A stretch of DNA of 64,000 nt, from the NCBI GenBank assembly GCA_963765675.1, contig CAVXXK010000001.1:2376613-2440612 (forward strand), given 5' to 3'. How positions within the stretch are numbered: the stretch's first letter is position 1; each line of letters starts with the position of its first letter. A model generated the notes under the pieces. It worked only from the letters and a program-made list of their open reading frames with translations, made no database searches and was not told the origin of the DNA. This stretch comes from an uncultured delta proteobacterium. GTDB lineage: Bacteria; Desulfobacterota; Binatia; Binatales; Binataceae. This document shows positions 1-64,000 of this stretch, piece by piece. A program made the translations under genes and the position numbers.

Positions 1-1023
1 GCGCCGTCGCGCTTGATCTCCTCGGCGGTCGGGATTGGTCCATCGCCGCTCGATGTCTTCCCAGATTTTGTAGCCGAGATGATACGGGTTTAGCTGGCCG
101 GGGATCGGGCGCACGACCTGGTTGTGGCGCACGATAAATTCGAGATGCAGTCCATGCTCGAGACGCAGCGACTCGACGATCTTGTGATGCCAGAAGCTGG
201 CCCATCCCTCGTTCATGATCTTGGTTTCCATCATCGGGATGAAATACTTGGCTTCTTCATCGACGATCGTGAGCAGATCTTTCTCCCATTCGGCGAGATA
301 AGGATTGTGGTCGCGGATAAAGATCAGCAGGTCTTCGTCGGGCTCGAGCGGAACCTTGTGCAGATCGGGCTCGGTGAATTCCTGGCGCGCGTGGATTTTC
401 GCGAATGGATCGGGCTGCGGATGCGCCGCTTCGAGCGCGAGCTCGACCTGCTCGTTGTGCGTGCGTTTGCGAATCGCCAGGTTGCGGCGGCAATTCCACG
501 ACAGTGCGTGCGCGGCATCGAGGATACGCTCGATCTTCTCGATTCCGATCGAGGGATCCTCCGCGTAGCGCCGCACGCGCATCGCATGCGCCTTGAAAAT
601 CTCGATCGTGAGCTCGGCGCGGGTCGAGCGATAGGTGAAGTTATTTTTGAAAAAATCGTTGTGCCCATAGACGTGCGCGATGGTCAGAATCTGCAGCAGC
701 AGCGTGTTGTCGCGCATCAGGTAGGCGATCGCGGGATCGGAATTGATCACCATCTCGTACGGCAATCCGGAGACGCCGTGATCGTAAAGCGTCTTCAGCT
801 TCTCGTAGGATTTGCCGTACGACCAGTGCGGGTAGTGCGAGGGCATCCCGGAGTAAGCCATGTACCCGAGCATCCCGGTGTGGTCGCAAATCTCGAATTC
901 CTGCGCGTAGCAATCGAGGCCGAACTCATCGACCTTCTCGCGAATCTTCGCGTCCCATTCGGCCAGATCGGCGAGTGTGTAGTTCGAGTGCGAAGCTTGT
1001 TCATGCGCCGCGTGACTGCTCAT
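1..1023 (-). CDS. spoVR: SpoVR/YcgB family protein, partial (runs off the window edge)
   Basis: Not in the ORF track; translated by hand from the ATG at 1023, which overlaps the yeaH stop (ATGA). Sequence includes GMPSHYPHWSYGKSYE, LPYEMVINSDPAIAYLMRDN, IAHVYGHNDFFKNN and NPYHLG. A possible 1-nt indel lies near position 32. Confidence 0.92.
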   Translation of the reverse strand, partial: MSSHAAHEQASHSNYTLADLAEWDAKIREKVDEFGLDCYAQEFEICDHTGMLGYMAYSGMPSHYPHWSYGKSYEKLKTLYDHGVSGLPYEMVINSDPAIAYLMRDNTLLLQILTIAHVYGHNDFFKNNFTYRSTRAELTIEIFKAHAMRVRRYAEDPSIGIEKIERILDAAHALSWNCRRNLAIRKRTHNEQVELALEAAHPQPDPFAKIHARQEFTEPDLHKVPLEPDEDLLIFIRDHNPYLAEWEKDLLTIVDEEAKYFIPMMETKIMNEGWASFWHHKIVESLRLEHGLHLEFIVRHNQVVRPIPGQLNPYHLGYKIWEDIERRWTNPDRRGDQARRR

Positions 1024-2402
1024 TCCTTCACCCTGTCTTTGGCCAGGAACGCCTTGAACGACGGCCAGATGTCTTCCTTGCGCTCGATCAGCACGGTGTG
1101 AAAATTCGGCGCCTGGATTTTCCGGAATACGTTCAGCATCGAGGATTCGTAGTAGCGCGACCCGAGCGGCTTGATCTCGCCGTATCCGAACAGGTTGCAG
1201 ATCGATGCGAGCTCTTCGCCGGCTTTCAGCGCGGCGGGATTGTCGGAGTCGAAGTTGTCGCCGTCGGAGCAGTGAAACGCGTACACGTTCCAGAGAGAAG
1301 GATGGTACCGCGCGGCGATTATTTCGAGCGCCTTCTGGTAGCCCGACGAAATGAAAGTGCCGCCCGACTCGCCCTTGTGAAAAAATTCTTCCTCGGTGAC
1401 TTCGTAGGCTTCGGTGTGATGCGCGATGAAAATAATTTCGACGTTGCGGTAGCGAGTCGAGATGAACTGGTAGAGCAGAAAGAAGAAGCTGCGCGCCAGG
1501 TATTTCTTCATCGTGTCCATCGAGCCGGAGGTGTCCATGATGCAAATCACGGCGGCGTTGGACTCCTCGCGCGTGTCAACCTCGACGTGCTTGTAGCGCA
1601 GGTCGTCCTGATGAAACGGAAAGCGGCGCTTCTTCACCGCGACGCGCGTGCCGCCGCCCGGCGTCGCGTCGTCGGTCTCCTCGAGATCGCGCGCTTCGGA
1701 ATCGAGCGAGTCTTCCGCGTCGTTCAGCTCGCCCAGATCGAGATTCTCAGCGTCGAGAATAGCGTCGTCCGACTCGGCGGATTCAGGCGCTCCCGGCGCG
1801 AGGCCGCGGGTCGCGTCGGCGGAGTGCGCCGCGTTGCCGCCGCGGCGGCGCTCGGAGGCAAGTATCCTCATCACGCGCTGCTTGGCGGTGCGGCGCTTGT
1901 CGAGCCGCACGCGGATTCCGACGTGGCGATAGCCTTTGCGGCGCGACGAGTAGTCGGCGATTATTTCGCGCAGCGCACGGCGCTCGAGATTCGGGAGCTC
2001 GAGGTCCTCGAACATGATCTCGATCAGCTCTTCGAGCGTGACGTCGGTCTCGTAGTAATCGACGCCGGGGCGATCGCCGGCCATGTCGTCGCCCTGGCCC
2101 TGGCCTTCCTTGCCGGTCTTGCCGACCACGTCGCCGGGCTTGGAATCGCCGTTGCCCTGCGACGCGCCGGGAGTATTTTCGCCAAAGATGAAGCGGTACT
2201 CCTTGATGCCGCGCAAGGGGACCTTGATGACGCGGTCCTTGTCTTTGCCGATGATCGATTCCTCGGCGATGATGTCGGCGATATTTTCGCGGATCGATTC
2301 GCGGACTTTCTGCCGATGCCGCTGGCGGTCGCCGGCGGAGCGGTCGGAGCGTTCGGCGTCAGAGGGCCGGTATTCGCGGAAGATAGTGTCGCCAGTAGCC
2401 AT
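1020..2402 (-). CDS. yeaH: YeaH/YhbH (DUF444) vWA-like protein
   Basis: DRQRHRQKVRESIREN, MDTSGSM MIDAS-like motif, FFHKGESGGT, YAFHCSDGDN; lies between prkA and spoVR. Confidence 0.93.
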   Translation of the reverse strand: MATGDTIFREYRPSDAERSDRSAGDRQRHRQKVRESIRENIADIIAEESIIGKDKDRVIKVPLRGIKEYRFIFGENTPGASQGNGDSKPGDVVGKTGKEGQGQGDDMAGDRPGVDYYETDVTLEELIEIMFEDLELPNLERRALREIIADYSSRRKGYRHVGIRVRLDKRRTAKQRVMRILASERRRGGNAAHSADATRGLAPGAPESAESDDAILDAENLDLGELNDAEDSLDSEARDLEETDDATPGGGTRVAVKKRRFPFHQDDLRYKHVEVDTREESNAAVICIMDTSGSMDTMKKYLARSFFFLLYQFISTRYRNVEIIFIAHHTEAYEVTEEEFFHKGESGGTFISSGYQKALEIIAARYHPSLWNVYAFHCSDGDNFDSDNPAALKAGEELASICNLFGYGEIKPLGSRYYESSMLNVFRKIQAPNFHTVLIERKEDIWPSFKAFLAKDRVKE

Positions 2403-2493
2403 GCGGGACTCCTCTTCGCGGTCGATTCAAGTATAGCGTGTCCGCGCGCCCGGGGCATCGGGGGGTAGCGCGCGGATGGGCGATCATGAGAAT

Positions 2494-2871
2494 TCATTTC
2501 ACGGTTTCACTTGCGCGGGAAGCCGCATAGAGGAGCTTGCCCTCGCGGATTACCGTCGCGGGGAGCGATGTTCTGACCCGCGCGCGAAAATGGAACCATT
2601 CATCGGTACAGATCAGAACATCTTTCGGCTTCCCGATTCCCCAGAGAATCTCGTACGCGAGCTTGCTTCCTTTCAACTCGCGCGGGGCGTCGTCGGGCAC
2701 GACGACCAGAAGATCATAGTCGCTGTCGGGGCCGGCAGTGCCGCGTGCTTTTGAGCCGAACAAAAAGATTCGCAGCGGATGATAAGCGTCTGCGATCCGC
2801 CGGACGATTTCCCGCAGCGCCGGATCGTCGTGCAGCATCTGTTGCTCAATCTCGGCAGCCATTTTACCCAT
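2494..2871 (-). CDS. Minimal nucleotidyltransferase (MNT/MntA antitoxin-like), no adjacent HEPN partner
   Basis: IFLFGSKARG...DSDYDLLVVV Pol-beta motif and C-terminal VIREGKLLY. Confidence 0.88.
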   Translation of the reverse strand: MGKMAAEIEQQMLHDDPALREIVRRIADAYHPLRIFLFGSKARGTAGPDSDYDLLVVVPDDAPRELKGSKLAYEILWGIGKPKDVLICTDEWFHFRARVRTSLPATVIREGKLLYAASRASETVK

Positions 2872-3123
2872 CAGTTCGTAAGGACGAGGGTTCGACGCAT
2901 CTTATCTCCGTCGTCTTCTGCATCCTATCTCACTCATTTCTATAACGCTTTTTTGACGGTGGGTTCGTTCCCGGGATTTTGCGCATCGCGTCGGGGGAGA
3001 GTGTCCGGAAATGCTGAGGAATTATGTAAAAACCAAGAGTTCGTTTTGATCGCCGCATATCGAGAATTTCTGGCTCCTCGCCCTGTAGAGGCTGTCAATT
3101 TTCCTCGCAGAAGCTCAGTTGGT

Positions 3124-3231
3124 GTCATCCTGAGCCGCAGGCGAAGGATCTCCGCGAAGCGATTAGTGCAACCAACCCTGGCTCTTCGCACTAATCGCTT
3201 CGCGGAGATCCTTCACTTCGTTCAGGATGAC
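3124..3231 (+). repeat. ~108-bp palindromic element with GTCATCCTGA...TCAGGATGAC termini (copy 1)
   Basis: Long imperfect inverted repeat (gaaggatctccgcgaagcgattagtgc / gcactaatcgcttcgcggagatccttc); the first ~50 nt are identical to the reverse complement of the copy at 50327-50444. Confidence 0.92.
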
Positions 3232-3257
3232 GGACAAGAACTCGCCATTTATCGACA

Positions 3258-3410
3258 CCCTCCCGTAAGCGAGAGGTTGGGTGAGGGTCCTTTTTCAGCG
3301 CGACGCGCGAGCGGTGCGCGACTATAGAACTGTCCACGACCGTGGCGGCACGACGAGTTATCCGGCATCGGTCCCTCACCTGGCCTCTCCCTGACAGGGA
3401 GAGGAACCAG
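3258..3410 (+). repeat. BoxC-like element (GAGAGG...GGTGAGGG / CCCTCACC...CCTCTCCC), module B
   Basis: Termini and internal ttcagcgcg..cgc segment match 8541-8713 and the reverse complement of 52140-52316. Confidence 0.85.
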
Positions 3411-3433
3411 ATAAGAGAGCCACTGTGCGGCGC

Positions 3434-5368
3434 TCAATCTTTCCAGAGATTGTTGGCGGCGTACTTCAGGACTACGTCCACGCAGGATTCGCAGTAGCCG
3501 TTCTCGAGGAGGTTCTTGACCATCGCGCTGTACTTCTCGCCCTGCTCCTCGTCGCGGGTGCGGGCCTTGGTGATGATGCGCGAGATGTCGCGGACCGAGG
3601 TCATCAGCTTCTTCTCGATCGCTTCTTTAAGCGGCTCGTAGCTCTTGTAGCTGACCTTCTCGCCGCGGCGCGAGGTCGCCCACAGATACGCGATCACTTC
3701 CTGGCGGAAGCCGTCGGCCGCCGAGCCGATAATCGCGATCTGCTCTTCGATCGATTTGAGGAAGCCCTCGTCGGGCGACAGCTCTTCCTTGGTGTTGCGA
3801 TCGCGGACCTTGGTCTTGTTGACGTAGGCCTCGGCGTGGTCGAGATAGTTCTGGAACAGCGATTCGGCCTGCTCCTGGTAGGAGTAGACGAACGCGCGCG
3901 TAATCTCCTTTTCCAGCAGCTCCAGATATTCCTTGTGCAGCGTGTCCTGCAGCAGTTCGAGGTATGCCTTGCGCGTGTCGTCGGGGAGGTCGGCTTCCTT
4001 GGTCATCGCGATCAGCGACTCGCGCACGTTGATCGGATTGATGCAGTTGCCGCTGACGTTGTCGGAAAGCGCGTTGTCGAGCGCCTTCATGATGAATCGG
4101 GTCGAGATGCCGTTCATCCCTTCGCGCTTGGTGTCTTCCTTCAGCTCCTGCACGTCGATCTTCTTGGTGCGTCCCTTCTCGACCACTTCCTCTCCGTTGT
4201 AGAGCCGGAGCTTGGTCATCAGATCGCACTTCGAGGTCGGTTCGAGCCGCGAGAGGATCGCGAACATCGAGGCGAGCTCGAGCGTGTGCGGCGCGACGTG
4301 CGCGCGGAAGTCGGAGTTGCGGATGATCTTCAGATAGATCTTCACCTCTTCCGACAGGCGCAGATTGTACGGAACCTTGACTACGACGATTCGGTCGAGG
4401 ATCGCCTCGTTGGTGTGGTCGGCCTTGAACTTCTGCCATTCGGCTTCGTTCGAGTGGGCGACGATCGTCGTATCGACATAGACCATCCCATGGCGTCCGG
4501 GCGCCGGGATGACTTTCTCCTGCGTCGCGGTGATCATCGCGTGCAGGTATTCGGTTTCGTTCTTGAAGACTTCGATAAACTCGACCACGCCGCGGTTGCC
4601 GACGTTGAGCGCGCCGTTGAGTTCGAGCACACGCGGGTCGCCTTCGGAATATTGGTCGAGCTTCGAGATATCTTCGCTGCCGATCAGGACCGAGGTGTCC
4701 TGATTGTTCGGGTCGACCGGCGGAACGACGCCCACGCCGACGCGGTTGCGCTTCGAGAAGCTCTTGGTCTCGATCGGAAATTCTTCGTAGCGCTGATTGA
4801 ACTCGACCTTCAGGCGATAGCGGCAGACCGGGCACAGGTCGCCCTCGATATGCACCCCGAGCATCTTCTCGAACTCGCGCCGCAGATGGCGCGGGATCAG
4901 ATGCAGCGGCTCCTCGTGCATCGGGCATCCTTCGATGCTGTAGATCACCCCGGTCTGTTCGAGTCCGCGCTGAAGGCGCTCGACCAGCGAGGATTTGCCC
5001 GATCCGACCGGCCCCATCAGGTACAGGACCTGGCGCGATTCCTCGCCCTTGAGCGAGGCGGAATGGAAGTAGCGTACGATTTGCGAAATCGTCCGCTCGA
5101 TTCCGAAAAACTCTTCCGAGAAGAATCCGAACACCTTTACCGGCTCGTCCTTGTACAGCCGCTTGGTGCGCGGATCGTCGCTCTCCTGGATGCTGCGCGA
5201 GCCCGACGCGGTGATCATGTCGTAGATGCGCGCGTGGGAAAGCTTGGTGATAGTCGGATCGGCCTTGACCAGTTCGAGATAGGCAAGCAGCGTTCCGCTC
5301 CACTTTTCAGATTCGCGGGCGGCGCGGTCTTCTTTGATTACGCGTTCGAAGTGATTGGGTTCAGCCAT
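3434..5368 (-). CDS. prkA: PrkA/YeaG family AAA+ serine protein kinase
   Basis: FFGIERTISQIVRYF, Walker A GPVGSGKSS, GCPMHEEPLHLIP, YSEGDPR, NRGVVEFIEVFK, AHSNEAEW, NEAILDR. Confidence 0.96.
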   Translation of the reverse strand: MAEPNHFERVIKEDRAARESEKWSGTLLAYLELVKADPTITKLSHARIYDMITASGSRSIQESDDPRTKRLYKDEPVKVFGFFSEEFFGIERTISQIVRYFHSASLKGEESRQVLYLMGPVGSGKSSLVERLQRGLEQTGVIYSIEGCPMHEEPLHLIPRHLRREFEKMLGVHIEGDLCPVCRYRLKVEFNQRYEEFPIETKSFSKRNRVGVGVVPPVDPNNQDTSVLIGSEDISKLDQYSEGDPRVLELNGALNVGNRGVVEFIEVFKNETEYLHAMITATQEKVIPAPGRHGMVYVDTTIVAHSNEAEWQKFKADHTNEAILDRIVVVKVPYNLRLSEEVKIYLKIIRNSDFRAHVAPHTLELASMFAILSRLEPTSKCDLMTKLRLYNGEEVVEKGRTKKIDVQELKEDTKREGMNGISTRFIMKALDNALSDNVSGNCINPINVRESLIAMTKEADLPDDTRKAYLELLQDTLHKEYLELLEKEITRAFVYSYQEQAESLFQNYLDHAEAYVNKTKVRDRNTKEELSPDEGFLKSIEEQIAIIGSAADGFRQEVIAYLWATSRRGEKVSYKSYEPLKEAIEKKLMTSVRDISRIITKARTRDEEQGEKYSAMVKNLLENGYCESCVDVVLKYAANNLWKD

Positions 5369-5464
5369 CGGCCAGCTCCTCGAGTTACGGACGTTTAGGG
5401 GGAGGCGTGACAGGCGGCGGTCAGAGGGACGGCTGTGCTATTTTTCAAGCTCAGCATGGCTGTC

Positions 5465-5493
5465 AGTATAACGGACCTTGCGCGACGCAACAA
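5465..5493 (-). promoter_or_regulatory. Putative sigma70/sigmaS-type promoter of prkA
   Basis: Minus strand reads TTGTTG-N17-TATACT, about 100 bp upstream of the prkA start. Confidence 0.45.
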
Positions 5494-5529
5494 GTAACCC
5501 TTTGCGCCAAGCGGTTGAATCGCGCGCGA

Positions 5530-6405
5530 TCAGTTTTGCTCCGGCACCGCGACTCTGTCCGTCAGCACGACGCGGCCACGATCGTTGCCGACTCGCGCGG
5601 CGAATACCTGGTCATCGTGGGCGAACGATACCCACGTGCGCTCGGCGATCGCGCGGCCGAGGTAGAGCGACTTTTGTTCCATCGTGGTCAGCGCGTCGAG
5701 GTCGTAGGCCTGATTCCATGGGCCGCGCAGATGCGACCGCGTCGGCACGATATCGGCCAGATGCGCAAATGAGGCGCCGGCGTCGCTGACGGTGCATACC
5801 TGATGGTCTCGAGTATGGCCGCCGGTCGGGACGGCGGTCACGCCGGGGACGATCTCGGCGGGGCCGTCGAGCGCCTCGATCCGCGCGAGGTTGGGCGCGA
5901 GAATCTCCGCGGCATGGCGATAGGCGGCGTGCAGGCGCTCGTTGCGCGGCGCGCGGGCGATATCGAGCTCGCCTTTCTGCACGAAGATTCGAGCACGCGG
6001 AAAGGCGGCTTCGAGCACGCCCGAATCGCGCCGGCGCACGAGGCCGCCGGCATGATCGAAATGCAGATGCGAGCAGATAACGGCGGTGATATCGCCCAAT
6101 TCCATCCCGAGCGCGCGCAGATGGTCGGGCAGCCATCCGTCGCCGTGGTCGAAGATCTTGCGCTCGACGTCGCTCAGGCGGTTGCCGATTCCGCAATCGA
6201 CCAGGATCGCGTCGGCGCCGCGGATAATCAGCGGGCAGGTCAGGTTAAGGCGGATGCGGTTCTGCTCGTCGGGCGGATGATCGCGTTTCCACAGCTCGCG
6301 CGGCACCACGCCGAACATGCATCCGCCGTCGTTGCGCCATAGCCCGTCGGTAAGGAAGGCGACGGTGAAGGATCCGATTTCAATTTTCGGCGGCGTGATG
6401 GTCAT
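5530..6405 (-). CDS. MBL-fold metallo-hydrolase (YtnP-like)
   Basis: DGGCMFGVVPRELW, SHLHFDHAGG, GHTRDHQ, AYDL, FAHD. Confidence 0.9.
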   Translation of the reverse strand: MTITPPKIEIGSFTVAFLTDGLWRNDGGCMFGVVPRELWKRDHPPDEQNRIRLNLTCPLIIRGADAILVDCGIGNRLSDVERKIFDHGDGWLPDHLRALGMELGDITAVICSHLHFDHAGGLVRRRDSGVLEAAFPRARIFVQKGELDIARAPRNERLHAAYRHAAEILAPNLARIEALDGPAEIVPGVTAVPTGGHTRDHQVCTVSDAGASFAHLADIVPTRSHLRGPWNQAYDLDALTTMEQKSLYLGRAIAERTWVSFAHDDQVFAARVGNDRGRVVLTDRVAVPEQN

Positions 6406-6443
6406 CGCGGTAGATAACCTCTTATCGCGTATTCTCCATTGCA

Positions 6444-6560
6444 GTCATCCTGCCATGAAAGTCAGGGCGGTGTGAGTATTGTGTGCAAAGAGCAAAGCCA
6501 CTATGGCTTTGCGCTTGGAACAGAATATTCCTACCACCTCGACTTTCATGGCGGGATGAC
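6444..6560. repeat. 117-bp palindromic element with 20-bp terminal inverted repeats GTCATCCYGCCATGAAAGTC
   Basis: 6444-6463 gtcatcctgccatgaaagtc versus 6541-6560 gactttcatggcgggatgac (one mismatch); central hairpin gcaaagcca-cta-tggctttgc. Confidence 0.88.
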
Positions 6561-6587
6561 GGACGAGAATCGCTAGCACGCCATTGC

Positions 6588-7727
6588 TCAATTCGCGACC
6601 CGCCGGAATTCGTCGTTGTGCAGGGCAACGCACCAGGGCTGGCCGCCGAGGCGGCCGTACTCCTGGTCCTCGCAACTCATCGTGTCGCCGGTGACGGTGC
6701 ATGAGAGCTCGTGGGTCTCGTCGATCGATTCGCGGGTCGAGAAGAACGGAAGCGCATTGCCGGCGTCGGAATGATGCAGCAGAAACCGCATCCGCATCGA
6801 ATCTACGCCGTCAGTCGAGAGCACCTCGACGCGCGACCACTCGTCGGCCTGGTTTCCGTAAAGACCCGGCCTCAGCCGCAGCGAGGAAAAGGTCGGCTCA
6901 AAATCTCCGCTCGCCGTGCGCTGATAGCAAAACCGTCCCGAGTCCTGGGTATAGACGCATCCCTCGCGCGCGCCGGGCAACAGATGAACCGGGCCGTTCT
7001 GCTGATCGTTCGCCAGCTCCCAGCATCCCTTGAACACGCTCGGCAGCTTGAGCGTGCCGGTCTGGCTCGGCGCAGGATTGGTGGCAGTCTGCACGCCAGG
7101 ATCGACTTGAATCTGATTGTCGAGCGCGAGATTCGGCGTGCCCAGGAAGCCCAGCGTTTTGCTTTCCGCGTCCTGCTTGCCGTAATCGGTCGCGACCTTG
7201 CCCGAGAGCATCAGAAAAGCGGGAGCGCCGGTCGCGTCGCGATAAACCTGCGCGGTGACGAATGGCAGGCGATGAGATTTCAGATATGCGGTGGCGTCGC
7301 GCGAGCGCGAGGCATCGAGCATCGACTCGGAAGGAAGAGTGAGCGCGCTCGACGAGGGCGGCGTCTGGCTCGGGAGCCTCAATTCGTTTTCACTCGTGTG
7401 CGTGGGCAGTGCCGGAGGCTTCGCGGCCGGGACCTGCTTGGGGGCGGGCCGTGTCTGCAAACCTCCTCCGGACAACATATCGGCGGCGCCTGCAGGGGAA
7501 ATCGGATTGGCTGAGCGCGCCTTCGCGGGTGACGGCGATTGCTTTGATGCGGGCGTCGGCGAAGCCGGCTGCGCGGCGTCCAGCGGCGACTGCGCGACCA
7601 GCTCCGGTTGCTCGTGTATCCGGGTGAAGAAGATCGCGCCGCCTGCGCCGAGCGCGAAGAGCACGATCAGAATCGCGGCGGTGCCGAGCAATCCGCGCAG
7701 ATCGAGCTTGCCGCGTTTGCGCCTCAT
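6588..7727 (-). CDS. Membrane-anchored protein with Pro/Ser linker, BON-like domain and Cys-rich C-terminal domain
   Basis: N-terminal TM helix; LMLSGKVATDYGKQDAE...LDNQIQV is BON-like; several Cys in the C-terminal part. Confidence 0.7.
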   Translation of the reverse strand: MRRKRGKLDLRGLLGTAAILIVLFALGAGGAIFFTRIHEQPELVAQSPLDAAQPASPTPASKQSPSPAKARSANPISPAGAADMLSGGGLQTRPAPKQVPAAKPPALPTHTSENELRLPSQTPPSSSALTLPSESMLDASRSRDATAYLKSHRLPFVTAQVYRDATGAPAFLMLSGKVATDYGKQDAESKTLGFLGTPNLALDNQIQVDPGVQTATNPAPSQTGTLKLPSVFKGCWELANDQQNGPVHLLPGAREGCVYTQDSGRFCYQRTASGDFEPTFSSLRLRPGLYGNQADEWSRVEVLSTDGVDSMRMRFLLHHSDAGNALPFFSTRESIDETHELSCTVTGDTMSCEDQEYGRLGGQPWCVALHNDEFRRVAN

Positions 7728-7734
7728 GCTTTGA

Positions 7735-8202
7735 TTATGAGCCCATCAGCCAGAGTCCGCACAGGAGCGCAATCGCGCCCATCGCGGCGATCGCGCCGTG
7801 CCATCTGGCGTTACGCGCGGTCGCGCCGGGAATCGCGGCGACGCGGCCCTTGTCGGCGACGGCGCGGAGTGTCGCGGTGATCGACAGCGCGCGGCCGAGC
7901 GCCAGCGACATCGCGATGAACAGGATCACCTTGACCGCCAGGATAATTCCGAACTGCGCCGAGAAATTGAACCCGCGCGCCACACCGGCGAGCGCCAGGT
8001 TGAACCCTCCGGTTACGAGCACGACGGTTGCGGCCGCGATATTGAAGCCGTCGATTTTGGGCGCGGCGCGCAGCGCGAAGTTGACCTGCTCGTCGCTGCC
8101 GGCCGCGATTGCAAGACCCGCGATGACGAAGCATACGCAGGCCGTTACCCACGCGCCGCCGGCGAGTGCGTGAATCCAGAGAATCGTGCTGCGCAGTTCC
8201 AT
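7735..8202 (-). CDS. Four-TM CopD/DUF4149-like membrane protein
   Basis: LWIHALAGGAWV, LVLVTGGFN, LAVKVILF; four hydrophobic segments. Confidence 0.7.
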   Translation of the reverse strand: MELRSTILWIHALAGGAWVTACVCFVIAGLAIAAGSDEQVNFALRAAPKIDGFNIAAATVVLVTGGFNLALAGVARGFNFSAQFGIILAVKVILFIAMSLALGRALSITATLRAVADKGRVAAIPGATARNARWHGAIAAMGAIALLCGLWLMGS

Positions 8203-8413
8203 CGGGGGGCGTCGGCGTCATCGACAATTCTAGCGCGCGCCGCGAGCGCGCAGAAATGGGCGATGTCGATGTGCGCGAAGCCGGCGCATCGCGCCGCGTC
8301 TCTGTCGAGTTCTCTTCTGCCAGTGGCCGCCGACGGCCCGTCGGCCACGCGAAGCGTCATGTGCACGTGTGCGGATAAATCGCGGCGTCGCGCGATTAAA
8401 AGAGCAGAGCAGC

Positions 8414-8713
8414 GCCCTCACCCACGCGTCACGAGGCGTGCGAAAAAGAATCGCAAGCATCGCGCCGCGCCGCCCGCGTGCCAGTGGCACCTCCCGGTGG
8501 GAGAGGGTATCCAGCAAAGACGGTGGGTCGCGACACCGCCTCTGAATCCCTGGCCTAGTATGGGAGAGGTCAGGTGAGGGCCTTATTCAGCGCGGCGCAC
8601 AGCGACGCACGATTATAGGAAATCTGCCTAGGAGAATTTAAACGCGCGGCAGAACGATGCCGCGCAGATCGGACCCTCACCTAACCTCTCCCTTTCAGGG
8701 CGAGGGACCAGAA
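8414..8713 (+). repeat. Composite BoxC-like repeat: module A (8414-8510) then module B (8541-8713)
   Basis: A matches the reverse complement of 52055-52136. B matches the reverse complement of 52140-52316, including the identical ccctcacctaacctctccctttcagggcgagggaccagaa. Confidence 0.88.
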
Positions 8714-8847
8714 GCGCGGCGCGATTATTTCGTAGGGACGGCTCGCGAGCTGCCCGTTTTGGTTTGGCGATGAGCGCCGGTTTGAGCTAACAGACATCAA
8801 CAGTGCGGCTGCGCGCGTGGCCGAATGCGCGGGCCAGGAGGTGCTCA

Positions 8848-10242
8848 ATGCTGAGTCCATATATCGATGCCGCGGAATTGCGTGAACTGATCTTCAAAAA
8901 AGAAATCAAGCTGCGCGAGGTCGCCGAGTTCTTCATCGCGCGCGCCGAAAAGCTCAATCCGAAGCTCGGCGCGTTCATGACGCTGACGCCGGAGCGCGCG
9001 ATCGCCGACGCCGAGCGGCTCGAGAAAACTCCCGACGCCGATCGCCGCCGATGCCTGATGTTCGGCATCCCGTATTCGATCAAGGACCTGAACGCGACCA
9101 AAGACATCCCCACCTCGATGGGCTCGAAGAATTACGAAAACTTCCAGCCGCCGTTCGACGACGAGATCGTCGTGAAGATGCGCAATCATGGCGGAATCCT
9201 GCTGGGCAAGACCGCGACGCCGGAATTCGGCGCGCGTCCAACTACCGAAGGCGGGCATTGCCCGCCGGCGCGGAATCCATGGAACCTCGAGCATACCGCC
9301 GGCGGTTCGAGCGGCGGCGCGGGCAGCGCGCTGGGCGCGGGTCTTGGACCTCTTGCGCAGGGCAGCGACGGAGGCGGCTCGATTCGCATCCCGTCGGCCT
9401 GCTGCGGCGTGGTGGGACTCAAGCCTTCGCGCGGACGGGTCACGCTGGCGCCGCAGGCGGGAGAGGCGTGGGCGGGATTTGCGACCTTTGGTCCGATGGC
9501 GCGCACGGTCGGCGACGTGGCGATGTTCATGGACGTGATGTCCGGACATGTCGAGGGCGATCCGTACTGGGCGCCCGATGCGGTCACGTCGTTTCGATCC
9601 GCCGTCGATATCGCGCCGCGCAATCTGAAGATCGCGATCCTGCCGCGCAGCGCGATCACTCGCGGCGATCCGGAATCCGAAGCCGCGACCGAAGCCGCGG
9701 GCAAAGTTTTCGAGGAGATGGGTCATCACGTCGAGCGGACGAAAGTCGATCCCGGCGCGAAGCTGCGCGACGTATGCATGAGGCTCATCGCCGCTGGCGT
9801 GGGCTCAGTGGTATGCCCGAAGCCGGAGCTGATGGATCCGGTGGTGCGCGAACTGTGGGAGGCCGGGCGGAAGATCAGCGCCGCCGAATACATCGCGACG
9901 GTCGCGCAGATGCACAATATCTCGCGCGAGATCGTGCAGGCGCTCGGCGCCTACGACGTGATCATCTCGCCGACGCTCGCGCGTCCCGCGGTGAAGCTCG
10001 GCACGCTGCCGTCGCGTCCCGACCGGTATCTCGAAGAGCTGCCGGAGTGGATTCCGTACACATTTGCGTTCAACGCGACCGGGCAGCCGGGCTTCTCGGT
10101 GCCTAACGGATTCAACAAGGCCGGACTGCCGATCGGGCTGCAAATTATCGGACGCCCCGCGGACGAGGTGACGATTATCGGCCTCGCGCGGCAGTTCGAG
10201 CTGGCGCGACCCTGGAAGGACAAGCATCCCGCACTCGATTGA
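8848..10242 (+). CDS. Amidase (amidase-signature family)
   Basis: PYSIKDL, GKTATPEFG, AGGSSGG, GSDGGGSIRIPSACCG, GLPIGLQ; AGGAGG RBS before the ATG at 8848. Confidence 0.95.
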   Translation: MLSPYIDAAELRELIFKKEIKLREVAEFFIARAEKLNPKLGAFMTLTPERAIADAERLEKTPDADRRRCLMFGIPYSIKDLNATKDIPTSMGSKNYENFQPPFDDEIVVKMRNHGGILLGKTATPEFGARPTTEGGHCPPARNPWNLEHTAGGSSGGAGSALGAGLGPLAQGSDGGGSIRIPSACCGVVGLKPSRGRVTLAPQAGEAWAGFATFGPMARTVGDVAMFMDVMSGHVEGDPYWAPDAVTSFRSAVDIAPRNLKIAILPRSAITRGDPESEAATEAAGKVFEEMGHHVERTKVDPGAKLRDVCMRLIAAGVGSVVCPKPELMDPVVRELWEAGRKISAAEYIATVAQMHNISREIVQALGAYDVIISPTLARPAVKLGTLPSRPDRYLEELPEWIPYTFAFNATGQPGFSVPNGFNKAGLPIGLQIIGRPADEVTIIGLARQFELARPWKDKHPALD

Positions 10243-10284
10243 AGTGGCCGCATCCGTGTGAGCGAAACCGAGGGAAAAAAGATT

Positions 10285-11676
10285 ATGATCAATCCGTATA
10301 TCGAGGCTTGGGAGTTGCGCGAGCTGGTGCGCAAGAAGGAAATCCGCCCGCGCGAAGTCGCCGATTTTTTTCTGGCTCGAATCGAGCAGCTCAATTCGAA
10401 ACTCGGCGCGTTCATCACGGTCACGCCCGAGCAGGCGCTCGCCGACGCGGCGAAGCTCGAGAAGGTCAGCAGCGCCGAGGCGGCGGCGATGCCGCTGTTC
10501 GGCGTCGCCTACTCGCTCAAGGATCTGACCTGGACCAAAGATATCCGCACCACGTTCGGGTCGAAGAACTACGAGAACTGGCGCGCGCCGGCCGACGCCG
10601 AACTCGCGACGCGGCTCAAAAACTCGGGCGGAATTCTGCTCGGCAAAACCTCGACACCGGAATTCGGCGCGCGTCCGACCACCGAAGGCGGGCTATGCCC
10701 GCCCGCGCGCAATCCGTGGAACCTCGAGCATACGGCGGGCGGTTCGAGCGGCGGAGCGGGCGTCTCGGTTGCCGCCGGATTGAATCCGATTGCCCAGGGC
10801 AGCGACGGCGGAGGCTCGATTCGCATCCCGTCGGCGTGCTGCGGGATCGTCGGGATCAAGCCGTCGCGCGGGCGAATCACCGCCGCTCCCGCCGCGGGCG
10901 AAGGATGGGGCGGATTTTCGACCACCGGGCCGATGGCGCACACGGTGCGCGACGCCGCGCTGATGCTCGACGTGATGGCGGGGCATTCGCATGGCGATCC
11001 GTACGCCGCGTTTCCGAATTCGCGTCCGTTTCTGGATGCAATCGCGACCCGGCCCAAGGACTTGAAGCTCGCGGCGATAAGCGAGACGGCGCTTGGTCCG
11101 GTCGATCCGGAAACTCGCGCGGCGTTCGAAAAAGCCTGCGACACGTTCGCCGAGATGGGTCATCGCGTCGAGGTGATCAAGCTCGATCCGGGCAAGCTGC
11201 TCATCGATCATGTGCGCACCGTCGTGATCGCCGCGATTGGCGCGACCCAGTTCGAGAATCCCGATCTGATGGACCCGCTGCTGCGCGGCACCTGGGAATT
11301 CGGGCGGAAGATTCTCGCGACCGATTACCTCCGCGCGCTGACGCAGGTGCATAACATCGCGCGCGAGATCGTCCAGCGCCTGATGCCGTATGACGCGTTG
11401 CTGACGCCGACGATTACGCGTCCGGCGGTGAAGCTCGGCACGATGGCGACGCGGGTCGAAACGGCGGGTGATGAAATTTACGGATGGACCGCGTTCGTGT
11501 TTCCGTTCAATTCGACCGGGCAGCCCGCGATCACGCTGCCTAACGGTTTCAACAAAGCGGGACTGCCGATCGGCGTGCAGATCGTAGGACGCCCGTACGA
11601 TGAAGCCGGAGTGATCGCGCTCGGTGCGGCGTTCGAGGAGGCGCGTCCCTGGAAAGGGAAGCATCCGGCGCTGTGA
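10285..11676 (+). CDS. Amidase, tandem paralog of the preceding gene
   Basis: Same signature motifs (SLKDL, GGSSGG, GSDGGGSIRIP); collinear with 8848-10242. Confidence 0.95.
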   Translation: MINPYIEAWELRELVRKKEIRPREVADFFLARIEQLNSKLGAFITVTPEQALADAAKLEKVSSAEAAAMPLFGVAYSLKDLTWTKDIRTTFGSKNYENWRAPADAELATRLKNSGGILLGKTSTPEFGARPTTEGGLCPPARNPWNLEHTAGGSSGGAGVSVAAGLNPIAQGSDGGGSIRIPSACCGIVGIKPSRGRITAAPAAGEGWGGFSTTGPMAHTVRDAALMLDVMAGHSHGDPYAAFPNSRPFLDAIATRPKDLKLAAISETALGPVDPETRAAFEKACDTFAEMGHRVEVIKLDPGKLLIDHVRTVVIAAIGATQFENPDLMDPLLRGTWEFGRKILATDYLRALTQVHNIAREIVQRLMPYDALLTPTITRPAVKLGTMATRVETAGDEIYGWTAFVFPFNSTGQPAITLPNGFNKAGLPIGVQIVGRPYDEAGVIALGAAFEEARPWKGKHPAL

Positions 11677-11786
11677 GGCTCAAGTGATCGATGTCAGTGA
11701 CGCGACAGTCAGCTCGTGAGGCTATACGCGATGTGAAGTGATCGCGCAGCGGCCGTGGTCGCAAACGAAAGTGGCGCGGGGATAAG

Positions 11787-12587
11787 ATGGCCGCTGCGAT
11801 GGCTCCCCGCACGCATCAATTCTACGCGATCGCATTCGAAGAAAACTTCGCATTGCGTCAGCTCGCCGCAGCGTTTCCGGCGGCGCGGCTGGCGGGACAC
11901 GAGCTGTTCATTCCCGTCGATTCCGACGGCGCGATCTATGCCTACCGATTCGGCGCGCTAGTCACACACGATGTCCCGCCGGAGCGGCGCGAGGTTGAAT
12001 TGGCGCGCATCCGCGCCGCGATCCCGAAGCTGACTGCGCAGGTGATCAGCGAAGACTATTCCGTGGTCGAGGACCCCGCCTTCCAGACTGGAATCGTGGG
12101 CGGGACGTTGCACCTGGACAAGTTCACGCCCGCGCGGGCAAGTATCGTCGCGCTCACGATGGCGCAGAGCGCCGCGATGGAATATTACGAGCGGATTGTC
12201 GATGACCTGTTCGCCCGCACCGGCGCGCTGGTGGAACGCCTCGAACAGCGCGGGACGGTTGCGCTCAACACCCGCCCGTTGCATCGCTTTATCGGCGAGG
12301 CGATTGCCACGCGTAGCGAGGTCTTGTCGGTGTTGCATTTGCTCGACAAGCCCGAGGCCGCCTGGGAGGACTCGGCGATGGACCGCATCTACGAGGACCT
12401 GCGCGCCGAGTTCGATCTGGTTGACCGCTACGCCGCGCTGGAATCGAAGCTGCGCAGCGTGCAGGAGGCGCTCGAGCTGGTGCTCGACGTTGCTCGCGAC
12501 CGGCGCCTGGTGTTGCTCGAGGTCGCGATCGGCGTGCTGATCCTGATCGAGCTAATCGTAAGCCTCGTCCCGCTGATGACGCGCTAG
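11787..12587 (+). CDS. RMD1/YagE (DUF155) family protein
   Basis: YRFGALV, AQSAAMEYYE, LLDKPEAAWED, LRAEFDLVDR, C-terminal TM LEVAIGVLILIE. Confidence 0.88.
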   Translation: MAAAMAPRTHQFYAIAFEENFALRQLAAAFPAARLAGHELFIPVDSDGAIYAYRFGALVTHDVPPERREVELARIRAAIPKLTAQVISEDYSVVEDPAFQTGIVGGTLHLDKFTPARASIVALTMAQSAAMEYYERIVDDLFARTGALVERLEQRGTVALNTRPLHRFIGEAIATRSEVLSVLHLLDKPEAAWEDSAMDRIYEDLRAEFDLVDRYAALESKLRSVQEALELVLDVARDRRLVLLEVAIGVLILIELIVSLVPLMTR

Positions 12588-13534
12588 CCCGAACGACGCA
12601 GGGGCATATCATTCATGAAGCGGATCGTGTGATCCAGGTCGATTATTCCGGCGTCGGAGCCGAGCCCTTGCGCGACCAGCGCGGCGGCCGCATTCGCCAG
12701 GCGCATGCACTCGCGCGGGGTCCATTGGAGCAGCATCGCGCGGATAAATCCGGCGCAGTAGGCGTCGCCGCATCCAGACGTATCGACGACATCGATCTCG
12801 TACGCCGGCAGATGCACGGTTTCGCGCGCCGTCATCATCAGGCTGCCGTCGCCGCCCATCGTCAGCACGACGCCGGGTGCTCCGCGCGCCAGCAGGATGC
12901 GCGCGGCTTCGTCGGGAGTGCGCGTTGCGGTCAGACCGCAAGCCTGATCGGCGTTGGGCATGAACCAATCGACCAGAGGCAGGCACGGCGCGAGAATCTC
13001 GAGCGTCCGCGGCGCGCCCTCGCTCAGGATGTCCATGCTGGTCGATGCGCCGGCGGCTTTCGCGCGGCGGAGAATCTCGACAGCGCCGCCGCGCCCGAGC
13101 CCGCGCATCACGTCGGTACCGCCCATGTGCAGATGCGCGGCGCTCTCGATGAGTTTCCACGGAACATCGGCCATCGTGAAATAGGGATTGGCCCCGATCG
13201 CGTGCAGGGCAGGGCGGTCGCCGTTGGGGCGGATCGGCAGGATGCTGGCCGAGGTCTGAACTCCGGGCTTGCGCACGATGTGGCTCGTGTCGATTCCGAA
13301 GCTGGCGAGCGCGCGGACCAGCACGTCGCCCAGAGTGTCGTCGCCAATTGCGCCGACCGACGCGACATTAAGCCCGAGCTTCGCCAGTCCGACGGCGGTA
13401 CCGGCCGCGGAACCGGCGGGAGCGATGCGAATCTGCTCGAGGATCGCGCCGCCCTGTCCTTCGGGAATATGCGTGACTGGGCGCCCGAGGATATCGAGCA
13501 CGTGCGCGCCGAACGCGACGACGAGCGCGGTCAT
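12584..13534 (-). CDS. PfkB-family carbohydrate kinase
   Basis: AGSAAGTAVGLAKLG, GAIGDDTLGD, VVDTSGCGDAYCAGF; start overlaps the aldolase stop (ATGA). Confidence 0.9.
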   Translation of the reverse strand: MTALVVAFGAHVLDILGRPVTHIPEGQGGAILEQIRIAPAGSAAGTAVGLAKLGLNVASVGAIGDDTLGDVLVRALASFGIDTSHIVRKPGVQTSASILPIRPNGDRPALHAIGANPYFTMADVPWKLIESAAHLHMGGTDVMRGLGRGGAVEILRRAKAAGASTSMDILSEGAPRTLEILAPCLPLVDWFMPNADQACGLTATRTPDEAARILLARGAPGVVLTMGGDGSLMMTARETVHLPAYEIDVVDTSGCGDAYCAGFIRAMLLQWTPRECMRLANAAAALVAQGLGSDAGIIDLDHTIRFMNDMPLRRSG

Positions 13535-14232
13535 GATCGTGGAGCGGCAAGCGCGCGTCTGCGCGCGATCTCGCGATTCTGGCGCTCCAACGTGGCGGTA
13601 TGAAGCTGCGCGGCGATTTCTTCGGGCAGCGTCGTGACAGCGTGTCCGGTCGCGAGCGCCTGAACATAGATCGCGGCGGTCTTTTCCAGCAGCTCGACAA
13701 AGGTGAAGGTCTTTTCGAGGTCGGCGCCGACGCATAGCGCGCCGTGGTTCTGCATGATGTAGCAGTGGCATCGGTTGGCGAGCGCGCGGGTCACGTTGTC
13801 GTGCAGCTCGCGCGAGCCGGACAGCGCATAGGGAATCAGGTCGACGCGGCTGCCAATCGCGAGCGTGACCTCGTCGAACATCGGCGGGATCGACGCGTCG
13901 ATCACACTGCATACGCTCGCGCCCGACTGATGGGTATGGATGACGGCGCTTACGTCTTCGCGCGTGCGATAGGCCGCGATGTGCATCGGAGTCTCGATCG
14001 ACGGCTTGCGCTCGCCCTCGATCCGCTTGAGATCCAAATCGATGATGCAGATATCGTCGGCGGTCATCGCGCCGTAGGGCAGCCGGGTCGGCGTGACCGC
14101 GATCGCGTCTTCGCCTTCGATCCGCATCGAAACGTTTCCGGCGCTGCCCGAATGCGAGCCGAAATAGCCGTACTCGGACAGGCGTTTGCTCATCTCGAGG
14201 ACGCGACGTTTGTAATCGTCGTATGAGCTCAT
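13531..14232 (-). CDS. Class II aldolase/adducin family protein (fuculose-phosphate aldolase-like)
   Basis: GNVSMR, KPSIETPMH, AVIHTH, MQNHG zinc-binding motifs. Confidence 0.92.
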   Translation of the reverse strand: MSSYDDYKRRVLEMSKRLSEYGYFGSHSGSAGNVSMRIEGEDAIAVTPTRLPYGAMTADDICIIDLDLKRIEGERKPSIETPMHIAAYRTREDVSAVIHTHQSGASVCSVIDASIPPMFDEVTLAIGSRVDLIPYALSGSRELHDNVTRALANRCHCYIMQNHGALCVGADLEKTFTFVELLEKTAAIYVQALATGHAVTTLPEEIAAQLHTATLERQNREIARRRALAAPRS

Positions 14233-14309
14233 CGTGCCGGACCTACGACAATCTTTCAGGTGACGCGCTTGCGCGTCAATGCGGGAGAGTTGCAGGCCGC
14301 GCGCGGCGC

Positions 14310-14917
14310 TCAGTCGTGCTTGAACAGATGCTCGCCTTCGCGATGCTCGAACTTTTGCTGGTGCGAGCGAAAACGGCGGCTGACTTCAGAGCGCTCTTCG
14401 GGGGTCATCGCCTGCCAGCGTTTGTAATTTTCCATCACATGCGCGCGCTGCTGCGGCGGTAGCTGCTGAAAATGCTGATAGCGCTGCATGATCTGCTGCC
14501 GGCGATCGGGCGGAAGCTGTTTGAAGTGATTGTAGGACTGGCGCAACTGCTCGCGACGCTCGGGCGGAAGCGAGCGCCATTGGCGCATCCCGCGCAGGAC
14601 TTGCTGGCGCTGGTCGGGCGGCAGGCTGCGGAACTGATGGAAGTTCTGCTCGACTGAATTTCGCTGCTCGGGCGACATCGTCCTCCACTGCCGATAATTT
14701 TCCAGCACACGTTCGCGCTGATCGGGCGTGAGCGCGTTCCATTGGTCCGCGCGCCGCGAGATGAGAGCCTGCTCGGCGGCATTGCGCGGCTGCCCGGGCG
14801 CGAATCCCTGGGCATCGGCAAATACGGCGCGAACGCGCTCAGAAGCATCGCGAGGCCGACAATCGCCGCCGTAAAGCTCAAGCGTCGCATGAGATTTATT
14901 CGCCGGGGCGCCATCAC
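14310..14917 (-). CDS. Secreted DUF3106-like helical repeat protein, frameshifted near 14825
   Basis: The signal peptide is in the 14435..14917 frame. The W/F-x-x-L-P-P-x-x-R repeats (WNALTPDQR, WRTMSPEQR, FRSLPPDQR, WRSLPPERR, FKQLPPDRR, FQQLPPQQR) are in the 14310..14708 frame. Confidence 0.8.
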
Positions 14918-15228
14918 TCGGTCTCCTGGTCGCCAGCCGGCGGAGGTAGTTGGAAGGTTTGCGGCGGTGGTGGTGGCGCGTAGGAATTGGGAGGCGGCGA
15001 TCCGTTTGGTCCCAGGTAGCCGAGCGCGTTTAGCGTCTGGATCTGCTCGAGCATCGACCCGTCGCCGCCGCCGTTCTGCGCGGCCGCGTTGGGATTGGGT
15101 TTGAACAAATCCAGATTGAGCAGCATGTTCAGATCCGGCGGCGGATCGTTCTGCGCCTGCGCCGCCGGGGCTGAGGATATGAGCAGAGCGAGTAACATCG
15201 CGCTTGCCAGGCTAGGACCGCTTTTCAT
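14914..15228 (-). CDS. Small secreted Pro-rich protein in the ECF operon
   Basis: Signal peptide (MKSGPSLASAMLLALL...AQA), DLNMLLNLDLF motif; overlaps both neighbours. Confidence 0.7.
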   Translation of the reverse strand: MKSGPSLASAMLLALLISSAPAAQAQNDPPPDLNMLLNLDLFKPNPNAAAQNGGGDGSMLEQIQTLNALGYLGPNGSPPPNSYAPPPPPQTFQLPPPAGDQETE

Positions 15229-15742
15229 TGGTTGTGTCCGTGGACGTAAACTCATCCAGATGCTCGATCACATCATAGTTCTCAAGCAAGTCCAGATGCT
15301 CGACCACGGGATAATCGCGAAGCAGGCCGATATCAGTCACGCCGATCGCATCCTCCATCGCAAGTTGATCGACCGGCGGTGCTCCGATCTGCGAGCGCGG
15401 ACTGAGCGTCAGGATCAGCACGATCGCGGCGACCACGGCCCCGGCCGTCGCCATCGAGGCCCACGCGATCCGCGGCGACCACCATCCGACGCGTGAAGTT
15501 TGCGGACGATCGCGGCGCGCGGCGATCTTGCGATGCAACTCAGCGCGATAGACGCTCCAGTCGGGCTCGGCGATCTGCGCGACGTCGATCGCGATCGTCT
15601 TGAGCACGGCGGCGAACGCCTCGGCGTCGTCGCGGCATCGCGCGCATCCGGCCAGATGGTCGGCGACGCGCTCGCGCTCTTCGGCGCTCAACTCACCGCG
15701 CAGATAGGGCGCGATCTCGGTCTCGGGATGTCGCTCGAGCAT
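15212..15742 (-). CDS. Zinc-finger (zf-HC2/ZAS) transmembrane anti-sigma factor
   Basis: YLRGELSAEERERVADHLAGCARC (HxxxCxxC), TM helix, C-terminal repeated HLDLLENYDVIEHLD. Confidence 0.9.
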   Translation of the reverse strand: MLERHPETEIAPYLRGELSAEERERVADHLAGCARCRDDAEAFAAVLKTIAIDVAQIAEPDWSVYRAELHRKIAARRDRPQTSRVGWWSPRIAWASMATAGAVVAAIVLILTLSPRSQIGAPPVDQLAMEDAIGVTDIGLLRDYPVVEHLDLLENYDVIEHLDEFTSTDTTNEKRS

Positions 15743-15757
15743 CGCCTTTAGCCGTCC

Positions 15758-16327
15758 TTACTCATTTTTCCGCATGGTTTTCTTAAGATGCGCGAGTGCG
15801 CGATGAATGTGCACGCGCGCAGTGCTCTCGGAGCACTTAAGTATCGCCGCGATCTCGCGGCTGGTGAGACCCTCTTCGCTCTGAAGCAACACTGCCGCCT
15901 TTTGAGTCGGAGACAATCCTTCGAGCGCGACGCGCAGGCGCCTGCCCGCATCGCCACTGATCGCCAGCGCCTCAGGCCCCGGCTCGGTTGACGGCGGATC
16001 GACCGGTGGCGAGTCGGGGTCGTCGTCCTGAGTCGAGAAGGGAACCATCTTGCGCCACCATTTGTTGCGCCGTTTGTGATCGATGCAGAGGTTGACGACG
16101 ATCCGGTAGAACCAGGTTGAAAATTTGGAGCGGCCGTCAAACTTGCCCGCCGACTCGTACAGCCGGATGAAAGCATCCTGAGATACGTCGTGGGCGTCGG
16201 ACTCGTTACCGAGAATCGAGCAGGCGAGCCTGAATGCTCGAGCCTGATGACGATCGAGCAGAGCCTCGAACGCCGCGGCGTCGTGCTCGGCAACCTGCCT
16301 GCAAAGTTCTTCATCGGACTGCACCAC
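15758..16327 (-). CDS. ECF RNA polymerase sigma factor
   Basis: DAHDVSQDAFIRLY, FDGRSKFSTWFYRIVVNLCID, region 4 EGLTSREIAAILKCSESTARVHIHRA. Confidence 0.95.
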   Translation of the reverse strand: MVQSDEELCRQVAEHDAAAFEALLDRHQARAFRLACSILGNESDAHDVSQDAFIRLYESAGKFDGRSKFSTWFYRIVVNLCIDHKRRNKWWRKMVPFSTQDDDPDSPPVDPPSTEPGPEALAISGDAGRRLRVALEGLSPTQKAAVLLQSEEGLTSREIAAILKCSESTARVHIHRALAHLKKTMRKNE

Positions 16328-16419
16328 AGCGACCGGTCCCTCTCTGGTTTGGCCGGCCGCGTCCCCTTTGGGGGACTTTGCTATTCGGCCGCGTGGCCGA
16401 TGCTACCCTTACCGGCCCG

Positions 16420-16449
16420 TTGGACGAAACCAGATGTACATTCGTTTAC
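16420..16449 (-). promoter_or_regulatory. ECF-type promoter driving the sigma operon (autoregulatory)
   Basis: Minus strand reads GTAAAC-gaatgtacatctggttt(17)-CGTCCAA. Confidence 0.8.
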
Positions 16450-16536
16450 ATTGCGGGCGGCGCGATCGTGGTATTGAAATCTTCGCCGATTTTCCGCCTG
16501 AGGTGGTGCAATCGTCATCGGAGAATTCCAAGCCTG

Positions 16537-16566
16537 GTAAACGGATGCGAGGTGATAGGCGTCCAA
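16537..16566 (+). promoter_or_regulatory. ECF-type promoter driving the secreted repeat-protein gene
   Basis: Plus strand reads GTAAAC-ggatgcgaggtgatagg(17)-CGTCCAA; boxes and spacing are identical to the divergent copy. Confidence 0.8.
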
Positions 16567-16643
16567 GTTGCTGAAGCAGACGAGATCGCGGTGAACGCCA
16601 AATCTTATCCAGACCAGCTTCGTAGAACTCAGGAGGACTTGCG

Positions 16644-17354
16644 GTGAAGAAGACATTGACAACTTTTGCGGCGATGGTTTTTGTCGGCGCGATGGGGACC
16701 GCGGCGATGGCGCAGGTGCCCTACAACGGCGGCTACGGACAGGGAATCGGCGCGAAGCAGGTGAATCGCTTCCAGAACGGCTACCTGGACGAGCATCCGG
16801 AAGTCGCCAGCGAGCTCGGACACAATCCGGCGCTGGTGGATAATCCGCAGTTCATGGCGAACCATCCGGGGCTGCGCGACTACTTCGAGAGCCATCCGGG
16901 CGTCCGCGCCGACATCCGGGCGCATCCGGACCGCTTCATGAGCGACGAATGGAAGCACGACGCGTGGCATCAGCCTGGGTACGGACACGGTTATGGCTAC
17001 GGCTATGGGCACGGATATGGCCCGGGAATCGGTGCACCGCAGCTGAATCGCTTCCAGAACGGTTACCTGGATGAGCATCCGGAAGTCGCGCAAGAGCTCG
17101 GACGCAATCCGGGTCTGGTGGACAATCCGCAGTTCATGGCGAACCATCCGGGGCTGCAACAGTACTTTGCGAATCATCCGGAAGTCCGCGCCGATCTCAA
17201 GGCCCATCCGGACCGATTCATGAACGATGAGTGGAGGAATGACGCGTGGCATCACCCGGGGTATGCGCATCCGATGGCGAACGGCGTAGCGAATCCGGTT
17301 GCCCACACGGGTTGGCAGACTCATCCGATGCAGCATTACAACCAGAGACACTAA
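16644..17354 (+). CDS. Secreted His/Asn/Pro-rich protein with two ~80-aa repeats
   Basis: AGGAGG RBS; signal peptide ending AMA-Q; duplicated NRFQNGYLDEHPEVA...NPQFMANHPGL...AHPDRFM with a 282-nt period and a GYGHGYG linker. Confidence 0.88.
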   Translation: MKKTLTTFAAMVFVGAMGTAAMAQVPYNGGYGQGIGAKQVNRFQNGYLDEHPEVASELGHNPALVDNPQFMANHPGLRDYFESHPGVRADIRAHPDRFMSDEWKHDAWHQPGYGHGYGYGYGHGYGPGIGAPQLNRFQNGYLDEHPEVAQELGRNPGLVDNPQFMANHPGLQQYFANHPEVRADLKAHPDRFMNDEWRNDAWHHPGYAHPMANGVANPVAHTGWQTHPMQHYNQRH

Positions 17355-17380
17355 ATCCGAAGTGATGCTTTAACTTCTCG

Positions 17381-17416
17381 CGCCGCCGGAGCCAGCCTCC
17401 GGCGGTGTCTTTTTTT
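17381..17416 (+). terminator. Rho-independent terminator
   Basis: cgccgccggag-ccagc-ctccggcggtg followed by a T run. Confidence 0.85.
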
Positions 17417-17495
17417 GGCGGACACGCTCTTCGCGAGCAGTCGTCGTGGTGTATAAGAGAAAAACGCGGCGCAGGTCCGCGCGGGAGGTTTTCCG

Positions 17496-18380
17496 ATGGC
17501 GAGCGAGATGTTCACGAAGGTGCTCGAGATCGTCAGGGCACAACCGATGAATCCAAATGCCACCCCAGCGCAGCGGCGTGCCGGGATGGAGAAGATCAGC
17601 GAGCATGTCGCGCGCGATGTCACCTGCACGCCCGTCGATGCGGGCGGGATTCCCGCCGAATGGGTCGAGGCTCCGGGCGCCGCGCCGGACCGAGTCATAC
17701 TCTATCTGCACGGCGGCGGTTACGTGATGGGTTCGATCGGGACGCATCGCGCGATGGTTGCGCGAATCGCGCGCGCTTCTAACTCGCGAGCCCTGTTGAT
17801 CGATTACCGGCTCGCGCCGGAGCATCCGTTTCCCGCCGCGGTTGATGACGCCGTAGCTGCTTATCGATGGCTCATCGCGCAGGGCTGTAAGCCGGGTAGA
17901 ATCGTGATTGCTGGGGATTCGGCGGGTGGAGGCCTCGTGCTCGCGACGCTGCTCAAGCTGCGCGATACGGGCGTCACGCTGCCGGCGGCGGGGGTCGGGA
18001 TCTCACCCTGGACGGACCTCGAAGGCACCGGGGAATCGGTCAAGACGAAGGCGGCGATCGATCCGATGGTCACGCAGGAGAATCTGTCGATCTCGGCGAA
18101 GACCTATTACGCGGATCACGATCCCAAAAATCCGCTTATTTCCCCGATCCACGCCGACTTTCGCGGATTGCCGCCGCTCCTGCTCCAGGTCGGCGAGTCG
18201 GAGATCCTGCTCGACGACGCGACGCGGGTCGCCGCGCGTGCAAAAGCCGCGGGCGTCAACGTCGAGATCGAGATCTGGCCCGAGATGATCCATGTATGGC
18301 ACGTGTTCGCGAAGATTCTCCCCGAGGGCCAGCAAGCAATCGACAAGATCGGCAAGTTCGTGATCGCGCTCACGACGTGA
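17496..18380 (+). CDS. Alpha/beta hydrolase (HSL family esterase)
   Basis: YLHGGGY, DYRLAPEHPFPAA, GDSAGG, EILLDD, MIHVW. Confidence 0.94.
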   Translation: MASEMFTKVLEIVRAQPMNPNATPAQRRAGMEKISEHVARDVTCTPVDAGGIPAEWVEAPGAAPDRVILYLHGGGYVMGSIGTHRAMVARIARASNSRALLIDYRLAPEHPFPAAVDDAVAAYRWLIAQGCKPGRIVIAGDSAGGGLVLATLLKLRDTGVTLPAAGVGISPWTDLEGTGESVKTKAAIDPMVTQENLSISAKTYYADHDPKNPLISPIHADFRGLPPLLLQVGESEILLDDATRVAARAKAAGVNVEIEIWPEMIHVWHVFAKILPEGQQAIDKIGKFVIALTT

Positions 18381-18435
18381 AGGTGTACAATTCAATCGAC
18401 TTCAATCGAAGGGTACACGATCAGGAGAAACCGAA

Positions 18436-18663
18436 ATGGATCGCACATTCACGGCTTATGTCGAGTTTGACGCCGATGCCAAATTATACGTCGGCACAGT
18501 TCCGGGATTAGCCGGAGCGCATAGTCAGGGCGCCACGCTCGATGAGTTGCGCGATAACCTGCGCGAAGTGATCAGCCTAATTGTCGAAGAGCGACAATCG
18601 CGAGGCGAAGTGCTTGAAATCGATCCCTTTGTCGGAATCCAGCAAATCGTAGTAACCGCGTGA
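18436..18663 (+). CDS. hicB: HicB family antitoxin (short, no DNA-binding domain)
   Basis: YVGTVPGLAGAHSQGATLDELRDNLREVISL. Confidence 0.92.
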   Translation: MDRTFTAYVEFDADAKLYVGTVPGLAGAHSQGATLDELRDNLREVISLIVEERQSRGEVLEIDPFVGIQQIVVTA

Positions 18664-18890
18664 GCAAGCTGCCCATCGTCAGTACGCGGACGATGGAGAA
18701 GCTACTCCGTGACATGGGTTTCGTGGCAGTTCGACAGAAAGGCAGCCACATCTTTTTCAGGCATCCAGATGGCAGAACCACGACCGTCCCGAGGCATAGT
18801 GGACGTGACTTGGCGCGCCCTCTAATCCGCGAGATTTTACGCGAGATTGATCTAGCACCAGAAGAATTCGAGCGCCTGCTCCGCGATTGA
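18660..18890 (+). CDS. hicA: HicA family mRNA interferase toxin
   Basis: GFVAVRQKGSHIFFRHPDGRTTTVPRH...LIREILR; GTGA overlap with hicB. Confidence 0.93.
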   Translation: MSKLPIVSTRTMEKLLRDMGFVAVRQKGSHIFFRHPDGRTTTVPRHSGRDLARPLIREILREIDLAPEEFERLLRD

Positions 18891-18956
18891 AACACGGGAC
18901 CGAAACAAAGATTTCCGGTTAAACAGCGTCACTTTGATAAATCCGCAGGAGCCGCT

Positions 18957-20194
18957 TCACACGACGCGGGCGACGGCGGGGATACGGCGCAGAACTGCGC
19001 TGGTTCCCCAGCTTAGTAGCAGTACTCCAGTGAAGACGAGGGCGCCTTTTTCGATCGCGGGTAGAGCGAATGACAGCATCGCGAATTGCAGCCATGCGGC
19101 GAACATGTAGTGGAGCAGATACATCGCGTATTCGTTGGCGCTCAGGCTGTCCCAGATCCAACGGCGGTGATTGGCGAAACGGATGAACAGTGCGAGGAAG
19201 GCGAAGGAGAGACTCGCGCACGTGATCGCGTAGATGCCACCGTTCAGGACTCCGAGCAGAGCAGGATGGATCGCGTTGCGGTCGGCTAGTGCGATGAAGA
19301 AAAAAACTGCGCTCGATAAAAACGCGATCAGGCCCCATACGACCCAGCCGCCCCAGTGACGCGCGAGAATTCCGTCGGACGCGACGAGGCCATGATCAAT
19401 GCCACATGCGCCGACTCCGATTCCGGCGAGAAAATAAATCGCATAGTGAAACAAGCGCGAGGTCTGGAACTGAAATAGTCCGATGCTGGTCCAGTACTCC
19501 GCGCTGTAGATGAAAGTTATTGGTGTGTAGGCCGCGAACGAGACCGCGGTGATCAGCAGGAAGAAGCGAATCGGATGCGCCCGCGCATTGGATGCGATCC
19601 GTCCGAGCGCGTCGCCGAAGTTCGGTATAGCCACGAATAGCCCTGCGGCGACAAGGTCGAACGCCAGCAGCATCCAGATGAACCAGGCCGGACCTGCGGG
19701 CCAATCGCCCAACGACATCCATGCGTGAACGAAGCCAACGAACCCACGGCCGCCGCTTTGAAGATAGGCGGGGTAGTAGGCGATTGGCGCGACGATCGCC
19801 GCGGCGGCCAGAAATGGAATGCCGAGCCGGATCAATCGATCGCGCGCGAACCTCGCGCGCGCCCTTGCGCCGGAGACTCGACCATACGAACAGTCCCGAG
19901 ACAAAGAACATCAGCGACATGAAGAAGGCGTCGTTGAAGCCGAAGAACAGATTGAATCCCGCCCAATGCGCGTGCGGATCGACCACCGGAAATGCGCGCC
20001 AGGACTCAGGCGGAGCCAGCAGCGATTTCGCAGGCGATGGCGCCGCCTTGAGATAGGCGAGCACCGAATGATGCGCGAGGACCAGCACCACCAGGAAACC
20101 GCGAAGGTACCCGAGCGCAAGATTGTAGGCCGGCCGCGGCTCGGGCGGCGGAAGATGACTCGACTCGGAGGCCGTCAGAGACGCCCCCGATCAT
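18957..20194 (-). CDS. Acyltransferase-3 (OpgC/OafA-like) membrane protein, frameshifted near 20185 and 19855
   Basis: LGYLRGFLVVLVLAHH, FFMSLMFFVSGLF, then in another frame DRLIRLGIPF, GPAWFIWMLL, YAMYLLHY. Confidence 0.82.
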
Positions 20195-20208
20195 TTCTCA
20201 CGATGACC

Positions 20209-21876
20209 TCACGACTGATAGACCGCGCGTCCCTCGAAGAACGTGGTGATCACCTTGGTGTCGGCGATGTCGGTCGGCGCAATCTCGAACAGGTTTCGAT
20301 CGAGCACGATCAGGTCAGCAGATTTCCCGACCTCGATCGAGCCGGTCACGCTACCGAGGCCCATCGCGCGAGCGGGATTGACGGTGTAGGCCGCGATCGC
20401 GGTCGACAGATCGAGCGCCTGCTCGGGCCACAACGCTCCGTCGAACTGCCCGTTTGGATCACGGCGGGTGATCAATCCTTCGAGACCCGACCACGGATCG
20501 GGATTGGGAATAACCGGCCAGTCGGTGCCGGTCGCGATCAAAACGCCGGCCTCGAGCAGATTGCGATTCGGCCAATATTGACGTACGCGCTCGCCGACGG
20601 CCTGCTCGATACCGTCGATAATTTGATTGGGGTACCAGAGAATCGGCGAAAGATCCGCAATGACATTCAAGTCTTTGAATCGCCGAATATCGGAGGGATC
20701 GACGAAGCCGGCGTGCGCTATCTGATGCACGAGCGGCGTCGCGCCCTTGAACGAGCGCACGACGTCGATCGCATCCAGCGCAGTCCGCACGGCAGCGTCG
20801 CCGGCGCAATGAATTTTGACGCAAAGGCCGCGATCTTCCTGTTTCGCGATCAGGCGGGCCAGCTCCGGAACAGTCTTGATGGTCGTTCCGCGAAAGCAGC
20901 ATCCGTGCGCTTTGTCGGGAAGATACGGCTCGATGAATGCGGAAGTTCGCGACATCGGCACGCCGTCGAGAAAGATTTTCACGAAGCTCGGCGTCACGTG
21001 CGCGCTCAAGAATTTTGCGCGTTGATCAATTAGCTCGTCGCCGACGAAATGGCCCAGAAATCCCGCCGGCTCCGCCATCATCGAGCCCACCACCCAGGCC
21101 GAGAGTTTTCCCTGCGCATCGAGATGGTTGTACGCGGACAGAACCCCGCCGCTGACGGCGGCATCCTGCAGGCCCGTCACGCCGAATGAATTCAAAATTT
21201 CGATCGCGCGCGCGAGCGCGGCGACGTTGGTCTCGAGCGAATAAGGATTGGCGACTTCCGCGGCGTGCTCGACCGCGGCGACCGCCGACTCGAACAGCAT
21301 CCCGACGGGAGCGCGCGTCGCTTCGTCGCGCACGATTATCCCGCCCTCAGGATCGGGCGTGCTCGAATCGATACCCGCGAGTTCGAGTGCGCGCGAATTG
21401 ACCCACCGGTTGTGCACGCTGTCATCGCGCAGCAAAACCGGATGGCCTTCGCTCGCCTCGTCGAGCGCGCGCAGCGCTTCGAGGGTCGAGAGCTTGTCGG
21501 TGAAATTGCTGCCCCACGAACCTCCGACGATCCAGGCGCCGGGCTTGGCCTTGCGCGCGTCGGCGCGAACCGCGGCGAGAACCTCTTCGACCGAGAGCGT
21601 CGGCAGAAAATGGCATTCGTAGAGATCCGCGCGGCCGCCGAGCAGCGGATGCACGTGCACGTCGTTGATTCCGGGCATCGCCATCCGGCGCTTGAGATCG
21701 ACGACGTCGGTGCCGGATCCGATAAGCGCTTTGACATCGGAATCGGCGCCGACGAAGACAATCTTGCCATCGCGAATCGCGATTGCTTCAGCCCACGGCT
21801 TCGAAGTGTCAGTGGTATATATCCGGCCGTTCAGCAGCACTCGATCGGCCGAATTATTTTTCGTCATTGCAGCCAT
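20209..21876 (-). CDS. Amidohydrolase-3 family protein (YtcJ-like)
   Basis: MPGINDVHVH, VKIFLDG, KIHCAGDAAV, GTDWP, GSIEVGKSADLIVLD. Confidence 0.92.
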   Translation of the reverse strand: MAAMTKNNSADRVLLNGRIYTTDTSKPWAEAIAIRDGKIVFVGADSDVKALIGSGTDVVDLKRRMAMPGINDVHVHPLLGGRADLYECHFLPTLSVEEVLAAVRADARKAKPGAWIVGGSWGSNFTDKLSTLEALRALDEASEGHPVLLRDDSVHNRWVNSRALELAGIDSSTPDPEGGIIVRDEATRAPVGMLFESAVAAVEHAAEVANPYSLETNVAALARAIEILNSFGVTGLQDAAVSGGVLSAYNHLDAQGKLSAWVVGSMMAEPAGFLGHFVGDELIDQRAKFLSAHVTPSFVKIFLDGVPMSRTSAFIEPYLPDKAHGCCFRGTTIKTVPELARLIAKQEDRGLCVKIHCAGDAAVRTALDAIDVVRSFKGATPLVHQIAHAGFVDPSDIRRFKDLNVIADLSPILWYPNQIIDGIEQAVGERVRQYWPNRNLLEAGVLIATGTDWPVIPNPDPWSGLEGLITRRDPNGQFDGALWPEQALDLSTAIAAYTVNPARAMGLGSVTGSIEVGKSADLIVLDRNLFEIAPTDIADTKVITTFFEGRAVYQS

Positions 21877-21886
21877 GCTCGGATCT

Positions 21887-23800
21887 CTAGTCGCAACATT
21901 TGTGATGAGGCTGCGACGGAGCCACATCCATCGCAGGATTCTGGTCGAAGAAACCCGAGGGCTTCAGCATAAAGCCGGCATACGCGACCGGCATCACCGG
22001 CCAATCCTCGGGCCGCGGAATATGGTGCACGCCGAATGAGTACCACGCGACCAGATCGGTGTTCTCGAGCGGACGGTCGCGTTTGATCCACTGATCGAGC
22101 CCGTCAGGCGCGGCGTTCTGATTGATATAATCGCCCGACGCGTACCGCTGTGCGGAATCGTAGCCGGTAATCCAGAGATTGTGGCGGATGAATCCTGCGC
22201 GCCTCAGTATCGATGCGCCCTCGCGCGCGAAGGGGAGAGCCACGTCGGCTCCCGGCACGATTTTGTAGCCGGTAGGCTGGCCAACAGCGTTGCGGCGCGA
22301 TGGATTCACGACTAGCCAGGCGCGTCCCGTCGATGGGTTCGCGTCGCGGGCGGCTTCAGACTGATTTTTTATGAGCGTGTACTGCGGCCGGTAGGAGCCG
22401 TTGTGCGGATTGGCCGGCCCGGGAGGATCGGCGACGGTGTCGACCTCATAAACCGAATTGCCCGGCCCGTCGATATCCAGATCGAGTCTGAAGTTGAAGT
22501 AATGTTGATGAATCGGCGCGTAGAGCTGCGGAGCGACCAGCGCGCCGTGAGTCGGTTGCTTGCCGGCAGGAAAAGCCCCGACCGAGAGGCATCCGGTCAG
22601 CTTAACTTCGAGCTGTATTTCGCCGCTTTGATACAGGTACCAGAAAAATCCGTAGTCATAATTCCCGACGGTCGCGAAAAAAGAGATCACCAGGCGGCGC
22701 GAGCGCCGCACCTCGCTGCGATTGGTGCGCCAGTCGGTATGCTTCCATAGCGTGCCGTAATCTTCCTCATGCATGCAGACGGCGTTCTCGATCGTTTCCG
22801 GGTCGCCCGCCATGTTGACCATGTGCGCGTCGAAATAGTGAATCGTGCCGACGCAATCGCATCCGAGCGTGAGGCTGTTGGCCATCCGGCCGATGCCGTA
22901 TTCGCCCACGTCGAACGCATTCTTTCGATTGTGCGTTTTGGTGGGATCGCCGTACGGCACCTGCATCTCGGATAGCGATGCCCGGTACAGAATCGGACGA
23001 ACGCGGCCCTGATCCTCGTAGGCGACTTGATGAAGTACGAGTCCCTCTCGCGAGGTGAAACCGACGCGGAAGCGCCATTTCTGCCAGCGGACCTCGTAGC
23101 CGTCGACAGTAAAGCTCGGCCCCTCGGGCTGTACGATCTCGAGCGGTTTCAAATCCTGCCGCAAAGGACCGAGATGCTCGGCGGCGTAGATGCCGGTCAA
23201 AGGAGGGAGCGGCACCTGCACATCGTCGATAACCTCCACCACCTCCATCTTTTCGAGATCGACGAAAGTGATCAGTCCCTCGACCGGGCGGCCATAGCCG
23301 ACGTCCGCATCGCTCCCGCGGATAAACGTCAGGCCCTGTGCGAGGCGGCGGTCGGGGAACCGTTCGTCGCCGTAGGCACCTGCCGACCAGGGATCGACGA
23401 TCGCCTTGTCGAATTCGGTGATACCTCGGCGGGCGAGCGCGGCGCGCCATCGAGGATCGGCTTTGGCCGCGTTTTCGCACTGGATGAATTCTTCGATGAT
23501 GATGCCCGGCTGGACGCCGCGAAGCTCCTCGCATGAGAGCAGGGTTTCGTCGCGCAGGCTGACGATCGCTTCCAGCACGCGGCGGTCGGCCAGATCAAGC
23601 ACGATCACGAATGCGCGCCGATCCAGAGCATTGCCGGTGCTGATACTTTCGAGCTCGTCCTTTTCGGGTTCGTGCAGGTTGACCGACACGAATCGGAAGC
23701 GGTCACTGGCGGGTCCATGCGCCCGCATTATGCGGACGGCCGCGGCGACTTCCGCGGCGCTCAACGGGTCGAGCGGATGACGCGAAGATTCTTTCACCAC
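21887..23800 (-). CDS. tynA: Copper-containing (TPQ) primary amine oxidase
   Basis: HPLDPLS, AFDVGEYG (catalytic Asp), TVGNYDY (TPQ consensus), HQH and HHIPRPEDWPVMP copper ligands. Confidence 0.95.
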   Translation of the reverse strand: MVKESSRHPLDPLSAAEVAAAVRIMRAHGPASDRFRFVSVNLHEPEKDELESISTGNALDRRAFVIVLDLADRRVLEAIVSLRDETLLSCEELRGVQPGIIIEEFIQCENAAKADPRWRAALARRGITEFDKAIVDPWSAGAYGDERFPDRRLAQGLTFIRGSDADVGYGRPVEGLITFVDLEKMEVVEVIDDVQVPLPPLTGIYAAEHLGPLRQDLKPLEIVQPEGPSFTVDGYEVRWQKWRFRVGFTSREGLVLHQVAYEDQGRVRPILYRASLSEMQVPYGDPTKTHNRKNAFDVGEYGIGRMANSLTLGCDCVGTIHYFDAHMVNMAGDPETIENAVCMHEEDYGTLWKHTDWRTNRSEVRRSRRLVISFFATVGNYDYGFFWYLYQSGEIQLEVKLTGCLSVGAFPAGKQPTHGALVAPQLYAPIHQHYFNFRLDLDIDGPGNSVYEVDTVADPPGPANPHNGSYRPQYTLIKNQSEAARDANPSTGRAWLVVNPSRRNAVGQPTGYKIVPGADVALPFAREGASILRRAGFIRHNLWITGYDSAQRYASGDYINQNAAPDGLDQWIKRDRPLENTDLVAWYSFGVHHIPRPEDWPVMPVAYAGFMLKPSGFFDQNPAMDVAPSQPHHKCCD

Positions 23801-23861
23801 GGCACCTCATGGTTGCGGGTTAGGCCGGTCAGCCCAGCAACCTGAAATATGCGGTCTGCTT

Positions 23862-25406
23862 TTAGAGCGAACCCAAAATCTGGTCGGAGACGCCATTCCA
23901 TGCTTTGCGCTCGCCCTCGAACGGCGCGTCCGCCGATTTTGTCGTCTCACCGAAAACCATCGTCGTGCGGCGCTTCTCGTCGTACTCGCGCCAATCGCCC
24001 AGGCGTTCGCAGGTCGGGTTGCCGGTGCGTGCGAAAGCGATCCAGGCGTCCTGCATCTCGGTTGCGAGCTTCTCGGCCGCGGGGCCGCTGCCGGCAAACG
24101 GTCCCATGCCGGGAAGGTGATTGGTGCCGAACACGAATCCCAGCTCGAGCGCATGGCACGAACCGAGCATCCCGCCTACCGCGGGCGACTTCCAGGTGAA
24201 CAGATAGTTGAAGACGCGCCCTTTGCGATGAGCGTGCGTTTCAGCGAGCCGCAACGCGGGCATCCGGAAGACGCGATCGGTTTCGATTGCGGAGAATAGC
24301 TCTTGCGGCGTCGTCGCATCGCCGCGATCGGAGCGCGCGCGAGTGTAGTTCTCGATAAGGCCGGCCGCGGTCTCCGCGCCGAAGCGTTTGCCGAATCGAG
24401 CCGCGAGTCCGGCGCGGTCGAGCTTGGGCAGGCCGGGATCCATCGCGGCGAAGAGCTTCCATTCCTCGAGGGTCGAGCCGGCCATGATTGCGACGCTATC
24501 GGCGGAGCCGCCGGCGACTATCTCGATCGAGACTTTCGGGACCTGCGAGCCGTCGATCACCGGCTGATAGGCCATCCCGAGCTCCGGGTCGGGGGTTATG
24601 CCGTCGGGCATCAGCGCGCCCTTGAGCAACTGCGCGGGAGTCAGCGCGCGAATCGCGGCGGCGTCAGACGGCGAGGCGCCGAGCCGCGCGATGATGCGCT
24701 CGGCCTTGAGGGTGGCGCGTTCCGCGGTCGCTCCTGTATGGCATGCGCCGCTTTGCGGAATCGCCTTGTGGAACAGGCCGCGCGCCTGCGGCATCGCGAG
24801 CAGAGTGCCGACGCTCATGCCGCCGGCCGACTCGCCGAAGATCGTGACGTTGGCAGGATCGCCGCCGAACTCGGCGATATTGTCGCGGACCCATTCGAGC
24901 GCCGCGATCTGATCGAGCATTCCTTCATTTCCGGTCGCGGGAATTTTTCCGCCGGTCAGATCGGAGAGCCGAAGAAAGCCCAGCGGCCCGAGCCGGTAGT
25001 TGACCGTCACCACGACCACGTCGCCGCGGCGTGCGAGCGTCGAGCCGTCATAGAGCGGCTGCGAGCCGGAGCCGATCGCGAAGGCGCCGCCGTGTATCCA
25101 GACCATCACGGGCCGCCGTGCGGTGTCGCATCGCGGCGTCCATACATTCAGATAGAGGCAATCCTCGGTCTGTTCGCCGTCCACGACCATCGCGGCCAGC
25201 GCGCCGTTCGCCATGCTGTTCTGCGGAGCGACGCCGCCGAATTTGCGTGCATCGCGAGTTCCCTGCCATCGCGCGGGCTTTTCCGGCGCGGTCCAGCGGC
25301 GGGCGCCGACGGGAGGGGCCGCGAAGGGAATTCCCTTGAACACGGACAAGTCGGAAGTGGATTCGCCTTCGAGTTTTCCGTAAGTGGTCGAAACGGTCGC
25401 GCTCAT
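23862..25406 (-). CDS. Type-B carboxylesterase (PnbA-like)
   Basis: FKGIPFAAPPVG, EDCLYLNVWTP, WIHGGAF, FGESAGG, HALELGFVFG. Confidence 0.94.
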   Translation of the reverse strand: MSATVSTTYGKLEGESTSDLSVFKGIPFAAPPVGARRWTAPEKPARWQGTRDARKFGGVAPQNSMANGALAAMVVDGEQTEDCLYLNVWTPRCDTARRPVMVWIHGGAFAIGSGSQPLYDGSTLARRGDVVVVTVNYRLGPLGFLRLSDLTGGKIPATGNEGMLDQIAALEWVRDNIAEFGGDPANVTIFGESAGGMSVGTLLAMPQARGLFHKAIPQSGACHTGATAERATLKAERIIARLGASPSDAAAIRALTPAQLLKGALMPDGITPDPELGMAYQPVIDGSQVPKVSIEIVAGGSADSVAIMAGSTLEEWKLFAAMDPGLPKLDRAGLAARFGKRFGAETAAGLIENYTRARSDRGDATTPQELFSAIETDRVFRMPALRLAETHAHRKGRVFNYLFTWKSPAVGGMLGSCHALELGFVFGTNHLPGMGPFAGSGPAAEKLATEMQDAWIAFARTGNPTCERLGDWREYDEKRRTTMVFGETTKSADAPFEGERKAWNGVSDQILGSL

Positions 25407-25551
25407 ATGAATTCTCCCATACGAGAAATTGTGCTGATCGTCGGCGATTCTTGCAGAATCAGACGGTTTGCCACAAACGGCGCGGCTGACGCTCTGTCGG
25501 TGGCGCGAAAACGTTTTGCGTGACGCGCGGGATTTCGCGTAGCCTTCGGCC

Positions 25552-26970
25552 ATGGACCCGAAAGCGGCGGCGGCATTCTTCGCGAAGCTGTGGGATGAAT
25601 CCGCGATTCCCGAGCTTCAGGAATACATCAGGATTCCAAACAAGTCGGTGGCGTTCGATCCCGAATGGAAAGCGCACGGTCACATGGATCGCGTCGTCGA
25701 GCGGTTTCGCAAATGGGCGCTCGGGCGCGAGATCGCGGGGATGCGCCTCGAGGTCGTGCGCCTTGGCGATCGCACTCCGGTTCTGTTCATGGAGATTCCC
25801 GGCGATTCGGACGACACGGTTTTGCTCTACGGACACATGGACAAGCAGCCCGAGATGGCCGGATGGCGCGCGGGGCTGGACCCGTGGACGCCGGTGATCG
25901 AGAACGATCGGCTGTATGGACGCGGGGCCGCCGACGACGGCTACGCGATGTTCGCGTGCCTGGGCGCGATCGGCGCGCTCAAGGCGCAGAAGATTCCGCA
26001 CGCGCGGATGATCGTGATTATCGAGGCGTGCGAGGAGAGCGGCAGCTTCGATCTGCCGCACTATATCGAGCATCTCGCGCCGCGAATCGGGCAGCCGAGC
26101 CTCGTCGTCGCGCTGGATTCCGGATGCGGCAATTACGAGCAGCTATGGTGCACGACTTCGCTGCGCGGGCTCATCGGCGGGACGCTGAAGGTCGAGGTTC
26201 TGACCGAAGGGATGCATTCGGGTGACGCGGGCGGCGTGGTGCCATGCAGTTTCAGAATCGCGCGGACGATTCTCAGCCGGCTCGAGGATGAAAAGACGGG
26301 CGCGATTTTGCCGGCGGTGTTTCACGGCGAGATTCCCGCCGCGCGAGTCGAGCAGGCGCGCGCCGCGGCGCCAATCCTGGGCGATAGCCTGCGCAATAAA
26401 TTTCCGTTCGCGGGAAAAACCCAGGCGCAGAGCAATGACGCGACCGAGTTGATTCTCAATCGCACCTGGCGTCCGGCCTTGTCGATTATCGGCGCCGACG
26501 GATTTCCGTCGGTCGCCAACGCGGGCAACGTGCTGCGCCCCTCGACCTCGCTCGAAGTGTCGCTGCGGCTGCCGCCAACCTGCGACGCGCAGGCGGCGCA
26601 GCGCGCGCTCAAGCATCTGATGGAAGACGATCCGCCGTACGGCGCGAGTGTCAGCTTCGATTCGAACTGGGCTGCCACAGGATGGAACGCGCCGACGCTC
26701 GCGCCGTGGCTGGAGAAATCGCTCGACGCGGCGTCGCGCGCGCACTTCGGCAAGCCGGCAGCGTACATGGGCGAGGGCGGAACGATTCCGTTCATGGCGA
26801 TGTTGGGGGAGCGGTTTCCCGCCGCGCAATTCCTCATCACCGGCGTGCTGGGACCGGGCGCGAACGCGCACGGCCCCAACGAGTTCCTGCACATCCCGAC
26901 GGCCAAACGCCTGAGCGCCGCGGTCGCGCAGGTGCTCGCGGATCATTTCACTCGCGCGGAGAAGAAGTGA
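25552..26970 (+). CDS. M20 family metallopeptidase/deacylase
   Basis: YGHMDKQP, LYGRGAADDG, EESGS, HSG, EGGTIPF, NAHGPNE. Confidence 0.93.
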   Translation: MDPKAAAAFFAKLWDESAIPELQEYIRIPNKSVAFDPEWKAHGHMDRVVERFRKWALGREIAGMRLEVVRLGDRTPVLFMEIPGDSDDTVLLYGHMDKQPEMAGWRAGLDPWTPVIENDRLYGRGAADDGYAMFACLGAIGALKAQKIPHARMIVIIEACEESGSFDLPHYIEHLAPRIGQPSLVVALDSGCGNYEQLWCTTSLRGLIGGTLKVEVLTEGMHSGDAGGVVPCSFRIARTILSRLEDEKTGAILPAVFHGEIPAARVEQARAAAPILGDSLRNKFPFAGKTQAQSNDATELILNRTWRPALSIIGADGFPSVANAGNVLRPSTSLEVSLRLPPTCDAQAAQRALKHLMEDDPPYGASVSFDSNWAATGWNAPTLAPWLEKSLDAASRAHFGKPAAYMGEGGTIPFMAMLGERFPAAQFLITGVLGPGANAHGPNEFLHIPTAKRLSAAVAQVLADHFTRAEKK

Positions 26971-26991
26971 CGATACGGGAACATCGTCGCT

Positions 26992-27035
26992 GCACCCCCT
27001 CCTTAATCCTCCCCCGCGAATAGCGGGGGAGGAAT
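26992..27035 (+). repeat. Short BoxC-like hairpin between convergent genes
   Basis: caccccctccttaatcctcccccgc-gaata-gcgggggaggaatc. Confidence 0.55.
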
Positions 27036-27055
27036 CAATCCCGCAAGAAAGGCGA

Positions 27056-28516
27056 TCAGGCGAGCAGTGCGGGTACTCGCTTGCGCACCCAACCTGTCGC
27101 TTGATCGTAGGCGTGCGCGAGTTGCAGGCAGGCGAACTCCGAATGATTCGGCGCGACTATCTGGATGCCCATTGGCAGGCCGGTGCTGCTGAAACCGGCC
27201 GGTACGCTCAGCGCGGGGCAGCCGGACATCGTGACCGGGATCATGACCTCCATCCATCGATGATAGGTGTCCATCGCTTTGCCGCCGACGGTCTTGGGCC
27301 AGTGGAGCGTCGCGTCGAACGGAAAAACCTGCGCGGACGGAAGTATGAAGAAATCATACTTCTCGAATAGTGCGCGCATCGCGTGATACCACGCGCTCCG
27401 CACTGCGGATGCGTCGGCGACGTCGTAGGCGCTGATCTTGAAGCCGCGCTCGATTTCCCATTGAACCTCGGGTTTCATCAGCGCGCGCCGCGCCGGATCC
27501 GAGTAGTAAGTTTTGAGCAGACCGCCTACTTGCCACGCGCGCAGCACGAGCCAGCTTTCCCACACGCGCTCGATTGGATAATCGGGAATCGCTTCTTCGA
27601 CGACGCATCCAATTGATTCAAAAGCGCTGAGCGCGCCGCGGCACAGGTCGAGCACGCCGGGCTCGAAGGGCAGGTATCCGCCGAAGTCGCCGCCCCAGGC
27701 GATTCGCGCGCCTTTGAAATCTCGCGCGAGGGAATCGGCGAAGCGCGCGGAGTCCTCGCGGATCGAGAGCGGGACGCGCGCGTCGTGCCCAGCGATTACG
27801 GCCAGCAGCATCGCGAGGTCCGGCACCGTGCGCGCCATCGGTCCATGCACCGAGAGCGCGGGCATGAAGACCTCGCGAACGTCGGAGGGGACGCGGCCGA
27901 ACGCGGTGCGAAATCCGAACACGTTGTTGAACGCGGCGGGATTTCTGAGCGAGCCCGCGTGATCGCTGCCGTCGGCGACCGGCAGCATCCGCAGTGCGAG
28001 CGCGACGGCGGCGCCGCCGCTGCTTCCACCGGCGGTCTTCGATTGATCGTAGGCGTTGAGCGTGGTGCCGAAAACCGGATTATAGGAATGCGAGCCGAGA
28101 CCGAATTCCGGGACGTTGGTTTTGCCGATGATGACCGCGCCGGCGCTCTTTATCCGCTCGGCCAGGATCGAATCGGCGCGTGGGATAAAGTCCTTGAGGA
28201 TCGGCGAGCCCATCGTGGTGCGGATCCCCGCCGTGAGCTCGAGGTCTTTGATAGCGTGCGGAAACCCGTGCATCGGGCCGGCGTACTCGCCGCGAGAAAG
28301 CTCAGCGTCGCGGCGGCGCGCGTCCTCGATCAGCTCGGCGCGAGGGCGAATCGAGACGATTGCGTTGACGGCGGGATTGATCGCGTCGATATGATCGAGA
28401 TACGCCGTCATCACCTCGGCGCATGAGATTTGCCGCGACTTGATCGCGCTCGAGAGCGCGGCCGCGTCCATCATCACGATTTCCGATCGAGGTTTCATAG
28501 AGACGCAATTATGCAT
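27056..28516 (-). CDS. Amidase (start uncertain, possibly 28498)
   Basis: PHAIKDL, GKTNVPEFG, GGSSGG, GSDHAGSLRNPA, GLPMGIQ. Confidence 0.93.
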   Translation of the reverse strand: MHNCVSMKPRSEIVMMDAAALSSAIKSRQISCAEVMTAYLDHIDAINPAVNAIVSIRPRAELIEDARRRDAELSRGEYAGPMHGFPHAIKDLELTAGIRTTMGSPILKDFIPRADSILAERIKSAGAVIIGKTNVPEFGLGSHSYNPVFGTTLNAYDQSKTAGGSSGGAAVALALRMLPVADGSDHAGSLRNPAAFNNVFGFRTAFGRVPSDVREVFMPALSVHGPMARTVPDLAMLLAVIAGHDARVPLSIREDSARFADSLARDFKGARIAWGGDFGGYLPFEPGVLDLCRGALSAFESIGCVVEEAIPDYPIERVWESWLVLRAWQVGGLLKTYYSDPARRALMKPEVQWEIERGFKISAYDVADASAVRSAWYHAMRALFEKYDFFILPSAQVFPFDATLHWPKTVGGKAMDTYHRWMEVMIPVTMSGCPALSVPAGFSSTGLPMGIQIVAPNHSEFACLQLAHAYDQATGWVRKRVPALLA

Positions 28517-28628
28517 CGCGCAGGCGCGTCGGTACTACTTGCGCGAAAGCCTTGCGCCATTGTAGTTGACGAAGAGGCGCCGTCGCGGGCGCGGTTGACA
28601 ATCAAGCGCTATCAAGAGGTGAAACTGA

Positions 28629-30035
28629 ATGTCCGATTACACCATGACAATCGACGGCAAGTCGGTTAAGGGATCGAAGTCCGTCGGCGTGATCAATCCC
28701 GCCACTGGAAAAGTCTTCGCCCAGGTTCCCGATTGCACCAAGGCCGAGCTCGATCAGGCGATGGACGCGGCGCAACGCGCCTACCGCACCTGGAGCAAGG
28801 ATATAGATGCGCGGCGCAAGCTGCTGGGCGAGGTGGCGGCCGCGCTGCAGTCTCCGCCCGAGGGGCTCGCGCGCACGCTCACGCAGGAGCAGGGCAAGCC
28901 TCTTGCGAAGGCGCAGGGAGAAATCGCCGGCGCCTCGATCTGGGCGTCGTACACGGCGAGCCTGCAGATTCCTAACGAAGTGATCCAGGACAACGCGGCC
29001 GGCAAGATCGAGATTCGGCGCAAGCCGGTCGGAGTGGTCGCGGCGATCACGCCGTGGAATTATCCGCTGATGCTGGCGATGTGGAAGATCGCGCCTGCGC
29101 TGCTGGCGGGCAATACGATCGTGCTCAAGCCCTCGCCCTACACGCCGATCACCTCATTGATGCTGGGCGAGATCCTGCGCGACGTGCTTCCTCCGGGAGT
29201 GCTCAACGTGGTGTCGGGCGGCGATGAACTGGGTTCGATGATGACCAGCCATCCGGTGCCGCGCAAACTTTCGTTCACCGGATCGGTCGAGACTGGCAAG
29301 AAGGTGGCAGCCGCCGCCGCTCCCGACCTCAAGCGGTTCACGCTGGAACTTGGCGGCAACGACGCCGCGATCGTGCTCGCGGATGCTGATCTGACGGAAG
29401 TCGCGCCTAAGATTTTCTGGGGCGCGTTCGAGAACAGCGGACAGATTTGCAGCGCGATCAAGCGAGTGTACGTGCCGGAGGCGATGTACTCCTCGATGAT
29501 CGAGAAGCTCGGCGATCTGGCCAAGAACGTCAAGGTTGGCAACGGCCTCGACGCCGGCACCGAACTCGGCCCGATCAACAACAAGCCGCAGTTCGAGCGC
29601 GTCACCGAGCTGGTCGAAGACGCAAAGAAGCATGGCGCGAAGATCGTCACGGGCGGCTCGCGGCACGGCAAGGAAGGGTATTTCTACGAGCCGACGATCG
29701 TCGGTGGAATCTCGGACGGCGTGCGCCTGGTCGACGAGGAGCAGTTCGGACCCGCGCTGCCGGTCATTCCTTACAAGGACGTGGACGACGCGGTGCGCCG
29801 TGCGAACTCGACGACGTACGGATTGTCGGGTTCGGTGTGGTCAAGCAATGCGGAACATGGCGCCGAAGTTGCCGGGCAGCTCGAATGCGGATCCGCGTGG
29901 GTGAACCAGCATCTGGCTATTGCCCCGAACCTCCCGTTTGGCGGAGCGAAGTGGTCGGGAATCGGCGTGGAGAATGGGACCTGGGGACTTCTCGGCTTCA
30001 CTGAGATTCAAGTGGTGAACGTCGCGCGAAGCTGA
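28629..30035 (+). CDS. NAD(P)-dependent aldehyde dehydrogenase (phenylacetaldehyde dehydrogenase-like)
   Basis: ITPWNYP, KPSPYTP, FTGS, LELGGND, GQICSA, EEQFGP, PFGGAKWSGIG. Confidence 0.95.
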   Translation: MSDYTMTIDGKSVKGSKSVGVINPATGKVFAQVPDCTKAELDQAMDAAQRAYRTWSKDIDARRKLLGEVAAALQSPPEGLARTLTQEQGKPLAKAQGEIAGASIWASYTASLQIPNEVIQDNAAGKIEIRRKPVGVVAAITPWNYPLMLAMWKIAPALLAGNTIVLKPSPYTPITSLMLGEILRDVLPPGVLNVVSGGDELGSMMTSHPVPRKLSFTGSVETGKKVAAAAAPDLKRFTLELGGNDAAIVLADADLTEVAPKIFWGAFENSGQICSAIKRVYVPEAMYSSMIEKLGDLAKNVKVGNGLDAGTELGPINNKPQFERVTELVEDAKKHGAKIVTGGSRHGKEGYFYEPTIVGGISDGVRLVDEEQFGPALPVIPYKDVDDAVRRANSTTYGLSGSVWSSNAEHGAEVAGQLECGSAWVNQHLAIAPNLPFGGAKWSGIGVENGTWGLLGFTEIQVVNVARS

Positions 30036-30064
30036 GTCTCGCGCGCGGCTTTCGGCATCAACTC

Positions 30065-30100
30065 AACTGGCGCGGCCCCTCAGGGCCGCGCCAGTTTTTC
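30065..30100. terminator. Rho-independent terminator between convergent genes
   Basis: aactggcgcggccc-ctca-gggccgcgccagtt followed by ttt. Confidence 0.85.
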
Positions 30101-30115
30101 ATTCATGTGCTTTGT

Positions 30116-32137
30116 TCAGATCAGATCGCGCGGGATGTTATTTTCCCACGTCTGTTCGAAGATGACCTTGCCGCCCCGACTCGCACTAATCGATTCCGTC
30201 AGATGAAAATGCGAGGCGGTCGATGTCAGTTCAAATGACGCGATGACCGCGGCTTCCCAACCGTCGCGCTTATAGCTAGTGGCGTAGCTGCCGTGCCATC
30301 GCGAGCTGTCCGGCTGGCCGGCTTTGATCTCGCGGAACCAGTCGATTCGGTTGAAGACTTCGGTACCGGTGTCTTTGACTACTCGTCGGTTCTCGGACTG
30401 TCGGCGAATTACTATTCGGCCTTCCTGATCAGGTCCGGAAATACTAATTGCCGGGCGCAGCGCTTTCGCCGAGAGATGGGAGTCGCGAATCAGGGGAATC
30501 GGCATCGAGGGTTCGACATGCGGAGTTGTTCGGCGCGGGAGCGTAAGCGTTGATTGCCCAGTCGCGATGGTCAGTGTGACCGGCTCGGGCGAGGGCCACA
30601 CGAGCGGCCACAGACTTTCCGAAATCGCGACGCGAATCCGATTGCCCTTGGAGAATCGATGCGCGGCGAAGTTGAGCTTCACCTTGACGTCGTAGAAATG
30701 TCCCGGAGACAACGGGTCCGGATCCTCGTGGCCGTCGCGATGAGTCAGGTTGAGCAGTCCATAACATACGAGCCACGATTTGCCGGCAGTATCGACCTCG
30801 GTCAGCCTGACTGCGACCTGAGCGACGGGCGAGTCTGAGCTGATGCACAGATCCGCGCACGGATTGCCCAGCATTTCGAGATCGTGCGTGAGCGGTTGAG
30901 AGTCGAGACTGAATGAGTTTGCGTCATCTGGACCTTGTTCTAACGGAAGGTCTTCGCTCATTGAACCGGGCAGCCATTCGCGCGCGCAGAGTCCAACCAG
31001 CGTATTCGCGGGATAGCCGACATTCTCGCGCTGGCTCGGGTTAGGAGAGAGCCCATCATAATTGAGCGATAATTCAAGGTGCGAGATGTCCGAGGACGGC
31101 CATCTCTGTTCACCAATCCAGCGACCCGGAGTATCTTCCGGAAACGAGTGGGCCGCTGTTTTCTCGGGCATGAAGACTCGGAGCATCGGCTCATGCATGA
31201 TTCCGGTTTCGTTTCCATTCAGCCACTGGTCCCACCAGCGTACTTCCTCGAATACCCAGTCCAGTCCAGGGCCGGGTACGCCAAATTGCGGATAGGTATG
31301 TGCCCAAGGACCAACTAACGCCCGGCGTGGAACCCTCAAATGCTCGAGCAGGCGAGGAATGGCATTGTTGTAAGTATCTACTAGCCCGCCGACTAGATAG
31401 ACAGGACATTTGATACGGCTATAGTCAATACTTGCTGAGCCGTGTTGCCAAAACTCGTCTGCGTGCTGATGCATTAGCCAGTTGGCGAGCACCGGGTGCG
31501 CCGAGTGAAGCCGTTGCAGCCACATCTCGTTCCATCGATCGCCGACGATCGCCGGATCGGGCGGTCCGATCATCACGTTCTGAAACGCGTTGCCCCAACT
31601 GAAATTGCAGAATCCCAATGCACCGCCGATATAGTGAGCGTCGTCGGTGAAACGATTGTCGGAGCAGCAGAACGCAATCGCGGCTTTCAGTGCCGGAGGT
31701 GCGATCGCCGCGGTTTGCAGCGTACTGAAGCCGCCCCACGAGATGCCTCGCATTCCTACGGAGCCATTCGACCACGGCTGACGCGCCAGCCATGCGATCA
31801 CCTGGGCGGCGTCGGTCTGTTCCTGCGGCAAATATTCGTCGAGCAGAACGCCCTCGGAATCGCCTGATCCCCGAATATCCACACGCACATAAGCAAAGCC
31901 GTACTGCGCGAATTGGGTACCCCATGCGTCGTCGAGGGCTCGGGTCAGGTCACGCTTTCGATAGGGAATGTACTCGAGCACGACGGGAACCGGAGCGCGT
32001 CGCGCGTCCTCCGGCATCCAGAGCCGCGCGGCCAGACGAATCCCGTCCTCGAGCGGAATCCATTCGTTCTCAGTAACCGCGACGGGCCGGGTTGGAGGAA
32101 GAGTCAAAATGCCCAGATCCCGATCATCAACCGACAT
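30116..32137 (-). CDS. CocE/NonD family hydrolase (peptidase S15)
   Basis: DGIRLAARLW, YIPYRKRD, VDIRGSGDSEG, GISWGG, GPWAHTYP, SLWPLVWPSP. Confidence 0.92.
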   Translation of the reverse strand: MSVDDRDLGILTLPPTRPVAVTENEWIPLEDGIRLAARLWMPEDARRAPVPVVLEYIPYRKRDLTRALDDAWGTQFAQYGFAYVRVDIRGSGDSEGVLLDEYLPQEQTDAAQVIAWLARQPWSNGSVGMRGISWGGFSTLQTAAIAPPALKAAIAFCCSDNRFTDDAHYIGGALGFCNFSWGNAFQNVMIGPPDPAIVGDRWNEMWLQRLHSAHPVLANWLMHQHADEFWQHGSASIDYSRIKCPVYLVGGLVDTYNNAIPRLLEHLRVPRRALVGPWAHTYPQFGVPGPGLDWVFEEVRWWDQWLNGNETGIMHEPMLRVFMPEKTAAHSFPEDTPGRWIGEQRWPSSDISHLELSLNYDGLSPNPSQRENVGYPANTLVGLCAREWLPGSMSEDLPLEQGPDDANSFSLDSQPLTHDLEMLGNPCADLCISSDSPVAQVAVRLTEVDTAGKSWLVCYGLLNLTHRDGHEDPDPLSPGHFYDVKVKLNFAAHRFSKGNRIRVAISESLWPLVWPSPEPVTLTIATGQSTLTLPRRTTPHVEPSMPIPLIRDSHLSAKALRPAISISGPDQEGRIVIRRQSENRRVVKDTGTEVFNRIDWFREIKAGQPDSSRWHGSYATSYKRDGWEAAVIASFELTSTASHFHLTESISASRGGKVIFEQTWENNIPRDLI

Positions 32138-32317
32138 CAGAGTTGCCTCACGTTCCCACTCCTTCGGCACTATCGCCGAATCGATGCGGGAGCTTGCGGG
32201 AGCAGAGTATAGCATCGCGCCGCGATTGGGTACGGGCATCGCCGTTTCACCGTTTCGGGCGGCGGATGCTTTTGCAATAATGAGCGATGCGACTGCGTCA
32301 GGCAGCGGAGGTGCGTT

Positions 32318-33208
32318 GTGATTGAGACAAGTGCATTCGGCAAGACCGGTCATCAGAGCACGCGAGTCATCTTCGGCGCTGCCGCGCTGGGCGCGATGAA
32401 TCAGGCCAAGGCGGACGCGGTGCTCGAGACACTGCTCGAGTACGGCATCAACCATATCGACACCGCCGCATCGTACGGCGAATCGGAGCTGCGAATCGGT
32501 CCCTGGATGCGCGAGCATCGCAAACGCTTCTTCCTCGCCACCAAGACTGGCGATCGAACCTACAGCGGCGCGCGCGACAGTGTGCATCGCTCGCTCGAAC
32601 GATTGCGCGTTGACCATGTCGATCTGATCCAGATGCACAATCTCGTCGATGAGAAAGAATGGGAGACCGCGTTCGGACCCGCAGGCGCGCTCGAAGCGCT
32701 GGTCGAGGCGCGAGCGCAGGGGCTCGTGCGCTTCATCGGCGTTACCGGACACGGAACGCGAGTCGCCGCGATGCATCTGAAGAGCCTCGGGCGCTTCGCG
32801 TTCGACTCGGTGCTGTTTCCGTACAACTTTACGATGCTGAATATCGCGCAATATGCCGCCGATGCCGAAGCCTTGATCAAGCTCTGCAACGAGCGCGGTG
32901 TCGCGACGCAGACGATCAAATCAGCCGCGCGACGGCGCTGGCAAGATGCCTCGAAAGCTCAGCAGGAGCCCAAGTACAGTTGGTACCAGCCGCTTCGAGA
33001 TCGCGACGCGATCCGGCGCGCGGTATCTTTCGTGCTGAGCCGCCCCGGCCTGTTTCTCAATAGCTCGAGCGACGCGACGATACTGAAACCGATTCTCGAT
33101 GCGGCGAGCGCACCCGCCGTGCGGCCCGATCGCGCCGCGATGGAAGCCGACGTCAAAGACTACGCGATGGAGCCGCTGTTCATCCCCGGCGTGTCGGACA
33201 CGATCTAG
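32318..33208 (+). CDS. Aldo/keto reductase
   Basis: GINHIDTAASYG, FLATKT, SLERLRVDHVDLIQMH, GLVRFIGVTGH. Confidence 0.92.
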   Translation: MIETSAFGKTGHQSTRVIFGAAALGAMNQAKADAVLETLLEYGINHIDTAASYGESELRIGPWMREHRKRFFLATKTGDRTYSGARDSVHRSLERLRVDHVDLIQMHNLVDEKEWETAFGPAGALEALVEARAQGLVRFIGVTGHGTRVAAMHLKSLGRFAFDSVLFPYNFTMLNIAQYAADAEALIKLCNERGVATQTIKSAARRRWQDASKAQQEPKYSWYQPLRDRDAIRRAVSFVLSRPGLFLNSSSDATILKPILDAASAPAVRPDRAAMEADVKDYAMEPLFIPGVSDTI

Positions 33209-33238
33209 CGCGAGCCGGGGTTCCTTGCGGGCGATTTC

Positions 33239-33779
33239 GTGAAGAGCTGCCGTATTCACATCACGGGAGCTTCAGGAGCCGGTGTGACGAGCCTCGGCCG
33301 TGCGCTCGCGGATGCACTGGCGATTCCGCATCACGACGCGGACGATTATTTGTGGCGGCCGACAACGCCGCCGTATAGCCAGATGCGGGAGCCAGCCGAT
33401 CGTCTCCGGCTGATGCGCGAGATGTTCCTGGAGCGCGCGGATTGGGTGCTGAGCGGCTCGCTCGCCGGCTGGGGCGATCCCATCATCCCGCTCTTTGATT
33501 TGGTGATTTTTCTGTACGCTCCGACCGCGGTGCCGCTTGCGGCGTTTGCGTGCTCGGGAAGCGAGGCACTTCGGCGCCGATGCCGTCGCTGTCGGCGGCT
33601 GGCATCACCAGGCAACAGAAGAATTCATTGAGTGGGCATCTCACTACGACGACGGCGGTGCAAGCCGCAATTCAGCACTGCATAAGGCCTGGCTTGCCGC
33701 ACTCCCGTGCCGTGTCCTGCGTATGGATGGAACACGCCCACTGTCCAATCTCGTGAAGGAAGTTCGCGCGACGATTTAG
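33239..33779 (+). CDS. P-loop adenylate-kinase-like protein, frameshifted near 33535
   Basis: RIHITGASGAGVTSLG, DDYLW, WVLSGSLAGWG; continues in another frame as RLRAREARHFG...FIEWASHYD...LPCRVLRMDG. Confidence 0.8.
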
Positions 33780-33920
33780 AAGGGCGGACACGCCGTCCGC
33801 GTTTCCTCTGGATGACCCCGAGTGGACGGGCCCGTCCTGATAGTGTATCACTCCACTGGATTCAAGATCGCGCATCCTCGGGCTTTGATACTCGCGGGCG
33901 CGAGGTAAAGGTGGGCTGGA

Positions 33921-34316
33921 TTGAAAAGACTGCTGCTCGCGCTCGGAATGATTTGCCTGTGCATGGCCTCAGGATGTTTCGAGTGGACTGAGGATTCACA
34001 AGGCAGCCTCAGATCCGTCGGCTTGCCGGGCATGCCAGTCTGGCAATCCAAGACTCCAGAGCCTCCTCTGACTACCAGCTTCGGTCTCACGCCGGATGAG
34101 GCTTCGAAACTGAGTAAAACGGTTCTCGTGATGCCCGCGACGCCGCCCTCGAGGGCGGTGCGTTACCAGTTTTATCCCATAGGCAAAGAACACTGTCAGG
34201 CTGACCTCGAAAAGAAGCTGGCCGAACGGGCGCAGCTCAACGAAACCGGGCCCGCGCCGTACTGCACCGACAATCCCACGGCGCCGACGACCAAGGGTAA
34301 CGCTTTGATTCTCTGA
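33921..34316 (+). CDS. Hypothetical lipoprotein
   Basis: TTG start; signal peptide with lipobox-like ASGC; two further Cys. Confidence 0.65.
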   Translation: MKRLLLALGMICLCMASGCFEWTEDSQGSLRSVGLPGMPVWQSKTPEPPLTTSFGLTPDEASKLSKTVLVMPATPPSRAVRYQFYPIGKEHCQADLEKKLAERAQLNETGPAPYCTDNPTAPTTKGNALIL

Positions 34317-34379
34317 TAAACGCGGAAGCGAGATGGTCAGAACCGTTTCGAAGATTCACCCCAGGGGAGTGGTCCGCGG

Positions 34380-35840
34380 ATGCTGAGAAAAGCGCAGCCC
34401 GCGCGCCTGCTCGCGCTAGAGCATCGCGCCCCAAACCCTCGTTTGGCGCTGCTCGAACGCGGTGAGACGGCGATAGGAAGAGCCGACGGCAGCGCGGTCA
34501 AAATCACGGCCGGAGATGTCGCGCCGCGACAAGCACTCATTAGCTATAAGCGCGGACATTACTATATACGCGATCTCAGTTCACCCAACGGCACTTTTCT
34601 CAATGATCGCCGTGTTCGCCGCCGCCGTGTTCTCTCGCATGATGACCGCTTGCGCTTCGGCGCCGCGACCGCATATCGATTCATCGATCCTGATGCCGTC
34701 CTGCGCCGGCGGCATCGGCGAGTTCTGCAGGCCTCGATAGTACTTCTAGTCATCGTTGCCGGTGGGCTTGCTCATAGCGAGCGATGGGACGGCGATGCGC
34801 TGTCGTCGGCTACCGCGACGAGGCTTTTCGCATCGGCGCGGTCCTACGCGAGCTCGATCGTCGCGGATGTTTCGTCGCCTGCGCAGGGCGTGGCAGCGGC
34901 TGAGCCTTCTCCGGCCGGCACGATGAGTCCGAATCAAGCAACCCCGGCACATGTCTCGTCTGGAAAAACAGCTGATCGAATCGTGACCAAGGCGCGAGCA
35001 GATGCGCCCGATCCGTCGGCATCATCGAGTCCAACGTCGCCGGTTTGGCTCTCGCGGCTCAATCATTTCCGTGCGATTTCTCAGCTTGGAATGTTGCACG
35101 AGGATCCAGCGATAAGTGCCGCCGCTCGGGCGCATTCGCACTATCTCCTCGCCAACTATGCCGACAAGATTAGCGGCGGAGAGCCGCTCGGCGACGCCGG
35201 GCACGAAGAGAGTCCCGGCAAGACCGGATACTCGGTCGCAGGCGCTGCGATCGCGCCGAACGCGCAAATCGCGTGGGGATGCGGCCCTTACGACACCAGC
35301 GGTCAGATCGATCAGTGGATCGCGGGACCGTTCCATCGGCTTCCGATGCTGGATCCGTTTCTGATCCAGGTCGGTTTCGGCGAAGCCGCGGACAATGGAT
35401 GCTGGGTTGCCGCGCTGCGTCTGGCCGCGCCGGACGAGCATCCGGCGCCGTATGCCAGGGCGATTGAATTTCCGCCCGACGGTGTACCCGTCCCGATCAA
35501 CTGGTCGGGGGTTGAGTTTCCGAATCCAATCACGAGTTGCCCCGGCTACGAAATGCCAGTTGGTCTCCCGATAACGCTTCAACTCGGACGGCTCTACGAT
35601 GCGCAGTTGACGGCGCATTCTCTGACCGTGGACGGCGCCGTGATAGAGAGTTGCGCGTTCGATGCGCGCGCGTACCAGAACCCCGACGCCGCCGCGCAGG
35701 AATATGGCCGATGGGCGCTGCGCAGCTCGGGCGCGGTGGTGGTGATACCGCGCGCGCCGCTCGATCCGGGCAAGCGCTATTCGGTTTCAATCACCGCGCA
35801 TGGACAGACCTACGCGTGGACGGTTCGCGTGGGAAACTGA
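34380..35840 (+). CDS. FHA domain - TM - CAP (SCP) domain protein
   Basis: FHA (AIGRA...IRDLSSPNGTFLN...LRFG), TM helix, CAP (LNHFR...AARAHSHY...WIAGPFHRLPML...VGFG). Confidence 0.82.
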   Translation: MLRKAQPARLLALEHRAPNPRLALLERGETAIGRADGSAVKITAGDVAPRQALISYKRGHYYIRDLSSPNGTFLNDRRVRRRRVLSHDDRLRFGAATAYRFIDPDAVLRRRHRRVLQASIVLLVIVAGGLAHSERWDGDALSSATATRLFASARSYASSIVADVSSPAQGVAAAEPSPAGTMSPNQATPAHVSSGKTADRIVTKARADAPDPSASSSPTSPVWLSRLNHFRAISQLGMLHEDPAISAAARAHSHYLLANYADKISGGEPLGDAGHEESPGKTGYSVAGAAIAPNAQIAWGCGPYDTSGQIDQWIAGPFHRLPMLDPFLIQVGFGEAADNGCWVAALRLAAPDEHPAPYARAIEFPPDGVPVPINWSGVEFPNPITSCPGYEMPVGLPITLQLGRLYDAQLTAHSLTVDGAVIESCAFDARAYQNPDAAAQEYGRWALRSSGAVVVIPRAPLDPGKRYSVSITAHGQTYAWTVRVGN

Positions 35841-35849
35841 CGCGCGGGC

Positions 35850-36302
35850 CTATTTCACCCATCCCTTATCGTACGGCGCAGCCAGCGTGCCGATTGCGCG
35901 CAGATGCTTGATCTTCCACTGCCCGTTGACTTTAACGTAGTCGTCCTCGTAGCGCGCTCCGAGCCACATCGCGCGGTTGCCCTTGCGCATCGTGAACGGC
36001 CCAAGGAAATACCAGCGGCCGGTCGCGCGATCGCCGTCAACTTCGATGATCGGATTCATCACGTTGTGCTGCGAGAAACTGATTCGTTCGCGAAAGCCCT
36101 CGAACAGCTTGCGAATCGCGGCATGCCCCTGGTTGACGCCGACGCCCGCGCCTTCCCAGATTCCATCCTCAGTGAATAAGGTGATGATCTGGTCGGGATT
36201 GTGATCGTTATCGCATACCGCGCAGTAACGCGCTTTGAGTTTCTTGATCGCCTCGATATCTTCGAGCGTCGTGATCCGCTTGGCGAGCTCTTCAATATCC
36301 AT
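35850..36302 (-). CDS. SnoaL/NTF2-like protein (BaiE/LinA-like)
   Basis: LEDIEAIKKLKARYC, LFTEDGIWE, HNVMNPIIEVDGDRATGRWY, YEDDYVKVNGQWKI. Confidence 0.9.
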   Translation of the reverse strand: MDIEELAKRITTLEDIEAIKKLKARYCAVCDNDHNPDQIITLFTEDGIWEGAGVGVNQGHAAIRKLFEGFRERISFSQHNVMNPIIEVDGDRATGRWYFLGPFTMRKGNRAMWLGARYEDDYVKVNGQWKIKHLRAIGTLAAPYDKGWVK

Positions 36303-36383
36303 TTCGACCCAACCTCCCGGCGAGATGTCTCCAAGCATTAGATTGCGCAACCGCCGTGCGTCAACCGCGAGAATGAAACGCGG

Positions 36384-37572
36384 ATGACGGCGCGCGCGCG
36401 AACTTTCGACGCGATCATCATCGGCGCAGGCGCAGCCGGGATGATGTGCGCGATTACGGCCGGCCAGCGCGGCAAGAAAGTTCTGCTGCTCGACCGCGCC
36501 GAGCGGGTGGGCGCGAAAATTTTGATCTCCGGCGGCGGACGCTGCAATTTCACCAATCTGGATATCACACCAGAGCGGTTCCTGTCCGGTAATCCGCATT
36601 TCTGCAAATCGGCGCTCAGCCGCTACACCCAACACGATTTTATCGCGATGGTTGAGCAGCATCGGATCGCCTATCACGAAAAGACGCTCGGCCAACTATT
36701 CTGCGACGGATCCGCGCGAGAGATCGTCGCGATGCTGCTGGCGGAGTGCGCGGCTGTCGGCGTCGAGATCCGCACGGGATGCCGCGTTACGGAAGTTGCG
36801 CGGAGCAGCCAATTCAACCTCGCAACTGGCCTGGGTGTATTCGCGGCGCCGGTCCTTGTGCTCGCTTGCGGAGGTCTGTCGATCCCGAAAATGGGCGCGA
36901 CCGGCCTTGCCTACGATATCGCGCGCCGCTTCGGCCTCGCGATCGTCAAACCGCGCCCGGGTCTCGTGCCGGTGCGGATGGAGGGCGAGGCGCTCAAGCA
37001 GAGTCGCGCGCTCGCAGGAGTATCGGTTGATGCGATGGTCTCGTGCCGAGGCGCCGCGATTTCGCGAGAATATCCTGTTCACTCATCGCGGCCTCTCCGG
37101 TCCCGCGATCCTGCAGATCTCGTCCTACTGGCATCCGGGTGATTCACTCGAAATTGATTTGATGCCCGAGCATGACGCCGAGCGCCTCCTGCTCGACCGC
37201 AAGCGAACGCGGCCGAGAGCGGAGCTCAAGACGATCCTTGCAGAAGTCCTGCCGAACCGTCTGGCTGAGACGATCGCGGAGGCCGGTTCGCATGCAGGAG
37301 CAATCGCGAATCTTCCGGACCGCCGAATCATCGAAATAGCCGAGCGACTCAAGCGATGGCGGGTGCGGCCGAGCGAGACCGAAGGATGGGAAAAAGCCGA
37401 GGTCACGGTCGGCGGCATCGACACCGCTGGATTGTCGTCCAGAACGATGGAGGCGCGCGAGGTGCCGGGTCTCTACTGTATCGGCGAGGCGGTCGATGTC
37501 ACCGGATGGCTCGGCGGATACAATTTCCAGTGGGCGTGGTCGAGTGGATGGTGCGCCGGCCAGGCGATATAG
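36384..37572 (+). CDS. HI0933/YhiN family flavoprotein, frameshifted near 37055
   Basis: IIGAGAAG, KILISGGGRCNFTN, GGLSIPKMGATG; then LFTHRGLSGPAILQIS, AEVTVGG, GEAVDVTGWLGGYNFQWAWSSG. Confidence 0.9.
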
Positions 37573-37653
37573 CGCAACTCGATCGCGAGGAGCGACGCGG
37601 ATCGAAGCGTGGCAAGATCAGTACCGGGAATGATAACTATCATGCTCGGAGGA

Positions 37654-38535
37654 ATGGCCGTGAGCGCCAGTTTGACTGTCAGTCGGGATACGATCGAGAA
37701 GTTCCGCCGCGACGGATTCGTCGTCGTTCCAAACCTGCTGTCAGAAGAGGAACTTGAACGATTCGGCGCCGCCGTCGACCGCGCGGTGCGCGGCCGCGGC
37801 AGCAACGATCATAGGACGCTCGCCGAGAAGTCGGCTTACGAACAGTCGTTCACCCAATGCATCAATCTCTGGGAAGACAATCCAGACGTGCTGCCGCTGA
37901 CGTTTCATCGCAAGATATCCGAGGTGGCCGCCACGCTGATTGGCGTTCCTGCTTTGCGCCTGTGGCATGATCAGGCCCTCTACAAGGAATCCGGCGGTCG
38001 CTACACCGAGCCGCATCAGGATCAGCCCTACTGGCCGATGGAGGAGCGCGACACTCTGACCGCATGGATTCCGTTTGACGGCTCGACCCACGAAACCGGA
38101 TGCATGGGTTACGTGCCGGGCTCGCATCTGGTTGGCCTGCGCAAGTTTGTCAACATTTTTTCCGCCGACGAGAACGTGAAGATTCTCGAGGATCCCAAAA
38201 TCGGCGGCGTGCCGCCGGTGTACGTGGAAGTTCCGCGCGGCGCGGTTGCCTTTCATCACGGATTGACGGTCCACATGGCGAAGCCAAACCGGAGCGGCCG
38301 CACGCGCCGAGTGCATACCATGATCTATTTCCGCGACGGCGCGACGCGCAGCAAATCGTATGTTCATCCGAGCGTCGATCGTCCCGGAATTAAAGTCGGC
38401 GAGCCGATCGCGAGCGACTTGACTCCGATCGTATGGCCGCGCGCCGAGGGCGATTGGCCGGTCCCACCGCGGTTTCCACTCACGGAAGTTCTCGCGCGGC
38501 TCAACATTCATGGCGCTCTGCCCGATATCAAATAG
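37654..38535 (+). CDS. PhyH-family Fe(II)/2-oxoglutarate dioxygenase
   Basis: FRRDGFVVV, HQDQPYW (HxD), WIPFD, GCMGYVPGSH, FHHGLTVH, NRSGRTRR. Confidence 0.9.
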   Translation: MAVSASLTVSRDTIEKFRRDGFVVVPNLLSEEELERFGAAVDRAVRGRGSNDHRTLAEKSAYEQSFTQCINLWEDNPDVLPLTFHRKISEVAATLIGVPALRLWHDQALYKESGGRYTEPHQDQPYWPMEERDTLTAWIPFDGSTHETGCMGYVPGSHLVGLRKFVNIFSADENVKILEDPKIGGVPPVYVEVPRGAVAFHHGLTVHMAKPNRSGRTRRVHTMIYFRDGATRSKSYVHPSVDRPGIKVGEPIASDLTPIVWPRAEGDWPVPPRFPLTEVLARLNIHGALPDIK

Positions 38536-38561
38536 CAATCAGACAGGAACTGAATAGCAAT

Positions 38562-39347
38562 ATGGATCTTCAGCTCAAGGGAAAATCGGCGCTGATATTT
38601 GGCGGCAGCAAGGGAATCGGACGCGGATGCGCCGACGCGCTGGCGGCAGAGGGAGTCGCAGTCGCGCTGGTTGCCAGAACCCAGGAACCGCTTGATCGCT
38701 CGGTTTCCGAAATCAATTCGCATGGAGGACGCGCGATCGGAATCGCGGCGGACCTGGCCGATTGGGCAAGCATCGAGCGCGCGGTGAAGACCGCACGCGA
38801 GAAGCTCGGCGCAATCGACATCTTGCTGAACAACTCCGGCGGTCCTCCGCCTTCCGGCGTGGTGGGCGTCGCGCCGGAAGTCTGGGAGAGCCAGTTCCAC
38901 GCGATGGTGCTGGCGATCTTCCGAATCACCGATCTGGTTGTCCCGGAAATGCGCGCGCGCAAATGGGGCCGGATTCTTAACATCGCATCGTACAGCGTCA
39001 TCGAGCCGATTGCCGCTATTGGCGTTTCCAATACACTGCGCAGCGCGATTGTCGGATGGGCCAAGACGCTTGCGGGAGAGACCGCGCGCGACGGGATCAC
39101 GGTGAACACGCTCCTGCCCGGCGTGATCGCCACCGACCGCGCGATTTCGCTCGGCCGTGCCGCGGCGGAGCGTCAGAAAATCCCGGTCGAGGAGGCCGCA
39201 CGCCGCACCGCGCAGATGATCCCGGTCGGCCGGATGGGAACGCCCCAGGAATTTGGCGCAGTGGCCGCCTTCCTCGCGAGTCCGCTGGCCGCCTACGTGA
39301 CAGGATCGCTAATCAGAATCGACGGCGGTCTCGTGCGATCGGTGTGA
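38562..39347 (+). CDS. SDR family oxidoreductase
   Basis: GGSKGIG, DILLNNSGGPP, SNTLRSA, GITVNTLLPG, IPVGRMGTP, IDGG. Confidence 0.93.
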   Translation: MDLQLKGKSALIFGGSKGIGRGCADALAAEGVAVALVARTQEPLDRSVSEINSHGGRAIGIAADLADWASIERAVKTAREKLGAIDILLNNSGGPPPSGVVGVAPEVWESQFHAMVLAIFRITDLVVPEMRARKWGRILNIASYSVIEPIAAIGVSNTLRSAIVGWAKTLAGETARDGITVNTLLPGVIATDRAISLGRAAAERQKIPVEEAARRTAQMIPVGRMGTPQEFGAVAAFLASPLAAYVTGSLIRIDGGLVRSV

Positions 39348-39378
39348 TTAAATCGAGCAGAAGGCAAATGAGGTATCG

Positions 39379-39780
39379 ATGATGAGCGCATCTGAGAACA
39401 AAGAAATAATCCGTAAGATGTTCGCCGAGCTGGCCAAAGGGAATGCGGCGGCATTCATGTCCGCAATGGCCGACGATATCAAGTTCACGATTATCGGCAC
39501 CACCAAATATTCCGGCATCTTCAAAGGCAAGCAGGAATTGGCCGGAAAGCTGCTCGGACCGCTCGGCGCGGAGCTCGAAGGCGGACTGGTTATAACGCCG
39601 GAGAACCTGATCGCCGACGGCGATTTCGTAGCGATGCAGGCGCGCGGAAAGTCGCTCGCGAAGAATGGAAAACGCTACGACAATACCTATTGCCAGATCT
39701 TCCGAATCTCAGACGGCAAGATTCGCGAAATCACGGAATATCTCGATACAGAGCTGGTGACCGAGGCGTTCGGCAAATAA
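39379..39780 (+). CDS. SnoaL/ketosteroid-isomerase-like protein
   Basis: LIADGDFV, GKRYDNTYC, DGKIREITEYLDT. Confidence 0.9.
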   Translation: MMSASENKEIIRKMFAELAKGNAAAFMSAMADDIKFTIIGTTKYSGIFKGKQELAGKLLGPLGAELEGGLVITPENLIADGDFVAMQARGKSLAKNGKRYDNTYCQIFRISDGKIREITEYLDTELVTEAFGK

Positions 39781-39832
39781 GACGCGCGTTATAGGATCGA
39801 AGCGCGCGCGATTCCGTGGGGGGGACGAACTC

Positions 39833-40582
39833 ATGGCCTATGATATCCATCCGCGGTCGTTCGGAGAGATTTTGGACCTTGGGTTCCGGGTCGTACGCGA
39901 CAACATAGTTCTTCTGGCCGGAATCGCCGCTGTTGTCTTCATCCCTTTGGCCGTTCTGCAGATGATCAGCAGCTCGGCCGCGTTCAGCCTGATCGGGCTC
40001 ATCTTCTTGTTGATTGTTGCGCCGTTCATGCAGGCTGCTCTCACGGTTGCTATTGCCAATGTGTATCTCGGAAGGCCGACTACGATCGATGGCGCATATA
40101 GATCGGTCAGGCCGATAATCGTTCCTTATCTCGGCACCTTCCTGCTGATCTATCTGCTGATCGTTGTGGGGTTCGTGTGTCTGCTCATCCCCGGATTCTA
40201 TGTCATGGTCTGCTGGTCACTGGCCGCACAGGTGATGATTATCGAGCGGCGCTTCGGGGTGGAAACCATGAAGAGAAGCCGCGCGCTGGTGCGCGGCGCA
40301 TGGTGGGCGACGCTGGGAATCGCGCTGGCGGCGGGCGTGATTTCCGAAGTGCCGACGCTGGCGCTGTCGGCGTTGTGGACATTTATTCCATTTTTCAGTC
40401 CGCTTCTGACCGGGGCCACTCGATCGGTTACCGCGACCTACGCTTCGGCCGTGATCGTGATCTACTATTTCGATCGGCGCTGCAGGATCGAAGACTTCGA
40501 TCTGCGACTTCTTGCCGAGCAGATTCGCTCCGAGGGCCAACCGGGTCCGGTGCCCTCGGCCGGAGTTTCGACCGTTGCCTGA
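39833..40582 (+). CDS. Membrane protein of the MoxR module (GPDPase membrane-domain-like)
   Basis: PRSFGEILDLGFR, multiple TMs, RSRALVRG, YFDRRCRIEDFDL. Confidence 0.82.
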   Translation: MAYDIHPRSFGEILDLGFRVVRDNIVLLAGIAAVVFIPLAVLQMISSSAAFSLIGLIFLLIVAPFMQAALTVAIANVYLGRPTTIDGAYRSVRPIIVPYLGTFLLIYLLIVVGFVCLLIPGFYVMVCWSLAAQVMIIERRFGVETMKRSRALVRGAWWATLGIALAAGVISEVPTLALSALWTFIPFFSPLLTGATRSVTATYASAVIVIYYFDRRCRIEDFDLRLLAEQIRSEGQPGPVPSAGVSTVA

Positions 40583-41174
40583 TCTCTCCGATCCAGCGGT
40601 TTTGAAACTGACCCACCAGATTCTGGCGCGTCCGGAATTCGTCGACGCGACCAGTCCGAAATGGATGACAGATTGGGAGCAAAGGATCGCGCAATGGATC
40701 GCGAGACTCGAGATTCTGCGCGACGGGAACCCGATTCTATATTGGACGATTTTCGGTTGCGTGTTTGCGATCGCGATCGTGCTATTCGCGCACATCATTT
40801 GGACGATCTGGATTGCGACGCACACGCTGGCGCCGCCTGAGAGCCGGATCACGCGAGCCGCTGCGCCCGATCTTGCCGCCGACGCTGCCCGCCTGGCCGC
40901 GGATGGATATTACCTCGAAGCGGCGCATCGCTTGATGCTCGCGAGTTTTCGCACGCTCGGAGAGCGCGAGGTGATCGAGCTCAGGCCCGATCGATCGAAC
41001 CGCTGGATTCGCGCCGCGCTGCACAAATCGGCGCTCGGCGCGGAGCTTGCCGCCGACCTCGATCGCCTGGTCGAACGCACCGAGCGGCGATGGTTCAGCG
41101 ATCGCGAAAACGATCCGGCGATTTATGCGCAGTGGCGCACGGCCTTCGAGCGGCTGTCGTCGGCGGCGAGGTGA
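40575..41174 (+). CDS. DUF4129-like membrane protein
   Basis: ILARPEF, TM helix, AADGYYLEAAHRL, DRSNRW, ERRWF; position within the module. Confidence 0.75.
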   Translation: MPDLSDPAVLKLTHQILARPEFVDATSPKWMTDWEQRIAQWIARLEILRDGNPILYWTIFGCVFAIAIVLFAHIIWTIWIATHTLAPPESRITRAAAPDLAADAARLAADGYYLEAAHRLMLASFRTLGEREVIELRPDRSNRWIRAALHKSALGAELAADLDRLVERTERRWFSDRENDPAIYAQWRTAFERLSSAAR

Positions 41175-42304
41175 CCGTGTCACGCGCCGGAATTGTCGCT
41201 TCAGTCATCCTGCTCGCGCTGCTGCTCGCTGTAGATTTGTGGCTTGCACCGAACCTCGCGTTGGATCGATCGCCGACCAGCTTTGGAGTTGCGAGCGCCG
41301 GATATAAGGCCGCCTTCGAACTTCTTTCGGAGCTGGGTTTTGCGCCGGACCGCTCGTATGAGCCTCCGGCCGCGAGTACCGATCGTGAGCTATCGAAGCG
41401 CGCCCGATGGTTCGTCTCGCCGGGGTTTCTGGCGCCGGACAAAACCGCGGCCGTCGCCGAGGCGAGCGATGTGTTGCGCTGGATCCGCGATGGAGGCACC
41501 GCGGTGGTTTTCGGGGCGCCGGACAGCGACTGGATTCGTCTTGGCTTGAACCGCGGGACCTCGGCGGGCGGCGCCGAGAGCGTCATTTCCGGCGCGATCG
41601 CCCGCGGCGCGCGCAAGCTGCCGATCGCGGATCTACTGCGCTTCAAACCTGCCGCGAAGTCCGGCGATGACCACGCGCGCGTGCTGCTGAGTGCCAACGG
41701 CGCGCCATTCGCACTCGAGCTGAAACTTGGTTCCGGCCGGCTGATCGCGATCGCCGACAATGTTTTCTTGCGCAACGCCGATCTTGGGATGGGCGATGCC
41801 GGCGCGATCGTAGTGGACCTTGCAGTTGCTTTCGGGCCGCCGAGTTTTGACGAATGGTCACACGGGTTCGCGCCGCCCGGATCTATAGTTACGATGCTGC
41901 TCGGCTCGCGCGCGCTGCTTCCCCTGTTCATCGCGCTCGTGGCCGCGATAGCATGGATACTCGAGCAGCACTCGTGGCCCCGGCGCGAGCTCGACGAAGG
42001 CGGCGCTCAGGCGGCGCCTTCGGTCGCGTCGTTTATCGATTCCCTTGGCGTGCTTTACTCACGGGCGGGCGATCCGGTAGCGGCTCTGCGCGCGTATCGA
42101 TCGGGATTTATCCGACGGATGCGCCGGCAGATTTTCCCCGGCGCGGAGCTTAGCGAGCAGGCGGTGCTCGAGCGTCTGGCGCGCGACCGCGCGTTGCCTG
42201 CCGAAACCCGGCGATGGTTAATCGACGGAGCCGCGCCCGCAAACCAGGCGGAATTGGTTTCCGCGGTCCGCGCAATCGAGTCCTATCGGAGAGCCGGCGC
42301 ATGA
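41171..42304 (+). CDS. DUF4350-like membrane protein
   Basis: N-terminal TM, SPTSFG...GYKAAFELL, GSGRLIAIAD..FLRN, FDEWSHG, TM, FIDSLGVLY. Confidence 0.78.
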   Translation: MTVSRAGIVASVILLALLLAVDLWLAPNLALDRSPTSFGVASAGYKAAFELLSELGFAPDRSYEPPAASTDRELSKRARWFVSPGFLAPDKTAAVAEASDVLRWIRDGGTAVVFGAPDSDWIRLGLNRGTSAGGAESVISGAIARGARKLPIADLLRFKPAAKSGDDHARVLLSANGAPFALELKLGSGRLIAIADNVFLRNADLGMGDAGAIVVDLAVAFGPPSFDEWSHGFAPPGSIVTMLLGSRALLPLFIALVAAIAWILEQHSWPRRELDEGGAQAAPSVASFIDSLGVLYSRAGDPVAALRAYRSGFIRRMRRQIFPGAELSEQAVLERLARDRALPAETRRWLIDGAAPANQAELVSAVRAIESYRRAGA

Positions 42305-43266
42305 GCGACGCGGAAAATTCAAACGACGCCGGATGGGTCGCGGCGAAATTCGCAGCGCTGCGCTCCGCGATCGCGACAGTCATAATCGGCCAGGATGAAG
42401 CCGTCCGGCTGTCATTCGTGACTCTTTTGTGCTCGGGCCACAGCCTCTACGAAGGGGTTCCTGGCGTCGCGAAGACTTTGCTGGTGCGCACGCTCGCGGC
42501 AAGTCTGGGAGTGCGTTTTGGCCGCATCCAATGCACCCCGGACCTGATGCCGAGCGACATTATCGGCACGCCGATTCTGCAAATCGATCGAGCCGATTTT
42601 CGTTTTCGTCCGGGACCGCTGTTCACCGACCTGTTGCTCGTCGATGAGATCAATCGCGCGCCCGCCAAGACCCAGGCCGCGATGCTCGAAGCGATGCAGG
42701 AGCGCGCGGCGACGGTCGATGGCGCCAGCCATCCGCTCGGCGAATGGTTCACCGTGCTTGCCACCCAGAATCCGATCGAGCAGGAGGGTACTTATCCGCT
42801 GCCCGAGGCGGAGCTCGATCGATTCCTGTTCAAGATCCGGATGGACTATCCGGACGCCGATGAAGAGTTTCGCATCCTGAGTACCCATCACGCGCAGCTG
42901 TCGCCGCTCGCGGGCGCTAGCGTGATACTCACGCCGCCAGACGTATCCCGCGCGCGTGCCATCGCCGATGCGGTTTTGGCGCGCGAGGAGATTTTGCGCT
43001 ACGCCGTGGCCCTCGTCCGTGCGACCCGTGAGCATCCTGCGATCGCCGTCGGCGCTTCGCCCCGCGCCGCGCTGTGGATGCTGCGCGCGGCCAAAGCGAT
43101 CGCGACTCTCGAAGGACGCGGATTCGTGCTGCCCGAAGACGTGCAGGCCGTCATCCATCCGACGCTGCGGCATCGTATCGTGCTCGAAGCGGGCGCCGAG
43201 GTCGAAGGCATGAATCCCGACGACGCCGTCGATGAAGTGGTGCGGAGCGTGCCGGTGCCGCACTGA
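42301..43266 (+). CDS. moxR: MoxR family AAA+ ATPase
   Basis: EGVPGVAKT, RIQCTPDLMPSDI, DEINRAPAKTQAAMLEAMQE, ATQNPIEQEGTYPLPEAELDRF, GASPRA. Confidence 0.96.
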   Translation: MSDAENSNDAGWVAAKFAALRSAIATVIIGQDEAVRLSFVTLLCSGHSLYEGVPGVAKTLLVRTLAASLGVRFGRIQCTPDLMPSDIIGTPILQIDRADFRFRPGPLFTDLLLVDEINRAPAKTQAAMLEAMQERAATVDGASHPLGEWFTVLATQNPIEQEGTYPLPEAELDRFLFKIRMDYPDADEEFRILSTHHAQLSPLAGASVILTPPDVSRARAIADAVLAREEILRYAVALVRATREHPAIAVGASPRAALWMLRAAKAIATLEGRGFVLPEDVQAVIHPTLRHRIVLEAGAEVEGMNPDDAVDEVVRSVPVPH

Positions 43267-44618
43267 TGGATGCGACGCCTGAGCTTCTAATCGAGGCCGC
43301 AATCGCGACTCGCGCCGCGCCGCGAGTAGTAAAGCTGGCCGCGCTCGCGGCGCTGATCGCTCTGGCTGCGGTGCCGTTTCCGATCCTGCTCGGTCCCGCA
43401 ATAGTAATCTTTGGCGCGCTCGCTGCGCTGACCATCGTCGACTGGATGACGAGTCGCCGCGATCCCGCGCCGAGCCTGGTGCGCGTTCTGCCAGAGCGGA
43501 TGGTCAAAGGTCGGGGCGTATCGATCCTGTACCGAATCTCGCGGGTCGGCGCGTCCGCGACGGTCTCGATCCTCGACGAATTGCCGGCCGATCTCGGCGG
43601 TGACCTGATGATCGAGCCACTGGCGGTCGCCGACGGTGAGAGTATCGAGGTTTCACGCGAAATCGTCCCGCGCCGGCGCGGTATCCGCGCGCTTGGTCCG
43701 GTCTATCTGCTGTGGAGCTCGAGGATGGGACTCCTGCGGTTTCGGCTCCGGATCGCGCAAGCCAGTACAGTCGCGATTTTGCCGCCCTCGACTGCGGTGC
43801 CGAATCGCGGAGCGCTAAGCCAGCGCTCGCTGCGCGACGAGTTGGGTCTGCGGCCCCGGCGCGCACGCGGAGAAGGCAGCGAATTCGAATCGATGCGCGA
43901 ATATACGGACGGCGACGATCCGCGTCACGTCGATTGGCACGCAACCGCGCGCCGTAGCCGGCTGATCGTCCGTCAATATCAGACCGAACGCCGCCATACC
44001 GTAATTATCGCAGTCGATACCGGGCGCCTGATGGCGGCGCGCGTGGACGACAGCTCGAAGCTCGACCACGCGCTCGACTGCGCGGTGGCGCTCGCGCGCG
44101 CCTCGAACGAGTTTGGAGATCGAGTCGGCCTGCTCGCGTTCGATCGCGAGCTGCGCCTGATGGTCCGGCCGAAGTCGGGACGCGGCGCGACGGCCGGAAT
44201 TGCCGCGGCGACCCTCAAGCTCGAGGCGGCGCCGTTTGAGCCGAACTATCGCGTGCTCGCGGAAAATCTGGCGCGCTTCCAGAAAAAGCGCGCGCTGGTG
44301 GTGGTGCTGACGGATTTCGTCGAAGGCAGCGCCTCGCGCGAGCTCGAAGCGTACCTTTCTGTCGTCGCGCGGCGCCACGTGGTGCTGCTGGTGGCGCTGC
44401 GCGATCGATTGCTCGCCGAAGTCGACCGCCGCGATCCCGAGATCACGCGTGCGCGGCTCTACCGCAAGCTGGCGCTGCAGGATCTGGTGGACGAACGAGA
44501 AGCCGTTATCGGCCGAATCGCGCGGTTCGGCGCTCAGACGCTCGACCTCGACCCGGCGCGCATTAATGCGCCGGTCTTGAATCGCTACCTGGCGGTGCGC
44601 CAGGCGGGCCTCCTCTGA
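43266..44618 (+). CDS. DUF58 (vWA-like) protein
   Basis: GSEFESMREYTDGDDPRHVDWHATAR, VDTGRLM, GDRVGLLAF, ALVVVLTD. Confidence 0.93.
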   Translation: MDATPELLIEAAIATRAAPRVVKLAALAALIALAAVPFPILLGPAIVIFGALAALTIVDWMTSRRDPAPSLVRVLPERMVKGRGVSILYRISRVGASATVSILDELPADLGGDLMIEPLAVADGESIEVSREIVPRRRGIRALGPVYLLWSSRMGLLRFRLRIAQASTVAILPPSTAVPNRGALSQRSLRDELGLRPRRARGEGSEFESMREYTDGDDPRHVDWHATARRSRLIVRQYQTERRHTVIIAVDTGRLMAARVDDSSKLDHALDCAVALARASNEFGDRVGLLAFDRELRLMVRPKSGRGATAGIAAATLKLEAAPFEPNYRVLAENLARFQKKRALVVVLTDFVEGSASRELEAYLSVVARRHVVLLVALRDRLLAEVDRRDPEITRARLYRKLALQDLVDEREAVIGRIARFGAQTLDLDPARINAPVLNRYLAVRQAGLL

Positions 44619-45618
44619 CCAGCCACTCGAGATCGATTCCGGGCCGCCTCCATTTTAGCCGCAACACGTAAGCGACGTACGCCACGATCGCACCGAGCGC
44701 CGCGGCCGCGCAGGCATAGCGCACGCCGGTCGAGAGATTCGACTGGCGCAGAAAGCTTTCGATTGCCGCCGCGAGTATCAGCAGCGGAATCGCCGCCGCG
44801 AGCATCTGCAGTGCAGGGCGCGCGGCCTCGCGCAGCGCCGCGCCGGTGCCGGCCCGTCCGGGAGCGACGACCGCTTTCGCGATCACCAAACCTCCGGAAG
44901 CGCACAGGATCGTCGCCAACAACTCGGGTATCGCATGCGGCAGGAGCCACGCCCAGAATAACAATCGGGTATCGCTGTGCGAGAAGATCGAGGCGAACGC
45001 GCCCAGCGTCAAGCCGTTGTAGAAGACTAGGAGAAGCGTCGGGACTCCCGCTAGAATGCCGGTCGCGAACGCCATTATCCCGACCTCGGTATTGTGGACA
45101 AACAACCCCGCCGAAAAAATCGATTTGAGTCCGAGCGTCAGGCTCTGATGACCAAGAAATTGCATCCGTACCGCGTGCGAGCTGGCAAGCTGCTGAAGCT
45201 CGTCGGCGGGATACATCCAGCCGGGGATGCATACGTAGAGTGCGGCGGGATTGCGCGCGACCATCGCCGCGCCGACGATTGCGCCGGCGACAAGAAGGGT
45301 GGCCGTCAGCATTTGCAGCCGCGCGGTCGCGGCCAGAGTCGCCGGAAAATCGGTGACAAAGAATCTTGCCGGCCCGCGCGGATGCGGCGGCGAAGTCTGC
45401 AAGTGCGTGAACGCGCGAACGCACAGCGCGTTCAGGTAGCGGACCGCCTCTGGATCGGCGTCGCGCGATCGCAGGATCGCGAGGCGCGCCGAGCTCAGCC
45501 GGTACAGATGTGCGAGCTCGCGAATTTCGTCGAAGGACGCGCGCTTGCCCGGACGCTCGATGCTGTCGAGGATCGCTTCCATCCGGTCCCGCGCTTGGCG
45601 GTCGCGCGCGGTGTTCAC
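44563..45618 (-). CDS. SpoIIM (DUF95) family membrane protein
   Basis: ELAHLYR, YLNAL, LFVHNTEVG, YNGLTLG, LPHAIPEL, AAAIESF; GGAGG RBS before the GTG. Confidence 0.9.
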   Translation of the reverse strand: MNTARDRQARDRMEAILDSIERPGKRASFDEIRELAHLYRLSSARLAILRSRDADPEAVRYLNALCVRAFTHLQTSPPHPRGPARFFVTDFPATLAATARLQMLTATLLVAGAIVGAAMVARNPAALYVCIPGWMYPADELQQLASSHAVRMQFLGHQSLTLGLKSIFSAGLFVHNTEVGIMAFATGILAGVPTLLLVFYNGLTLGAFASIFSHSDTRLLFWAWLLPHAIPELLATILCASGGLVIAKAVVAPGRAGTGAALREAARPALQMLAAAIPLLILAAAIESFLRQSNLSTGVRYACAAAALGAIVAYVAYVLRLKWRRPGIDLEWLVRGGPPGAPPGSDSRPAH

Positions 45619-45629
45619 GGACGCCTCCG

Positions 45630-46514
45630 ATGACTACCAGTCCCGAAGCGTCGGATACTCCCGTTCATGGACTGTTCTCGCCCGAGGGAGTGCGTCTGGA
45701 TTTGCCGATTGCGGGACCGGGACTCAGAATTCTCGCCTATGCAATCGATCTCGGTCTGATACTTTTTTTGCTCGCCGCGTTGCTGATTGCGTTGATCGTA
45801 ATTCTGCCCGCGGGAAACCTTATCGACCATTTTTTTCACACTTTCTTTCATCAGGTCACGCGTGCGGCGCGCGAGGCCGCGCGCAACGCCAACGCGGCGC
45901 GGCCGAGCCCCGCGTCCTTTGGACTGGTCGAAGGACTGATCATTGCGGTCTTTCTGCTCGCCCATTTCGCAGTCGAGTTCGGATATTTCATCGTTTGGGA
46001 GATGCTGGCAAACGGCCGCTCGCTCGGGAAATACATTATCGGCCTGCGCGTCGTCCGGCGCGACGGGATGCCGATCGATTTGCGCGCCTCGATCGTGCGC
46101 AACCTGATGCGGATCGTGGACATGCTGCCCGAGTATTACGTGGTCGGGCTGATTTCGATGGTGTTGTCGCCGAGCGGTGAGCGGCTGGGCGATCATGTCG
46201 CCGGGACTATCGTGATTCGCTTGGACCGTCCGCAGGAGGCGCCCGAAATCGCGCTGCGTGACGGTGTGCCCGGACCGGCACTGACCCGGCAGCAAATCGC
46301 GCGAATCGGGCCGCGCGAGCTCCAGCTCATCCGCGCGACCATCCGCCGCGCCCATTCTCTGCCCGAGGAGCGCAGCGCCGCGATTCTCGCCGAGGTTGCC
46401 GAGACGATGCGCGCGCGACTGGATCTCGCCGAGGTTCCATCGGACGATCGGATTGGATTCTTACGCGATCTGCTGGCCGCAGCGGAGCGCTACTCGCGCG
46501 GCGATTTATCCTGA
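45630..46514 (+). CDS. RDD family membrane protein
   Basis: SPEGVRL...AGPGLRILAYAID, GRSLGK, RNLMRIVD, RLGDHVAGTIV. Confidence 0.92.
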   Translation: MTTSPEASDTPVHGLFSPEGVRLDLPIAGPGLRILAYAIDLGLILFLLAALLIALIVILPAGNLIDHFFHTFFHQVTRAAREAARNANAARPSPASFGLVEGLIIAVFLLAHFAVEFGYFIVWEMLANGRSLGKYIIGLRVVRRDGMPIDLRASIVRNLMRIVDMLPEYYVVGLISMVLSPSGERLGDHVAGTIVIRLDRPQEAPEIALRDGVPGPALTRQQIARIGPRELQLIRATIRRAHSLPEERSAAILAEVAETMRARLDLAEVPSDDRIGFLRDLLAAAERYSRGDLS

Positions 46515-46521
46515 GCGTCGC

Positions 46522-47166
46522 CTATGGCGAGGCGCCTTTGCTCGCGTTGATCTTCGTGAGCAGCACGTGATTGCGCTGGACCTCGGCGTCGATCGCCGCG
46601 ACCTGCTGCGCGTCCATCGGATGCAGCGTGCCGTGGTAGTTCACTTGTGTGAACCCGTCGCCCTGCCAGTACGCATATCCTTTGACCTCGACGTCGAGCG
46701 ACTTTTCACTGGTTAGCTTGAGGGTGGCGACTTCAACCTCGCGGCACTGTGGCTTGCACGTGCTGCAGAGCGAATCGAGCTGAAAGCGGACCTGCGACGG
46801 ATCGAGCAGCTTGACGCTCGACTTGACCACCGGCCACGCGGCGTCGCCGTAAACCTCGGTGCGCAGATAAATCGTGCCGTTCATCACGCCGAAATAGTAG
46901 CTCGCCGGCATCACGGGTTCTCCGACCAGTTTGGTCTGCGATGGATCGACGCTTACATGTCCGCCCCAGGTCCCGACGAAGTTCTGGTTCGCTTCCGGCA
47001 GCAGGAAGGTAGGCGCGGACGAGTCTCCGGTATGCAGCACATGAGCCTTAATCGAAGGCATCGCCTCGGTCATCTGCGGCGCGGATGACGATGTTCCGCG
47101 TGTGCATGCAGCGGCGAATAGAAAGGTGACGGCGATCGCGGTGGCGAGCAGGTGTTTGGCGTTCAT
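46522..47166 (-). CDS. Hypothetical lipoprotein
   Basis: MNAKHLLATAIAVTFLFAAAC lipobox; beta-rich mature part with CSTCKPQC. Confidence 0.75.
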   Translation of the reverse strand: MNAKHLLATAIAVTFLFAAACTRGTSSSAPQMTEAMPSIKAHVLHTGDSSAPTFLLPEANQNFVGTWGGHVSVDPSQTKLVGEPVMPASYYFGVMNGTIYLRTEVYGDAAWPVVKSSVKLLDPSQVRFQLDSLCSTCKPQCREVEVATLKLTSEKSLDVEVKGYAYWQGDGFTQVNYHGTLHPMDAQQVAAIDAEVQRNHVLLTKINASKGASP

Positions 47167-47242
47167 CGCGAAGGTTCTCCGGCGCCGCGGGCTGACGACG
47201 GCCGCGGGGGCATATGCGACCCCGCGGCCGCAGCATCGGCAG

Positions 47243-47833
47243 CTATTGCCGGGCGCTCGGTCTGCGGCGGCGGGTGACACGCTCGGGCGGGGCAGCCGGT
47301 GCTCCGTCCTGATCGCCTGGCTCGAGGGTCCTCGGCTCGGACTGATACGCGTCGAACAGCGCGGGCACTGAAATCGAATTCGAACCGCGCGTCATTCGCG
47401 AGCGCGTCGAGCCCTCGAGTGCCTGCTGGCAATCGACGCACCGTGCAGCCATCGGCACCGCCCGCAAGCGCTCGAACGATATTTCATCTCCACATTCCGA
47501 GCAAATTCCGAATTCGCCTTGCTCGAGCCGCGCCAGAGCGCTCATTGCGTCGCGCAGGCGGGACTCGGCGAGATCGATCAGGCTGATATGCAGGTCGAGG
47601 TCTTCCTGGCTGCGCGCATTATCCAAATCGTCGGGCAACGCAAGCGTGTCGTGACGCGTCTCAGTGCGCGCCAACTCGTCGAGCCGCGCAAGCTCCTGAT
47701 CGCGCATTTGAATCAGCATCGCTTGCAGCGCGTCGCGCCGCGATATTCGCGAGACATTACGGCCCGCAGCCTCGTGGCGCGTTCCGGAGCTGAAAACCTC
47801 GGAAGAGGCTTTTGATTGTTTGTGCATCGTCAT
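47243..47833 (-). CDS. DksA/TraR family C4 zinc-finger protein
   Basis: DDLDNA (DxxDxA tip), ALARLEQGEFGICSECGDEISFERLRAVP..RCVDC; AAGGA RBS. Confidence 0.9.
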   Translation of the reverse strand: MTMHKQSKASSEVFSSGTRHEAAGRNVSRISRRDALQAMLIQMRDQELARLDELARTETRHDTLALPDDLDNARSQEDLDLHISLIDLAESRLRDAMSALARLEQGEFGICSECGDEISFERLRAVPMAARCVDCQQALEGSTRSRMTRGSNSISVPALFDAYQSEPRTLEPGDQDGAPAAPPERVTRRRRPSARQ

Positions 47834-47952
47834 AGTCCTTCGACTCGATCGGTTCGAGTCAGACATCCAACAGGCGGTGGAAGCAGTAACCGGCCGGCCG
47901 GGCGTCACAAGGACGCAGAGCAGACCCCGATGGAACGGAAATTAAGAGAGAA

Positions 47953-48312
47953 TTAGTGACCGGGATCTGAGGACGCGGGAGGCAACTTGCGTAAATACAG
48001 CCGCGATTGCTCCTGCCAAAGCGACGGGCTCAGTCCCGCACGCCCGCCGCCAAGAGCGGATCGAATCGGCGTCGAATTGAAGCTGATTTTCTGAAAGCCC
48101 GTCGCGCCCGGGGCAGCTCCCGGACCGCCGGTAGTTCCAACTTCCTTTACCGTATGCCTGTAGCTGCACCAGTGCGAAGTGACGGCCGCCGGATACCGCT
48201 TGAGCGCGATCGAACCCAATGGCTGCAGAAGCTGAACAAACGTCAGCACTGCGAAGCTCGAGGCGATAAGCAGCGCGGTATTCTGCCAGCGTTTGGTTCG
48301 GTAAAGGCTCAT
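47953..48312 (-). CDS. Small hypothetical protein with N-terminal TM/signal
   Basis: Hydrophobic N-terminus; ends RLYLRKLPPASSDPGH; co-oriented upstream of the DksA-like gene. Confidence 0.5.
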   Translation of the reverse strand: MSLYRTKRWQNTALLIASSFAVLTFVQLLQPLGSIALKRYPAAVTSHWCSYRHTVKEVGTTGGPGAAPGATGFQKISFNSTPIRSALGGGRAGLSPSLWQEQSRLYLRKLPPASSDPGH

Positions 48313-48441
48313 CCGATCCGATTAGACGCAGGAGGTGGTGAATTGTTTCAACCACGCCAGGCCGGATACGCCGGCGCGTCGCGACAGTTCGCGCCTCCTC
48401 TTGTTATCTAACGATAGAGGAGGAGACGAGGCCCGACCCGG

Positions 48442-50142
48442 TCAGTGCGCTGCCAGCGGTCCGCGCAACAACCGTCCGGGGAGGGCCCCGGTGGGTTCGT
48501 TATTGCGCAGCACGACCTCGCCATTGACGACGGTCGCGAGCATCCCGGCGGCCTTTTGCTTGAGGCGCCGGGCCCCGGCCGGAAGGTCGTGGTCCAGCTC
48601 CGGCATCATCGGGGTGACCGTGTCGGGGTTGAACACGATCACGTCTGCCGCCCATCCCTCGCGCAGCAATCCGCGTCCCGGAAGACCCCAATACGAGGCC
48701 GGGACAAAGGTCAGCATCCTGATCGCTTCCTCTAGCGTCAGGGCCTGCTTCTCGCGCACCCAGTAGCTCAGCACATGGCTCTGCAACGACGAGTCCATGA
48801 TTTGCGAGACATGCGCGCCCGAGTCCGAGAACGTAACCACGGATCGCGGATGCCGCATCATCTCGAGCACGTCGGATTGGTTTTCGTTCGCCAGCGGCTG
48901 CAGGAAGAACTGTCTCAGATGCTTTTCCAGCGCCAAGTCGATGATCACGTCAACCGGGTCCTTGCCCGACGCGCGCGCGATTTCCGCGACCGAGCGATGC
49001 GGCGGATTCGGCTTGTCCATCACGAACATCCAGTCGAAATTCGCCCGGCGCGGCTCGGCGCCGACAGCGCGACCGCCGCTCGATTCGTTGACCGCCTTAA
49101 CCAGCTGCTGCCGAATTTCAGGATTGCGCAGCGCCGCCTCCTGCTCCGCGAGCGGCAGCTTGCGAATGTCGCTCCAAACCGGCATCCGATCAAACGGCAT
49201 CGCGGTCTCAAACGACAGCACGACGTTCAGCGAGCGGCTATGCACCTGGATAAACATCCGGCCGCCGGCTTTCGCGGTTTCCTCAGCGGTCGCGAAATAG
49301 GGCCGCCAGAAATCCGGCGCGTTCCGACTACTGAACATCCCAAATGTGACGGGAACGCCGGTATCGACCGCGAGCGACTTGATTCGGCCGAGGTAATCGT
49401 TGACCCGCTCGGGATCGAAGCCGGTGTTCTCGCCGGCGATTTCGAAAATCCCCGCGTGCTCTTCGCCCATCACGCCGACCAACTGCCTGACCTCGTCCCA
49501 GGTAGCGATTCGGCTCGCGACCGGATGGCCGTCGGGGGTCTGATGGTTGCGCGTGCGCGAAGTTGTGAAGCCCATCGCGCCGGCGCGAATTGCGGAGCGG
49601 ACCTCGCGCTTCATCGCGTCAATATCTTCGGCGTTGGCCTCGCGCGAGAACGCGCGCTCGCCCATCACGTAGGTGCGCAACGCGGAATGGCCGATATAGG
49701 CGGCGTAGTTGATTCCCTTGGGCGTGCGATCAACCGCGTCGAGGTACTCGGGAAAGCTCTCCCAGGTCCACTTGATTCCTGCCTCCATCGCTTCGGGTGC
49801 GATATCCTCCGCGCGCTCGAGGTTGCGCATGACGAGCTGCTTTTCTTTCTCGCCGCATGGCGCCAGCGAGAAGCCGCAGTTGCCCATCACGACCGAGGTG
49901 ACGCCATGCCAGCACGAGCACGTGCCCATCGGATCCCAGAACACCTGCGCGTCCATATGCGTGTGCCCGTCGATTATTCCGGGCGTGACCACGTGGCCCT
50001 CAGCGTCAATCTCCTGCCGGGCGCGTTCGCGGATTCTTCCGATCCCGGCGATACGCCCGCCGCTGATCGCCACGTCGGCGCGATACCGTGCCATCCCGGA
50101 GCCGTCGATTACGGTGCCGTTGCGAATAATCAGATCGTGCAT
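48442..50142 (-). CDS. N-acyl-D-amino-acid deacylase family amidohydrolase
   Basis: DLIIRNGTVIDGSG, PGIIDGHTHMD, GVTSVVMGNCG, SDSGAHV, RGLLREGWAADVIVF. Confidence 0.93.
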   Translation of the reverse strand: MHDLIIRNGTVIDGSGMARYRADVAISGGRIAGIGRIRERARQEIDAEGHVVTPGIIDGHTHMDAQVFWDPMGTCSCWHGVTSVVMGNCGFSLAPCGEKEKQLVMRNLERAEDIAPEAMEAGIKWTWESFPEYLDAVDRTPKGINYAAYIGHSALRTYVMGERAFSREANAEDIDAMKREVRSAIRAGAMGFTTSRTRNHQTPDGHPVASRIATWDEVRQLVGVMGEEHAGIFEIAGENTGFDPERVNDYLGRIKSLAVDTGVPVTFGMFSSRNAPDFWRPYFATAEETAKAGGRMFIQVHSRSLNVVLSFETAMPFDRMPVWSDIRKLPLAEQEAALRNPEIRQQLVKAVNESSGGRAVGAEPRRANFDWMFVMDKPNPPHRSVAEIARASGKDPVDVIIDLALEKHLRQFFLQPLANENQSDVLEMMRHPRSVVTFSDSGAHVSQIMDSSLQSHVLSYWVREKQALTLEEAIRMLTFVPASYWGLPGRGLLREGWAADVIVFNPDTVTPMMPELDHDLPAGARRLKQKAAGMLATVVNGEVVLRNNEPTGALPGRLLRGPLAAH

Positions 50143-50326
50143 GATGCCTCCGTGGGCCGTCGGGCCTCGAGACGAATCGATCCGCCGGACCATCCGGCGC
50201 CGGGAACGTGCTTCTAATCTTATTCCACGAATCACGATTCCGCGACAACCCTGAATCGGAGACGCGTCCTCGCTGAAATCAAGATTTCGTCAAGAACATG
50301 TTTATAATAATTGTGGATCGCGGGCC

Positions 50327-50444
50327 GTCATCCTGAGCGGAGGTTGCCGCAGTGAAGGATCTACGCGAAGCGATTAGTGCGGAAAACCCAAGCTGGTTGC
50401 ACTAATCGCTTCGCGGAGATCCTTCGCCTGCGGCTCAGGATGAC
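50327..50444 (-). repeat. GTCATCCTGA palindromic element (copy 2, inverted relative to 3124-3231)
   Basis: The reverse complement begins tgtcatcctgagccgcaggcgaaggatctccgcgaagcgattagtgcaacca, identical to copy 1. Confidence 0.92.
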
Positions 50445-50494
50445 AGCCGTTGGACGTTTGTGAGAACATCGACAGATTCTTGAGGCGAAAGAAT

Positions 50495-50773
50495 ATGGCC
50501 CACTTGCGCATTCATGAAGTGAAAGCTTTAGAAGGCCTCAAGCTACGACTGACGCTTACCGATGGATCTGCGATTGAACGCGACGTGACAAAGCTTCTCA
50601 TTGGACCAGTGTTCGATCTCATCCGAAAAGATCCAGCCGCCTTTGCAAAAGCACGGATCGAAGGTGGGACCGTGGTATGGCCGAACGGTGCTGACCTCTG
50701 CCCGGATGTCCTGATCTGGGGCGGCGCGCCTCCTGAAGACGGCCAACAGCCAGCACATCCGCCGCAGGCGTGA
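50495..50773 (+). CDS. DUF2442 domain protein (putative antitoxin), no DUF4160 partner
   Basis: VKALEGLKLRLTLTDG...GPVF...F...GGTVVWPNGADLCPDVL. Confidence 0.85.
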   Translation: MAHLRIHEVKALEGLKLRLTLTDGSAIERDVTKLLIGPVFDLIRKDPAAFAKARIEGGTVVWPNGADLCPDVLIWGGAPPEDGQQPAHPPQA

Positions 50774-50930
50774 CGTGGGGCAGTTATTGCCCCGCAATGG
50801 CGCCCTGGGGCCAGACACGATCTGCATTGAAAAGGATGCTAAGCTTGAGCTATTAGCCGATCAGAGCAAACGAAGTTCGTCTGAGCCTTGGTCTTTAGAA
50901 AGCGTCTTTAGACGCGTCGAGGAACCATTC

Positions 50931-52028
50931 ATGCAAAAGCCGATTATCTCCGCCGATTCGCATATCACCGAGCCCGCCGGGACTTACATCGACCGGATCG
51001 ACTCCAAGTACAAAGACTCGGCGCCGCACATGGTTCGCGACGACAAGCTGGGCGATGTGTTTATCGTCAAGGACTTTCCGCGTCCGGTGAATATCGGGCT
51101 TGCCGCCGCGGCCGGCCGCAATGCCGAGGACCTCAAGATCGGTGGCTGCAAGTTCGAAGAGATGCATCGCGGCGGATGGGATCCCAACGCGCGGATGGCC
51201 GACCAGGATCGCGACGGCGTCGCCGCCGAGGTGATTTATCCGACAATCGGCATGGTGCTCTGTAATCATCGCGACTTCGACTACAAGAAAGCCTGCTTCG
51301 ATGCTTACAACCTGTGGATCGGAGAATATTGCGACGCGCATCCCGCCCGCCTCATCGGAGTAGGGCAGACTGCGATGCGCTCAGTCGAGGAAGGAATCGA
51401 AGACCTGCGCAAGATGAAAGCACTCGGACTGCGCGGCGTGATGATGCCCGGGAATCCCAAGCTCGAAGATTACGACAGCCCAATCTACGCGCCCTTTTAC
51501 GAAGCCGCGATCGACCTCGAGATGCCGCTGAGCTTCCATATCCTGACCAGCAACCAGGACAACTTCCGCACGCGCGGCCCGAAGCTCAACAGCTTCCTGT
51601 CGATCATCCGCGGATGCCAGGACATCATGGGCACGTTCATCCTGGGCGGCGTTTTCGAGCGCCATCCGAAGCTCAAGGTGGTGTGCGTCGAGGCGGACGC
51701 CGGATGGGTTCCGCACTACATGTACCGGATGGATCACGCGTACGATCGGCATCGCTACTGGCTGCCCGCCGGAACGCTATCGAAGATGCCGAGTGAGTAT
51801 TTCCGCGAGAATATCTACACGACCTTCCAGGACGACTGGGTCGCGTTCCAGATGAAGGACATGTGCAATATCCGCCGCCTGATGTGGGCCAACGATTTCC
51901 CGCATAGCGACTCGACCTGGCCGTGGTCGCAGGAGATCCTGCAAAAGCACACCGCGAACATGAACGAGCAGGAGAAGAACTACGTCCTCCACGACAACGT
52001 TGCGGAGCTATATCATCTGAGCATCTAG
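50931..52028 (+). CDS. Amidohydrolase-2 family protein
   Basis: IISADSHITEP, RMADQDRDGVAAEVIYPT, LSFHI, GVFERHPKLK, MWANDFPHSDSTWP. Confidence 0.93.
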   Translation: MQKPIISADSHITEPAGTYIDRIDSKYKDSAPHMVRDDKLGDVFIVKDFPRPVNIGLAAAAGRNAEDLKIGGCKFEEMHRGGWDPNARMADQDRDGVAAEVIYPTIGMVLCNHRDFDYKKACFDAYNLWIGEYCDAHPARLIGVGQTAMRSVEEGIEDLRKMKALGLRGVMMPGNPKLEDYDSPIYAPFYEAAIDLEMPLSFHILTSNQDNFRTRGPKLNSFLSIIRGCQDIMGTFILGGVFERHPKLKVVCVEADAGWVPHYMYRMDHAYDRHRYWLPAGTLSKMPSEYFRENIYTTFQDDWVAFQMKDMCNIRRLMWANDFPHSDSTWPWSQEILQKHTANMNEQEKNYVLHDNVAELYHLSI

Positions 52029-52054
52029 CGCGCTCCGACGTGCGGCTCCTGCTC

Positions 52055-52316
52055 ATACCCTCTCCCTCCGGGAGAGGGTGGCGTGGCGCGAGCATTGCTT
52101 TTTTTCGCAATCACCGTGACGCGTGGGTGAGGGCGGCCTTTCTGGTCCCTCGCCCTGAAAGGGAGAGGTTAGGTGAGGGACCGATCTGCGCGCGGCATGG
52201 TTTGCCGCGCGCCTTAAATTCTGCCAGGAGCTTTCTCTTTAATGCGCGCGGCGCTGGCGCGCCGCGCTGAATTCGGTCCCTCACCTGGCCTCTCCCAAAC
52301 TGGGCGAGGGATCAGA
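52055..52316 (-). repeat. Composite BoxC-like repeat (modules B then A on the minus strand)
   Basis: The reverse complement aligns to 8541-8713 (B) and 8414-8510 (A). Confidence 0.88.
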
Positions 52317-52332
52317 CAGTAGGGCGAGGGAT

Positions 52333-52367
52333 AAAAAAGGGCGGCCCTTCTGCGGCCGCCCTTTTTT
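52333..52367. terminator. Bidirectional rho-independent terminator
   Basis: aaaaaagggcggcc-cttctgc-ggccgccctttttt between convergent genes. Confidence 0.9.
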
Positions 52368-52389
52368 GCGCTGAATCGCGGTGTGCTCT

Positions 52390-53718
52390 CTAATAATAAT
52401 CGACCGGGTCGATTTGGCGCTTGGCGCCGTACCAGAAGAGCATGTTCTCAGTCAGTCCCTGCCAGGTGAACTTGTTCGGCGGCAACAGCAGCCGCTTGAA
52501 CATCGACTTGAACGAATAGAATTCCTTGGTGCAGCGCCATACACCTTCTTCGACTTCCTGCGGCGACATGTTCTTGGGCACGAACATGCAGCGGAAGTTG
52601 TTGGTGTACAGGTCGGCATCCGGGATGATCACGCGGCCCTCGTTTTCGAGCTGCGTGCGCATCGGGGTGCCGCGTCGCGGCGTGACGGTGTTGAAGAACG
52701 CCTCCGGGGCGCGGACTTCGTGCAGGAACTTCATCGTCTCGTCGAAGATGCCGGGGCGATCTTCTTCGAGTCCGAACAGGAAATTCAACGAGTAGTAGAT
52801 TCCATACTTTTCGAGCTTCTTCAGGAGCTTTTTGTACTGATTGGCGTGGTTCTGAATCTTGTTCATCGACAGCAGCGAGTCCTGGCTGATCGATTCCACG
52901 CCGATATTGACGTGGAAGATTCCGGCCTTGGCCGCAAGGTCGAGCAGCTCGTCGTCATGATTCGAGTTGATCGTCCATAGGCACGAGAAGCGGATATTCA
53001 GCGGTTCGAGCGCCTTGAACAGCTCGCGCGCGAACTTGTGCTTGCCGGTGATCTGATCGTCGATAAACTGGAAGCGCCGGAAGCCCGTTATCTTGATGAC
53101 TTCCTTCATCTCCTCGACGATGTCCTCGATCGGCCGGGTCCGGTAACTGCCGTCATAGAACACCGGAATCTCGCAGAAGGAGCATCGGTAGGGGCATCCG
53201 CGGCTCGCCTGCACCGGGACCGCCTTAAACAGATATTTGTTGAGCTTCAGAAGCTCGTGGCGCGGACGCGGCAGGTTCTTCAAGTCGTGAACCTTGGTGG
53301 ACTTGTAAACCTGCTTGAGCTTGCCGTCGCGCCAATCCTGCAGGAGCTCGGGCCACACCAGGTCGGCCTCGCCCTGCACGACGGCGTCAGCGTGATGGAG
53401 AGCCTCTTCGGTCTGGAGGGTTGCGTGGAAGCCGCCGAGGACCACCGGGATTCCGCGCTTGCGGAATTCGTCGCCGAGCTGATAGGCGCGCAGCGATGCG
53501 CCGATCGTGGTGGTCATCCCGACCAGATCCCATCCGCCGTCGAAGTTGATGTCCTCGAGGCGCTCGTCGCACAAGGTTACGTCGTATTCCGCGGGAGTGA
53601 GTCCCGCCATCAGCGGAATCATCAGTCCCATGATGAGCCGCCACCGGGTTTTATGCGGAGTACCGTCCAGATGGATGGTCGTAGGCTGTACCAGCAGGAT
53701 CCTGGGTTTCTTGTTCAT
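52390..53718 (-). CDS. Cobalamin-binding-domain radical SAM protein
   Basis: DLVGMT, PVVLGGFHAT, GEAD, SRGCPYRCSFC (CxxxCxxC), FIDD, GVES, TPRRGT. Confidence 0.93.
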   Translation of the reverse strand: MNKKPRILLVQPTTIHLDGTPHKTRWRLIMGLMIPLMAGLTPAEYDVTLCDERLEDINFDGGWDLVGMTTTIGASLRAYQLGDEFRKRGIPVVLGGFHATLQTEEALHHADAVVQGEADLVWPELLQDWRDGKLKQVYKSTKVHDLKNLPRPRHELLKLNKYLFKAVPVQASRGCPYRCSFCEIPVFYDGSYRTRPIEDIVEEMKEVIKITGFRRFQFIDDQITGKHKFARELFKALEPLNIRFSCLWTINSNHDDELLDLAAKAGIFHVNIGVESISQDSLLSMNKIQNHANQYKKLLKKLEKYGIYYSLNFLFGLEEDRPGIFDETMKFLHEVRAPEAFFNTVTPRRGTPMRTQLENEGRVIIPDADLYTNNFRCMFVPKNMSPQEVEEGVWRCTKEFYSFKSMFKRLLLPPNKFTWQGLTENMLFWYGAKRQIDPVDYY

Positions 53719-53779
53719 GTCCTCTCTCCGACGAAAATTCCGTCGTTCAATCTCCCGCATGACCTATAGAAAAAGGTGA

Positions 53780-54963
53780 CTAAGCCGGCCGCGCATCCGG
53801 GCCCGGATTCTCCGGCGCCTTGCGAGCGACCAGCCACATCAGGCCAATAGCGAACACGTAGGTTCCGAACGCGGTCCCCCACGCGAACCATTCGATTCGA
53901 TTTATCAAGGCCAGCACGACCAGCAGATAGGCGAAGTCGCGCCCGCTCCATCGGTCAACCGCTTCGAGCCACTTCTCCGCAACGTCTCCGCGCAGCGAAA
54001 ACGCGCGGTAGGTCGCGTACGAGCACGCTCCAAAGCCACCCAGCACCAATATAGTTAGCCACAGATATGCGATACTTCCGCTCGCCCGGTAGCATCCCAC
54101 GTAGATGCCGATAAAGACCGCGACGTGCACGATATTATCGGTCACGACGTCGAGCTTGCCCCCAAAATTGGTTTCGCTCATCTTGAGTCGCGCCAATTCA
54201 CCGTCCACGCCGTCGAGCGTGATCGAGACGAGAAACAGAATCGCCGCCGCCAGCCGCGACCAGTAACCCGGTATCGCGAACATCCATCCGCAGGTGAGGC
54301 CGAGGATCGTATTTGCGATCGTGACTTGATTCGGGGTGATAGCCGTCCGCGCCAGGCGCAGGCTGAGCCGCCACGAAAGCTTGCGATCGACCCATCGCGC
54401 CATCGGCGCGTCCTTCGCCGCGGTCTCGCGCCGCAGGGATCGGGCAAGCCGCACTTCCGCTTCCTCGCGATCTTCGGGGCGTCCGTTCAGTGCGTAGGGC
54501 AGGTCGCCCATAGGCCTGCGAAATTGGTCGGCATTGACGATTCCGCCTCGGCGCAGCAGTTCCGCACACGGTCCGGCTGCGATCTCTCCGCCATGGTCCG
54601 AGTCCGAGGTCGTCAGGCGGACGATCGTGCCGGGCTTGTCGGCGGCTTCGGCCAGCACCTGTTCAAGTTGTGACTTAAAGAACACAAGGTTTCCGGACAG
54701 CGCGATACAGGCGACCGTAGGATCGATCTGCGCGCGCTCAGCGACTTGGGCATCAAGGTGATCAACCAAGGTTATTGTAGGATTGCTCTTAAAGCGTCCG
54801 AGCGAGGCTTCGATTTCCGCGCGCCGCGCGGGGGAGCCTCGACGATGAAGCGGCTGATTCCGGCGCGCTCGCACGAAATTATCAGCCGTTCCAGAAGTGG
54901 CCGGCCAAAAATCCGATTGTCGGCGCGCGATGGAGCGGCGATTAGTGCCGTTTCTGTACTCAA
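53780..54963 (-). CDS. CDP-alcohol phosphatidyltransferase with degenerate N-terminal nucleotidyltransferase-like domain, frameshifted near 54832
   Basis: ITPNQVT, LDGVDGELARLK.SETNFGGKLDVVTD signature. The N-terminal IFGRPLLERLIISCERAGI is in the 54772..55008 frame; the shift is at a C5 run; TTG start inferred. Confidence 0.85.
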
Positions 54964-55320
54964 TGTCTTATAGAACCCGGTTTCCCAATAGACTGTCCGG
55001 CTGGTCAAGGTAACATGCCGGTAACTCCACTGCTAGAAGCCCCCCTTCAAAATCTTCACCCTGTTTATGAGCCATCCTGCTTGAACCGGGACGCAATCGG
55101 CCGTCGCAGGACCTATTCGTTTTGCCACGATGCGCAAGAAATCTAACCTTGTCTGGCTTCGATTTCGGAAAAGTAGGCCTCCGGCGAAGGATTTAGGGCG
55201 CAAGCGCCGTCATGTCAAATCGGTTAAATCCTCGCTCTGCCAGGCGCAACCCGAATGCTGCCTAGTGACGACATCGGGGCGCTGGTAAACTCCATCAGTC
55301 ACGATGGATCACGTACGGGA

Positions 55321-56061
55321 ATGATTACCACGCTCCTTTTTGATTTCGGCAGCACGCTCGATGGGCCTACATACTGGCTCGATCGTTTCGTAGCGCAGTA
55401 TCGTGCAGCCGAAATACCGATCACGCGCGCCGAGCTCGATCCGGCCTACGAACATGCGCGCCAAGCGACCGTACGCGCCCGCCGGGTGGTTGAACGGTTC
55501 GGTTTCACGGAACTAATCCGGATGCTCGTGGGGCAGCAGATCGAATTCCTGGCGGAGTCGGGACCGGAAGCAGTTCGTGCGACGCTGCGCGCGCTCGATT
55601 CGCGCGGGCGCTATCGCACAGGCGAGCGAATCACCGCGTTGTTCGTCGAGCAATCGCGCTCAGCAATGGAAAAGAGCCGGGCGGTTCTAGCAGCGCTCAA
55701 GGCGCGCTACCGGATCGGCGTCGTCTCGAATTGGTACGGCAATCTTGATCGGATTATCGCCGAGGCCGGGATGGCGAAGCTCGTGAGCACCGTCGCCGAT
55801 TCGGCGCGCCTCGGCTTCGGAAAGCCCGATCCGCGAATCTTCCTGGCAGCGCTGAAATCGCTTGGAGCCGTGCCCGCCGACGCCGCGATGATCGGGGATT
55901 CGCTCGAAAAAGATTGCATGCCCGCTCACGCGCTCGGGCTTAAGACTGTTTGGTATCGCCCGGTCTCCGACGATGCTAATGCGGACCCGCGCCGCGACGG
56001 ATCGGTGTCGGCGGATCACGTCGTCGCTAACCTGGAAGAGCTGGTGGAGCTTTCGCTATGA
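55321..56061 (+). CDS. HAD-family hydrolase
   Basis: LLFDFGSTLD, GVVSNWYGN, KPDPRIF, MIGDSLEKDCMPA..LGLKT. Confidence 0.9.
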   Translation: MITTLLFDFGSTLDGPTYWLDRFVAQYRAAEIPITRAELDPAYEHARQATVRARRVVERFGFTELIRMLVGQQIEFLAESGPEAVRATLRALDSRGRYRTGERITALFVEQSRSAMEKSRAVLAALKARYRIGVVSNWYGNLDRIIAEAGMAKLVSTVADSARLGFGKPDPRIFLAALKSLGAVPADAAMIGDSLEKDCMPAHALGLKTVWYRPVSDDANADPRRDGSVSADHVVANLEELVELSL

Positions 56062-56765
56062 GCGCGTTCCAGGGTGCGATAATCGCAGCCGGGCGCGGCG
56101 AGCGTCTGCGCGCGACCGGCGGCGCGAATATCCCGAAGCCACTGGTCGAGGTCGGCGGCGTCCCGATGCTCGTACGGCAGGCTCGTGCGATGCTTGCAGT
56201 TGGCGCGGCCGAAGTGTTGGCCGTGATCAACCGAGAGACGGCGGCGCTGGCCGGCAGGCTCGAGCTTCCGCGCGAGCTGAAGATCATCGTGCGCGACACT
56301 GAATCCTCGATGGAATCGCTATTCACGCTGGGCGAATCGCTGCGCCCGGGACATTTCCTTTTGGCGACCGTGGATGCGATTCTCCCATCCGCCGAGTTCG
56401 CGCGCTTCACGCGCGAGGCGCAGACCGCGTGCGTCGGAGAGGGGTACGACGGAGCGTTGGCGGTCGTGAAATGGCGCGGCGACAAGAAACCGCTTTTCAC
56501 GCACGCGTCACCTTCGGGGTTGATCGAGGAGCTGGGCGAGCGTCCGGCGCCGATCGTGACTGCGGGAGTGTACTGGCTGCCTACTGCTATCTTCTCGCTC
56601 GCCGAAACCGCACGTGCGCGCAAGCTTGAAGCGATGCGCGCGTTTTTGGCGATGTTGCTGGCGAACCGTTTTCGGTTGCGTGCGATCGAAGTCACCGGCG
56701 CGGTCGATATCGACGAAGCCGCCGATCTCGACGCGGCGCGCCGCCAGGTGGAGGATCGACGATGA
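56058..56765 (+). CDS. Nucleotidyltransferase (NTP_transferase; sugar/polyol-phosphate cytidylyltransferase-like)
   Basis: AIIAAGRGERL, PKPLVEVGG, TESSMES, LATVDA, TAGVY, VDIDEAADL; ATGA-coupled to both neighbours. Confidence 0.88.
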   Translation: MSAFQGAIIAAGRGERLRATGGANIPKPLVEVGGVPMLVRQARAMLAVGAAEVLAVINRETAALAGRLELPRELKIIVRDTESSMESLFTLGESLRPGHFLLATVDAILPSAEFARFTREAQTACVGEGYDGALAVVKWRGDKKPLFTHASPSGLIEELGERPAPIVTAGVYWLPTAIFSLAETARARKLEAMRAFLAMLLANRFRLRAIEVTGAVDIDEAADLDAARRQVEDRR

Positions 56766-57604
56766 GTCATCGTGCCCTTGGAATTTACCGCGAACCCGAG
56801 TTCTCTCCGGGCAAGGTCGAAGCCGACGCCGCAATACTTGATCTGGTGCTGGCCGAGCTTAAGCGTGAAGGACTCGAGACGGAATCGATTGATGCGCGCG
56901 CGTATGCGGCCGGCACCGGAGTAGCCAGCGCCGACATTATCCTTGCGATGTGCCAGGGCGAAAACGCGCTGCGCCGTCTGGCCGACGCCGAACGGGCCGG
57001 TGCCAAAGTGATCAACTCCGCGCTCGCGATCCGCAATTGCTATCGAGATCTGCTGGCGCCCGGCCTGGCGCGCGCCGGCGTGCCTACCCCTCCGGGAGCG
57101 TTGGTCGCGACCGGAACGGCGCTCGACCCGCGGAAGCTTGCGGGAGTCGACCTCGGCGCGCCGGTGTTCATCAAGCGCGGCGATCTGCATGCGCTCGGAC
57201 CCGAGGACGTGCAGCGTGCCGCGGGGCGCGCCGACACCGAGGCGCGGCTGATGACATTCGCGCGGCGGGGAATTCGCTACGCCTATGTGCAGCAGGAATT
57301 TCCCGGCTCGGTGATCAAATTCTATGGCGTCAGTGGTGGTTCGTATTTCTCCGCGTTGCCGGAATCGGGCGACGTGCCAGAGGCTGCCGTGCTCGCGCTC
57401 GCCGATGCGGCTCACACCGCCGCCGCCGCGCTCGGGCTCGAGGCGTGGGGCGGAGACGCAGTCTTGAGCGGAGACAGGTTTGCGATTATCGATTTTAACG
57501 ACTGGCCCAGCTATGGCAGAGTGCGCGCCGCCGCCGCACGCGCGATCGCGCGCCGCGCAATTGCGATCCTCTCGCGTCCGCGTCCCGCCGCGCATAGCAT
57601 CTGA
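56762..57604 (+). CDS. ATP-grasp fold protein of unknown function
   Basis: KVINS, GVPTP, PVFIKRGDLH, VQQEFPG..IKFYGV, LGLEAWGGD, IIDFNDWPSY. Confidence 0.8.
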   Translation: MSHRALGIYREPEFSPGKVEADAAILDLVLAELKREGLETESIDARAYAAGTGVASADIILAMCQGENALRRLADAERAGAKVINSALAIRNCYRDLLAPGLARAGVPTPPGALVATGTALDPRKLAGVDLGAPVFIKRGDLHALGPEDVQRAAGRADTEARLMTFARRGIRYAYVQQEFPGSVIKFYGVSGGSYFSALPESGDVPEAAVLALADAAHTAAAALGLEAWGGDAVLSGDRFAIIDFNDWPSYGRVRAAAARAIARRAIAILSRPRPAAHSI

Positions 57605-57663
57605 GGGTCACGCGTCGGAACTTACGCGACTGAATCGAGGAAGGACTAAACTTACACGACCTG

Positions 57664-59022
57664 ATGGCATCCAACGGCAAACTACCCTCTATCCGCACCT
57701 CGGTGCCCGGACCCAAATCGACCGAGATCTTTAACCAAGAGCAGCGCTATATCGCGCCGGGGCGTCAGCGAATTTCGCTGCTGGCCGGCGTTGCCTTCGA
57801 TCACGGCGACGGCGCCACGCTGACCGACGCCGACGGCAACACCTATGTCGACTTCTATGCCGGGGTCGCGGTTGCGAGCCTCGGGCACGGAAATCCGCGG
57901 CTGGCGCAGGCGCTTGCCAAACAGGCCGAGCGGCTGATCGTCGGAACATTTGCGACCAAGGAGCGCGCCGAAGCGTTTCGCCTGCTCTCGGAAGCTGGTC
58001 CGGGAAACCTGAAACAAGCGCATCTCTATAGCGGCGGTGCAGAGGCGGTCGAGGCTGCGCTCCGGCTTGCGCGTTCTGTCACCAAGAAGCATGAGGTGGT
58101 TGGTTTCTGGGGCGGCTTTCACGGCAAGACGATGGGCGTGCTCGGACTTATCGGCGACGAATCCAAGCAGGGCTATGGTCCGCTTCCGGGAGGCCGCTAC
58201 CAGGTGCCGTATGCCGATTGCTACCGATGTCCGCTGAAGCTCGAATATCCGTCATGCGGACTCGCGTGCGTGGATTTCGCGCGTCAGCAAATCAAGAATT
58301 CCTCGGCCGGCGACGTCGCTGCGATCCTGGTCGAGCCGATGCAGGGCACCGCCGGCAATGTGATTCCTCCCGACGATTGGCTGCCTGCGATCAAGTCTGT
58401 GGCGAAAGACCTGGGCGCGCTGCTGATTGCCGACGAGATGATCACCGGCTTCGGCCGCACTGGAAAGATGTGGGGCGTCGAGCATAGCGGCGTTGCGCCC
58501 GACGCGATCACGGTCGGTAAGGGGATGGGCTCGGGCTTTCCGGTTTCTGGCGTTCTGCTGAGCAAGGAAATTGGCACCGCGGAACCGTTCGGCAAGCCCA
58601 GCGCGTCGTCTTCGAGTTACGGCGGAAATCCGCTGGCCGCGGTCGCCGTGTCGGAGACGCTCAAGACTATCCGCGACGAAAAGCTGGTCGAAAATTCGCG
58701 CACCGTCGGCGCCTCGATACTCTCTCGCCTGCGCCAGCTTCAGGAGAAATACGAATTTATCGGCGACGTGCGCGGCAAGGGTCTGCTGATCGGTGTCGAG
58801 CTGGTGCGCGATCTGAAAACCAAAGAGCTGCTCGGAAAGAAAGTCACCGAATTTATTTTCAAAGAAACGCTGAAGCGCGGACTGGTGACGATGAGCTACT
58901 TTCCGCGCATCCGGATCAATCCGCCGCTCGTGATCACCGAGGCGCAGGCCGAAGCGGGCGTCGCGATTCTGGACGAAGTCTTCGCCGAGGTCCGCGATCA
59001 CATCGATTGGCGCGCCGCCTGA
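57664..59022 (+). CDS. Class III PLP-dependent aminotransferase
   Basis: DADGNTYVDF, SGGAEAVEAA, FHGKT, EPMQG, LIADEMITGFGRTG, VGKGMGSG, YGGNP, VRGKGL. Confidence 0.94.
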   Translation: MASNGKLPSIRTSVPGPKSTEIFNQEQRYIAPGRQRISLLAGVAFDHGDGATLTDADGNTYVDFYAGVAVASLGHGNPRLAQALAKQAERLIVGTFATKERAEAFRLLSEAGPGNLKQAHLYSGGAEAVEAALRLARSVTKKHEVVGFWGGFHGKTMGVLGLIGDESKQGYGPLPGGRYQVPYADCYRCPLKLEYPSCGLACVDFARQQIKNSSAGDVAAILVEPMQGTAGNVIPPDDWLPAIKSVAKDLGALLIADEMITGFGRTGKMWGVEHSGVAPDAITVGKGMGSGFPVSGVLLSKEIGTAEPFGKPSASSSSYGGNPLAAVAVSETLKTIRDEKLVENSRTVGASILSRLRQLQEKYEFIGDVRGKGLLIGVELVRDLKTKELLGKKVTEFIFKETLKRGLVTMSYFPRIRINPPLVITEAQAEAGVAILDEVFAEVRDHIDWRAA

Positions 59023-59031
59023 GAAGCCGCG

Positions 59032-59505
59032 ATGAACGAAAACGGCAATGCCGCGCTGTTCCTTGATCTCGGCGGCACCCTGGTTCGCCTCGACGAGTCG
59101 CGCGAACTTCCGATCGACGCGCACGGCAATATCGTCATCGATCTGCTGCCCGGCGTCGCGGAAAAGCTCGCCCCGATGCACGATCATCTGATTCTGGTCG
59201 TGACCAATCAGTCCAAGATCAAGCGCGGACGTTTTACGATGGCGTCATTCGAGCGTGCGATGGAGGAGCTCGACCGCAAGCTCGGCGATATCATTACCGG
59301 GTGGAAGGTCTGCCCGCACGACGACGCCGACAACTGCCAATGCCGCAAACCCAAGGGCGGCATGATCACCGAGCTGGCCGAGCTCTACGGCGTGGACCTG
59401 AAATCCTCGACGATGGTCGGCGATCAGGAGGTCGACGAGCAGGCCGGTCGCGCCGCCGGAGTAGGGCGCTTCGTCCACGCGAAAGATTTCTTCGGCTGGC
59501 CCTAG
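59032..59505 (+). CDS. HAD-IIIA hydrolase (GmhB/HisB-like)
   Basis: LFLDLGGTL, VVTNQS, CPH....CQCRKPKGGM, MVGDQEVD. Confidence 0.87.
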   Translation: MNENGNAALFLDLGGTLVRLDESRELPIDAHGNIVIDLLPGVAEKLAPMHDHLILVVTNQSKIKRGRFTMASFERAMEELDRKLGDIITGWKVCPHDDADNCQCRKPKGGMITELAELYGVDLKSSTMVGDQEVDEQAGRAAGVGRFVHAKDFFGWP

Positions 59506-59557
59506 CCGCTGGCAGAGTTCAGCCGTGCTCGGCTAAAAGGACAGGGACGTCTCTGAA

Positions 59558-59641
59558 GTGGCACCGGCTTTAGCCGGTGATTCTTCCAGGCAATGAACTG
59601 GACAATGCTCAGAATATAGTGGCGCGGGCGTCTCGCCCGTG
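59558..59641 (+). repeat. Two REP-like GTGG-headed palindromes
   Basis: GTGG-caccggctttagccggtg at 59558-59579 and GTGG-cgcgggcgtctcgcccgtg at 59619-59641. Confidence 0.6.
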
Positions 59642-59812
59642 GAAGTCGGATGCGCCGCAGGCGCGTCCCACCAATTGAGGTTCTCCGATCGTCGCCGGAT
59701 GCGTTGCCGGAATCTTCATCAACCCTTTCGATTCGCTGCCGTAACGAATTAGACTAGGCGCAGTTTCCGCGGCATCAATGGCAAACCGCGGGAACAATCA
59801 AAGGAGCGCGCC

Positions 59813-60664
59813 ATGAAGATCGGACTGCTCACTCCCTTCAGCGGACGTAATGGAAATCCGGGCGAGTTTGCGCGAATCGCGGAATCGCTCGGCTACGAAT
59901 CGGTCTGGATCCCGGAGCATCCGGCAGTGCCCGCGAATCCCACGACCAAGTTTCCCGCCGGCGGCGAGATTCCGCCGATCTATTTCTCGATGGGCGATCA
60001 GATCGTCGCGCTCAGCATGGCGGCGGCGACCACCAAATCGCTCAAGCTCGCAACCGGAATCTGCCTCGTGCCGGAACATAATCCGGTCGCACTTGCGAAC
60101 CAGGTCGCGACGCTCGACGCATTTTCCGGCGGCAGGGTTATTTTCGGAATCGGCGCGGGATGGCTGCGCGAGGAATGCGATCTCTTCGCGGTCGATTTTC
60201 CCAAACGATGGACGCAGACGCGCGAATATATCGCCGCGATGCGCGAGTTGTGGATTCACGACGAAGCCGCGTTCGACGGCAAGTACATCAAGTTTCCAGC
60301 GGTCAAGTGCTCCCCCAAGCCCGCGCAGAAAAATGGTCCGCCAGTCATTATCGGCAGCCTGGATAAGAACGCGCTCAAGCGGGTGGCGAAATGGGGCGAC
60401 GGATGGTGCCCGATCCGCGTGACGCCCGAGTTCATGAGCGAGAAGCTGGCCGAGCTGAAACGCGAATGCGCCGCCGCCGACCGTGATTTCGCGCGGCTCG
60501 ATATTACCGTCATGGGATTTGTCCAGGGCGATCGCGCCAAGGTGCAATCCGAGCTTGCGCGCTTTGCCGCGACCGGCGTCTCGCGCTTCGTCGTGGGACT
60601 GTCGGACTTCACCCCCGACACGATGCCGAAGATGCTCGAGCGAATCGCCGCCGCATACGTCTGA
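59813..60664 (+). CDS. LLM-class (probably F420-dependent) oxidoreductase
   Basis: AESLGYESVWIPEH, KLATGI, ATLDAFSGGRVIFGIGAGW..EE, PKPAQ, RVAKWGDGW. Confidence 0.92.
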   Translation: MKIGLLTPFSGRNGNPGEFARIAESLGYESVWIPEHPAVPANPTTKFPAGGEIPPIYFSMGDQIVALSMAAATTKSLKLATGICLVPEHNPVALANQVATLDAFSGGRVIFGIGAGWLREECDLFAVDFPKRWTQTREYIAAMRELWIHDEAAFDGKYIKFPAVKCSPKPAQKNGPPVIIGSLDKNALKRVAKWGDGWCPIRVTPEFMSEKLAELKRECAAADRDFARLDITVMGFVQGDRAKVQSELARFAATGVSRFVVGLSDFTPDTMPKMLERIAAAYV

Positions 60665-60679
60665 GCGCTCCGAACCGTC

Positions 60680-61915
60680 ATGGCCCTGTATGATGCGCAG
60701 CGGCATGAACCTCTAACCGGTGCGGAGTGGAACGAAGAGCGGACGCGAGCGGCGATCGAAAAAATCGTCGCCGACACTCACGACGCTTTCAGCCCTGCAG
60801 GCCTCTGGCCGCTGCATCCATTCGATCGCTCGCCAGAGAGGCCGCCGGATTCACTCAAGCCTCTCTATCACGGCGCCGCAGGCGTGATCTGGGCGTTGCT
60901 TCATCTCGAAGAAGCCGGCGCGGTAAAAGTTCGGCGTGATTATTTGCCTACGGTGCGCGAGCTGCGCCAGCGAAATCGCGACGACCTGCACAAATACGAA
61001 AGCGTGCGCAAGTACATGGGCGATGAACAGGCGTCTTACCTGGTCGGCGAAACCGGAATTCTTCTGCTCCAATGGAAGCTCGCGCCGTCGGCCGAACTCG
61101 AGGAACAGATCTACGCAGCGGTCGAAGCGAGGATCGGCGATCCGCGCGGACTCGTTTGGGGTGGTGCGGGCATGATGCTCGTTGCGCTCTTTATGCATGA
61201 GCGTACCGGCGATTCGCGCTGGCAGGGATTATTTCTGCGCCACTTCGACGCACTGTGGAATCAATGGGAGTATGCGGATGAACTTCGGTGCCGTGTGTGG
61301 ACCTCCGATCTCTATGGTGTAGCCGACAAGCGCATCGGCGCGCTTCACGGATTCTTTGCCGTCAGCTTTCCATTCCTTCGCGGGCATCACCTTCTGCCTG
61401 CTGACCGCCGGGACGAAGCGCTGCGGCGAATTCATGAGACGTTTCATGCGACCGCTCTTTGCGAAGGAAGCTACGCGAACTGGCCCAACGGTGCCGGGCC
61501 TGCGAGCGGGCGCGCGCCCATACCGTTGCTGGTCCAGCACTGCCTTGGCGCGCCCGGGATTGTCAGCTGCATGACGAATTTTCCGGACGATCGCCGATGG
61601 GAGATCGACACGATCTTGCTGCAAGCGGGGGAGCTGATCTGGCGCGCGGGACCGCCGGTCAAGTTTCCGAGCTTGTGTCATGGAGCCGCCGGCAGTGGCT
61701 ATGCATTTCTGAAGCTCTACGTGCGCACGGGCGAGAGCGTATGGCTGGAGAGGGCGCGCAGATTTGCGATGCACGCGATCGGGCAGTGCGAACGATCAAT
61801 TACGCAATACGGACAGCGCAAGTTTTCGCTCTGGACCGGAGACCTCGGTCTGGCGATCTTTCTTTGGAACTGCATAAAAGGAACTGCGATTTTTCCCACC
61901 CTCGACGTCTTCTAG
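60680..61915 (+). CDS. Stand-alone LanC-like (lanthionine synthetase C-like) protein
   Basis: LYHGAAG, GALHG, QHCLGAPG, SLCHGAAG, WLERARRFA, SLWTGDLG. Confidence 0.88.
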   Translation: MALYDAQRHEPLTGAEWNEERTRAAIEKIVADTHDAFSPAGLWPLHPFDRSPERPPDSLKPLYHGAAGVIWALLHLEEAGAVKVRRDYLPTVRELRQRNRDDLHKYESVRKYMGDEQASYLVGETGILLLQWKLAPSAELEEQIYAAVEARIGDPRGLVWGGAGMMLVALFMHERTGDSRWQGLFLRHFDALWNQWEYADELRCRVWTSDLYGVADKRIGALHGFFAVSFPFLRGHHLLPADRRDEALRRIHETFHATALCEGSYANWPNGAGPASGRAPIPLLVQHCLGAPGIVSCMTNFPDDRRWEIDTILLQAGELIWRAGPPVKFPSLCHGAAGSGYAFLKLYVRTGESVWLERARRFAMHAIGQCERSITQYGQRKFSLWTGDLGLAIFLWNCIKGTAIFPTLDVF

Positions 61916-61997
61916 TGCAGTGATCGGACGGCGGATGCAGCCGCGCGGCGGCATCTCCGATCTTCGACTATTCTCAAATCATCTAGTAGTTTTCCGG

Positions 61998-62013
61998 TGG
62001 CAGCGCTCTTGCT
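61998..62013 (+). promoter_or_regulatory. sigma54 (-24/-12) promoter
   Basis: TGGCA-gcgctc-TTGCT, i.e. GG-N10-GC, about 37 bp upstream of the ATG at 62050. Confidence 0.65.
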
Positions 62014-62049
62014 GTGGGTTCGATTGAGAACTCGCAGGGAGTGAGCGCT

Positions 62050-62298
62050 ATGATTTCTTCGATAATCGTCGGACTGGTTGCGGGATGGCTCGCGGGCAAG
62101 ATGATGCGTGGCGACGGGTATGGGTTCGTTTGCGATGTCCTGCTCGGGCTGGTGGGCGGCGTAATTGGCGGATGGATGTTCGGCGCATTCGGAATTCATG
62201 CGCATCACATGATCGGCGCGATTATCGTCGCGACGCTGGGCGCCTCGGCGCTGGTGTTTGCGGCGCGCGCCGCGACCGGCGAGCTCTTCGAGGACTGA
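62050..62298 (+). CDS. GlsB/YeaQ/YmgE (transglycosylase-associated) stress membrane protein
   Basis: IIVGLVAGWLAGKMMRG.GYG...LLGLVGGVIGGW...IIVATLGA. Confidence 0.92.
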   Translation: MISSIIVGLVAGWLAGKMMRGDGYGFVCDVLLGLVGGVIGGWMFGAFGIHAHHMIGAIIVATLGASALVFAARAATGELFED

Positions 62299-62405
62299 TC
62301 GCGCGGCAATCCGGGGAGACCATCTGCGGCGGCTTCCACGGATCTTCGGAATTTTGCGCGGCGACCCTCTCCCAAAGCGCGCGCGGAAGAAATAAAACCC
62401 TCGAT

Positions 62406-63429
62406 GTGAAGCTGCGCGGAGCAATCTCGGGTTTCGGCGAGGTCGCCGCGCGCGCGCATCTGCCCGGATGGCTGACGCGCGACGCGGTTAGTATCGGCGT
62501 CGTTCATGAACCGGTTTCGGCGCGTCGGCACGAGGCGATGCGGCTCATCAGGAATGTCCGCGTGTACGACGATCTGGAGTTAATGCTGGACGGCGAGTCG
62601 CCTGATTTCGTCGATATCGCAAGTCCGCCCGCGTATCACGCAGCGGCGGCGCGCGCGGCGCTCGAAGCTGATGCGCACGTGATCGTCGAAAAGCCGCTGT
62701 GCCTCGCGCTCGAAGAGTTTGATGCGATCGTCAGAGCTCGCGCGGCGAAAAAATCGCGTCCTGATGTGCGTGCATAACTGGAAGTACGCGCCGGCCTACG
62801 CGCTGGCGCGGCGCATGATCGATGAAGGAAAACTCGGTGCGCCGCGGTTTATCTCGCTCGATCGGATTCGCGCCGAACCCGCCGGCGCGCGGAGCGCTGG
62901 CGGAGCATGGCGCGCCGCGGCCGATTCCGGCGGGGGCATTTTGATTGATCACGGATGGCACGTCTTCTACCTGATGCAATGGCTATTCGGCGGCGATACT
63001 CCGAGCGGGATTTCCGCCTCGCTATCGGCGCCCACTTCCGGCGGCAGCGAAGACGTTGCGGACTTGCGCGTGACGTTTGCTTCGGGGCGCCTCGCCCGTG
63101 CGCATCTGTCGTGGCGCGGTCCGGCGCGCAGAACCTCAGCCATAATTTACGGCGAACTGGGGATGCTCGAGATCGAAGGTGATCGCGTGTCGTTCACCGA
63201 TCGCTCGGGGCGCATCGATGACCTTTCGGTAGCCGATATTCCCGACGACTCGTATCATTCAGCCTGGTTCGCCGGCATCGCGGAAGAGTTTGAGCGCGCG
63301 GTGCAAGCTGGTTCCGATTGCGCTGACGCTCGGGTAAATCTGGCCGAGGCACGCGCCGCGATAGCCATAACCGTCGCAGCGCGCGAATCGGCTCTGAACG
63401 GCGGGGCGACGATTCAAATTGCATTGTGA
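62406..63429 (+). CDS. Gfo/Idh/MocA family oxidoreductase, frameshifted near 62740
   Basis: GFGEVAARAHLP, DFVDIASPP..H, HVIVEKP; then VHNWKYAP, GGGILIDHGWH, SEDVA. Confidence 0.88.
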
Positions 63430-63507
63430 TCGCGGGTAGTGGCGGTACATGTAGGCGCTATTTAGCTCAATGTAGCACTATTGACGATATCGGCGAGAAT
63501 TTATTTC

Positions 63508-63580
63508 CTGACCGATCGGACTGGCGGTCTTGAATCTGGAAATTTCTGCCGCTAAGGTGTTTTCTTGACCGACAGGTTAG
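63508..63580. promoter_or_regulatory. Two putative TetR operators
   Basis: cTGACCGAtcggactg (63508) and tTGACCGAcaggttag (63565), imperfect palindromes upstream of tetR. Confidence 0.5.
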
Positions 63581-63653
63581 CGGACTCTGTGGTCCGATTA
63601 ACGTTCGCTAAGGATCAAGCGAGCGAAAAAGGGGCGAGCGCTTTCGTATCGAT

Positions 63654-64000
63654 ATGAGCTTATCTCAGGCAAGGGCGGGCGCGACCGAAATCCGCGCCGG
63701 ATCACAGGACTCGCGCGACGAAATCTTGAAGGCCGCGATGCATCTGTTTGCGAGCCGCGGATTTCACGAGACTTCGATGTCGGAAGTTGCGCGCGAGGCG
63801 CGAGTCAGCAAGGCGCTGATCTTCTGGCATTTCAAGACCAAGGAAGAGCTGTTCGTTGCGGTACTGAACCGCCTGCTCGAGCCCTACTTTATCGACTTCG
63901 CCGAAGAAGCGGGGGCGCTCGATGAACGCGCGCAGATCCAGAAGCTGGTCGAGTTCTACCTGCTGTTCGTGCGCGACAATGCGAGCTCGGTGCGGTTCTT
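63654..64000 (+). CDS. TetR/AcrR family regulator, partial
   Basis: Translated by hand: RDEILKAAMHLFASRGFHETSMSEVAREARVSKALIFWHFKTKEELF. Confidence 0.93.
   Translation, partial: MSLSQARAGATEIRAGSQDSRDEILKAAMHLFASRGFHETSMSEVAREARVSKALIFWHFKTKEELFVAVLNRLLEPYFIDFAEEAGALDERAQIQKLVEFYLLFVRDNASSVRF

What the first reader, a model, noticed from the sequence alone, without database searches (positions are those of the whole stretch)
14310..17416. Self-contained ECF circuit: twin identical promoters link a sigma/anti-sigma/DUF3106 operon to a divergent secreted repeat protein
Seen: the 316-bp intergenic region has GTAAACG-N16-CGTCCAA once on each strand (minus 16420-16449, plus 16537-16566). All 14 box positions are identical, spacing is the same, and each copy points at one transcript. 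Known: ECF promoters typically carry AAC at -35 and CGT at -10 and are usually autoregulatory. Inference: this sigma drives both its own operon (ZAS anti-sigma, small secreted protein, DUF3106 protein) and the His/Asn/Pro repeat protein. That would define an uncharacterised envelope or metal stress module whose promoter can be read directly from the DNA.
Basis: partly seen in the sequence, partly recalled or inferred. Interest (0 to 1): 0.8.

Follow-up and report, generated by a model that had tools for sequence, protein, structure and literature searches.

The report
Self-regulating stress sigma factor module
An uncultured soil bacterium carries an alternative sigma factor whose conserved promoter sits twice, back to back, in front of its own four-gene operon and a neighbouring secreted-protein gene; this is an ordinary kind of bacterial stress switch, though this family has not been described.

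Summary
GTAAACG-N16-CGTCCAA occurs exactly twice in the window, at 16420-16449 (-) and 16537-16566 (+), inside the 316-bp gap between an ECF sigma gene and a divergent gene.

In 80 related loci, GTAAAC-N16-18-CGTC occurs 101 times against 2.4 expected. It lies on the sigma strand upstream of sigma in 67 of 80 loci, and on the opposite strand in 22 of 27 Binataceae loci.

- **Operon:** ECF sigma, a single-pass zinc-finger anti-sigma, a small secreted protein with no Pfam family, and a DUF3106 protein.
- **Divergent gene:** two hemophore-like (MHB) domains, followed by a strong terminator.
- **Distribution:** the sigma/anti-sigma/DUF3106 core and the promoter span Candidatus Binataceae and Rokubacteria/Methylomirabilota.

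Caveats:
- No transcription start site or activation data exist.
- "Self-contained" could not be tested, and relatives have a third target.
- The DUF3106 gene here has a 1-bp frameshift.
- The inducing signal is unknown.

The closest described system is ECF37 (sigma, DUF3619 anti-sigma, DUF3106). Its anti-sigma and promoter differ, so this is not shown to be ECF37. I rate it a new member of a known kind, of modest interest.

The parts
16420..16449 (-). P_sig: predicted ECF promoter of the sigma operon (-35 GTAAACG at 16449-16443; -10 CGTCCAA at 16426-16420)
   Evidence: Exact match. The motif is conserved on the sigma strand upstream of sigma in 67 of 80 loci. Binataceae consensus is tGTAAACGaa...gTTtCGTCaAA. 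Invariant columns in the 11-locus intergenic alignment.
16537..16566 (+). P_mhb: predicted ECF promoter of the divergent gene (-35 GTAAACG at 16537-16543; -10 CGTCCAA at 16560-16566)
   Evidence: Exact match. The motif is conserved on the divergent strand in 22 of 27 Binataceae loci, consensus tGTAAACGaAtC...CGTCCAA. Invariant columns.
16328..16419 (-). 5' leader of the sigma mRNA, GC-rich and structured
   Evidence: Folds at -43 kcal/mol, z-score -3.43 against 200 shuffles. A conserved block TAnnATCGG lies about 20 nt after the -10 box. Consensus folding support is weak: 6 pairs, -3.66 kcal/mol.
15758..16327 (-). ECF (group 4) sigma factor, 189 aa
   Evidence: Pfam Sigma70_r2 at 74.1 bits and Sigma70_r4_2 at 55.2 bits. 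TIGR02937 at 102.8 bits against a cutoff of 42.9; no NCBIfam equivalog cutoff reached. Closest solved relatives are SigE 4e-20, SigW 4e-18 and RpoE 4e-15.
15212..15742 (-). Anti-sigma factor, 176 aa: N-terminal zinc-finger (ZAS) domain, one membrane helix (residues 95-113), and an acidic 63-aa periplasmic tail
   Evidence: Pfam zf-HC2 at 37.1 bits against a cutoff of 22.2, matched by 61 of 61 orthologues. H5, H29, C33 and C36 are invariant in 61 sequences. Membrane helix and tail. An LD[LMIV][LFWY][ED] motif occurs in the last 70 aa of 64 of 66 orthologues. Tail pI is 4.1.
14914..15255 (-). Small secreted protein, 113 aa (104 aa if it starts at the conserved Met-10, ATG at 15228). It has a PPDLxMLLNLDLF motif, a SMLxQIxTLxAxGYL helix and a Pro-rich tail, and belongs to no Pfam family
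   Evidence: No Pfam or NCBIfam hit; 0 of 29 orthologues hit Pfam. Alignment. The motif is found after the anti-sigma gene in 37 of 65 loci. 164 cluster representatives at E<=1e-3 among 1.84 billion proteins.
14310..14914 (-). DUF3106 protein gene, interrupted by a 1-bp deletion near 14821. The signal peptide (from ATG 14914) is in one frame; seven 18-residue repeats of the DUF3106 domain (14310-14843) are in another
   Evidence: Pfam PF11304 at 107.6 bits against a cutoff of 24.3, matched by 57 of 57 orthologues. Frames. It is the only isolated indel not a multiple of three inside the module's genes. The 8 orthologue N-termini printed all read as in-frame signal peptides. Repeats and pI 11.05.
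16644..17354 (+). Secreted protein, 236 aa, with two hemophore-like (MHB) helical domains joined by a Gly/Tyr/His linker
   Evidence: Pfam MHB PF16525 at 42.4 bits against a cutoff of 27.4, in two stretches. TIGR04529 at 37.9 bits against a cutoff of 32. Domain alignment with conserved HP motifs. 223 homologues, the named ones from Binataceae.
17380..17417 (+). Intrinsic terminator ending the divergent transcript
   Evidence: A 12-pair stem (9 G-C pairs) followed by a T run; sequence.

Best explanation
This is an ECF sigma/anti-sigma signalling module of an uncultured Candidatus Binataceae bacterium. It has two back-to-back promoters of the same sigma-specific type. In the resting state the sigma (15758-16327) is held at the membrane by the zinc-finger domain of the single-pass anti-sigma (15212-15742). 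A signal, probably sensed outside the cytoplasm through the anti-sigma's conserved acidic tail, inactivates the anti-sigma, most likely by regulated proteolysis. The freed sigma then directs RNA polymerase to tGTAAACGaa-N14-CGTC(C/A)AA. One copy transcribes sigma, anti-sigma, the small secreted protein and DUF3106, giving positive feedback with built-in negative feedback. The other copy transcribes a monocistronic gene for a secreted two-domain MHB (hemophore-like) protein. The output is therefore a small set of secreted helical proteins with no enzyme domain. Shown here: the sequence elements, the gene families, and the co-conservation of sigma, partner genes and promoter motif across two phyla. 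Inferred: that this sigma reads these promoters, how the anti-sigma is released, and what the signal and the secreted proteins do.
For: - **Motif in the window:** present twice, exact, each copy facing a gene.
- **Motif enrichment in relatives:** 101 hits of GTAAAC-N16-18-CGTC in 709,567 bp of 80 loci, against a mean of 2.44 (maximum 7) in 50 shuffles. The spacer is 17 nt in 92 of 101 hits. The tool's own count gives the N17 form in 60 of 80 loci.
- **Motif position:** on the sigma strand within 900 bp upstream of sigma in 67 of 80 loci, and on the divergent strand in 22 loci, all Binataceae.
- **Loci without a sigma-side copy:** of 13 such loci, 3 lack upstream sequence (L036, L044, L050), 4 are sigmas of 40% identity or less (L075, L077, L079, L080), 1 is both (L078), and 3 form a subclade without the partner genes (L048, L058, L065). 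L070 is a truncated match and L024 has only the divergent copy.
- **Footprint:** in 11 aligned intergenic regions the four boxes are invariant while most of the rest varies.
- **No competing promoter:** no sigma-70-like promoter at 9 of 12 or better in the 316-bp gap.
- **Synteny:** anti-sigma in 70 of 80 loci, DUF3106 in 65 of 80, both in 64 of 80.
- **Phylogeny:** the sigmas with these partners form one clade of 70 rows (support 98/95), split into Binataceae (26 rows) and Rokubacteria/Methylomirabilota (44 rows).
- **Targets of the divergent copy:** it faces the MHB gene directly in 13 loci, a roughly 100-aa lipoprotein gene in 8 (5 of these followed by an MHB gene), and another gene in 1.
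- **Operon packing:** 15 nt between sigma and anti-sigma; anti-sigma and the small gene overlap; the small gene's stop overlaps the DUF3106 start.
- **Anti-sigma features:** the four zinc-ligand positions are invariant, with one membrane helix and a conserved tail.
- **General knowledge:** an AAC-containing -35 box and a CGT-containing -10 box with a 16-17 nt spacer is the usual ECF promoter form, and upstream-motif conservation is how ECF groups get predicted promoters (PMC7826278 supplement).
Against: - There are no transcription start sites and no expression data; the organism is uncultured.
- In C. metallidurans, the only studied ECF with a DUF3106 partner (rpoR-rsrA-rsrB, ECF37) was transcribed from an RpoD-type start site. 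Its promoter fusion was equally active without rpoR, and the authors could not derive autoregulation for their ECF sigmas (PMC13492112, passages).
- A similar motif (GTAAACC...CGTCTAA) also lies upstream of two much more distant sigmas, L072 and L073 at 33-38% identity. The motif class is therefore not unique to this sigma, and a paralogue could read it.
- Five Binataceae loci lack the divergent copy, one of them (L036) for want of upstream sequence.
- The DUF3106 gene here is frameshifted, so one output may be missing in this genome.
- A conserved leader block with a TAnnAT core just downstream of P_sig could be a housekeeping -10 element giving sigma-independent expression.
Confidence: 0.72

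Rival explanations
1. The two boxes are real ECF-type promoters but are read by a different, paralogous ECF sigma encoded elsewhere in the genome. The adjacent sigma would then be a target rather than its own activator.
For: A closely similar motif stands upstream of distant sigmas in other phyla, L072 (Omnitrophota) and L073 (Planctomycetales), at 33-38% identity. A Rokubacteria subclade of related sigmas (L048, L058, L065) lacks both the partners and the motif, so paralogues exist. The C. metallidurans paper suggests cross-talk among ECF groups with CGT-type -10 boxes (PMC13492112, passage).
Against: The motif travels with this sigma clade across two phyla, in 67 of 80 loci. The simplest reading of that linkage is cognate recognition. 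No other ECF sigma is encoded in the 64-kb window.
Confidence: 0.1
2. The sigma operon is mainly expressed from a housekeeping promoter, and the ECF-like motif upstream of sigma contributes little. Only the divergent gene would be a true target.
For: This is what was reported for rpoR (ECF37) in C. metallidurans. A conserved TAnnATCGG block lies about 20 nt downstream of the P_sig -10 box in 11 loci.
Against: The sigma-side motif is the most widely conserved copy: 67 of 80 loci, including Rokubacteria where no divergent copy exists. The consensus scan found no sigma-70-like promoter in the gap. In Rokubacteria the motif sits 500-700 bp upstream, before an extra first gene of the operon. This fits an operon promoter rather than a relic.
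Confidence: 0.1
3. The pair is an inverted-repeat operator for a dimeric DNA-binding regulator and not a pair of promoters.
For: The boxes do form inverted repeats: an 11-nt arm pair and a 7-nt arm pair.
Against: The arms are 87 and 133 nt apart. In Rokubacteria only one copy exists, always in the gene's orientation. A third single copy occurs downstream of DUF3106 in 7 loci. The two conserved blocks keep a fixed 17-nt spacing in 92 of 101 hits, which is promoter geometry.
Confidence: 0.03

Closest known systems
ECF37 group (RpoR-RsrA-RsrB of Cupriavidus metallidurans), as described in the ECF re-classification (PMC7826278 supplement) and in PMC13492112
   Same: An ECF sigma followed by a single-pass anti-sigma and a conserved DUF3106 protein in one operon. 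The predicted promoter has TGT..AAC at -35 and CGT at -10. It is the only described ECF group with a DUF3106 partner in the held part of the supplement.
   Different: - The ECF37 anti-sigma carries DUF3619 or an RskA-like domain; here 61 of 61 carry zf-HC2 and none carries either.
- The ECF37 motif is TGTCAACC / CGTT; here it is TGTAAACG / CGTC.
- ECF37 is found in Proteobacteria and Nitrospirae; this module is in Binataceae and Rokubacteria/Methylomirabilota.
- DUF3106 is at +2 in ECF37 and at +3 here, with an extra small secreted gene between.
- No divergent MHB gene is described for ECF37.
- Whether the sigma itself falls in ECF37 could not be tested.
RpoE-RseA-RseB of Escherichia coli (recalled from general knowledge; sequence relation from PDB 1or7)
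   Same: An ECF sigma with a single-pass anti-sigma and a periplasmic protein in the same operon. In the recalled E. coli system that operon is autoregulated. It serves as the model for a periplasmic partner that controls anti-sigma proteolysis.
   Different: RseA is not a zinc-finger anti-sigma, and RseB is unrelated to DUF3106. Sequence relation to the sigma is only at family level (E 4e-15). The RpoE equivalog TIGR02939 scores 88 bits against a cutoff of 236.
SigW-RsiW of Bacillus subtilis (sequence relation from PDB 5wuq; promoter and proteolysis recalled)
   Same: A membrane-anchored zinc-finger anti-sigma. The promoter type, recalled as TGAAAC-N16-CGTA, resembles TGTAAAC-N17-CGTC. The ECF30 motifs TGAAACTTT / CGTC quoted in the supplement are similar.
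   Different: SigW equivalog models score 88-96 bits against cutoffs of 209-243. The extracytoplasmic part of the anti-sigma, the partner genes and the phylum all differ.
Mycobacterial hemophore Rv0203 / MHB family (PF16525, TIGR04529)
   Same: The divergent protein passes the curated cutoffs of the MHB domain and of 'hemophore-related protein'. It is secreted and helical.
   Different: The Rv0203 equivalog model TIGR04530 scores 18 bits against a cutoff of 120. There is no sequence match to any solved structure. The domain is duplicated here. Haem binding is untested. Relatives are in Binatota and Acidobacteriota rather than Actinobacteria.

Membership tests
ECF (group 4) sigma-70 family | Only sigma regions 2 and 4, with family model score above cutoff | tested here: met
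   Sigma70_r2 at 74.1 bits (cutoff 24) and Sigma70_r4_2 at 55.2 bits (cutoff 25.7). TIGR02937 at 102.8 bits (cutoff 42.9).
ECF (group 4) sigma-70 family | Cognate anti-sigma encoded immediately downstream | tested here: met
   A zf-HC2 protein starts 15 nt after the sigma stop. It is syntenic in 70 of 80 loci.
Autoregulated ECF promoter | Conserved AAC-type -35 and CGT-type -10 boxes, 16-17 nt apart, upstream of the sigma's own operon in orthologues | tested here: met
   Present in 67 of 80 loci. The spacer between GTAAAC and CGTC is 17 nt in 92 of 101 hits.
Autoregulated ECF promoter | Transcription start downstream of the -10 box that depends on the sigma | not testable with these tools
   No expression data. 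The related RpoR showed no autoregulation.
ZAS (zinc-binding anti-sigma, zf-HC2) | H-x3-C-x2-C motif plus an upstream His or Cys ligand in an N-terminal anti-sigma domain | tested here: met
   H5, H29, C33 and C36 are invariant in 61 sequences. PF13490 at 37.1 bits (cutoff 22.2), matched by 61 of 61.
ZAS (zinc-binding anti-sigma, zf-HC2) | Binds zinc and the sigma | not testable with these tools
ECF37 | DUF3106 protein conserved downstream of the anti-sigma | tested here: met
   PF11304 at 107.6 bits, matched by 57 of 57 orthologues. It sits at +3 here, against +2 in ECF37.
ECF37 | Anti-sigma with DUF3619 or an RskA-like domain | tested here: not met
   0 of 61 anti-sigma orthologues match either; all match zf-HC2.
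ECF37 | Promoter TGTCAACC (-35) and CGTT (-10) | tested here: not met
   The consensus here is tGTAAACG and CGTC. It is similar in form but differs at defining positions.
ECF37 | Sigma sequence scores in the group's HMM | not testable with these tools
   No ECF-group HMM library and no ECF37 sequence were available.
DUF3106 (PF11304) | Score above the Pfam gathering cutoff | tested here: met
   107.6 bits against 24.3. Seven 18-residue L(T/S/P)PxxR repeats.
MHB / hemophore-related (PF16525, TIGR04529) | Score above the curated cutoffs | tested here: met
   42.4 bits against 27.4 and 37.9 bits against 32.
Hemophore Rv0203 equivalog (TIGR04530) | Score above the equivalog cutoff; haem binding | tested here: not met
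   18.3 bits against 120. Haem binding cannot be tested here.

The most novel reading that the evidence does not exclude
The module may be an undescribed ECF group shared by Binatota and Methylomirabilota in which signal sensing is done by a three-part periplasmic device. The parts would be the anti-sigma's invariant acidic tail (pI 4.1), a small acidic secreted protein with an LDLDLF motif (pI 4.05), and the strongly basic DUF3106 repeat protein (pI 11). DUF3106 would bind the tail and the small protein would compete for it. DUF3106 would then be a general periplasmic co-regulator of ECF anti-sigma factors, used with two unrelated anti-sigma families (DUF3619 in ECF37, zf-HC2 here). That would give DUF3106 its first function.
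Probability: 0.15. Interest if true: 0.55.

Novelty: new member of a known kind. Interest (0 to 1): 0.35.

Why it matters
It gives a cleanly defined sigma/anti-sigma/promoter triplet from two uncultured phyla, Binatota and Rokubacteria/Methylomirabilota, for which I found no published work on sigma factors. The triplet can be tested directly in a heterologous host and could serve as an orthogonal genetic switch.

It also links three protein families of unknown role to one regulator: DUF3106, a small secreted family without a Pfam model, and a non-actinobacterial branch of the hemophore-like MHB family. That narrows where to look for their function.

Beyond that it is a typical ECF circuit. It does not overturn anything known.

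Tried and rejected
- **Small protein versus anti-sigma tail:** the similarity seen by eye (LDLF versus LDLLE) is not supported by profile comparison, probability 1.6%.
- **DUF3106 versus MHB domain:** they share only the signal peptide, probability 42% over 19 columns.
- **DUF3106 as a CpxP/Spy-like (LTXXQ) protein:** no such Pfam hit for the window protein. Only 1 of 57 orthologues touches Metal_resist, at 4e-5.
- **DUF3106 fused to an anti-sigma:** the 'longer' search gave 2 proteins, neither with zf-HC2. The tool itself calls this weak evidence.
- **Small-protein fusions:** two long hits (P0332, P0321) have unrelated N-termini.
- **Solved structures by sequence:** nothing for MHB, only noise for DUF3106 at E>=0.029, and only weak hits for the anti-sigma (3hug 0.017, ChrR 0.6).
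- **DUF3106 in plasmid records:** no match, so no ECF37 locus could be fetched for a direct comparison.
- **RNA families:** no Rfam family in 14000-17700.
- **Conserved leader structure:** weak.
- **Literature searches:**
  - DUF3106 with ECF gave 0 papers.
  - DUF3106 alone gave 2 unrelated papers.
  - Binatota with 'sigma factor' gave 0.
  - GTAAAC with ECF and sigma gave 162 papers, none relevant among the 20 titles and abstract openings listed, which is all I saw.
  - The string GTAAAC does not occur in the held part of the ECF classification supplement, which is cut, so later groups may be missing.
  - Complex prediction of DUF3106 with the anti-sigma tail was unavailable.
  - Structure prediction was not accepting jobs, so no folds or fold searches were made.
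  - The Atlas does not hold the small protein. For an MHB homologue it returned only MHB clusters and a low-confidence model, pLDDT 0.55.
- **Not possible:** a genome-wide scan for the motif.

Full report
**1. Observation**

The sequence between the sigma gene start (16327, minus strand) and the divergent gene start (16644, plus strand) is 316 bp. GTAAACG-N16-CGTCCAA matches exactly twice in the 64-kb window, at 16420-16449 (-) and 16537-16566 (+). There are no further matches even with 2 mismatches allowed. Shuffled windows give a mean of 0.22 matches at that tolerance, and 4 of 100 reach two. The shorter core GTAAAC-N17-CGTC with one mismatch adds a single site at 27773-27799, as chance predicts. 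The repeat finder recovers both box pairs as inverted repeats.

**2. The genes**

The minus strand carries four tightly packed genes.

- **Sigma (15758-16327).** A 189-aa ECF sigma with Sigma70_r2 and Sigma70_r4_2. TIGR02937 scores 102.8 bits against a cutoff of 42.9, and no NCBIfam equivalog cutoff is reached.
- **Anti-sigma (15212-15742).** A 176-aa anti-sigma with a zf-HC2 domain. It has one hydrophobic helix at residues 95-113 and a 63-residue tail.
- **Small protein (14914-15255).** A 113-aa protein with a signal-peptide-like N-terminus and no Pfam or NCBIfam family.
- **DUF3106 (14310-14914).** A DUF3106 protein (PF11304, 107.6 bits) made of seven 18-residue L(T/S/P)PxxR repeats, pI 11.

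The plus strand carries a 236-aa secreted protein (16644-17354). It passes the curated cutoffs of the MHB 'haemophore' domain (42.4 bits against 27.4, two stretches) and of TIGR04529 'hemophore-related protein' (37.9 against 32). It fails the Rv0203 equivalog model, at 18 bits against 120. It is followed by a 12-pair terminator with a T run at 17380-17417, so that transcript is monocistronic.

No terminator was found between the DUF3106 stop and the next gene, a class II aldolase 77 bp downstream. That aldolase follows DUF3106 only in L001 among the relatives.

**3. Organism and relatives**

The sigma's homologues that carry a name are from Candidatus Binataceae. A scan of one genome per species with an alignment of 27 sigmas returned 567 relatives, of which the best 80 loci were kept.

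- L001 is the closest. Its sigma is 99-100% identical, and the DNA is about 91% identical over 6 kb.
- 27 loci are Binataceae-type, at 59-100% sigma identity.
- Most of the rest are Rokubacteria/Methylomirabilota, at 45-55% identity.

A maximum-likelihood tree was built from 77 rows. I left out L036, L052, L070 and L074 because their matches are partial or split. All sigmas with the partner genes fall in one clade of 70 rows (support 98/95), comprising a Binataceae clade of 26 rows (99/99) and 44 Rokubacteria rows. Seven distant sigmas from other phyla lie outside.

**4. Synteny**

tblastn with the window's proteins over the 80 loci gave these counts:

| Gene | Loci with a hit |
|---|---|
| Anti-sigma | 70 of 80 |
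| DUF3106 | 65 of 80 |
| Anti-sigma and DUF3106 | 64 of 80 |
| Small protein | 29 of 80 |
| MHB protein | 18 of 80 |

Several of the misses are loci that end too early. The small protein count rises to 37 of 65 loci when searched by its PD..MLL(N/D)LDL(F/L) motif in the gap after the anti-sigma. All 18 MHB hits are Binataceae.

Every one of 61 aligned anti-sigmas matches zf-HC2 and none matches DUF3619. H5, H29, C33 and C36 are invariant. A tail motif, consensus VVExLDLLE..DVI..LDEL, is present in 64 of 66.

**5. The motif in relatives**

GTAAAC-N16-18-CGTC occurs 101 times in the 709,567 bp of the loci, against a mean of 2.44 (maximum 7) in 50 shuffles. The spacer is 17 nt in 92 of 101 hits. 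The search tool's own count finds the N17 form in 60 of 80 loci.

- **Sigma-side copies.** 69 hits lie on the sigma strand within 900 bp upstream of sigma, in 67 loci.
- **Divergent copies.** 22 hits lie on the opposite strand upstream of sigma, in 22 loci, all Binataceae (22 of 27; L036 has no upstream sequence).
- **Other copies.** Of the 10 remaining hits, 7 lie just downstream of DUF3106. They face a conserved secreted protein of about 390 aa with no Pfam family, in L005, L008, L011, L016, L017, L018 and L052.

The consensus is tGTAAACGaa-N14-CGTC(C/A)AA. The sigma-side copies favour gTTTCGTCAAA and the divergent copies favour CGTCCAA.

In an alignment of 11 Binataceae intergenic regions, the four boxes are invariant. 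Beyond scattered single columns and the ribosome-site regions, the only other conserved block is a short stretch (TAnnATCGG) in the sigma leader. No sigma-70-like promoter at 9 of 12 or better lies in the gap.

In Rokubacteria the motif lies 500-700 bp upstream of sigma, in front of an extra first gene. That gene encodes a secreted protein made of D.RDIRQDRRE-type repeats, found in 24 loci.

The divergent copy faces the MHB gene directly in 13 loci. In 8 it faces a roughly 100-aa lipoprotein gene, and in 5 of those an MHB gene follows. In 1 it faces another gene.

**6. How it most likely works**

The co-inheritance of sigma, anti-sigma and motif across two phyla is the standard basis for assigning a promoter to an ECF sigma, as the ECF re-classification does group by group (PMC7826278, supplement passages and part 12). 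So is the promoter geometry and the orientation towards genes.

I therefore read the two copies as promoters of this sigma. One gives autoregulation of sigma, anti-sigma, the small protein and DUF3106. The other gives expression of the MHB protein.

The anti-sigma's invariant zinc ligands and single membrane helix place it with membrane-anchored ZAS factors. For those, release by regulated proteolysis is the common route; this is recalled, not tested. The conserved acidic tail is the obvious sensing or docking surface.

The secreted outputs have no enzyme domain. The charge pattern suggests they interact: tail pI 4.1, small protein pI 4.05, DUF3106 pI 11.05. This is inference only. The complex predictor was unavailable, and profile comparison does not support homology between the small protein and the tail.

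The inducing signal is unknown. 'Metal' rests only on two things. One is the conserved histidines of the MHB domain. The other is the Co/Ni phenotype reported for RpoR in the ECF classification supplement.

**7. Evidence against, and limits**

- There are no transcription start or expression data.
- In C. metallidurans the rpoR-rsrA-rsrB operon (ECF37) had an RpoD-type start, and its fusion was as active in the rpoR deletion strain (PMC13492112, passages).
- A similar motif occurs upstream of two distant sigmas, L072 and L073. Cross-recognition by paralogues is therefore possible.
- 'Self-contained' is untested, because I could not scan the genome. The window itself holds no third site and no homologue of the relatives' extra targets.

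**8. The frameshift**

Relative to L001 and L002 the window lacks one base near 14821, inside the signal-peptide region of the DUF3106 gene. As it stands, the signal peptide frame runs on into a 160-aa out-of-frame product. The DUF3106 frame has no start codon before GTG at 14708.

This is the only isolated indel not a multiple of three within the module's coding regions in the 6-kb comparison with L001. The 8 orthologue N-termini printed all read as in-frame signal peptides. Whether this is a real mutation or an assembly error cannot be decided here.

**9. Comparison with what is known**

The closest described system is ECF37: sigma, a DUF3619 (or RskA-like) anti-sigma, and DUF3106 at +2. It occurs in Proteobacteria and Nitrospirae, with promoter TGTCAACC / CGTT. 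The DUF3106 partnership and the general promoter shape are shared. The anti-sigma domain, the exact boxes and the taxa are not. The sigma could not be scored against group HMMs, so I do not file it under ECF37.

By sequence the sigma is nearest, at family level only, to the solved SigE, SigW, AlgU-type and RpoE proteins.

I found no paper on this module. DUF3106 with ECF gave 0 papers, DUF3106 alone gave 2 unrelated papers, and Binatota with 'sigma factor' gave 0. The held part of the classification supplement, which is cut, does not contain the string GTAAAC. It does mention a group (ECF202) made only of sequences from candidate phyla and unclassified bacteria, without details. That group could be related, but I could not check.

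**10. Verdict**

- **Observation:** confirmed.
- **Interpretation:** supported by comparative evidence, with the caveats above.
- **Kind:** a new member, possibly a new group, of the well-known autoregulated ECF sigma/anti-sigma circuits.
- **Interest:** modest at 0.35. It offers a clean, testable promoter/sigma/anti-sigma set from uncultured phyla and a lead on DUF3106, but nothing that a specialist would find surprising.

Noticed in passing
window 14815-14830 (within 14310-14914, minus strand): A 1-bp deletion relative to L001 and L002 separates the signal peptide from the DUF3106 domain. It is the only isolated frameshifting indel in the module's genes. It is either a pseudogene or an assembly error.
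   Followed up: partly
window 16328-16419 (minus strand): The sigma mRNA leader folds strongly (-43 kcal/mol, z-score -3.43), and one hairpin encloses the ribosome-binding region. A block TAnnATCGG about 20 nt after the -10 box is conserved in 11 loci. Consensus folding pairs it weakly with the region just before the start codon. It could be a leader element or a housekeeping -10 box.
   Followed up: partly
window 16430-16437 (P_sig spacer): The palindrome ATGTACAT sits inside the spacer of the sigma-side promoter. It is kept in L001 and L002 but not in more distant loci, and its meaning is unknown.
   Followed up: no
L005 7335, L008 7247, L011 7140, L016 7153, L017 7204, L018 7473, L052 7215 (plus strand): A third copy of the promoter motif (tGTAAACGa...CGTCTTACA) lies downstream of DUF3106. 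It faces a conserved secreted protein of about 390 aa with no Pfam family. The window has no homologue of it.
   Followed up: partly
L003 4464-4751, also L009, L012, L014, L021, L022, L023, L024: In 8 Binataceae loci the divergent promoter faces a lipoprotein-like gene of about 100 aa (…GC.AYDPQGAAQQYAPSYYN…) with no Pfam family. In 5 of them the MHB gene follows it.
   Followed up: partly
L033 4487-4834 and 23 other Rokubacteria/Methylomirabilota loci: In these phyla the operon starts with an extra gene for a secreted protein made of D.RDIRQDRRE-type charged repeats, with no Pfam family. The promoter motif sits in front of this gene.
   Followed up: partly
L072 4313-4339 and L073 4-30: Distant ECF sigmas (33-38% identity) from Omnitrophota and Planctomycetales MAGs have a similar motif (GTAAACC...CGTCTAA) in front of a secreted-protein gene that precedes sigma. 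The motif class is therefore wider than this clade.
   Followed up: no
window 18436-18890 (plus strand): A HicB-like antitoxin (18436-18663) and a HicA toxin (18660-18890, PF07927 at 70 bits) form a toxin-antitoxin pair about 1 kb beyond the MHB gene.
   Followed up: yes
window 1020-5368 and 41090-46514: Other neighbours are a PrkA kinase with DUF444 (a yeaG/yeaH-like pair) and a MoxR ATPase-DUF58/VWA cluster with SpoIIM-like and RDD membrane proteins. An RDD protein is listed at +3 of ECF37s1 in the classification supplement, but here it is 30 kb away, so I take that as coincidence.
   Followed up: no
P0121 and relatives (homologues of window 16644-17354): Multi-repeat MHB-domain proteins of 120-515 aa are common in Binatota and Acidobacteriota clusters of the ESM Atlas. 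This is far from the actinobacterial hemophores the family is named after.
   Followed up: partly

What the first reader, a model, noticed from the sequence alone, without database searches (positions are those of the whole stretch)
52390..59505. Putative inositol-type phospholipid/cyclitol pathway extended with amination and radical-SAM steps
Seen: two divergent operons. Left: CDP-alcohol phosphotransferase and B12-binding radical SAM. Right: coupled HAD, NTP-transferase and ATP-grasp genes, then a class III aminotransferase and HAD-IIIA. A Gfo/Idh/MocA dehydrogenase lies 3 kb downstream. Known: an NTP-transferase plus CDP-alcohol phosphotransferase pair makes CDP-inositol-derived products such as di-myo-inositol phosphate. 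From memory, a HAD/NTP-transferase/CDP-alcohol set also occurs in the alternative inositol-lipid locus of Phocaeicola/Prevotella. Dehydrogenase plus aminotransferase is the standard route to inosamines. Inference: an undescribed amino-cyclitol or otherwise modified lipid headgroup or solute. No inositol-phosphate synthase is in the window.
Basis: partly seen in the sequence, partly recalled or inferred. Interest (0 to 1): 0.8.

Follow-up and report, generated by a model that had tools for sequence, protein, structure and literature searches.

The report
Conserved amino-cyclitol head-group gene cluster
An uncultured soil bacterium (Binataceae) carries a widely conserved but never characterised gene set that most likely builds a nitrogen-bearing, inositol-like phosphate head group for a membrane lipid (or a related solute), extending a pathway so far only proposed for gut Bacteroidetes.

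Summary
They form two divergent operons: CDP-alcohol phosphotransferase then B12-type radical SAM, and HAD, NTP-transferase, ATP-grasp-like ORF, class III aminotransferase, HAD-IIIA. This is not a chance neighbourhood. In 80 related loci from at least eight phyla, the HAD/NTP-transferase/ATP-grasp trio recurs with a CDP-alcohol phosphotransferase, and the trio is fused into one protein in some genomes. The short form in Bacteroidales matches the published, unconfirmed "alternative inositol lipid cluster". The long form adds aminotransferase plus Gfo/Idh/MocA dehydrogenase, and in five loci it sits beside myo-inositol-phosphate synthase. Binataceae add their own radical SAM and HAD-IIIA. In Binataceae and Syntrophobacteraceae the cluster lies among hopanoid side-chain genes (HpnH, SHC; HpnI/J/K/B). 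Best reading: a CDP-activated, aminated cyclitol phosphate head-group pathway. Still open are the acceptor (glycerolipid, hopanoid or soluble), the true substrate (no inositol synthase in the window or the 34 Binataceae-type loci), and whether the ATP-grasp protein is a kinase or a ligase. The window's dehydrogenase is frameshifted. No structure prediction could be run. I rate it a new variant of a known kind.

The parts
52390..53760 (-). B12-binding-type radical SAM enzyme (456 aa), second gene of the CDP-AP operon (19-nt gap). It belongs to an unnamed family.
   Evidence: Radical_SAM 70 bits. B12-binding 28.3 bits, below the 32.1 cutoff. CxxxCxxC at residue 189. All NCBIfam hits are below cutoff: BchE 103 bits, HpnJ 81.5 against a cutoff of 577.6. 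Best PDB match is AprD4 (6fd2) at 8.3e-11. A copy at 60% identity or more is present in 29 of 34 Binataceae-type loci. Median identity to the window is 91%, against 58% for the neighbouring CDP-AP. Homologues of 52-59% identity occur in Geobacter, Geotalea, Geomonas, Nitrospirota and Desulfobaccales; six homologues tested (Geobacter, Geotalea, Nitrospirota, Desulfobaccales, Binatia) reached no NCBIfam cutoff.
53780..54874 (-). CDP-alcohol phosphotransferase, 'type a': an N-terminal cytosolic extension of about 170 aa plus a membrane domain of about six helices.
   Evidence: PF01066 54 bits. The signature D221..D246 is intact. Best PDB matches are AF2299 at 1.2e-16 and IPCT/DIPPS at 4.7e-10. 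About 118 residues follow the motif, as in six-TM enzymes. Present in 30 of 34 Binataceae-type loci.
54875..55254 (.). 380-bp divergent intergenic region between the two operons.
   Evidence: Sequence read. No promoter-like or Rfam feature above chance. In five related loci an MlaC/HpnM-like gene lies here.
55255..56061 (+). HAD-IA-type hydrolase (268 aa) with the non-canonical motif I, D-x-G-G-T.
   Evidence: Pfam Hydrolase and HAD_2. Asp+2 is Gly in all 26 aligned orthologues. It overlaps the next gene by ATGA. It is fused to NTP-transferase and ORF5 in P0186.
56058..56765 (+). Sugar/polyol-phosphate nucleotidylyltransferase (235 aa).
   Evidence: NTP_transf_3 48 bits. G-R-G-E-R loop at residue 12. 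Best PDB match is MurU at 3.1e-6. IPCT/DIPPS N-terminal match at 3.2e-6, below cutoff. The domain is fused N-terminally to ORF5 in 6 of 6 long family members examined.
56762..57604 (+). ORF5: a divergent ATP-grasp-fold protein (280 aa), the signature gene of the cluster. Whether it is a kinase or a ligase is unresolved.
   Evidence: No Pfam or NCBIfam hit. The family has 874 representative clusters at E<=1e-3. The profile hits PDB ATP-grasp proteins, ITPK4/ITPK1 and RimK. K138, D232 and N246 are invariant and D244 nearly invariant. Atlas neighbours carry the RimK and Ins134_P3_kin families.
57664..59022 (+). Class III (GABA-AT-like) PLP aminotransferase (452 aa).
   Evidence: Aminotran_3 322 bits. 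No equivalog cutoff is reached. Best PDB match is 7vno at 8.2e-74. Orthologues in other phyla are 49-73% identical (median 54%), the best-conserved shared gene.
59032..59505 (+). HAD-IIIA hydrolase (157 aa), GmhB/HisB-N-like with a Cys/His loop. Motif I is D-L-G-G-T. A Binataceae-specific addition.
   Evidence: TIGR01656 at 89.3 bits (cutoff 84.15) and TIGR01662 at 72.5 bits (cutoff 44.6). Present in 31 of 34 Binataceae-type loci and 0 of 46 others. Motif shown.
59813..60664 (+). F420-dependent LLM-class oxidoreductase. Possibly an accessory gene.
   Evidence: TIGR03619 at 238 bits against a cutoff of 166.9. Present in 19 of 34 Binataceae-type loci and 0 of 46 others.
62406..63429 (+). Gfo/Idh/MocA dehydrogenase, split by a 1-nt insertion near 62733 relative to L001.
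   Evidence: The Pfam N and C domains fall on two overlapping ORFs. Frames and alignment to L001. L001 has an intact 340-aa ORF. Start codon located. Orthologues lie next to, or one gene from, the aminotransferase in other phyla.

Best explanation
The locus is the Binataceae version of a conserved, multi-phylum head-group pathway.

Proposed mechanism:
1. A cyclitol phosphate, most likely inositol phosphate, is re-positioned and activated by the HAD / ATP-grasp / NTP-transferase trio. This is a phosphatase + kinase + nucleotidyltransferase logic. Its product is a CDP-linked cyclitol.
2. A Gfo/Idh/MocA dehydrogenase and the class III aminotransferase convert one ring hydroxyl to an amine, giving an inosamine-type group.
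3. The membrane CDP-alcohol phosphotransferase forms the phosphodiester.
4. The co-transcribed B12-type radical SAM enzyme and the extra HAD-IIIA remodel or trim the product.

The end product is most likely an amino-cyclitol phosphate head group of a membrane lipid.

Shown here: gene identities at family level, intact catalytic motifs, conserved synteny, gene fusions, and linkage to MIPS, lipid-transport, sphingolipid and hopanoid genes in relatives.

Inferred: the substrate, the order of steps, a kinase role for ORF5, the nucleotide used, and the acceptor.
For: Core module. NTP->ORF5 are adjacent in 68 of the 74 loci that hold both, and HAD->NTP in 52 of 68. All six long family members examined carry NTP_transf_3 in front of ORF5, and one also carries HAD. 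The window genes overlap by ATGA.

Link to inositol.
- The CDP-AP scores best against inositol-phosphate enzymes.
- MIPS lies in 13 of 46 non-Binataceae loci. Five of these are of the aminotransferase+dehydrogenase type, with the order NTP-MlaE-MlaF-MlaD-ORF5-AT-CDP-AP-Gfo-flippase-like-HAD-MIPS.
- The short form equals the published putative alternative inositol lipid cluster (PMC9246714).
- The Gfo orthologue of L037 scores best against IolG, at 91 bits, below cutoff.

Amination pair. Aminotransferase and Gfo are present together in 21 of 46 loci and absent together in 20. The aminotransferase follows ORF5 in 57 of the 59 loci that hold both.

Lipid context in relatives.
- An LPG_synthase_TM/HpnL-like flippase-like gene in 20 of 46 loci.
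- Mla genes and a TolC-like gene.
- An Spt-like aminotransferase and a sphingolipid desaturase in Verrucomicrobiota loci.
- A PAP2_3 gene in Duncaniella.

ORF5 is an ATP-grasp protein with ITPK-like C-terminal motifs.
Against: - No MIPS in the window or in any of the 34 Binataceae-type loci.
- The window's CDP-AP has the AF2299/DIPPS architecture: an N-terminal domain, about six TM helices and about 118 residues after the motif. Clarke et al. tie this architecture to soluble acceptors. The Bacteroidales/Ignavibacteria type has about 85 more C-terminal residues.
- No flippase-like or Mla gene lies in the window itself.
- Both HAD proteins lack the Asp+2 general acid of canonical phosphatases.
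- The Gfo gene is frameshifted in the window. It lies within 10 kb in only 12 of the 24 fully flanked Binataceae-type loci.
- ORF5's full-length PDB similarity is to ligase-type ATP-grasp proteins (7drm, RimK). Its ITPK similarity covers only the last 50-70 residues.
- Class III aminotransferases mostly act on terminal aldehydes (my own knowledge, not a call).
- No structure model could be made, and there is no biochemical evidence anywhere.
Confidence: 0.5

Rival explanations
1. Soluble product. The pathway makes a di-inositol-phosphate-like or glycerophospho-inositol-like phosphodiester solute, here aminated. It would work as in IPCT/DIPPS plus a phosphatase: NTP-transferase makes the CDP-polyol, the six-TM CDP-AP couples it to a second soluble polyol phosphate, and a HAD enzyme removes the terminal phosphate.
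For: The closest characterised relatives are AF2299 and IPCT/DIPPS. According to Clarke et al. (PMC4634129, passages), neither processes lipids, and both carry an N-terminal cytosolic domain like the window protein. The six-TM size fits. The parts list (NTase, CDP-AP, phosphatase-like HADs) equals the DIP pathway. No lipid-transport gene lies in the window.
Against: In relatives the same type-a CDP-AP sits in operons with flippase-like, Mla, TolC-like and hopanoid genes (L038, L053, L041, L062). DIP-type solutes are known from hyperthermophiles (my knowledge), whereas these are soil and sediment MAGs. All family scores are far below the equivalog cutoffs.
Confidence: 0.18
2. Hopanoid-linked. 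In Binataceae and Syntrophobacteraceae the module decorates, or supplies a head group for, bacteriohopanepolyols, alongside or instead of the HpnI/K/J cyclitol-ether route. The radical SAM enzyme would play an HpnJ-like carbocycle-remodelling role.
For: - L040 operon: HpnJ-HAD-NTP-ORF5-AT-Gfo-HpnL-like-TolC-like-HpnN-like-HpnM-like-HpnI. HpnI scores 327.6 bits against a cutoff of 310.
- L038: HpnK at 328.8 bits (cutoff 232.6), HpnJ at 761.5 (cutoff 577.6) and HpnB at 405.1 (cutoff 379.25), beside Gfo-CDP-AP-flippase-like.
- An HpnJ-type radical SAM gene is present in 7 of 46 non-Binataceae loci.
- In Binataceae-type loci, HpnH appears in 11 of 34 and SHC in 9 of 34, just downstream of Gfo/TetR. 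The window ends in that TetR gene.
- The flippase-like and MlaC-like genes score best against HpnL and HpnM, below cutoff.
Against: The cluster also occurs in Bacteroidota and Ignavibacteriota loci with MIPS and no hopanoid genes. The window's radical SAM enzyme is not HpnJ: 81.5 bits against 577.6, about 25% identity. I know of no phosphate-linked hopanoid. The two hopanoid papers I searched by passages do not mention such a cluster. Synteny within one phylum is weak evidence.
Confidence: 0.2
3. The logic is the same but the polyol differs. In Binataceae the substrate is not inositol but another sugar or polyol phosphate, for example a hexosamine or an amino-pentitol. The aminotransferase would act on an aldehyde, and the radical SAM enzyme, not MIPS, would form or modify the carbon skeleton.
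For: MIPS is absent from the window and from all 34 Binataceae-type loci. The NTP-transferase's best solved relatives are sugar-1-P enzymes: MurU and GDP-mannose pyrophosphorylases. The GABA-AT-like aminotransferase subgroup typically handles terminal aldehydes (my knowledge). HpnJ and calditol synthase make cyclitols from hexoses (PMC13459092, passages).
Against: MIPS may lie elsewhere in the genome; I could not check this. Orthologous aminotransferase and Gfo genes share operons with MIPS in five loci. The CDP-AP's family affinities are to inositol-phosphate enzymes.
Confidence: 0.15
4. The genes are ordinary, unrelated housekeeping genes (arginine or GABA aminotransferase, PgsA-like synthase, a generic phosphatase) that merely lie together.
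For: Every gene scores below the curated cutoff of every named family, so none has an assigned function. JGI names the CDP-AP 'phosphatidylglycerophosphate synthase'.
Against: Order and adjacency are conserved across at least eight phyla. Gene fusions exist. The aminotransferase is 49-73% identical across phyla only within this context.
Confidence: 0.02

Closest known systems
Putative 'alternative inositol lipid cluster' of Bacteroides (Phocaeicola) vulgatus and Prevotella (Heaver et al. 2022, PMC9246714; passages read)
   Same: Homologous NTP-transferase, HAD hydrolase and CDP-alcohol phosphotransferase. Prevotellaceae and Muribaculaceae loci with the order NTP-ORF5-CDP-AP-HAD(-MIPS) were retrieved with the window's ORF5 family.
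   Different: The published description names three genes and is unconfirmed. Its main text never mentions the ATP-grasp gene, an aminotransferase or a radical SAM enzyme (supplements not read). The window has a different CDP-AP subtype (type a rather than b) and no MIPS. It adds an aminotransferase, a Gfo dehydrogenase, a radical SAM enzyme, a HAD-IIIA and an F420 oxidoreductase.
Di-myo-inositol-phosphate pathway (IPCT/DIPPS) and AF2299 of Archaeoglobus fulgidus
   Same: A CDP-polyol is made by a nucleotidyltransferase and used by a six-TM CDP-AP with an N-terminal cytosolic domain. These are the best PDB and NCBIfam matches.
   Different: The score is 73.5 bits against a cutoff of 580. The NTase is a separate gene. 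Homology of the N-terminal domain to an NTase was inconclusive (hhalign probability 12%). The window has extra amination and radical SAM genes. The host is a bacterial soil lineage.
Mycobacterial / B. thetaiotaomicron PIP-synthase route (CDP-DAG + inositol phosphate, then a PIP phosphatase)
   Same: A six-TM CDP-AP related to the window protein (PIPS 50.1 bits; PDB 6h53 at 3.2e-5), followed by a phosphatase step.
   Different: That route needs no soluble NTP-transferase or ATP-grasp enzyme. Its phosphatase is PgpA-like, not HAD.
[quoted passage not shown]
   Same: An amino-cyclitol head group on a lipid, made with a B12-type radical SAM enzyme. True HpnJ, HpnI, HpnK and HpnB genes are interleaved with the cluster in relatives. 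The flippase-like and MlaC-like genes resemble HpnL and HpnM.
   Different: The hopanoid head group is ether-linked and derived from GlcNAc, with no CDP-alcohol chemistry (PMC13459092). The window's radical SAM enzyme fails the HpnJ cutoff.
Phosphatase + kinase + nucleotidyltransferase activation logic (MupP/AmgK/MurU; HldE/GmhB); recalled, not tested
   Same: The same trio of activities and a frequent kinase-NTase fusion. MurU is the NTP-transferase's best PDB hit. GmhB is the HAD-IIIA's best NCBIfam hit.
   Different: The kinase here would have an ATP-grasp fold. Both HADs lack Asp+2. The substrates are unknown.
Inosamine routes of aminocyclitol natural products (streptomycin, hygromycin A, rhizopine); recalled
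   Same: An inositol dehydrogenase of the Gfo/Idh/MocA family followed by transamination.
   Different: As I recall, those aminotransferases belong to the DegT/StsC type, not class III. Their products are secondary metabolites, not CDP-activated head groups.

Membership tests
IPCT/DIPPS (NF041135) / DIP pathway | Score at or above the curated equivalog cutoff | tested here: not met
   73.5 bits against a cutoff of 580. Only the CDP-AP half aligns (residues 151-351).
IPCT/DIPPS (NF041135) / DIP pathway | CDP-AP signature D1xxD2GxxAR...GxxxD3xxxD4 | tested here: met
   Residues 221-246, DGVDGELARLKMSETNFGGKLDVVTD.
IPCT/DIPPS (NF041135) / DIP pathway | N-terminal cytidylyltransferase(-like) cytosolic domain fused to six TM helices | tested here: inconclusive
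   An extension of about 170 aa and a six-TM-sized membrane part are present. hhalign against the cluster's NTP-transferases gave probability 12% and E 0.0024. No structure model could be made.
IPCT/DIPPS (NF041135) / DIP pathway | Inositol-phosphate supply (MIPS) in the genome or locus | tested here: not met
   None in the window and none in the 34 Binataceae-type loci. The rest of the genome could not be searched.
Alternative inositol lipid cluster (Heaver 2022) | NTP-transferase + CDP-AP + HAD hydrolase clustered | tested here: met
   All three are in the window. They are homologous at 25-42% identity to those of Bacteroidales-type loci.
Alternative inositol lipid cluster (Heaver 2022) | Directly beside MIPS | tested here: not met
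Alternative inositol lipid cluster (Heaver 2022) | Same CDP-AP subtype | tested here: not met
   The two types form separate clusters, a and b. BLASTP similarity is limited to 83 residues at 34% identity. Type b lacks the N-domain, has about 203 residues after the motif against about 117, and usually an altered fourth Asp.
Alternative inositol lipid cluster (Heaver 2022) | Produces PI-type lipids | not testable with these tools
   This is unconfirmed even for the published cluster.
ATP-grasp superfamily (ORF5) | Significant profile similarity to solved ATP-grasp enzymes over the nucleotide-binding core | tested here: met
   Alignment A2 against the PDB: 7drm at 1.6e-7 (residues 60-267) and RimK-like 7qyr at 1.6e-4 (residues 69-270). 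Pfam itself gives no hit.
ITPK (Ins134_P3_kin, PF05770) inositol-phosphate kinases | Family model match over the full domain | tested here: not met
   No Pfam hit. Only the last 50-70 residues align to ITPK4 and ITPK1, at E 4.3e-6 and 1.6e-4. Atlas neighbours bearing PF05770 are a lead only.
HpnJ (TIGR03471) | Score at or above the equivalog cutoff of 577.6 bits | tested here: not met
   The window's radical SAM enzyme scores 81.5 bits. The operon-linked radical SAM enzymes of L041 and L038 score 739 and 761.5 bits.
Cobalamin-dependent (class B) radical SAM | CxxxCxxC cluster motif plus an N-terminal B12-binding domain | tested here: inconclusive
   The motif is at residue 189. The B12-binding Pfam score is 28.3, below the 32.1 gathering score. 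The highest-scoring NCBIfam relatives are B12-type radical SAM enzymes. The best PDB hit is AprD4.
Canonical HAD phosphatase | Motif I DxDx(T/V), with Asp+2 as general acid/base | tested here: not met
   HAD1 has D-x-G-G-T in 26 of 26 aligned orthologues. HAD-IIIA has D-L-[G/A/T/V]-G-T in 19 of 19. The nucleophile Asp and motifs II-IV are present.
myo-Inositol 2-dehydrogenase IolG (TIGR04380) | Equivalog cutoff of 355 bits and an intact gene | tested here: not met
   The two halves score 31.9 and 25.5 bits. The gene is frameshifted. The L037 orthologue scores 91.4 bits, its best hit but below cutoff.
Class III aminotransferase | Aminotran_3 domain with a PLP-lysine | tested here: met
   322.5 bits. 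The lysine lies in VGKG at residue 286. No substrate-specific equivalog cutoff is reached.

The most novel reading that the evidence does not exclude
Bacteria from many phyla make a so far unrecognised lipid class: amino-cyclitol (inosamine-type) phospholipids. These would be zwitterionic like phosphatidylethanolamine. They would be built through a CDP-cyclitol route whose key unknown enzyme is a new ATP-grasp inositol kinase family. In hopanoid producers (Binataceae, Syntrophobacteraceae), B12-type radical SAM enzymes related to HpnJ would further remodel the head group, or the head group would be attached to bacteriohopanepolyols. That would give phosphate-linked composite hopanoids.
Probability: 0.25. 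Interest if true: 0.85.

Novelty: new variant of a known kind. Interest (0 to 1): 0.68.

Why it matters
Many species descriptions list 'unidentified aminophospholipids', and no gene set is known for cyclitol-amine head groups. If this cluster makes them, it would do three things.

1. It would give a genetic marker for a new polar-lipid class across Binatota, Thermodesulfobacteriota, Gemmatimonadota, Verrucomicrobiota, Ignavibacteriota and Bacteroidota.
2. It would supply the missing, universally conserved fourth gene (the ATP-grasp ORF) of the unconfirmed alternative inositol-lipid pathway of abundant human-gut Bacteroidales.
3. It would connect CDP-alcohol chemistry with hopanoid side-chain genes. 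That bears on how composite hopanoid and intact-polar-lipid biomarkers in soils and sediments are interpreted.

Cultured carriers make the question directly testable: Desulfoferrobacter suflitae DRH4, Olivibacter sitiensis DSM 17696 and Duncaniella muris DSM 103720.

Tried and rejected
- **Structure prediction of ORF5.** Intended with alignment A2 and a PDB fold search. No fold evidence exists, and none is claimed.
- **Atlas search with the window's own ORF5.** This was not possible, so I used the stored homologue P0016. It gave features only, with no structure search.
- **N-terminal domain of the CDP-AP against the cluster's NTP-transferases.** hhalign gave probability 12%, which is inconclusive.
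- **Promoter and terminator scan.** Counts were at chance level: 2 promoter-like sites against 3.0 expected, and 14 terminator-like against 12.1.
- **Rfam.** Only a sub-threshold STnc250 match; no cobalamin or other riboswitch.
- **Phosphonate pathway idea** (PhpK-like radical SAM plus NTase). PhpK-type scores are far below cutoff. No PEP-mutase domain appeared among the 65 window ORFs scanned.
- **Lanthipeptide link.** The LanC-like gene occurs only in the window and in L001, that is 1 of 34 loci.
- **F420 or methanopterin cofactor biosynthesis.** I considered this from memory and found no supporting genes.
- **Binatota genomics paper** (PMC8262859). It has no occurrence of inositol, hopanoid, phospholipid or radical SAM.
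- **Literature searches** for inosamine or amino-inositol lipids (96 papers, 30 listed), for CDP-inositol with ATP-grasp, and for HpnJ with CDP-alcohol. By titles and abstract starts, none describes this cluster. Subscription journals are outside the library.
- **Homology searches with the CDP-AP and the radical SAM enzyme.** The CDP-AP search returned only Binataceae-like proteins.

Full report
**What is in the window**

The window has 58-66% G+C. Named best hits of its proteins come from Candidatus Binataceae / Binatus. The finding's coordinates hold two divergent operons separated by 380 bp.

Leftward operon:
- A CDP-alcohol phosphotransferase (CDP-AP; 53780-54874).
- 19 nt further on, a radical SAM protein with a weak B12-binding match (52390-53760).

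Rightward operon:
- A HAD hydrolase (55255-56061).
- An NTP_transf_3 nucleotidyltransferase (56058-56765).
- A 280-aa ORF without any Pfam or NCBIfam match (ORF5; 56762-57604).
- A class III aminotransferase (57664-59022).
- A HAD-IIIA hydrolase (59032-59505).

The first three rightward genes overlap by ATGA.

Downstream lie:
- An F420-dependent LLM oxidoreductase (59813-60664).
- A LanC-like gene (60680-61915).
- A Gfo/Idh/MocA dehydrogenase (62406-63429).
- The start of a TetR gene.

The dehydrogenase is split by a 1-nt insertion near 62733 relative to the intact gene of the nearest relative, L001. None of 65 ORF translations scanned across the window carries a myo-inositol-phosphate synthase (MIPS) domain.

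**ORF5 is a divergent ATP-grasp protein and the marker of the system**

Its family has 874 representative clusters at E<=1e-3. A 58-sequence profile (A2) matches several solved ATP-grasp proteins:

| PDB match | E-value | Region aligned |
|---|---|---|
| 7drm | 1.6e-7 | residues 60-267 |
| RimK-like ligases | 1.6e-4 | near full length |
| ITPK4 | 4.3e-6 | C-terminal 50-70 residues only |
| ITPK1 | 1.6e-4 | C-terminal 50-70 residues only |

K138, D232 and N246 are invariant and D244 is nearly invariant. Language-model neighbours of a homologue carry RimK and Ins134_P3_kin domains (a lead only).

Among the 150 best representatives, six are long forms. All six have an NTP_transf_3 domain in front of the ORF5 part, and one (802 aa) is HAD + NTP-transferase + ORF5. 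So the three translationally coupled window genes form one functional module.

Whether ORF5 is a kinase or a ligase is open. I favour a kinase for three reasons:
- ORF5 is present in clusters that lack the amination genes.
- The published short cluster is credited with plain phosphoinositol lipids.
- Phosphatase + kinase + nucleotidyltransferase is a familiar activation logic (MupP/AmgK/MurU and HldE/GmhB, both recalled).

I could not obtain a structure model.

**Conservation**

Of these, 594 were confirmed and the best 80 were kept. Thirty-four loci are Binataceae-type. The other 46 come from:
- Syntrophobacteraceae;
- Gemmatimonadota;
- Myxococcota;
- Verrucomicrobiota;
- Ignavibacteriota;
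- Bacteroidota;
- Bdellovibrionota;
- one Bacillota-labelled bin.

The ORF5 tree follows these groups, and the Binataceae clade has SH-aLRT support of 100.

Counts in the 24 Binataceae-type loci with at least 8 kb on both sides:

| Gene | Loci (of 24) |
|---|---|
| HAD | 24 |
| NTP-transferase | 24 |
| Aminotransferase | 24 |
| HAD-IIIA | 24 |
| Radical SAM | 23 |
| CDP-AP | 23 |
| LLM oxidoreductase | 16 |
| Gfo dehydrogenase | 12 |
| MIPS | 0 |

Counts in the 46 other loci, some of them truncated:

| Gene | Loci (of 46) |
|---|---|
| NTP-transferase | 41 |
| HAD | 40 |
| CDP-AP | 36 |
| Aminotransferase | 24 |
| Gfo dehydrogenase | 23 |
| Flippase-like LPG_synthase_TM | 20 |
| MIPS | 13 |

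In those 46 loci, aminotransferase and Gfo occur together in 21. The aminotransferase occurs alone in 3, Gfo alone in 2, and neither in 20. Gene order is tight.

Across phyla the aminotransferase is the best-conserved shared gene, with a median identity of 54% against 31-38% for the others. Within Binataceae the radical SAM enzyme is extraordinarily conserved, at a median of 91% against 58% for the CDP-AP.

**Three layouts**

1. *Short form* (Bacteroidales, some Ignavibacteriota): NTP-ORF5-CDP-AP-HAD(-MIPS). This fits the 'putative alternative inositol lipid cluster' of Heaver et al. That paper names an NTP transferase, a CDP-alcohol phosphatidyltransferase and a HAD hydrolase near MIPS and states that the functions are unconfirmed (PMC9246714, passages). 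Its main text mentions no ATP-grasp gene, aminotransferase or radical SAM enzyme (supplements not read).

2. *Long form:* adds aminotransferase and Gfo directly after ORF5. In five Ignavibacteriota/Bacteroidota loci the operon reads NTP-MlaE-MlaF-MlaD-ORF5-AT-CDP-AP-Gfo-flippase-like-HAD-MIPS. This is the strongest argument that the aminated substrate derives from inositol.

3. *Binataceae form (the window):* the long form plus a private radical SAM family, a GmhB-like HAD-IIIA and often an F420 oxidoreductase. MIPS and the flippase-like gene are not nearby.

**The phosphotransferase**

The window protein has the complete signature motif. It scores best against IPCT/DIPPS, archaetidylinositol-phosphate synthase and PIP synthase, all far below cutoff, and against AF2299 and IPCT/DIPPS in the PDB.

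It has an N-terminal extension of about 170 residues and only about 118 residues after the motif. The Bacteroidales/Ignavibacteria type lacks the extension, has about 203 residues after the motif, and usually has a displaced or missing fourth Asp.

Clarke et al. state three relevant points (PMC4634129, passages):
- AF2299 and AfDIPPS carry an N-terminal cytidylyltransferase-like domain and do not process lipids.
- Six-TM enzymes use soluble acceptors.
- Lipid-acceptor enzymes have extra C-terminal helices.

By that rule the window enzyme takes a soluble acceptor. This keeps a DIP-like soluble product, or a CDP-diacylglycerol donor, in play. Against a purely soluble role, the same subtype sits in operons with flippase-like, Mla, TolC-like and hopanoid genes in L038, L053, L041 and L062.

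In Syntrophobacteraceae-type loci the operon starts with a radical SAM enzyme that passes the HpnJ equivalog cutoff. The scores are 739 and 761.5 bits against a cutoff of 577.6. Five further copies are 68-83% identical.

- L040 continues through an HpnL-like gene, a TolC-like gene, an HpnN-like gene (549 bits, below the 752 cutoff), an HpnM-like gene and a true HpnI (327.6 bits against a cutoff of 310).
- L038 has HpnK and HpnB above cutoff next to Gfo-CDP-AP.
- In Binataceae-type loci, HpnH appears in 11 of 34 and squalene-hopene cyclase in 9 of 34, after Gfo and TetR. The window ends in that TetR gene.

HpnJ and calditol synthase are radical SAM enzymes credited with making cyclopentitol head groups on lipids (PMC13459092, passages).

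The window's own radical SAM enzyme is not HpnJ (81.5 bits, about 25% identity). Its best solved relative is the aminoglycoside diol-dehydratase AprD4 at 8.3e-11. Its family extends at 52-59% identity to Geobacter, Geotalea, Geomonas, Nitrospirota and Desulfobaccales without reaching any named family. What it does is unknown. Methylation, dehydration or ring rearrangement of the head group are the obvious options.

**Unexplained details**

Both HAD proteins keep the nucleophile Asp but replace the Asp+2 general acid. HAD1 has D-x-G-G-T in 26 of 26 orthologues from all phyla. They may therefore act on substrates with good leaving groups, or may not be simple phosphomonoesterases.

Gfo is within 10 kb in only half of the fully flanked Binataceae loci, and it is frameshifted here.

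**Verdict**

The finding is real. It is strongly non-random, and it is homologous to a published but unproven inositol-lipid locus. The window adds amination, radical SAM and hopanoid-linked layers that I did not find described (searches; passages).

The most likely function is synthesis of a CDP-activated, aminated cyclitol phosphate head group. Three things need experiments: the lipid or soluble acceptor, the identity of the polyol in Binataceae, and the chemistry of ORF5 and the radical SAM enzyme.

Noticed in passing
window 62406-63429 (site near 62733): The Gfo/Idh/MocA gene is read in two frames because of a 1-nt insertion relative to the 90%-identical L001, where the ORF is an intact 340 aa. 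This is either a pseudogene or an assembly error.
   Followed up: partly
window 55255-56061 and 59032-59505; orthologues in L001-L080: Both HAD-family proteins lack the Asp+2 general acid of motif I. HAD1 has D-x-G-G-T in 26 of 26 orthologues across phyla. HAD-IIIA has D-L-[G/A/T/V]-G-T in 19 of 19. This is unusual for phosphatases.
   Followed up: partly
window 52390-53760; L003-L034: The radical SAM protein is far more conserved within Binataceae (median 91% identity) than its operon partner, the CDP-AP (58%), or any other cluster gene. It also has 52-59% identical homologues in Geobacter, Geotalea, Geomonas, Nitrospirota and Desulfobaccales.
   Followed up: partly
L037, L045, L049, L054, L056, L059, L063, L065, L074-L076 and others (type-b CDP-AP genes): The Bacteroidota/Ignavibacteriota CDP-AP of the published alternative inositol cluster type mostly lacks the canonical fourth Asp of the family signature. 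Eleven of 26 have none within 3-5 residues, often with Asn instead. Eleven have it one residue late. Only 4 are canonical.
   Followed up: no
window 60680-61915: A stand-alone LanC-like gene lies between the F420 oxidoreductase and Gfo. It is present only in the window and in L001 among the 34 Binataceae-type loci. No lanthipeptide precursor or dehydratase was noticed.
   Followed up: no
window 52328-52428 (-): A sub-threshold Rfam match to the STnc250 Hfq-binding sRNA (35.5 bits against a gathering score of 42, E 7e-4) spans the 3' end of the radical SAM gene. It is probably chance.
   Followed up: no
L046, L047, L061, L064 (Verrucomicrobiota): The long-form cluster lies next to a class I/II aminotransferase (serine-palmitoyltransferase-like) and, in L046, L047 and L061, a fatty-acid desaturase with a sphingolipid delta-4 desaturase domain. 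L046 and L061 carry both CDP-AP subtypes and, with L047, a GNAT gene.
   Followed up: no
L060: This contig is labelled [Ruminococcus] lactaris (Bacillota), but it carries a Muribaculaceae-like short cluster and nests inside the Muribaculaceae ORF5 clade. The bin may be mis-assigned.
   Followed up: no
L053 6529-8499: In one Syntrophobacteraceae locus a sulfotransferase and an O-methyltransferase directly precede the HAD gene. This hints at further head-group decoration.
   Followed up: no
window 8803-30035: A dense set of amine and amide catabolism genes: three amidases, a copper amine oxidase, a carboxylesterase, an M20 peptidase, two Amidohydro_3 proteins and an aldehyde dehydrogenase. Upstream at 1020-5368 lies a PrkA/DUF444 pair. 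These are unrelated to the finding as far as seen.
   Followed up: no
window 56027-57595 (-), 58252-59187 (-), and others: Long antisense ORFs of up to 522 aa overlap the real genes, as expected at this G+C content. They have no family hits and low coding signal, and should not be annotated.
   Followed up: yes
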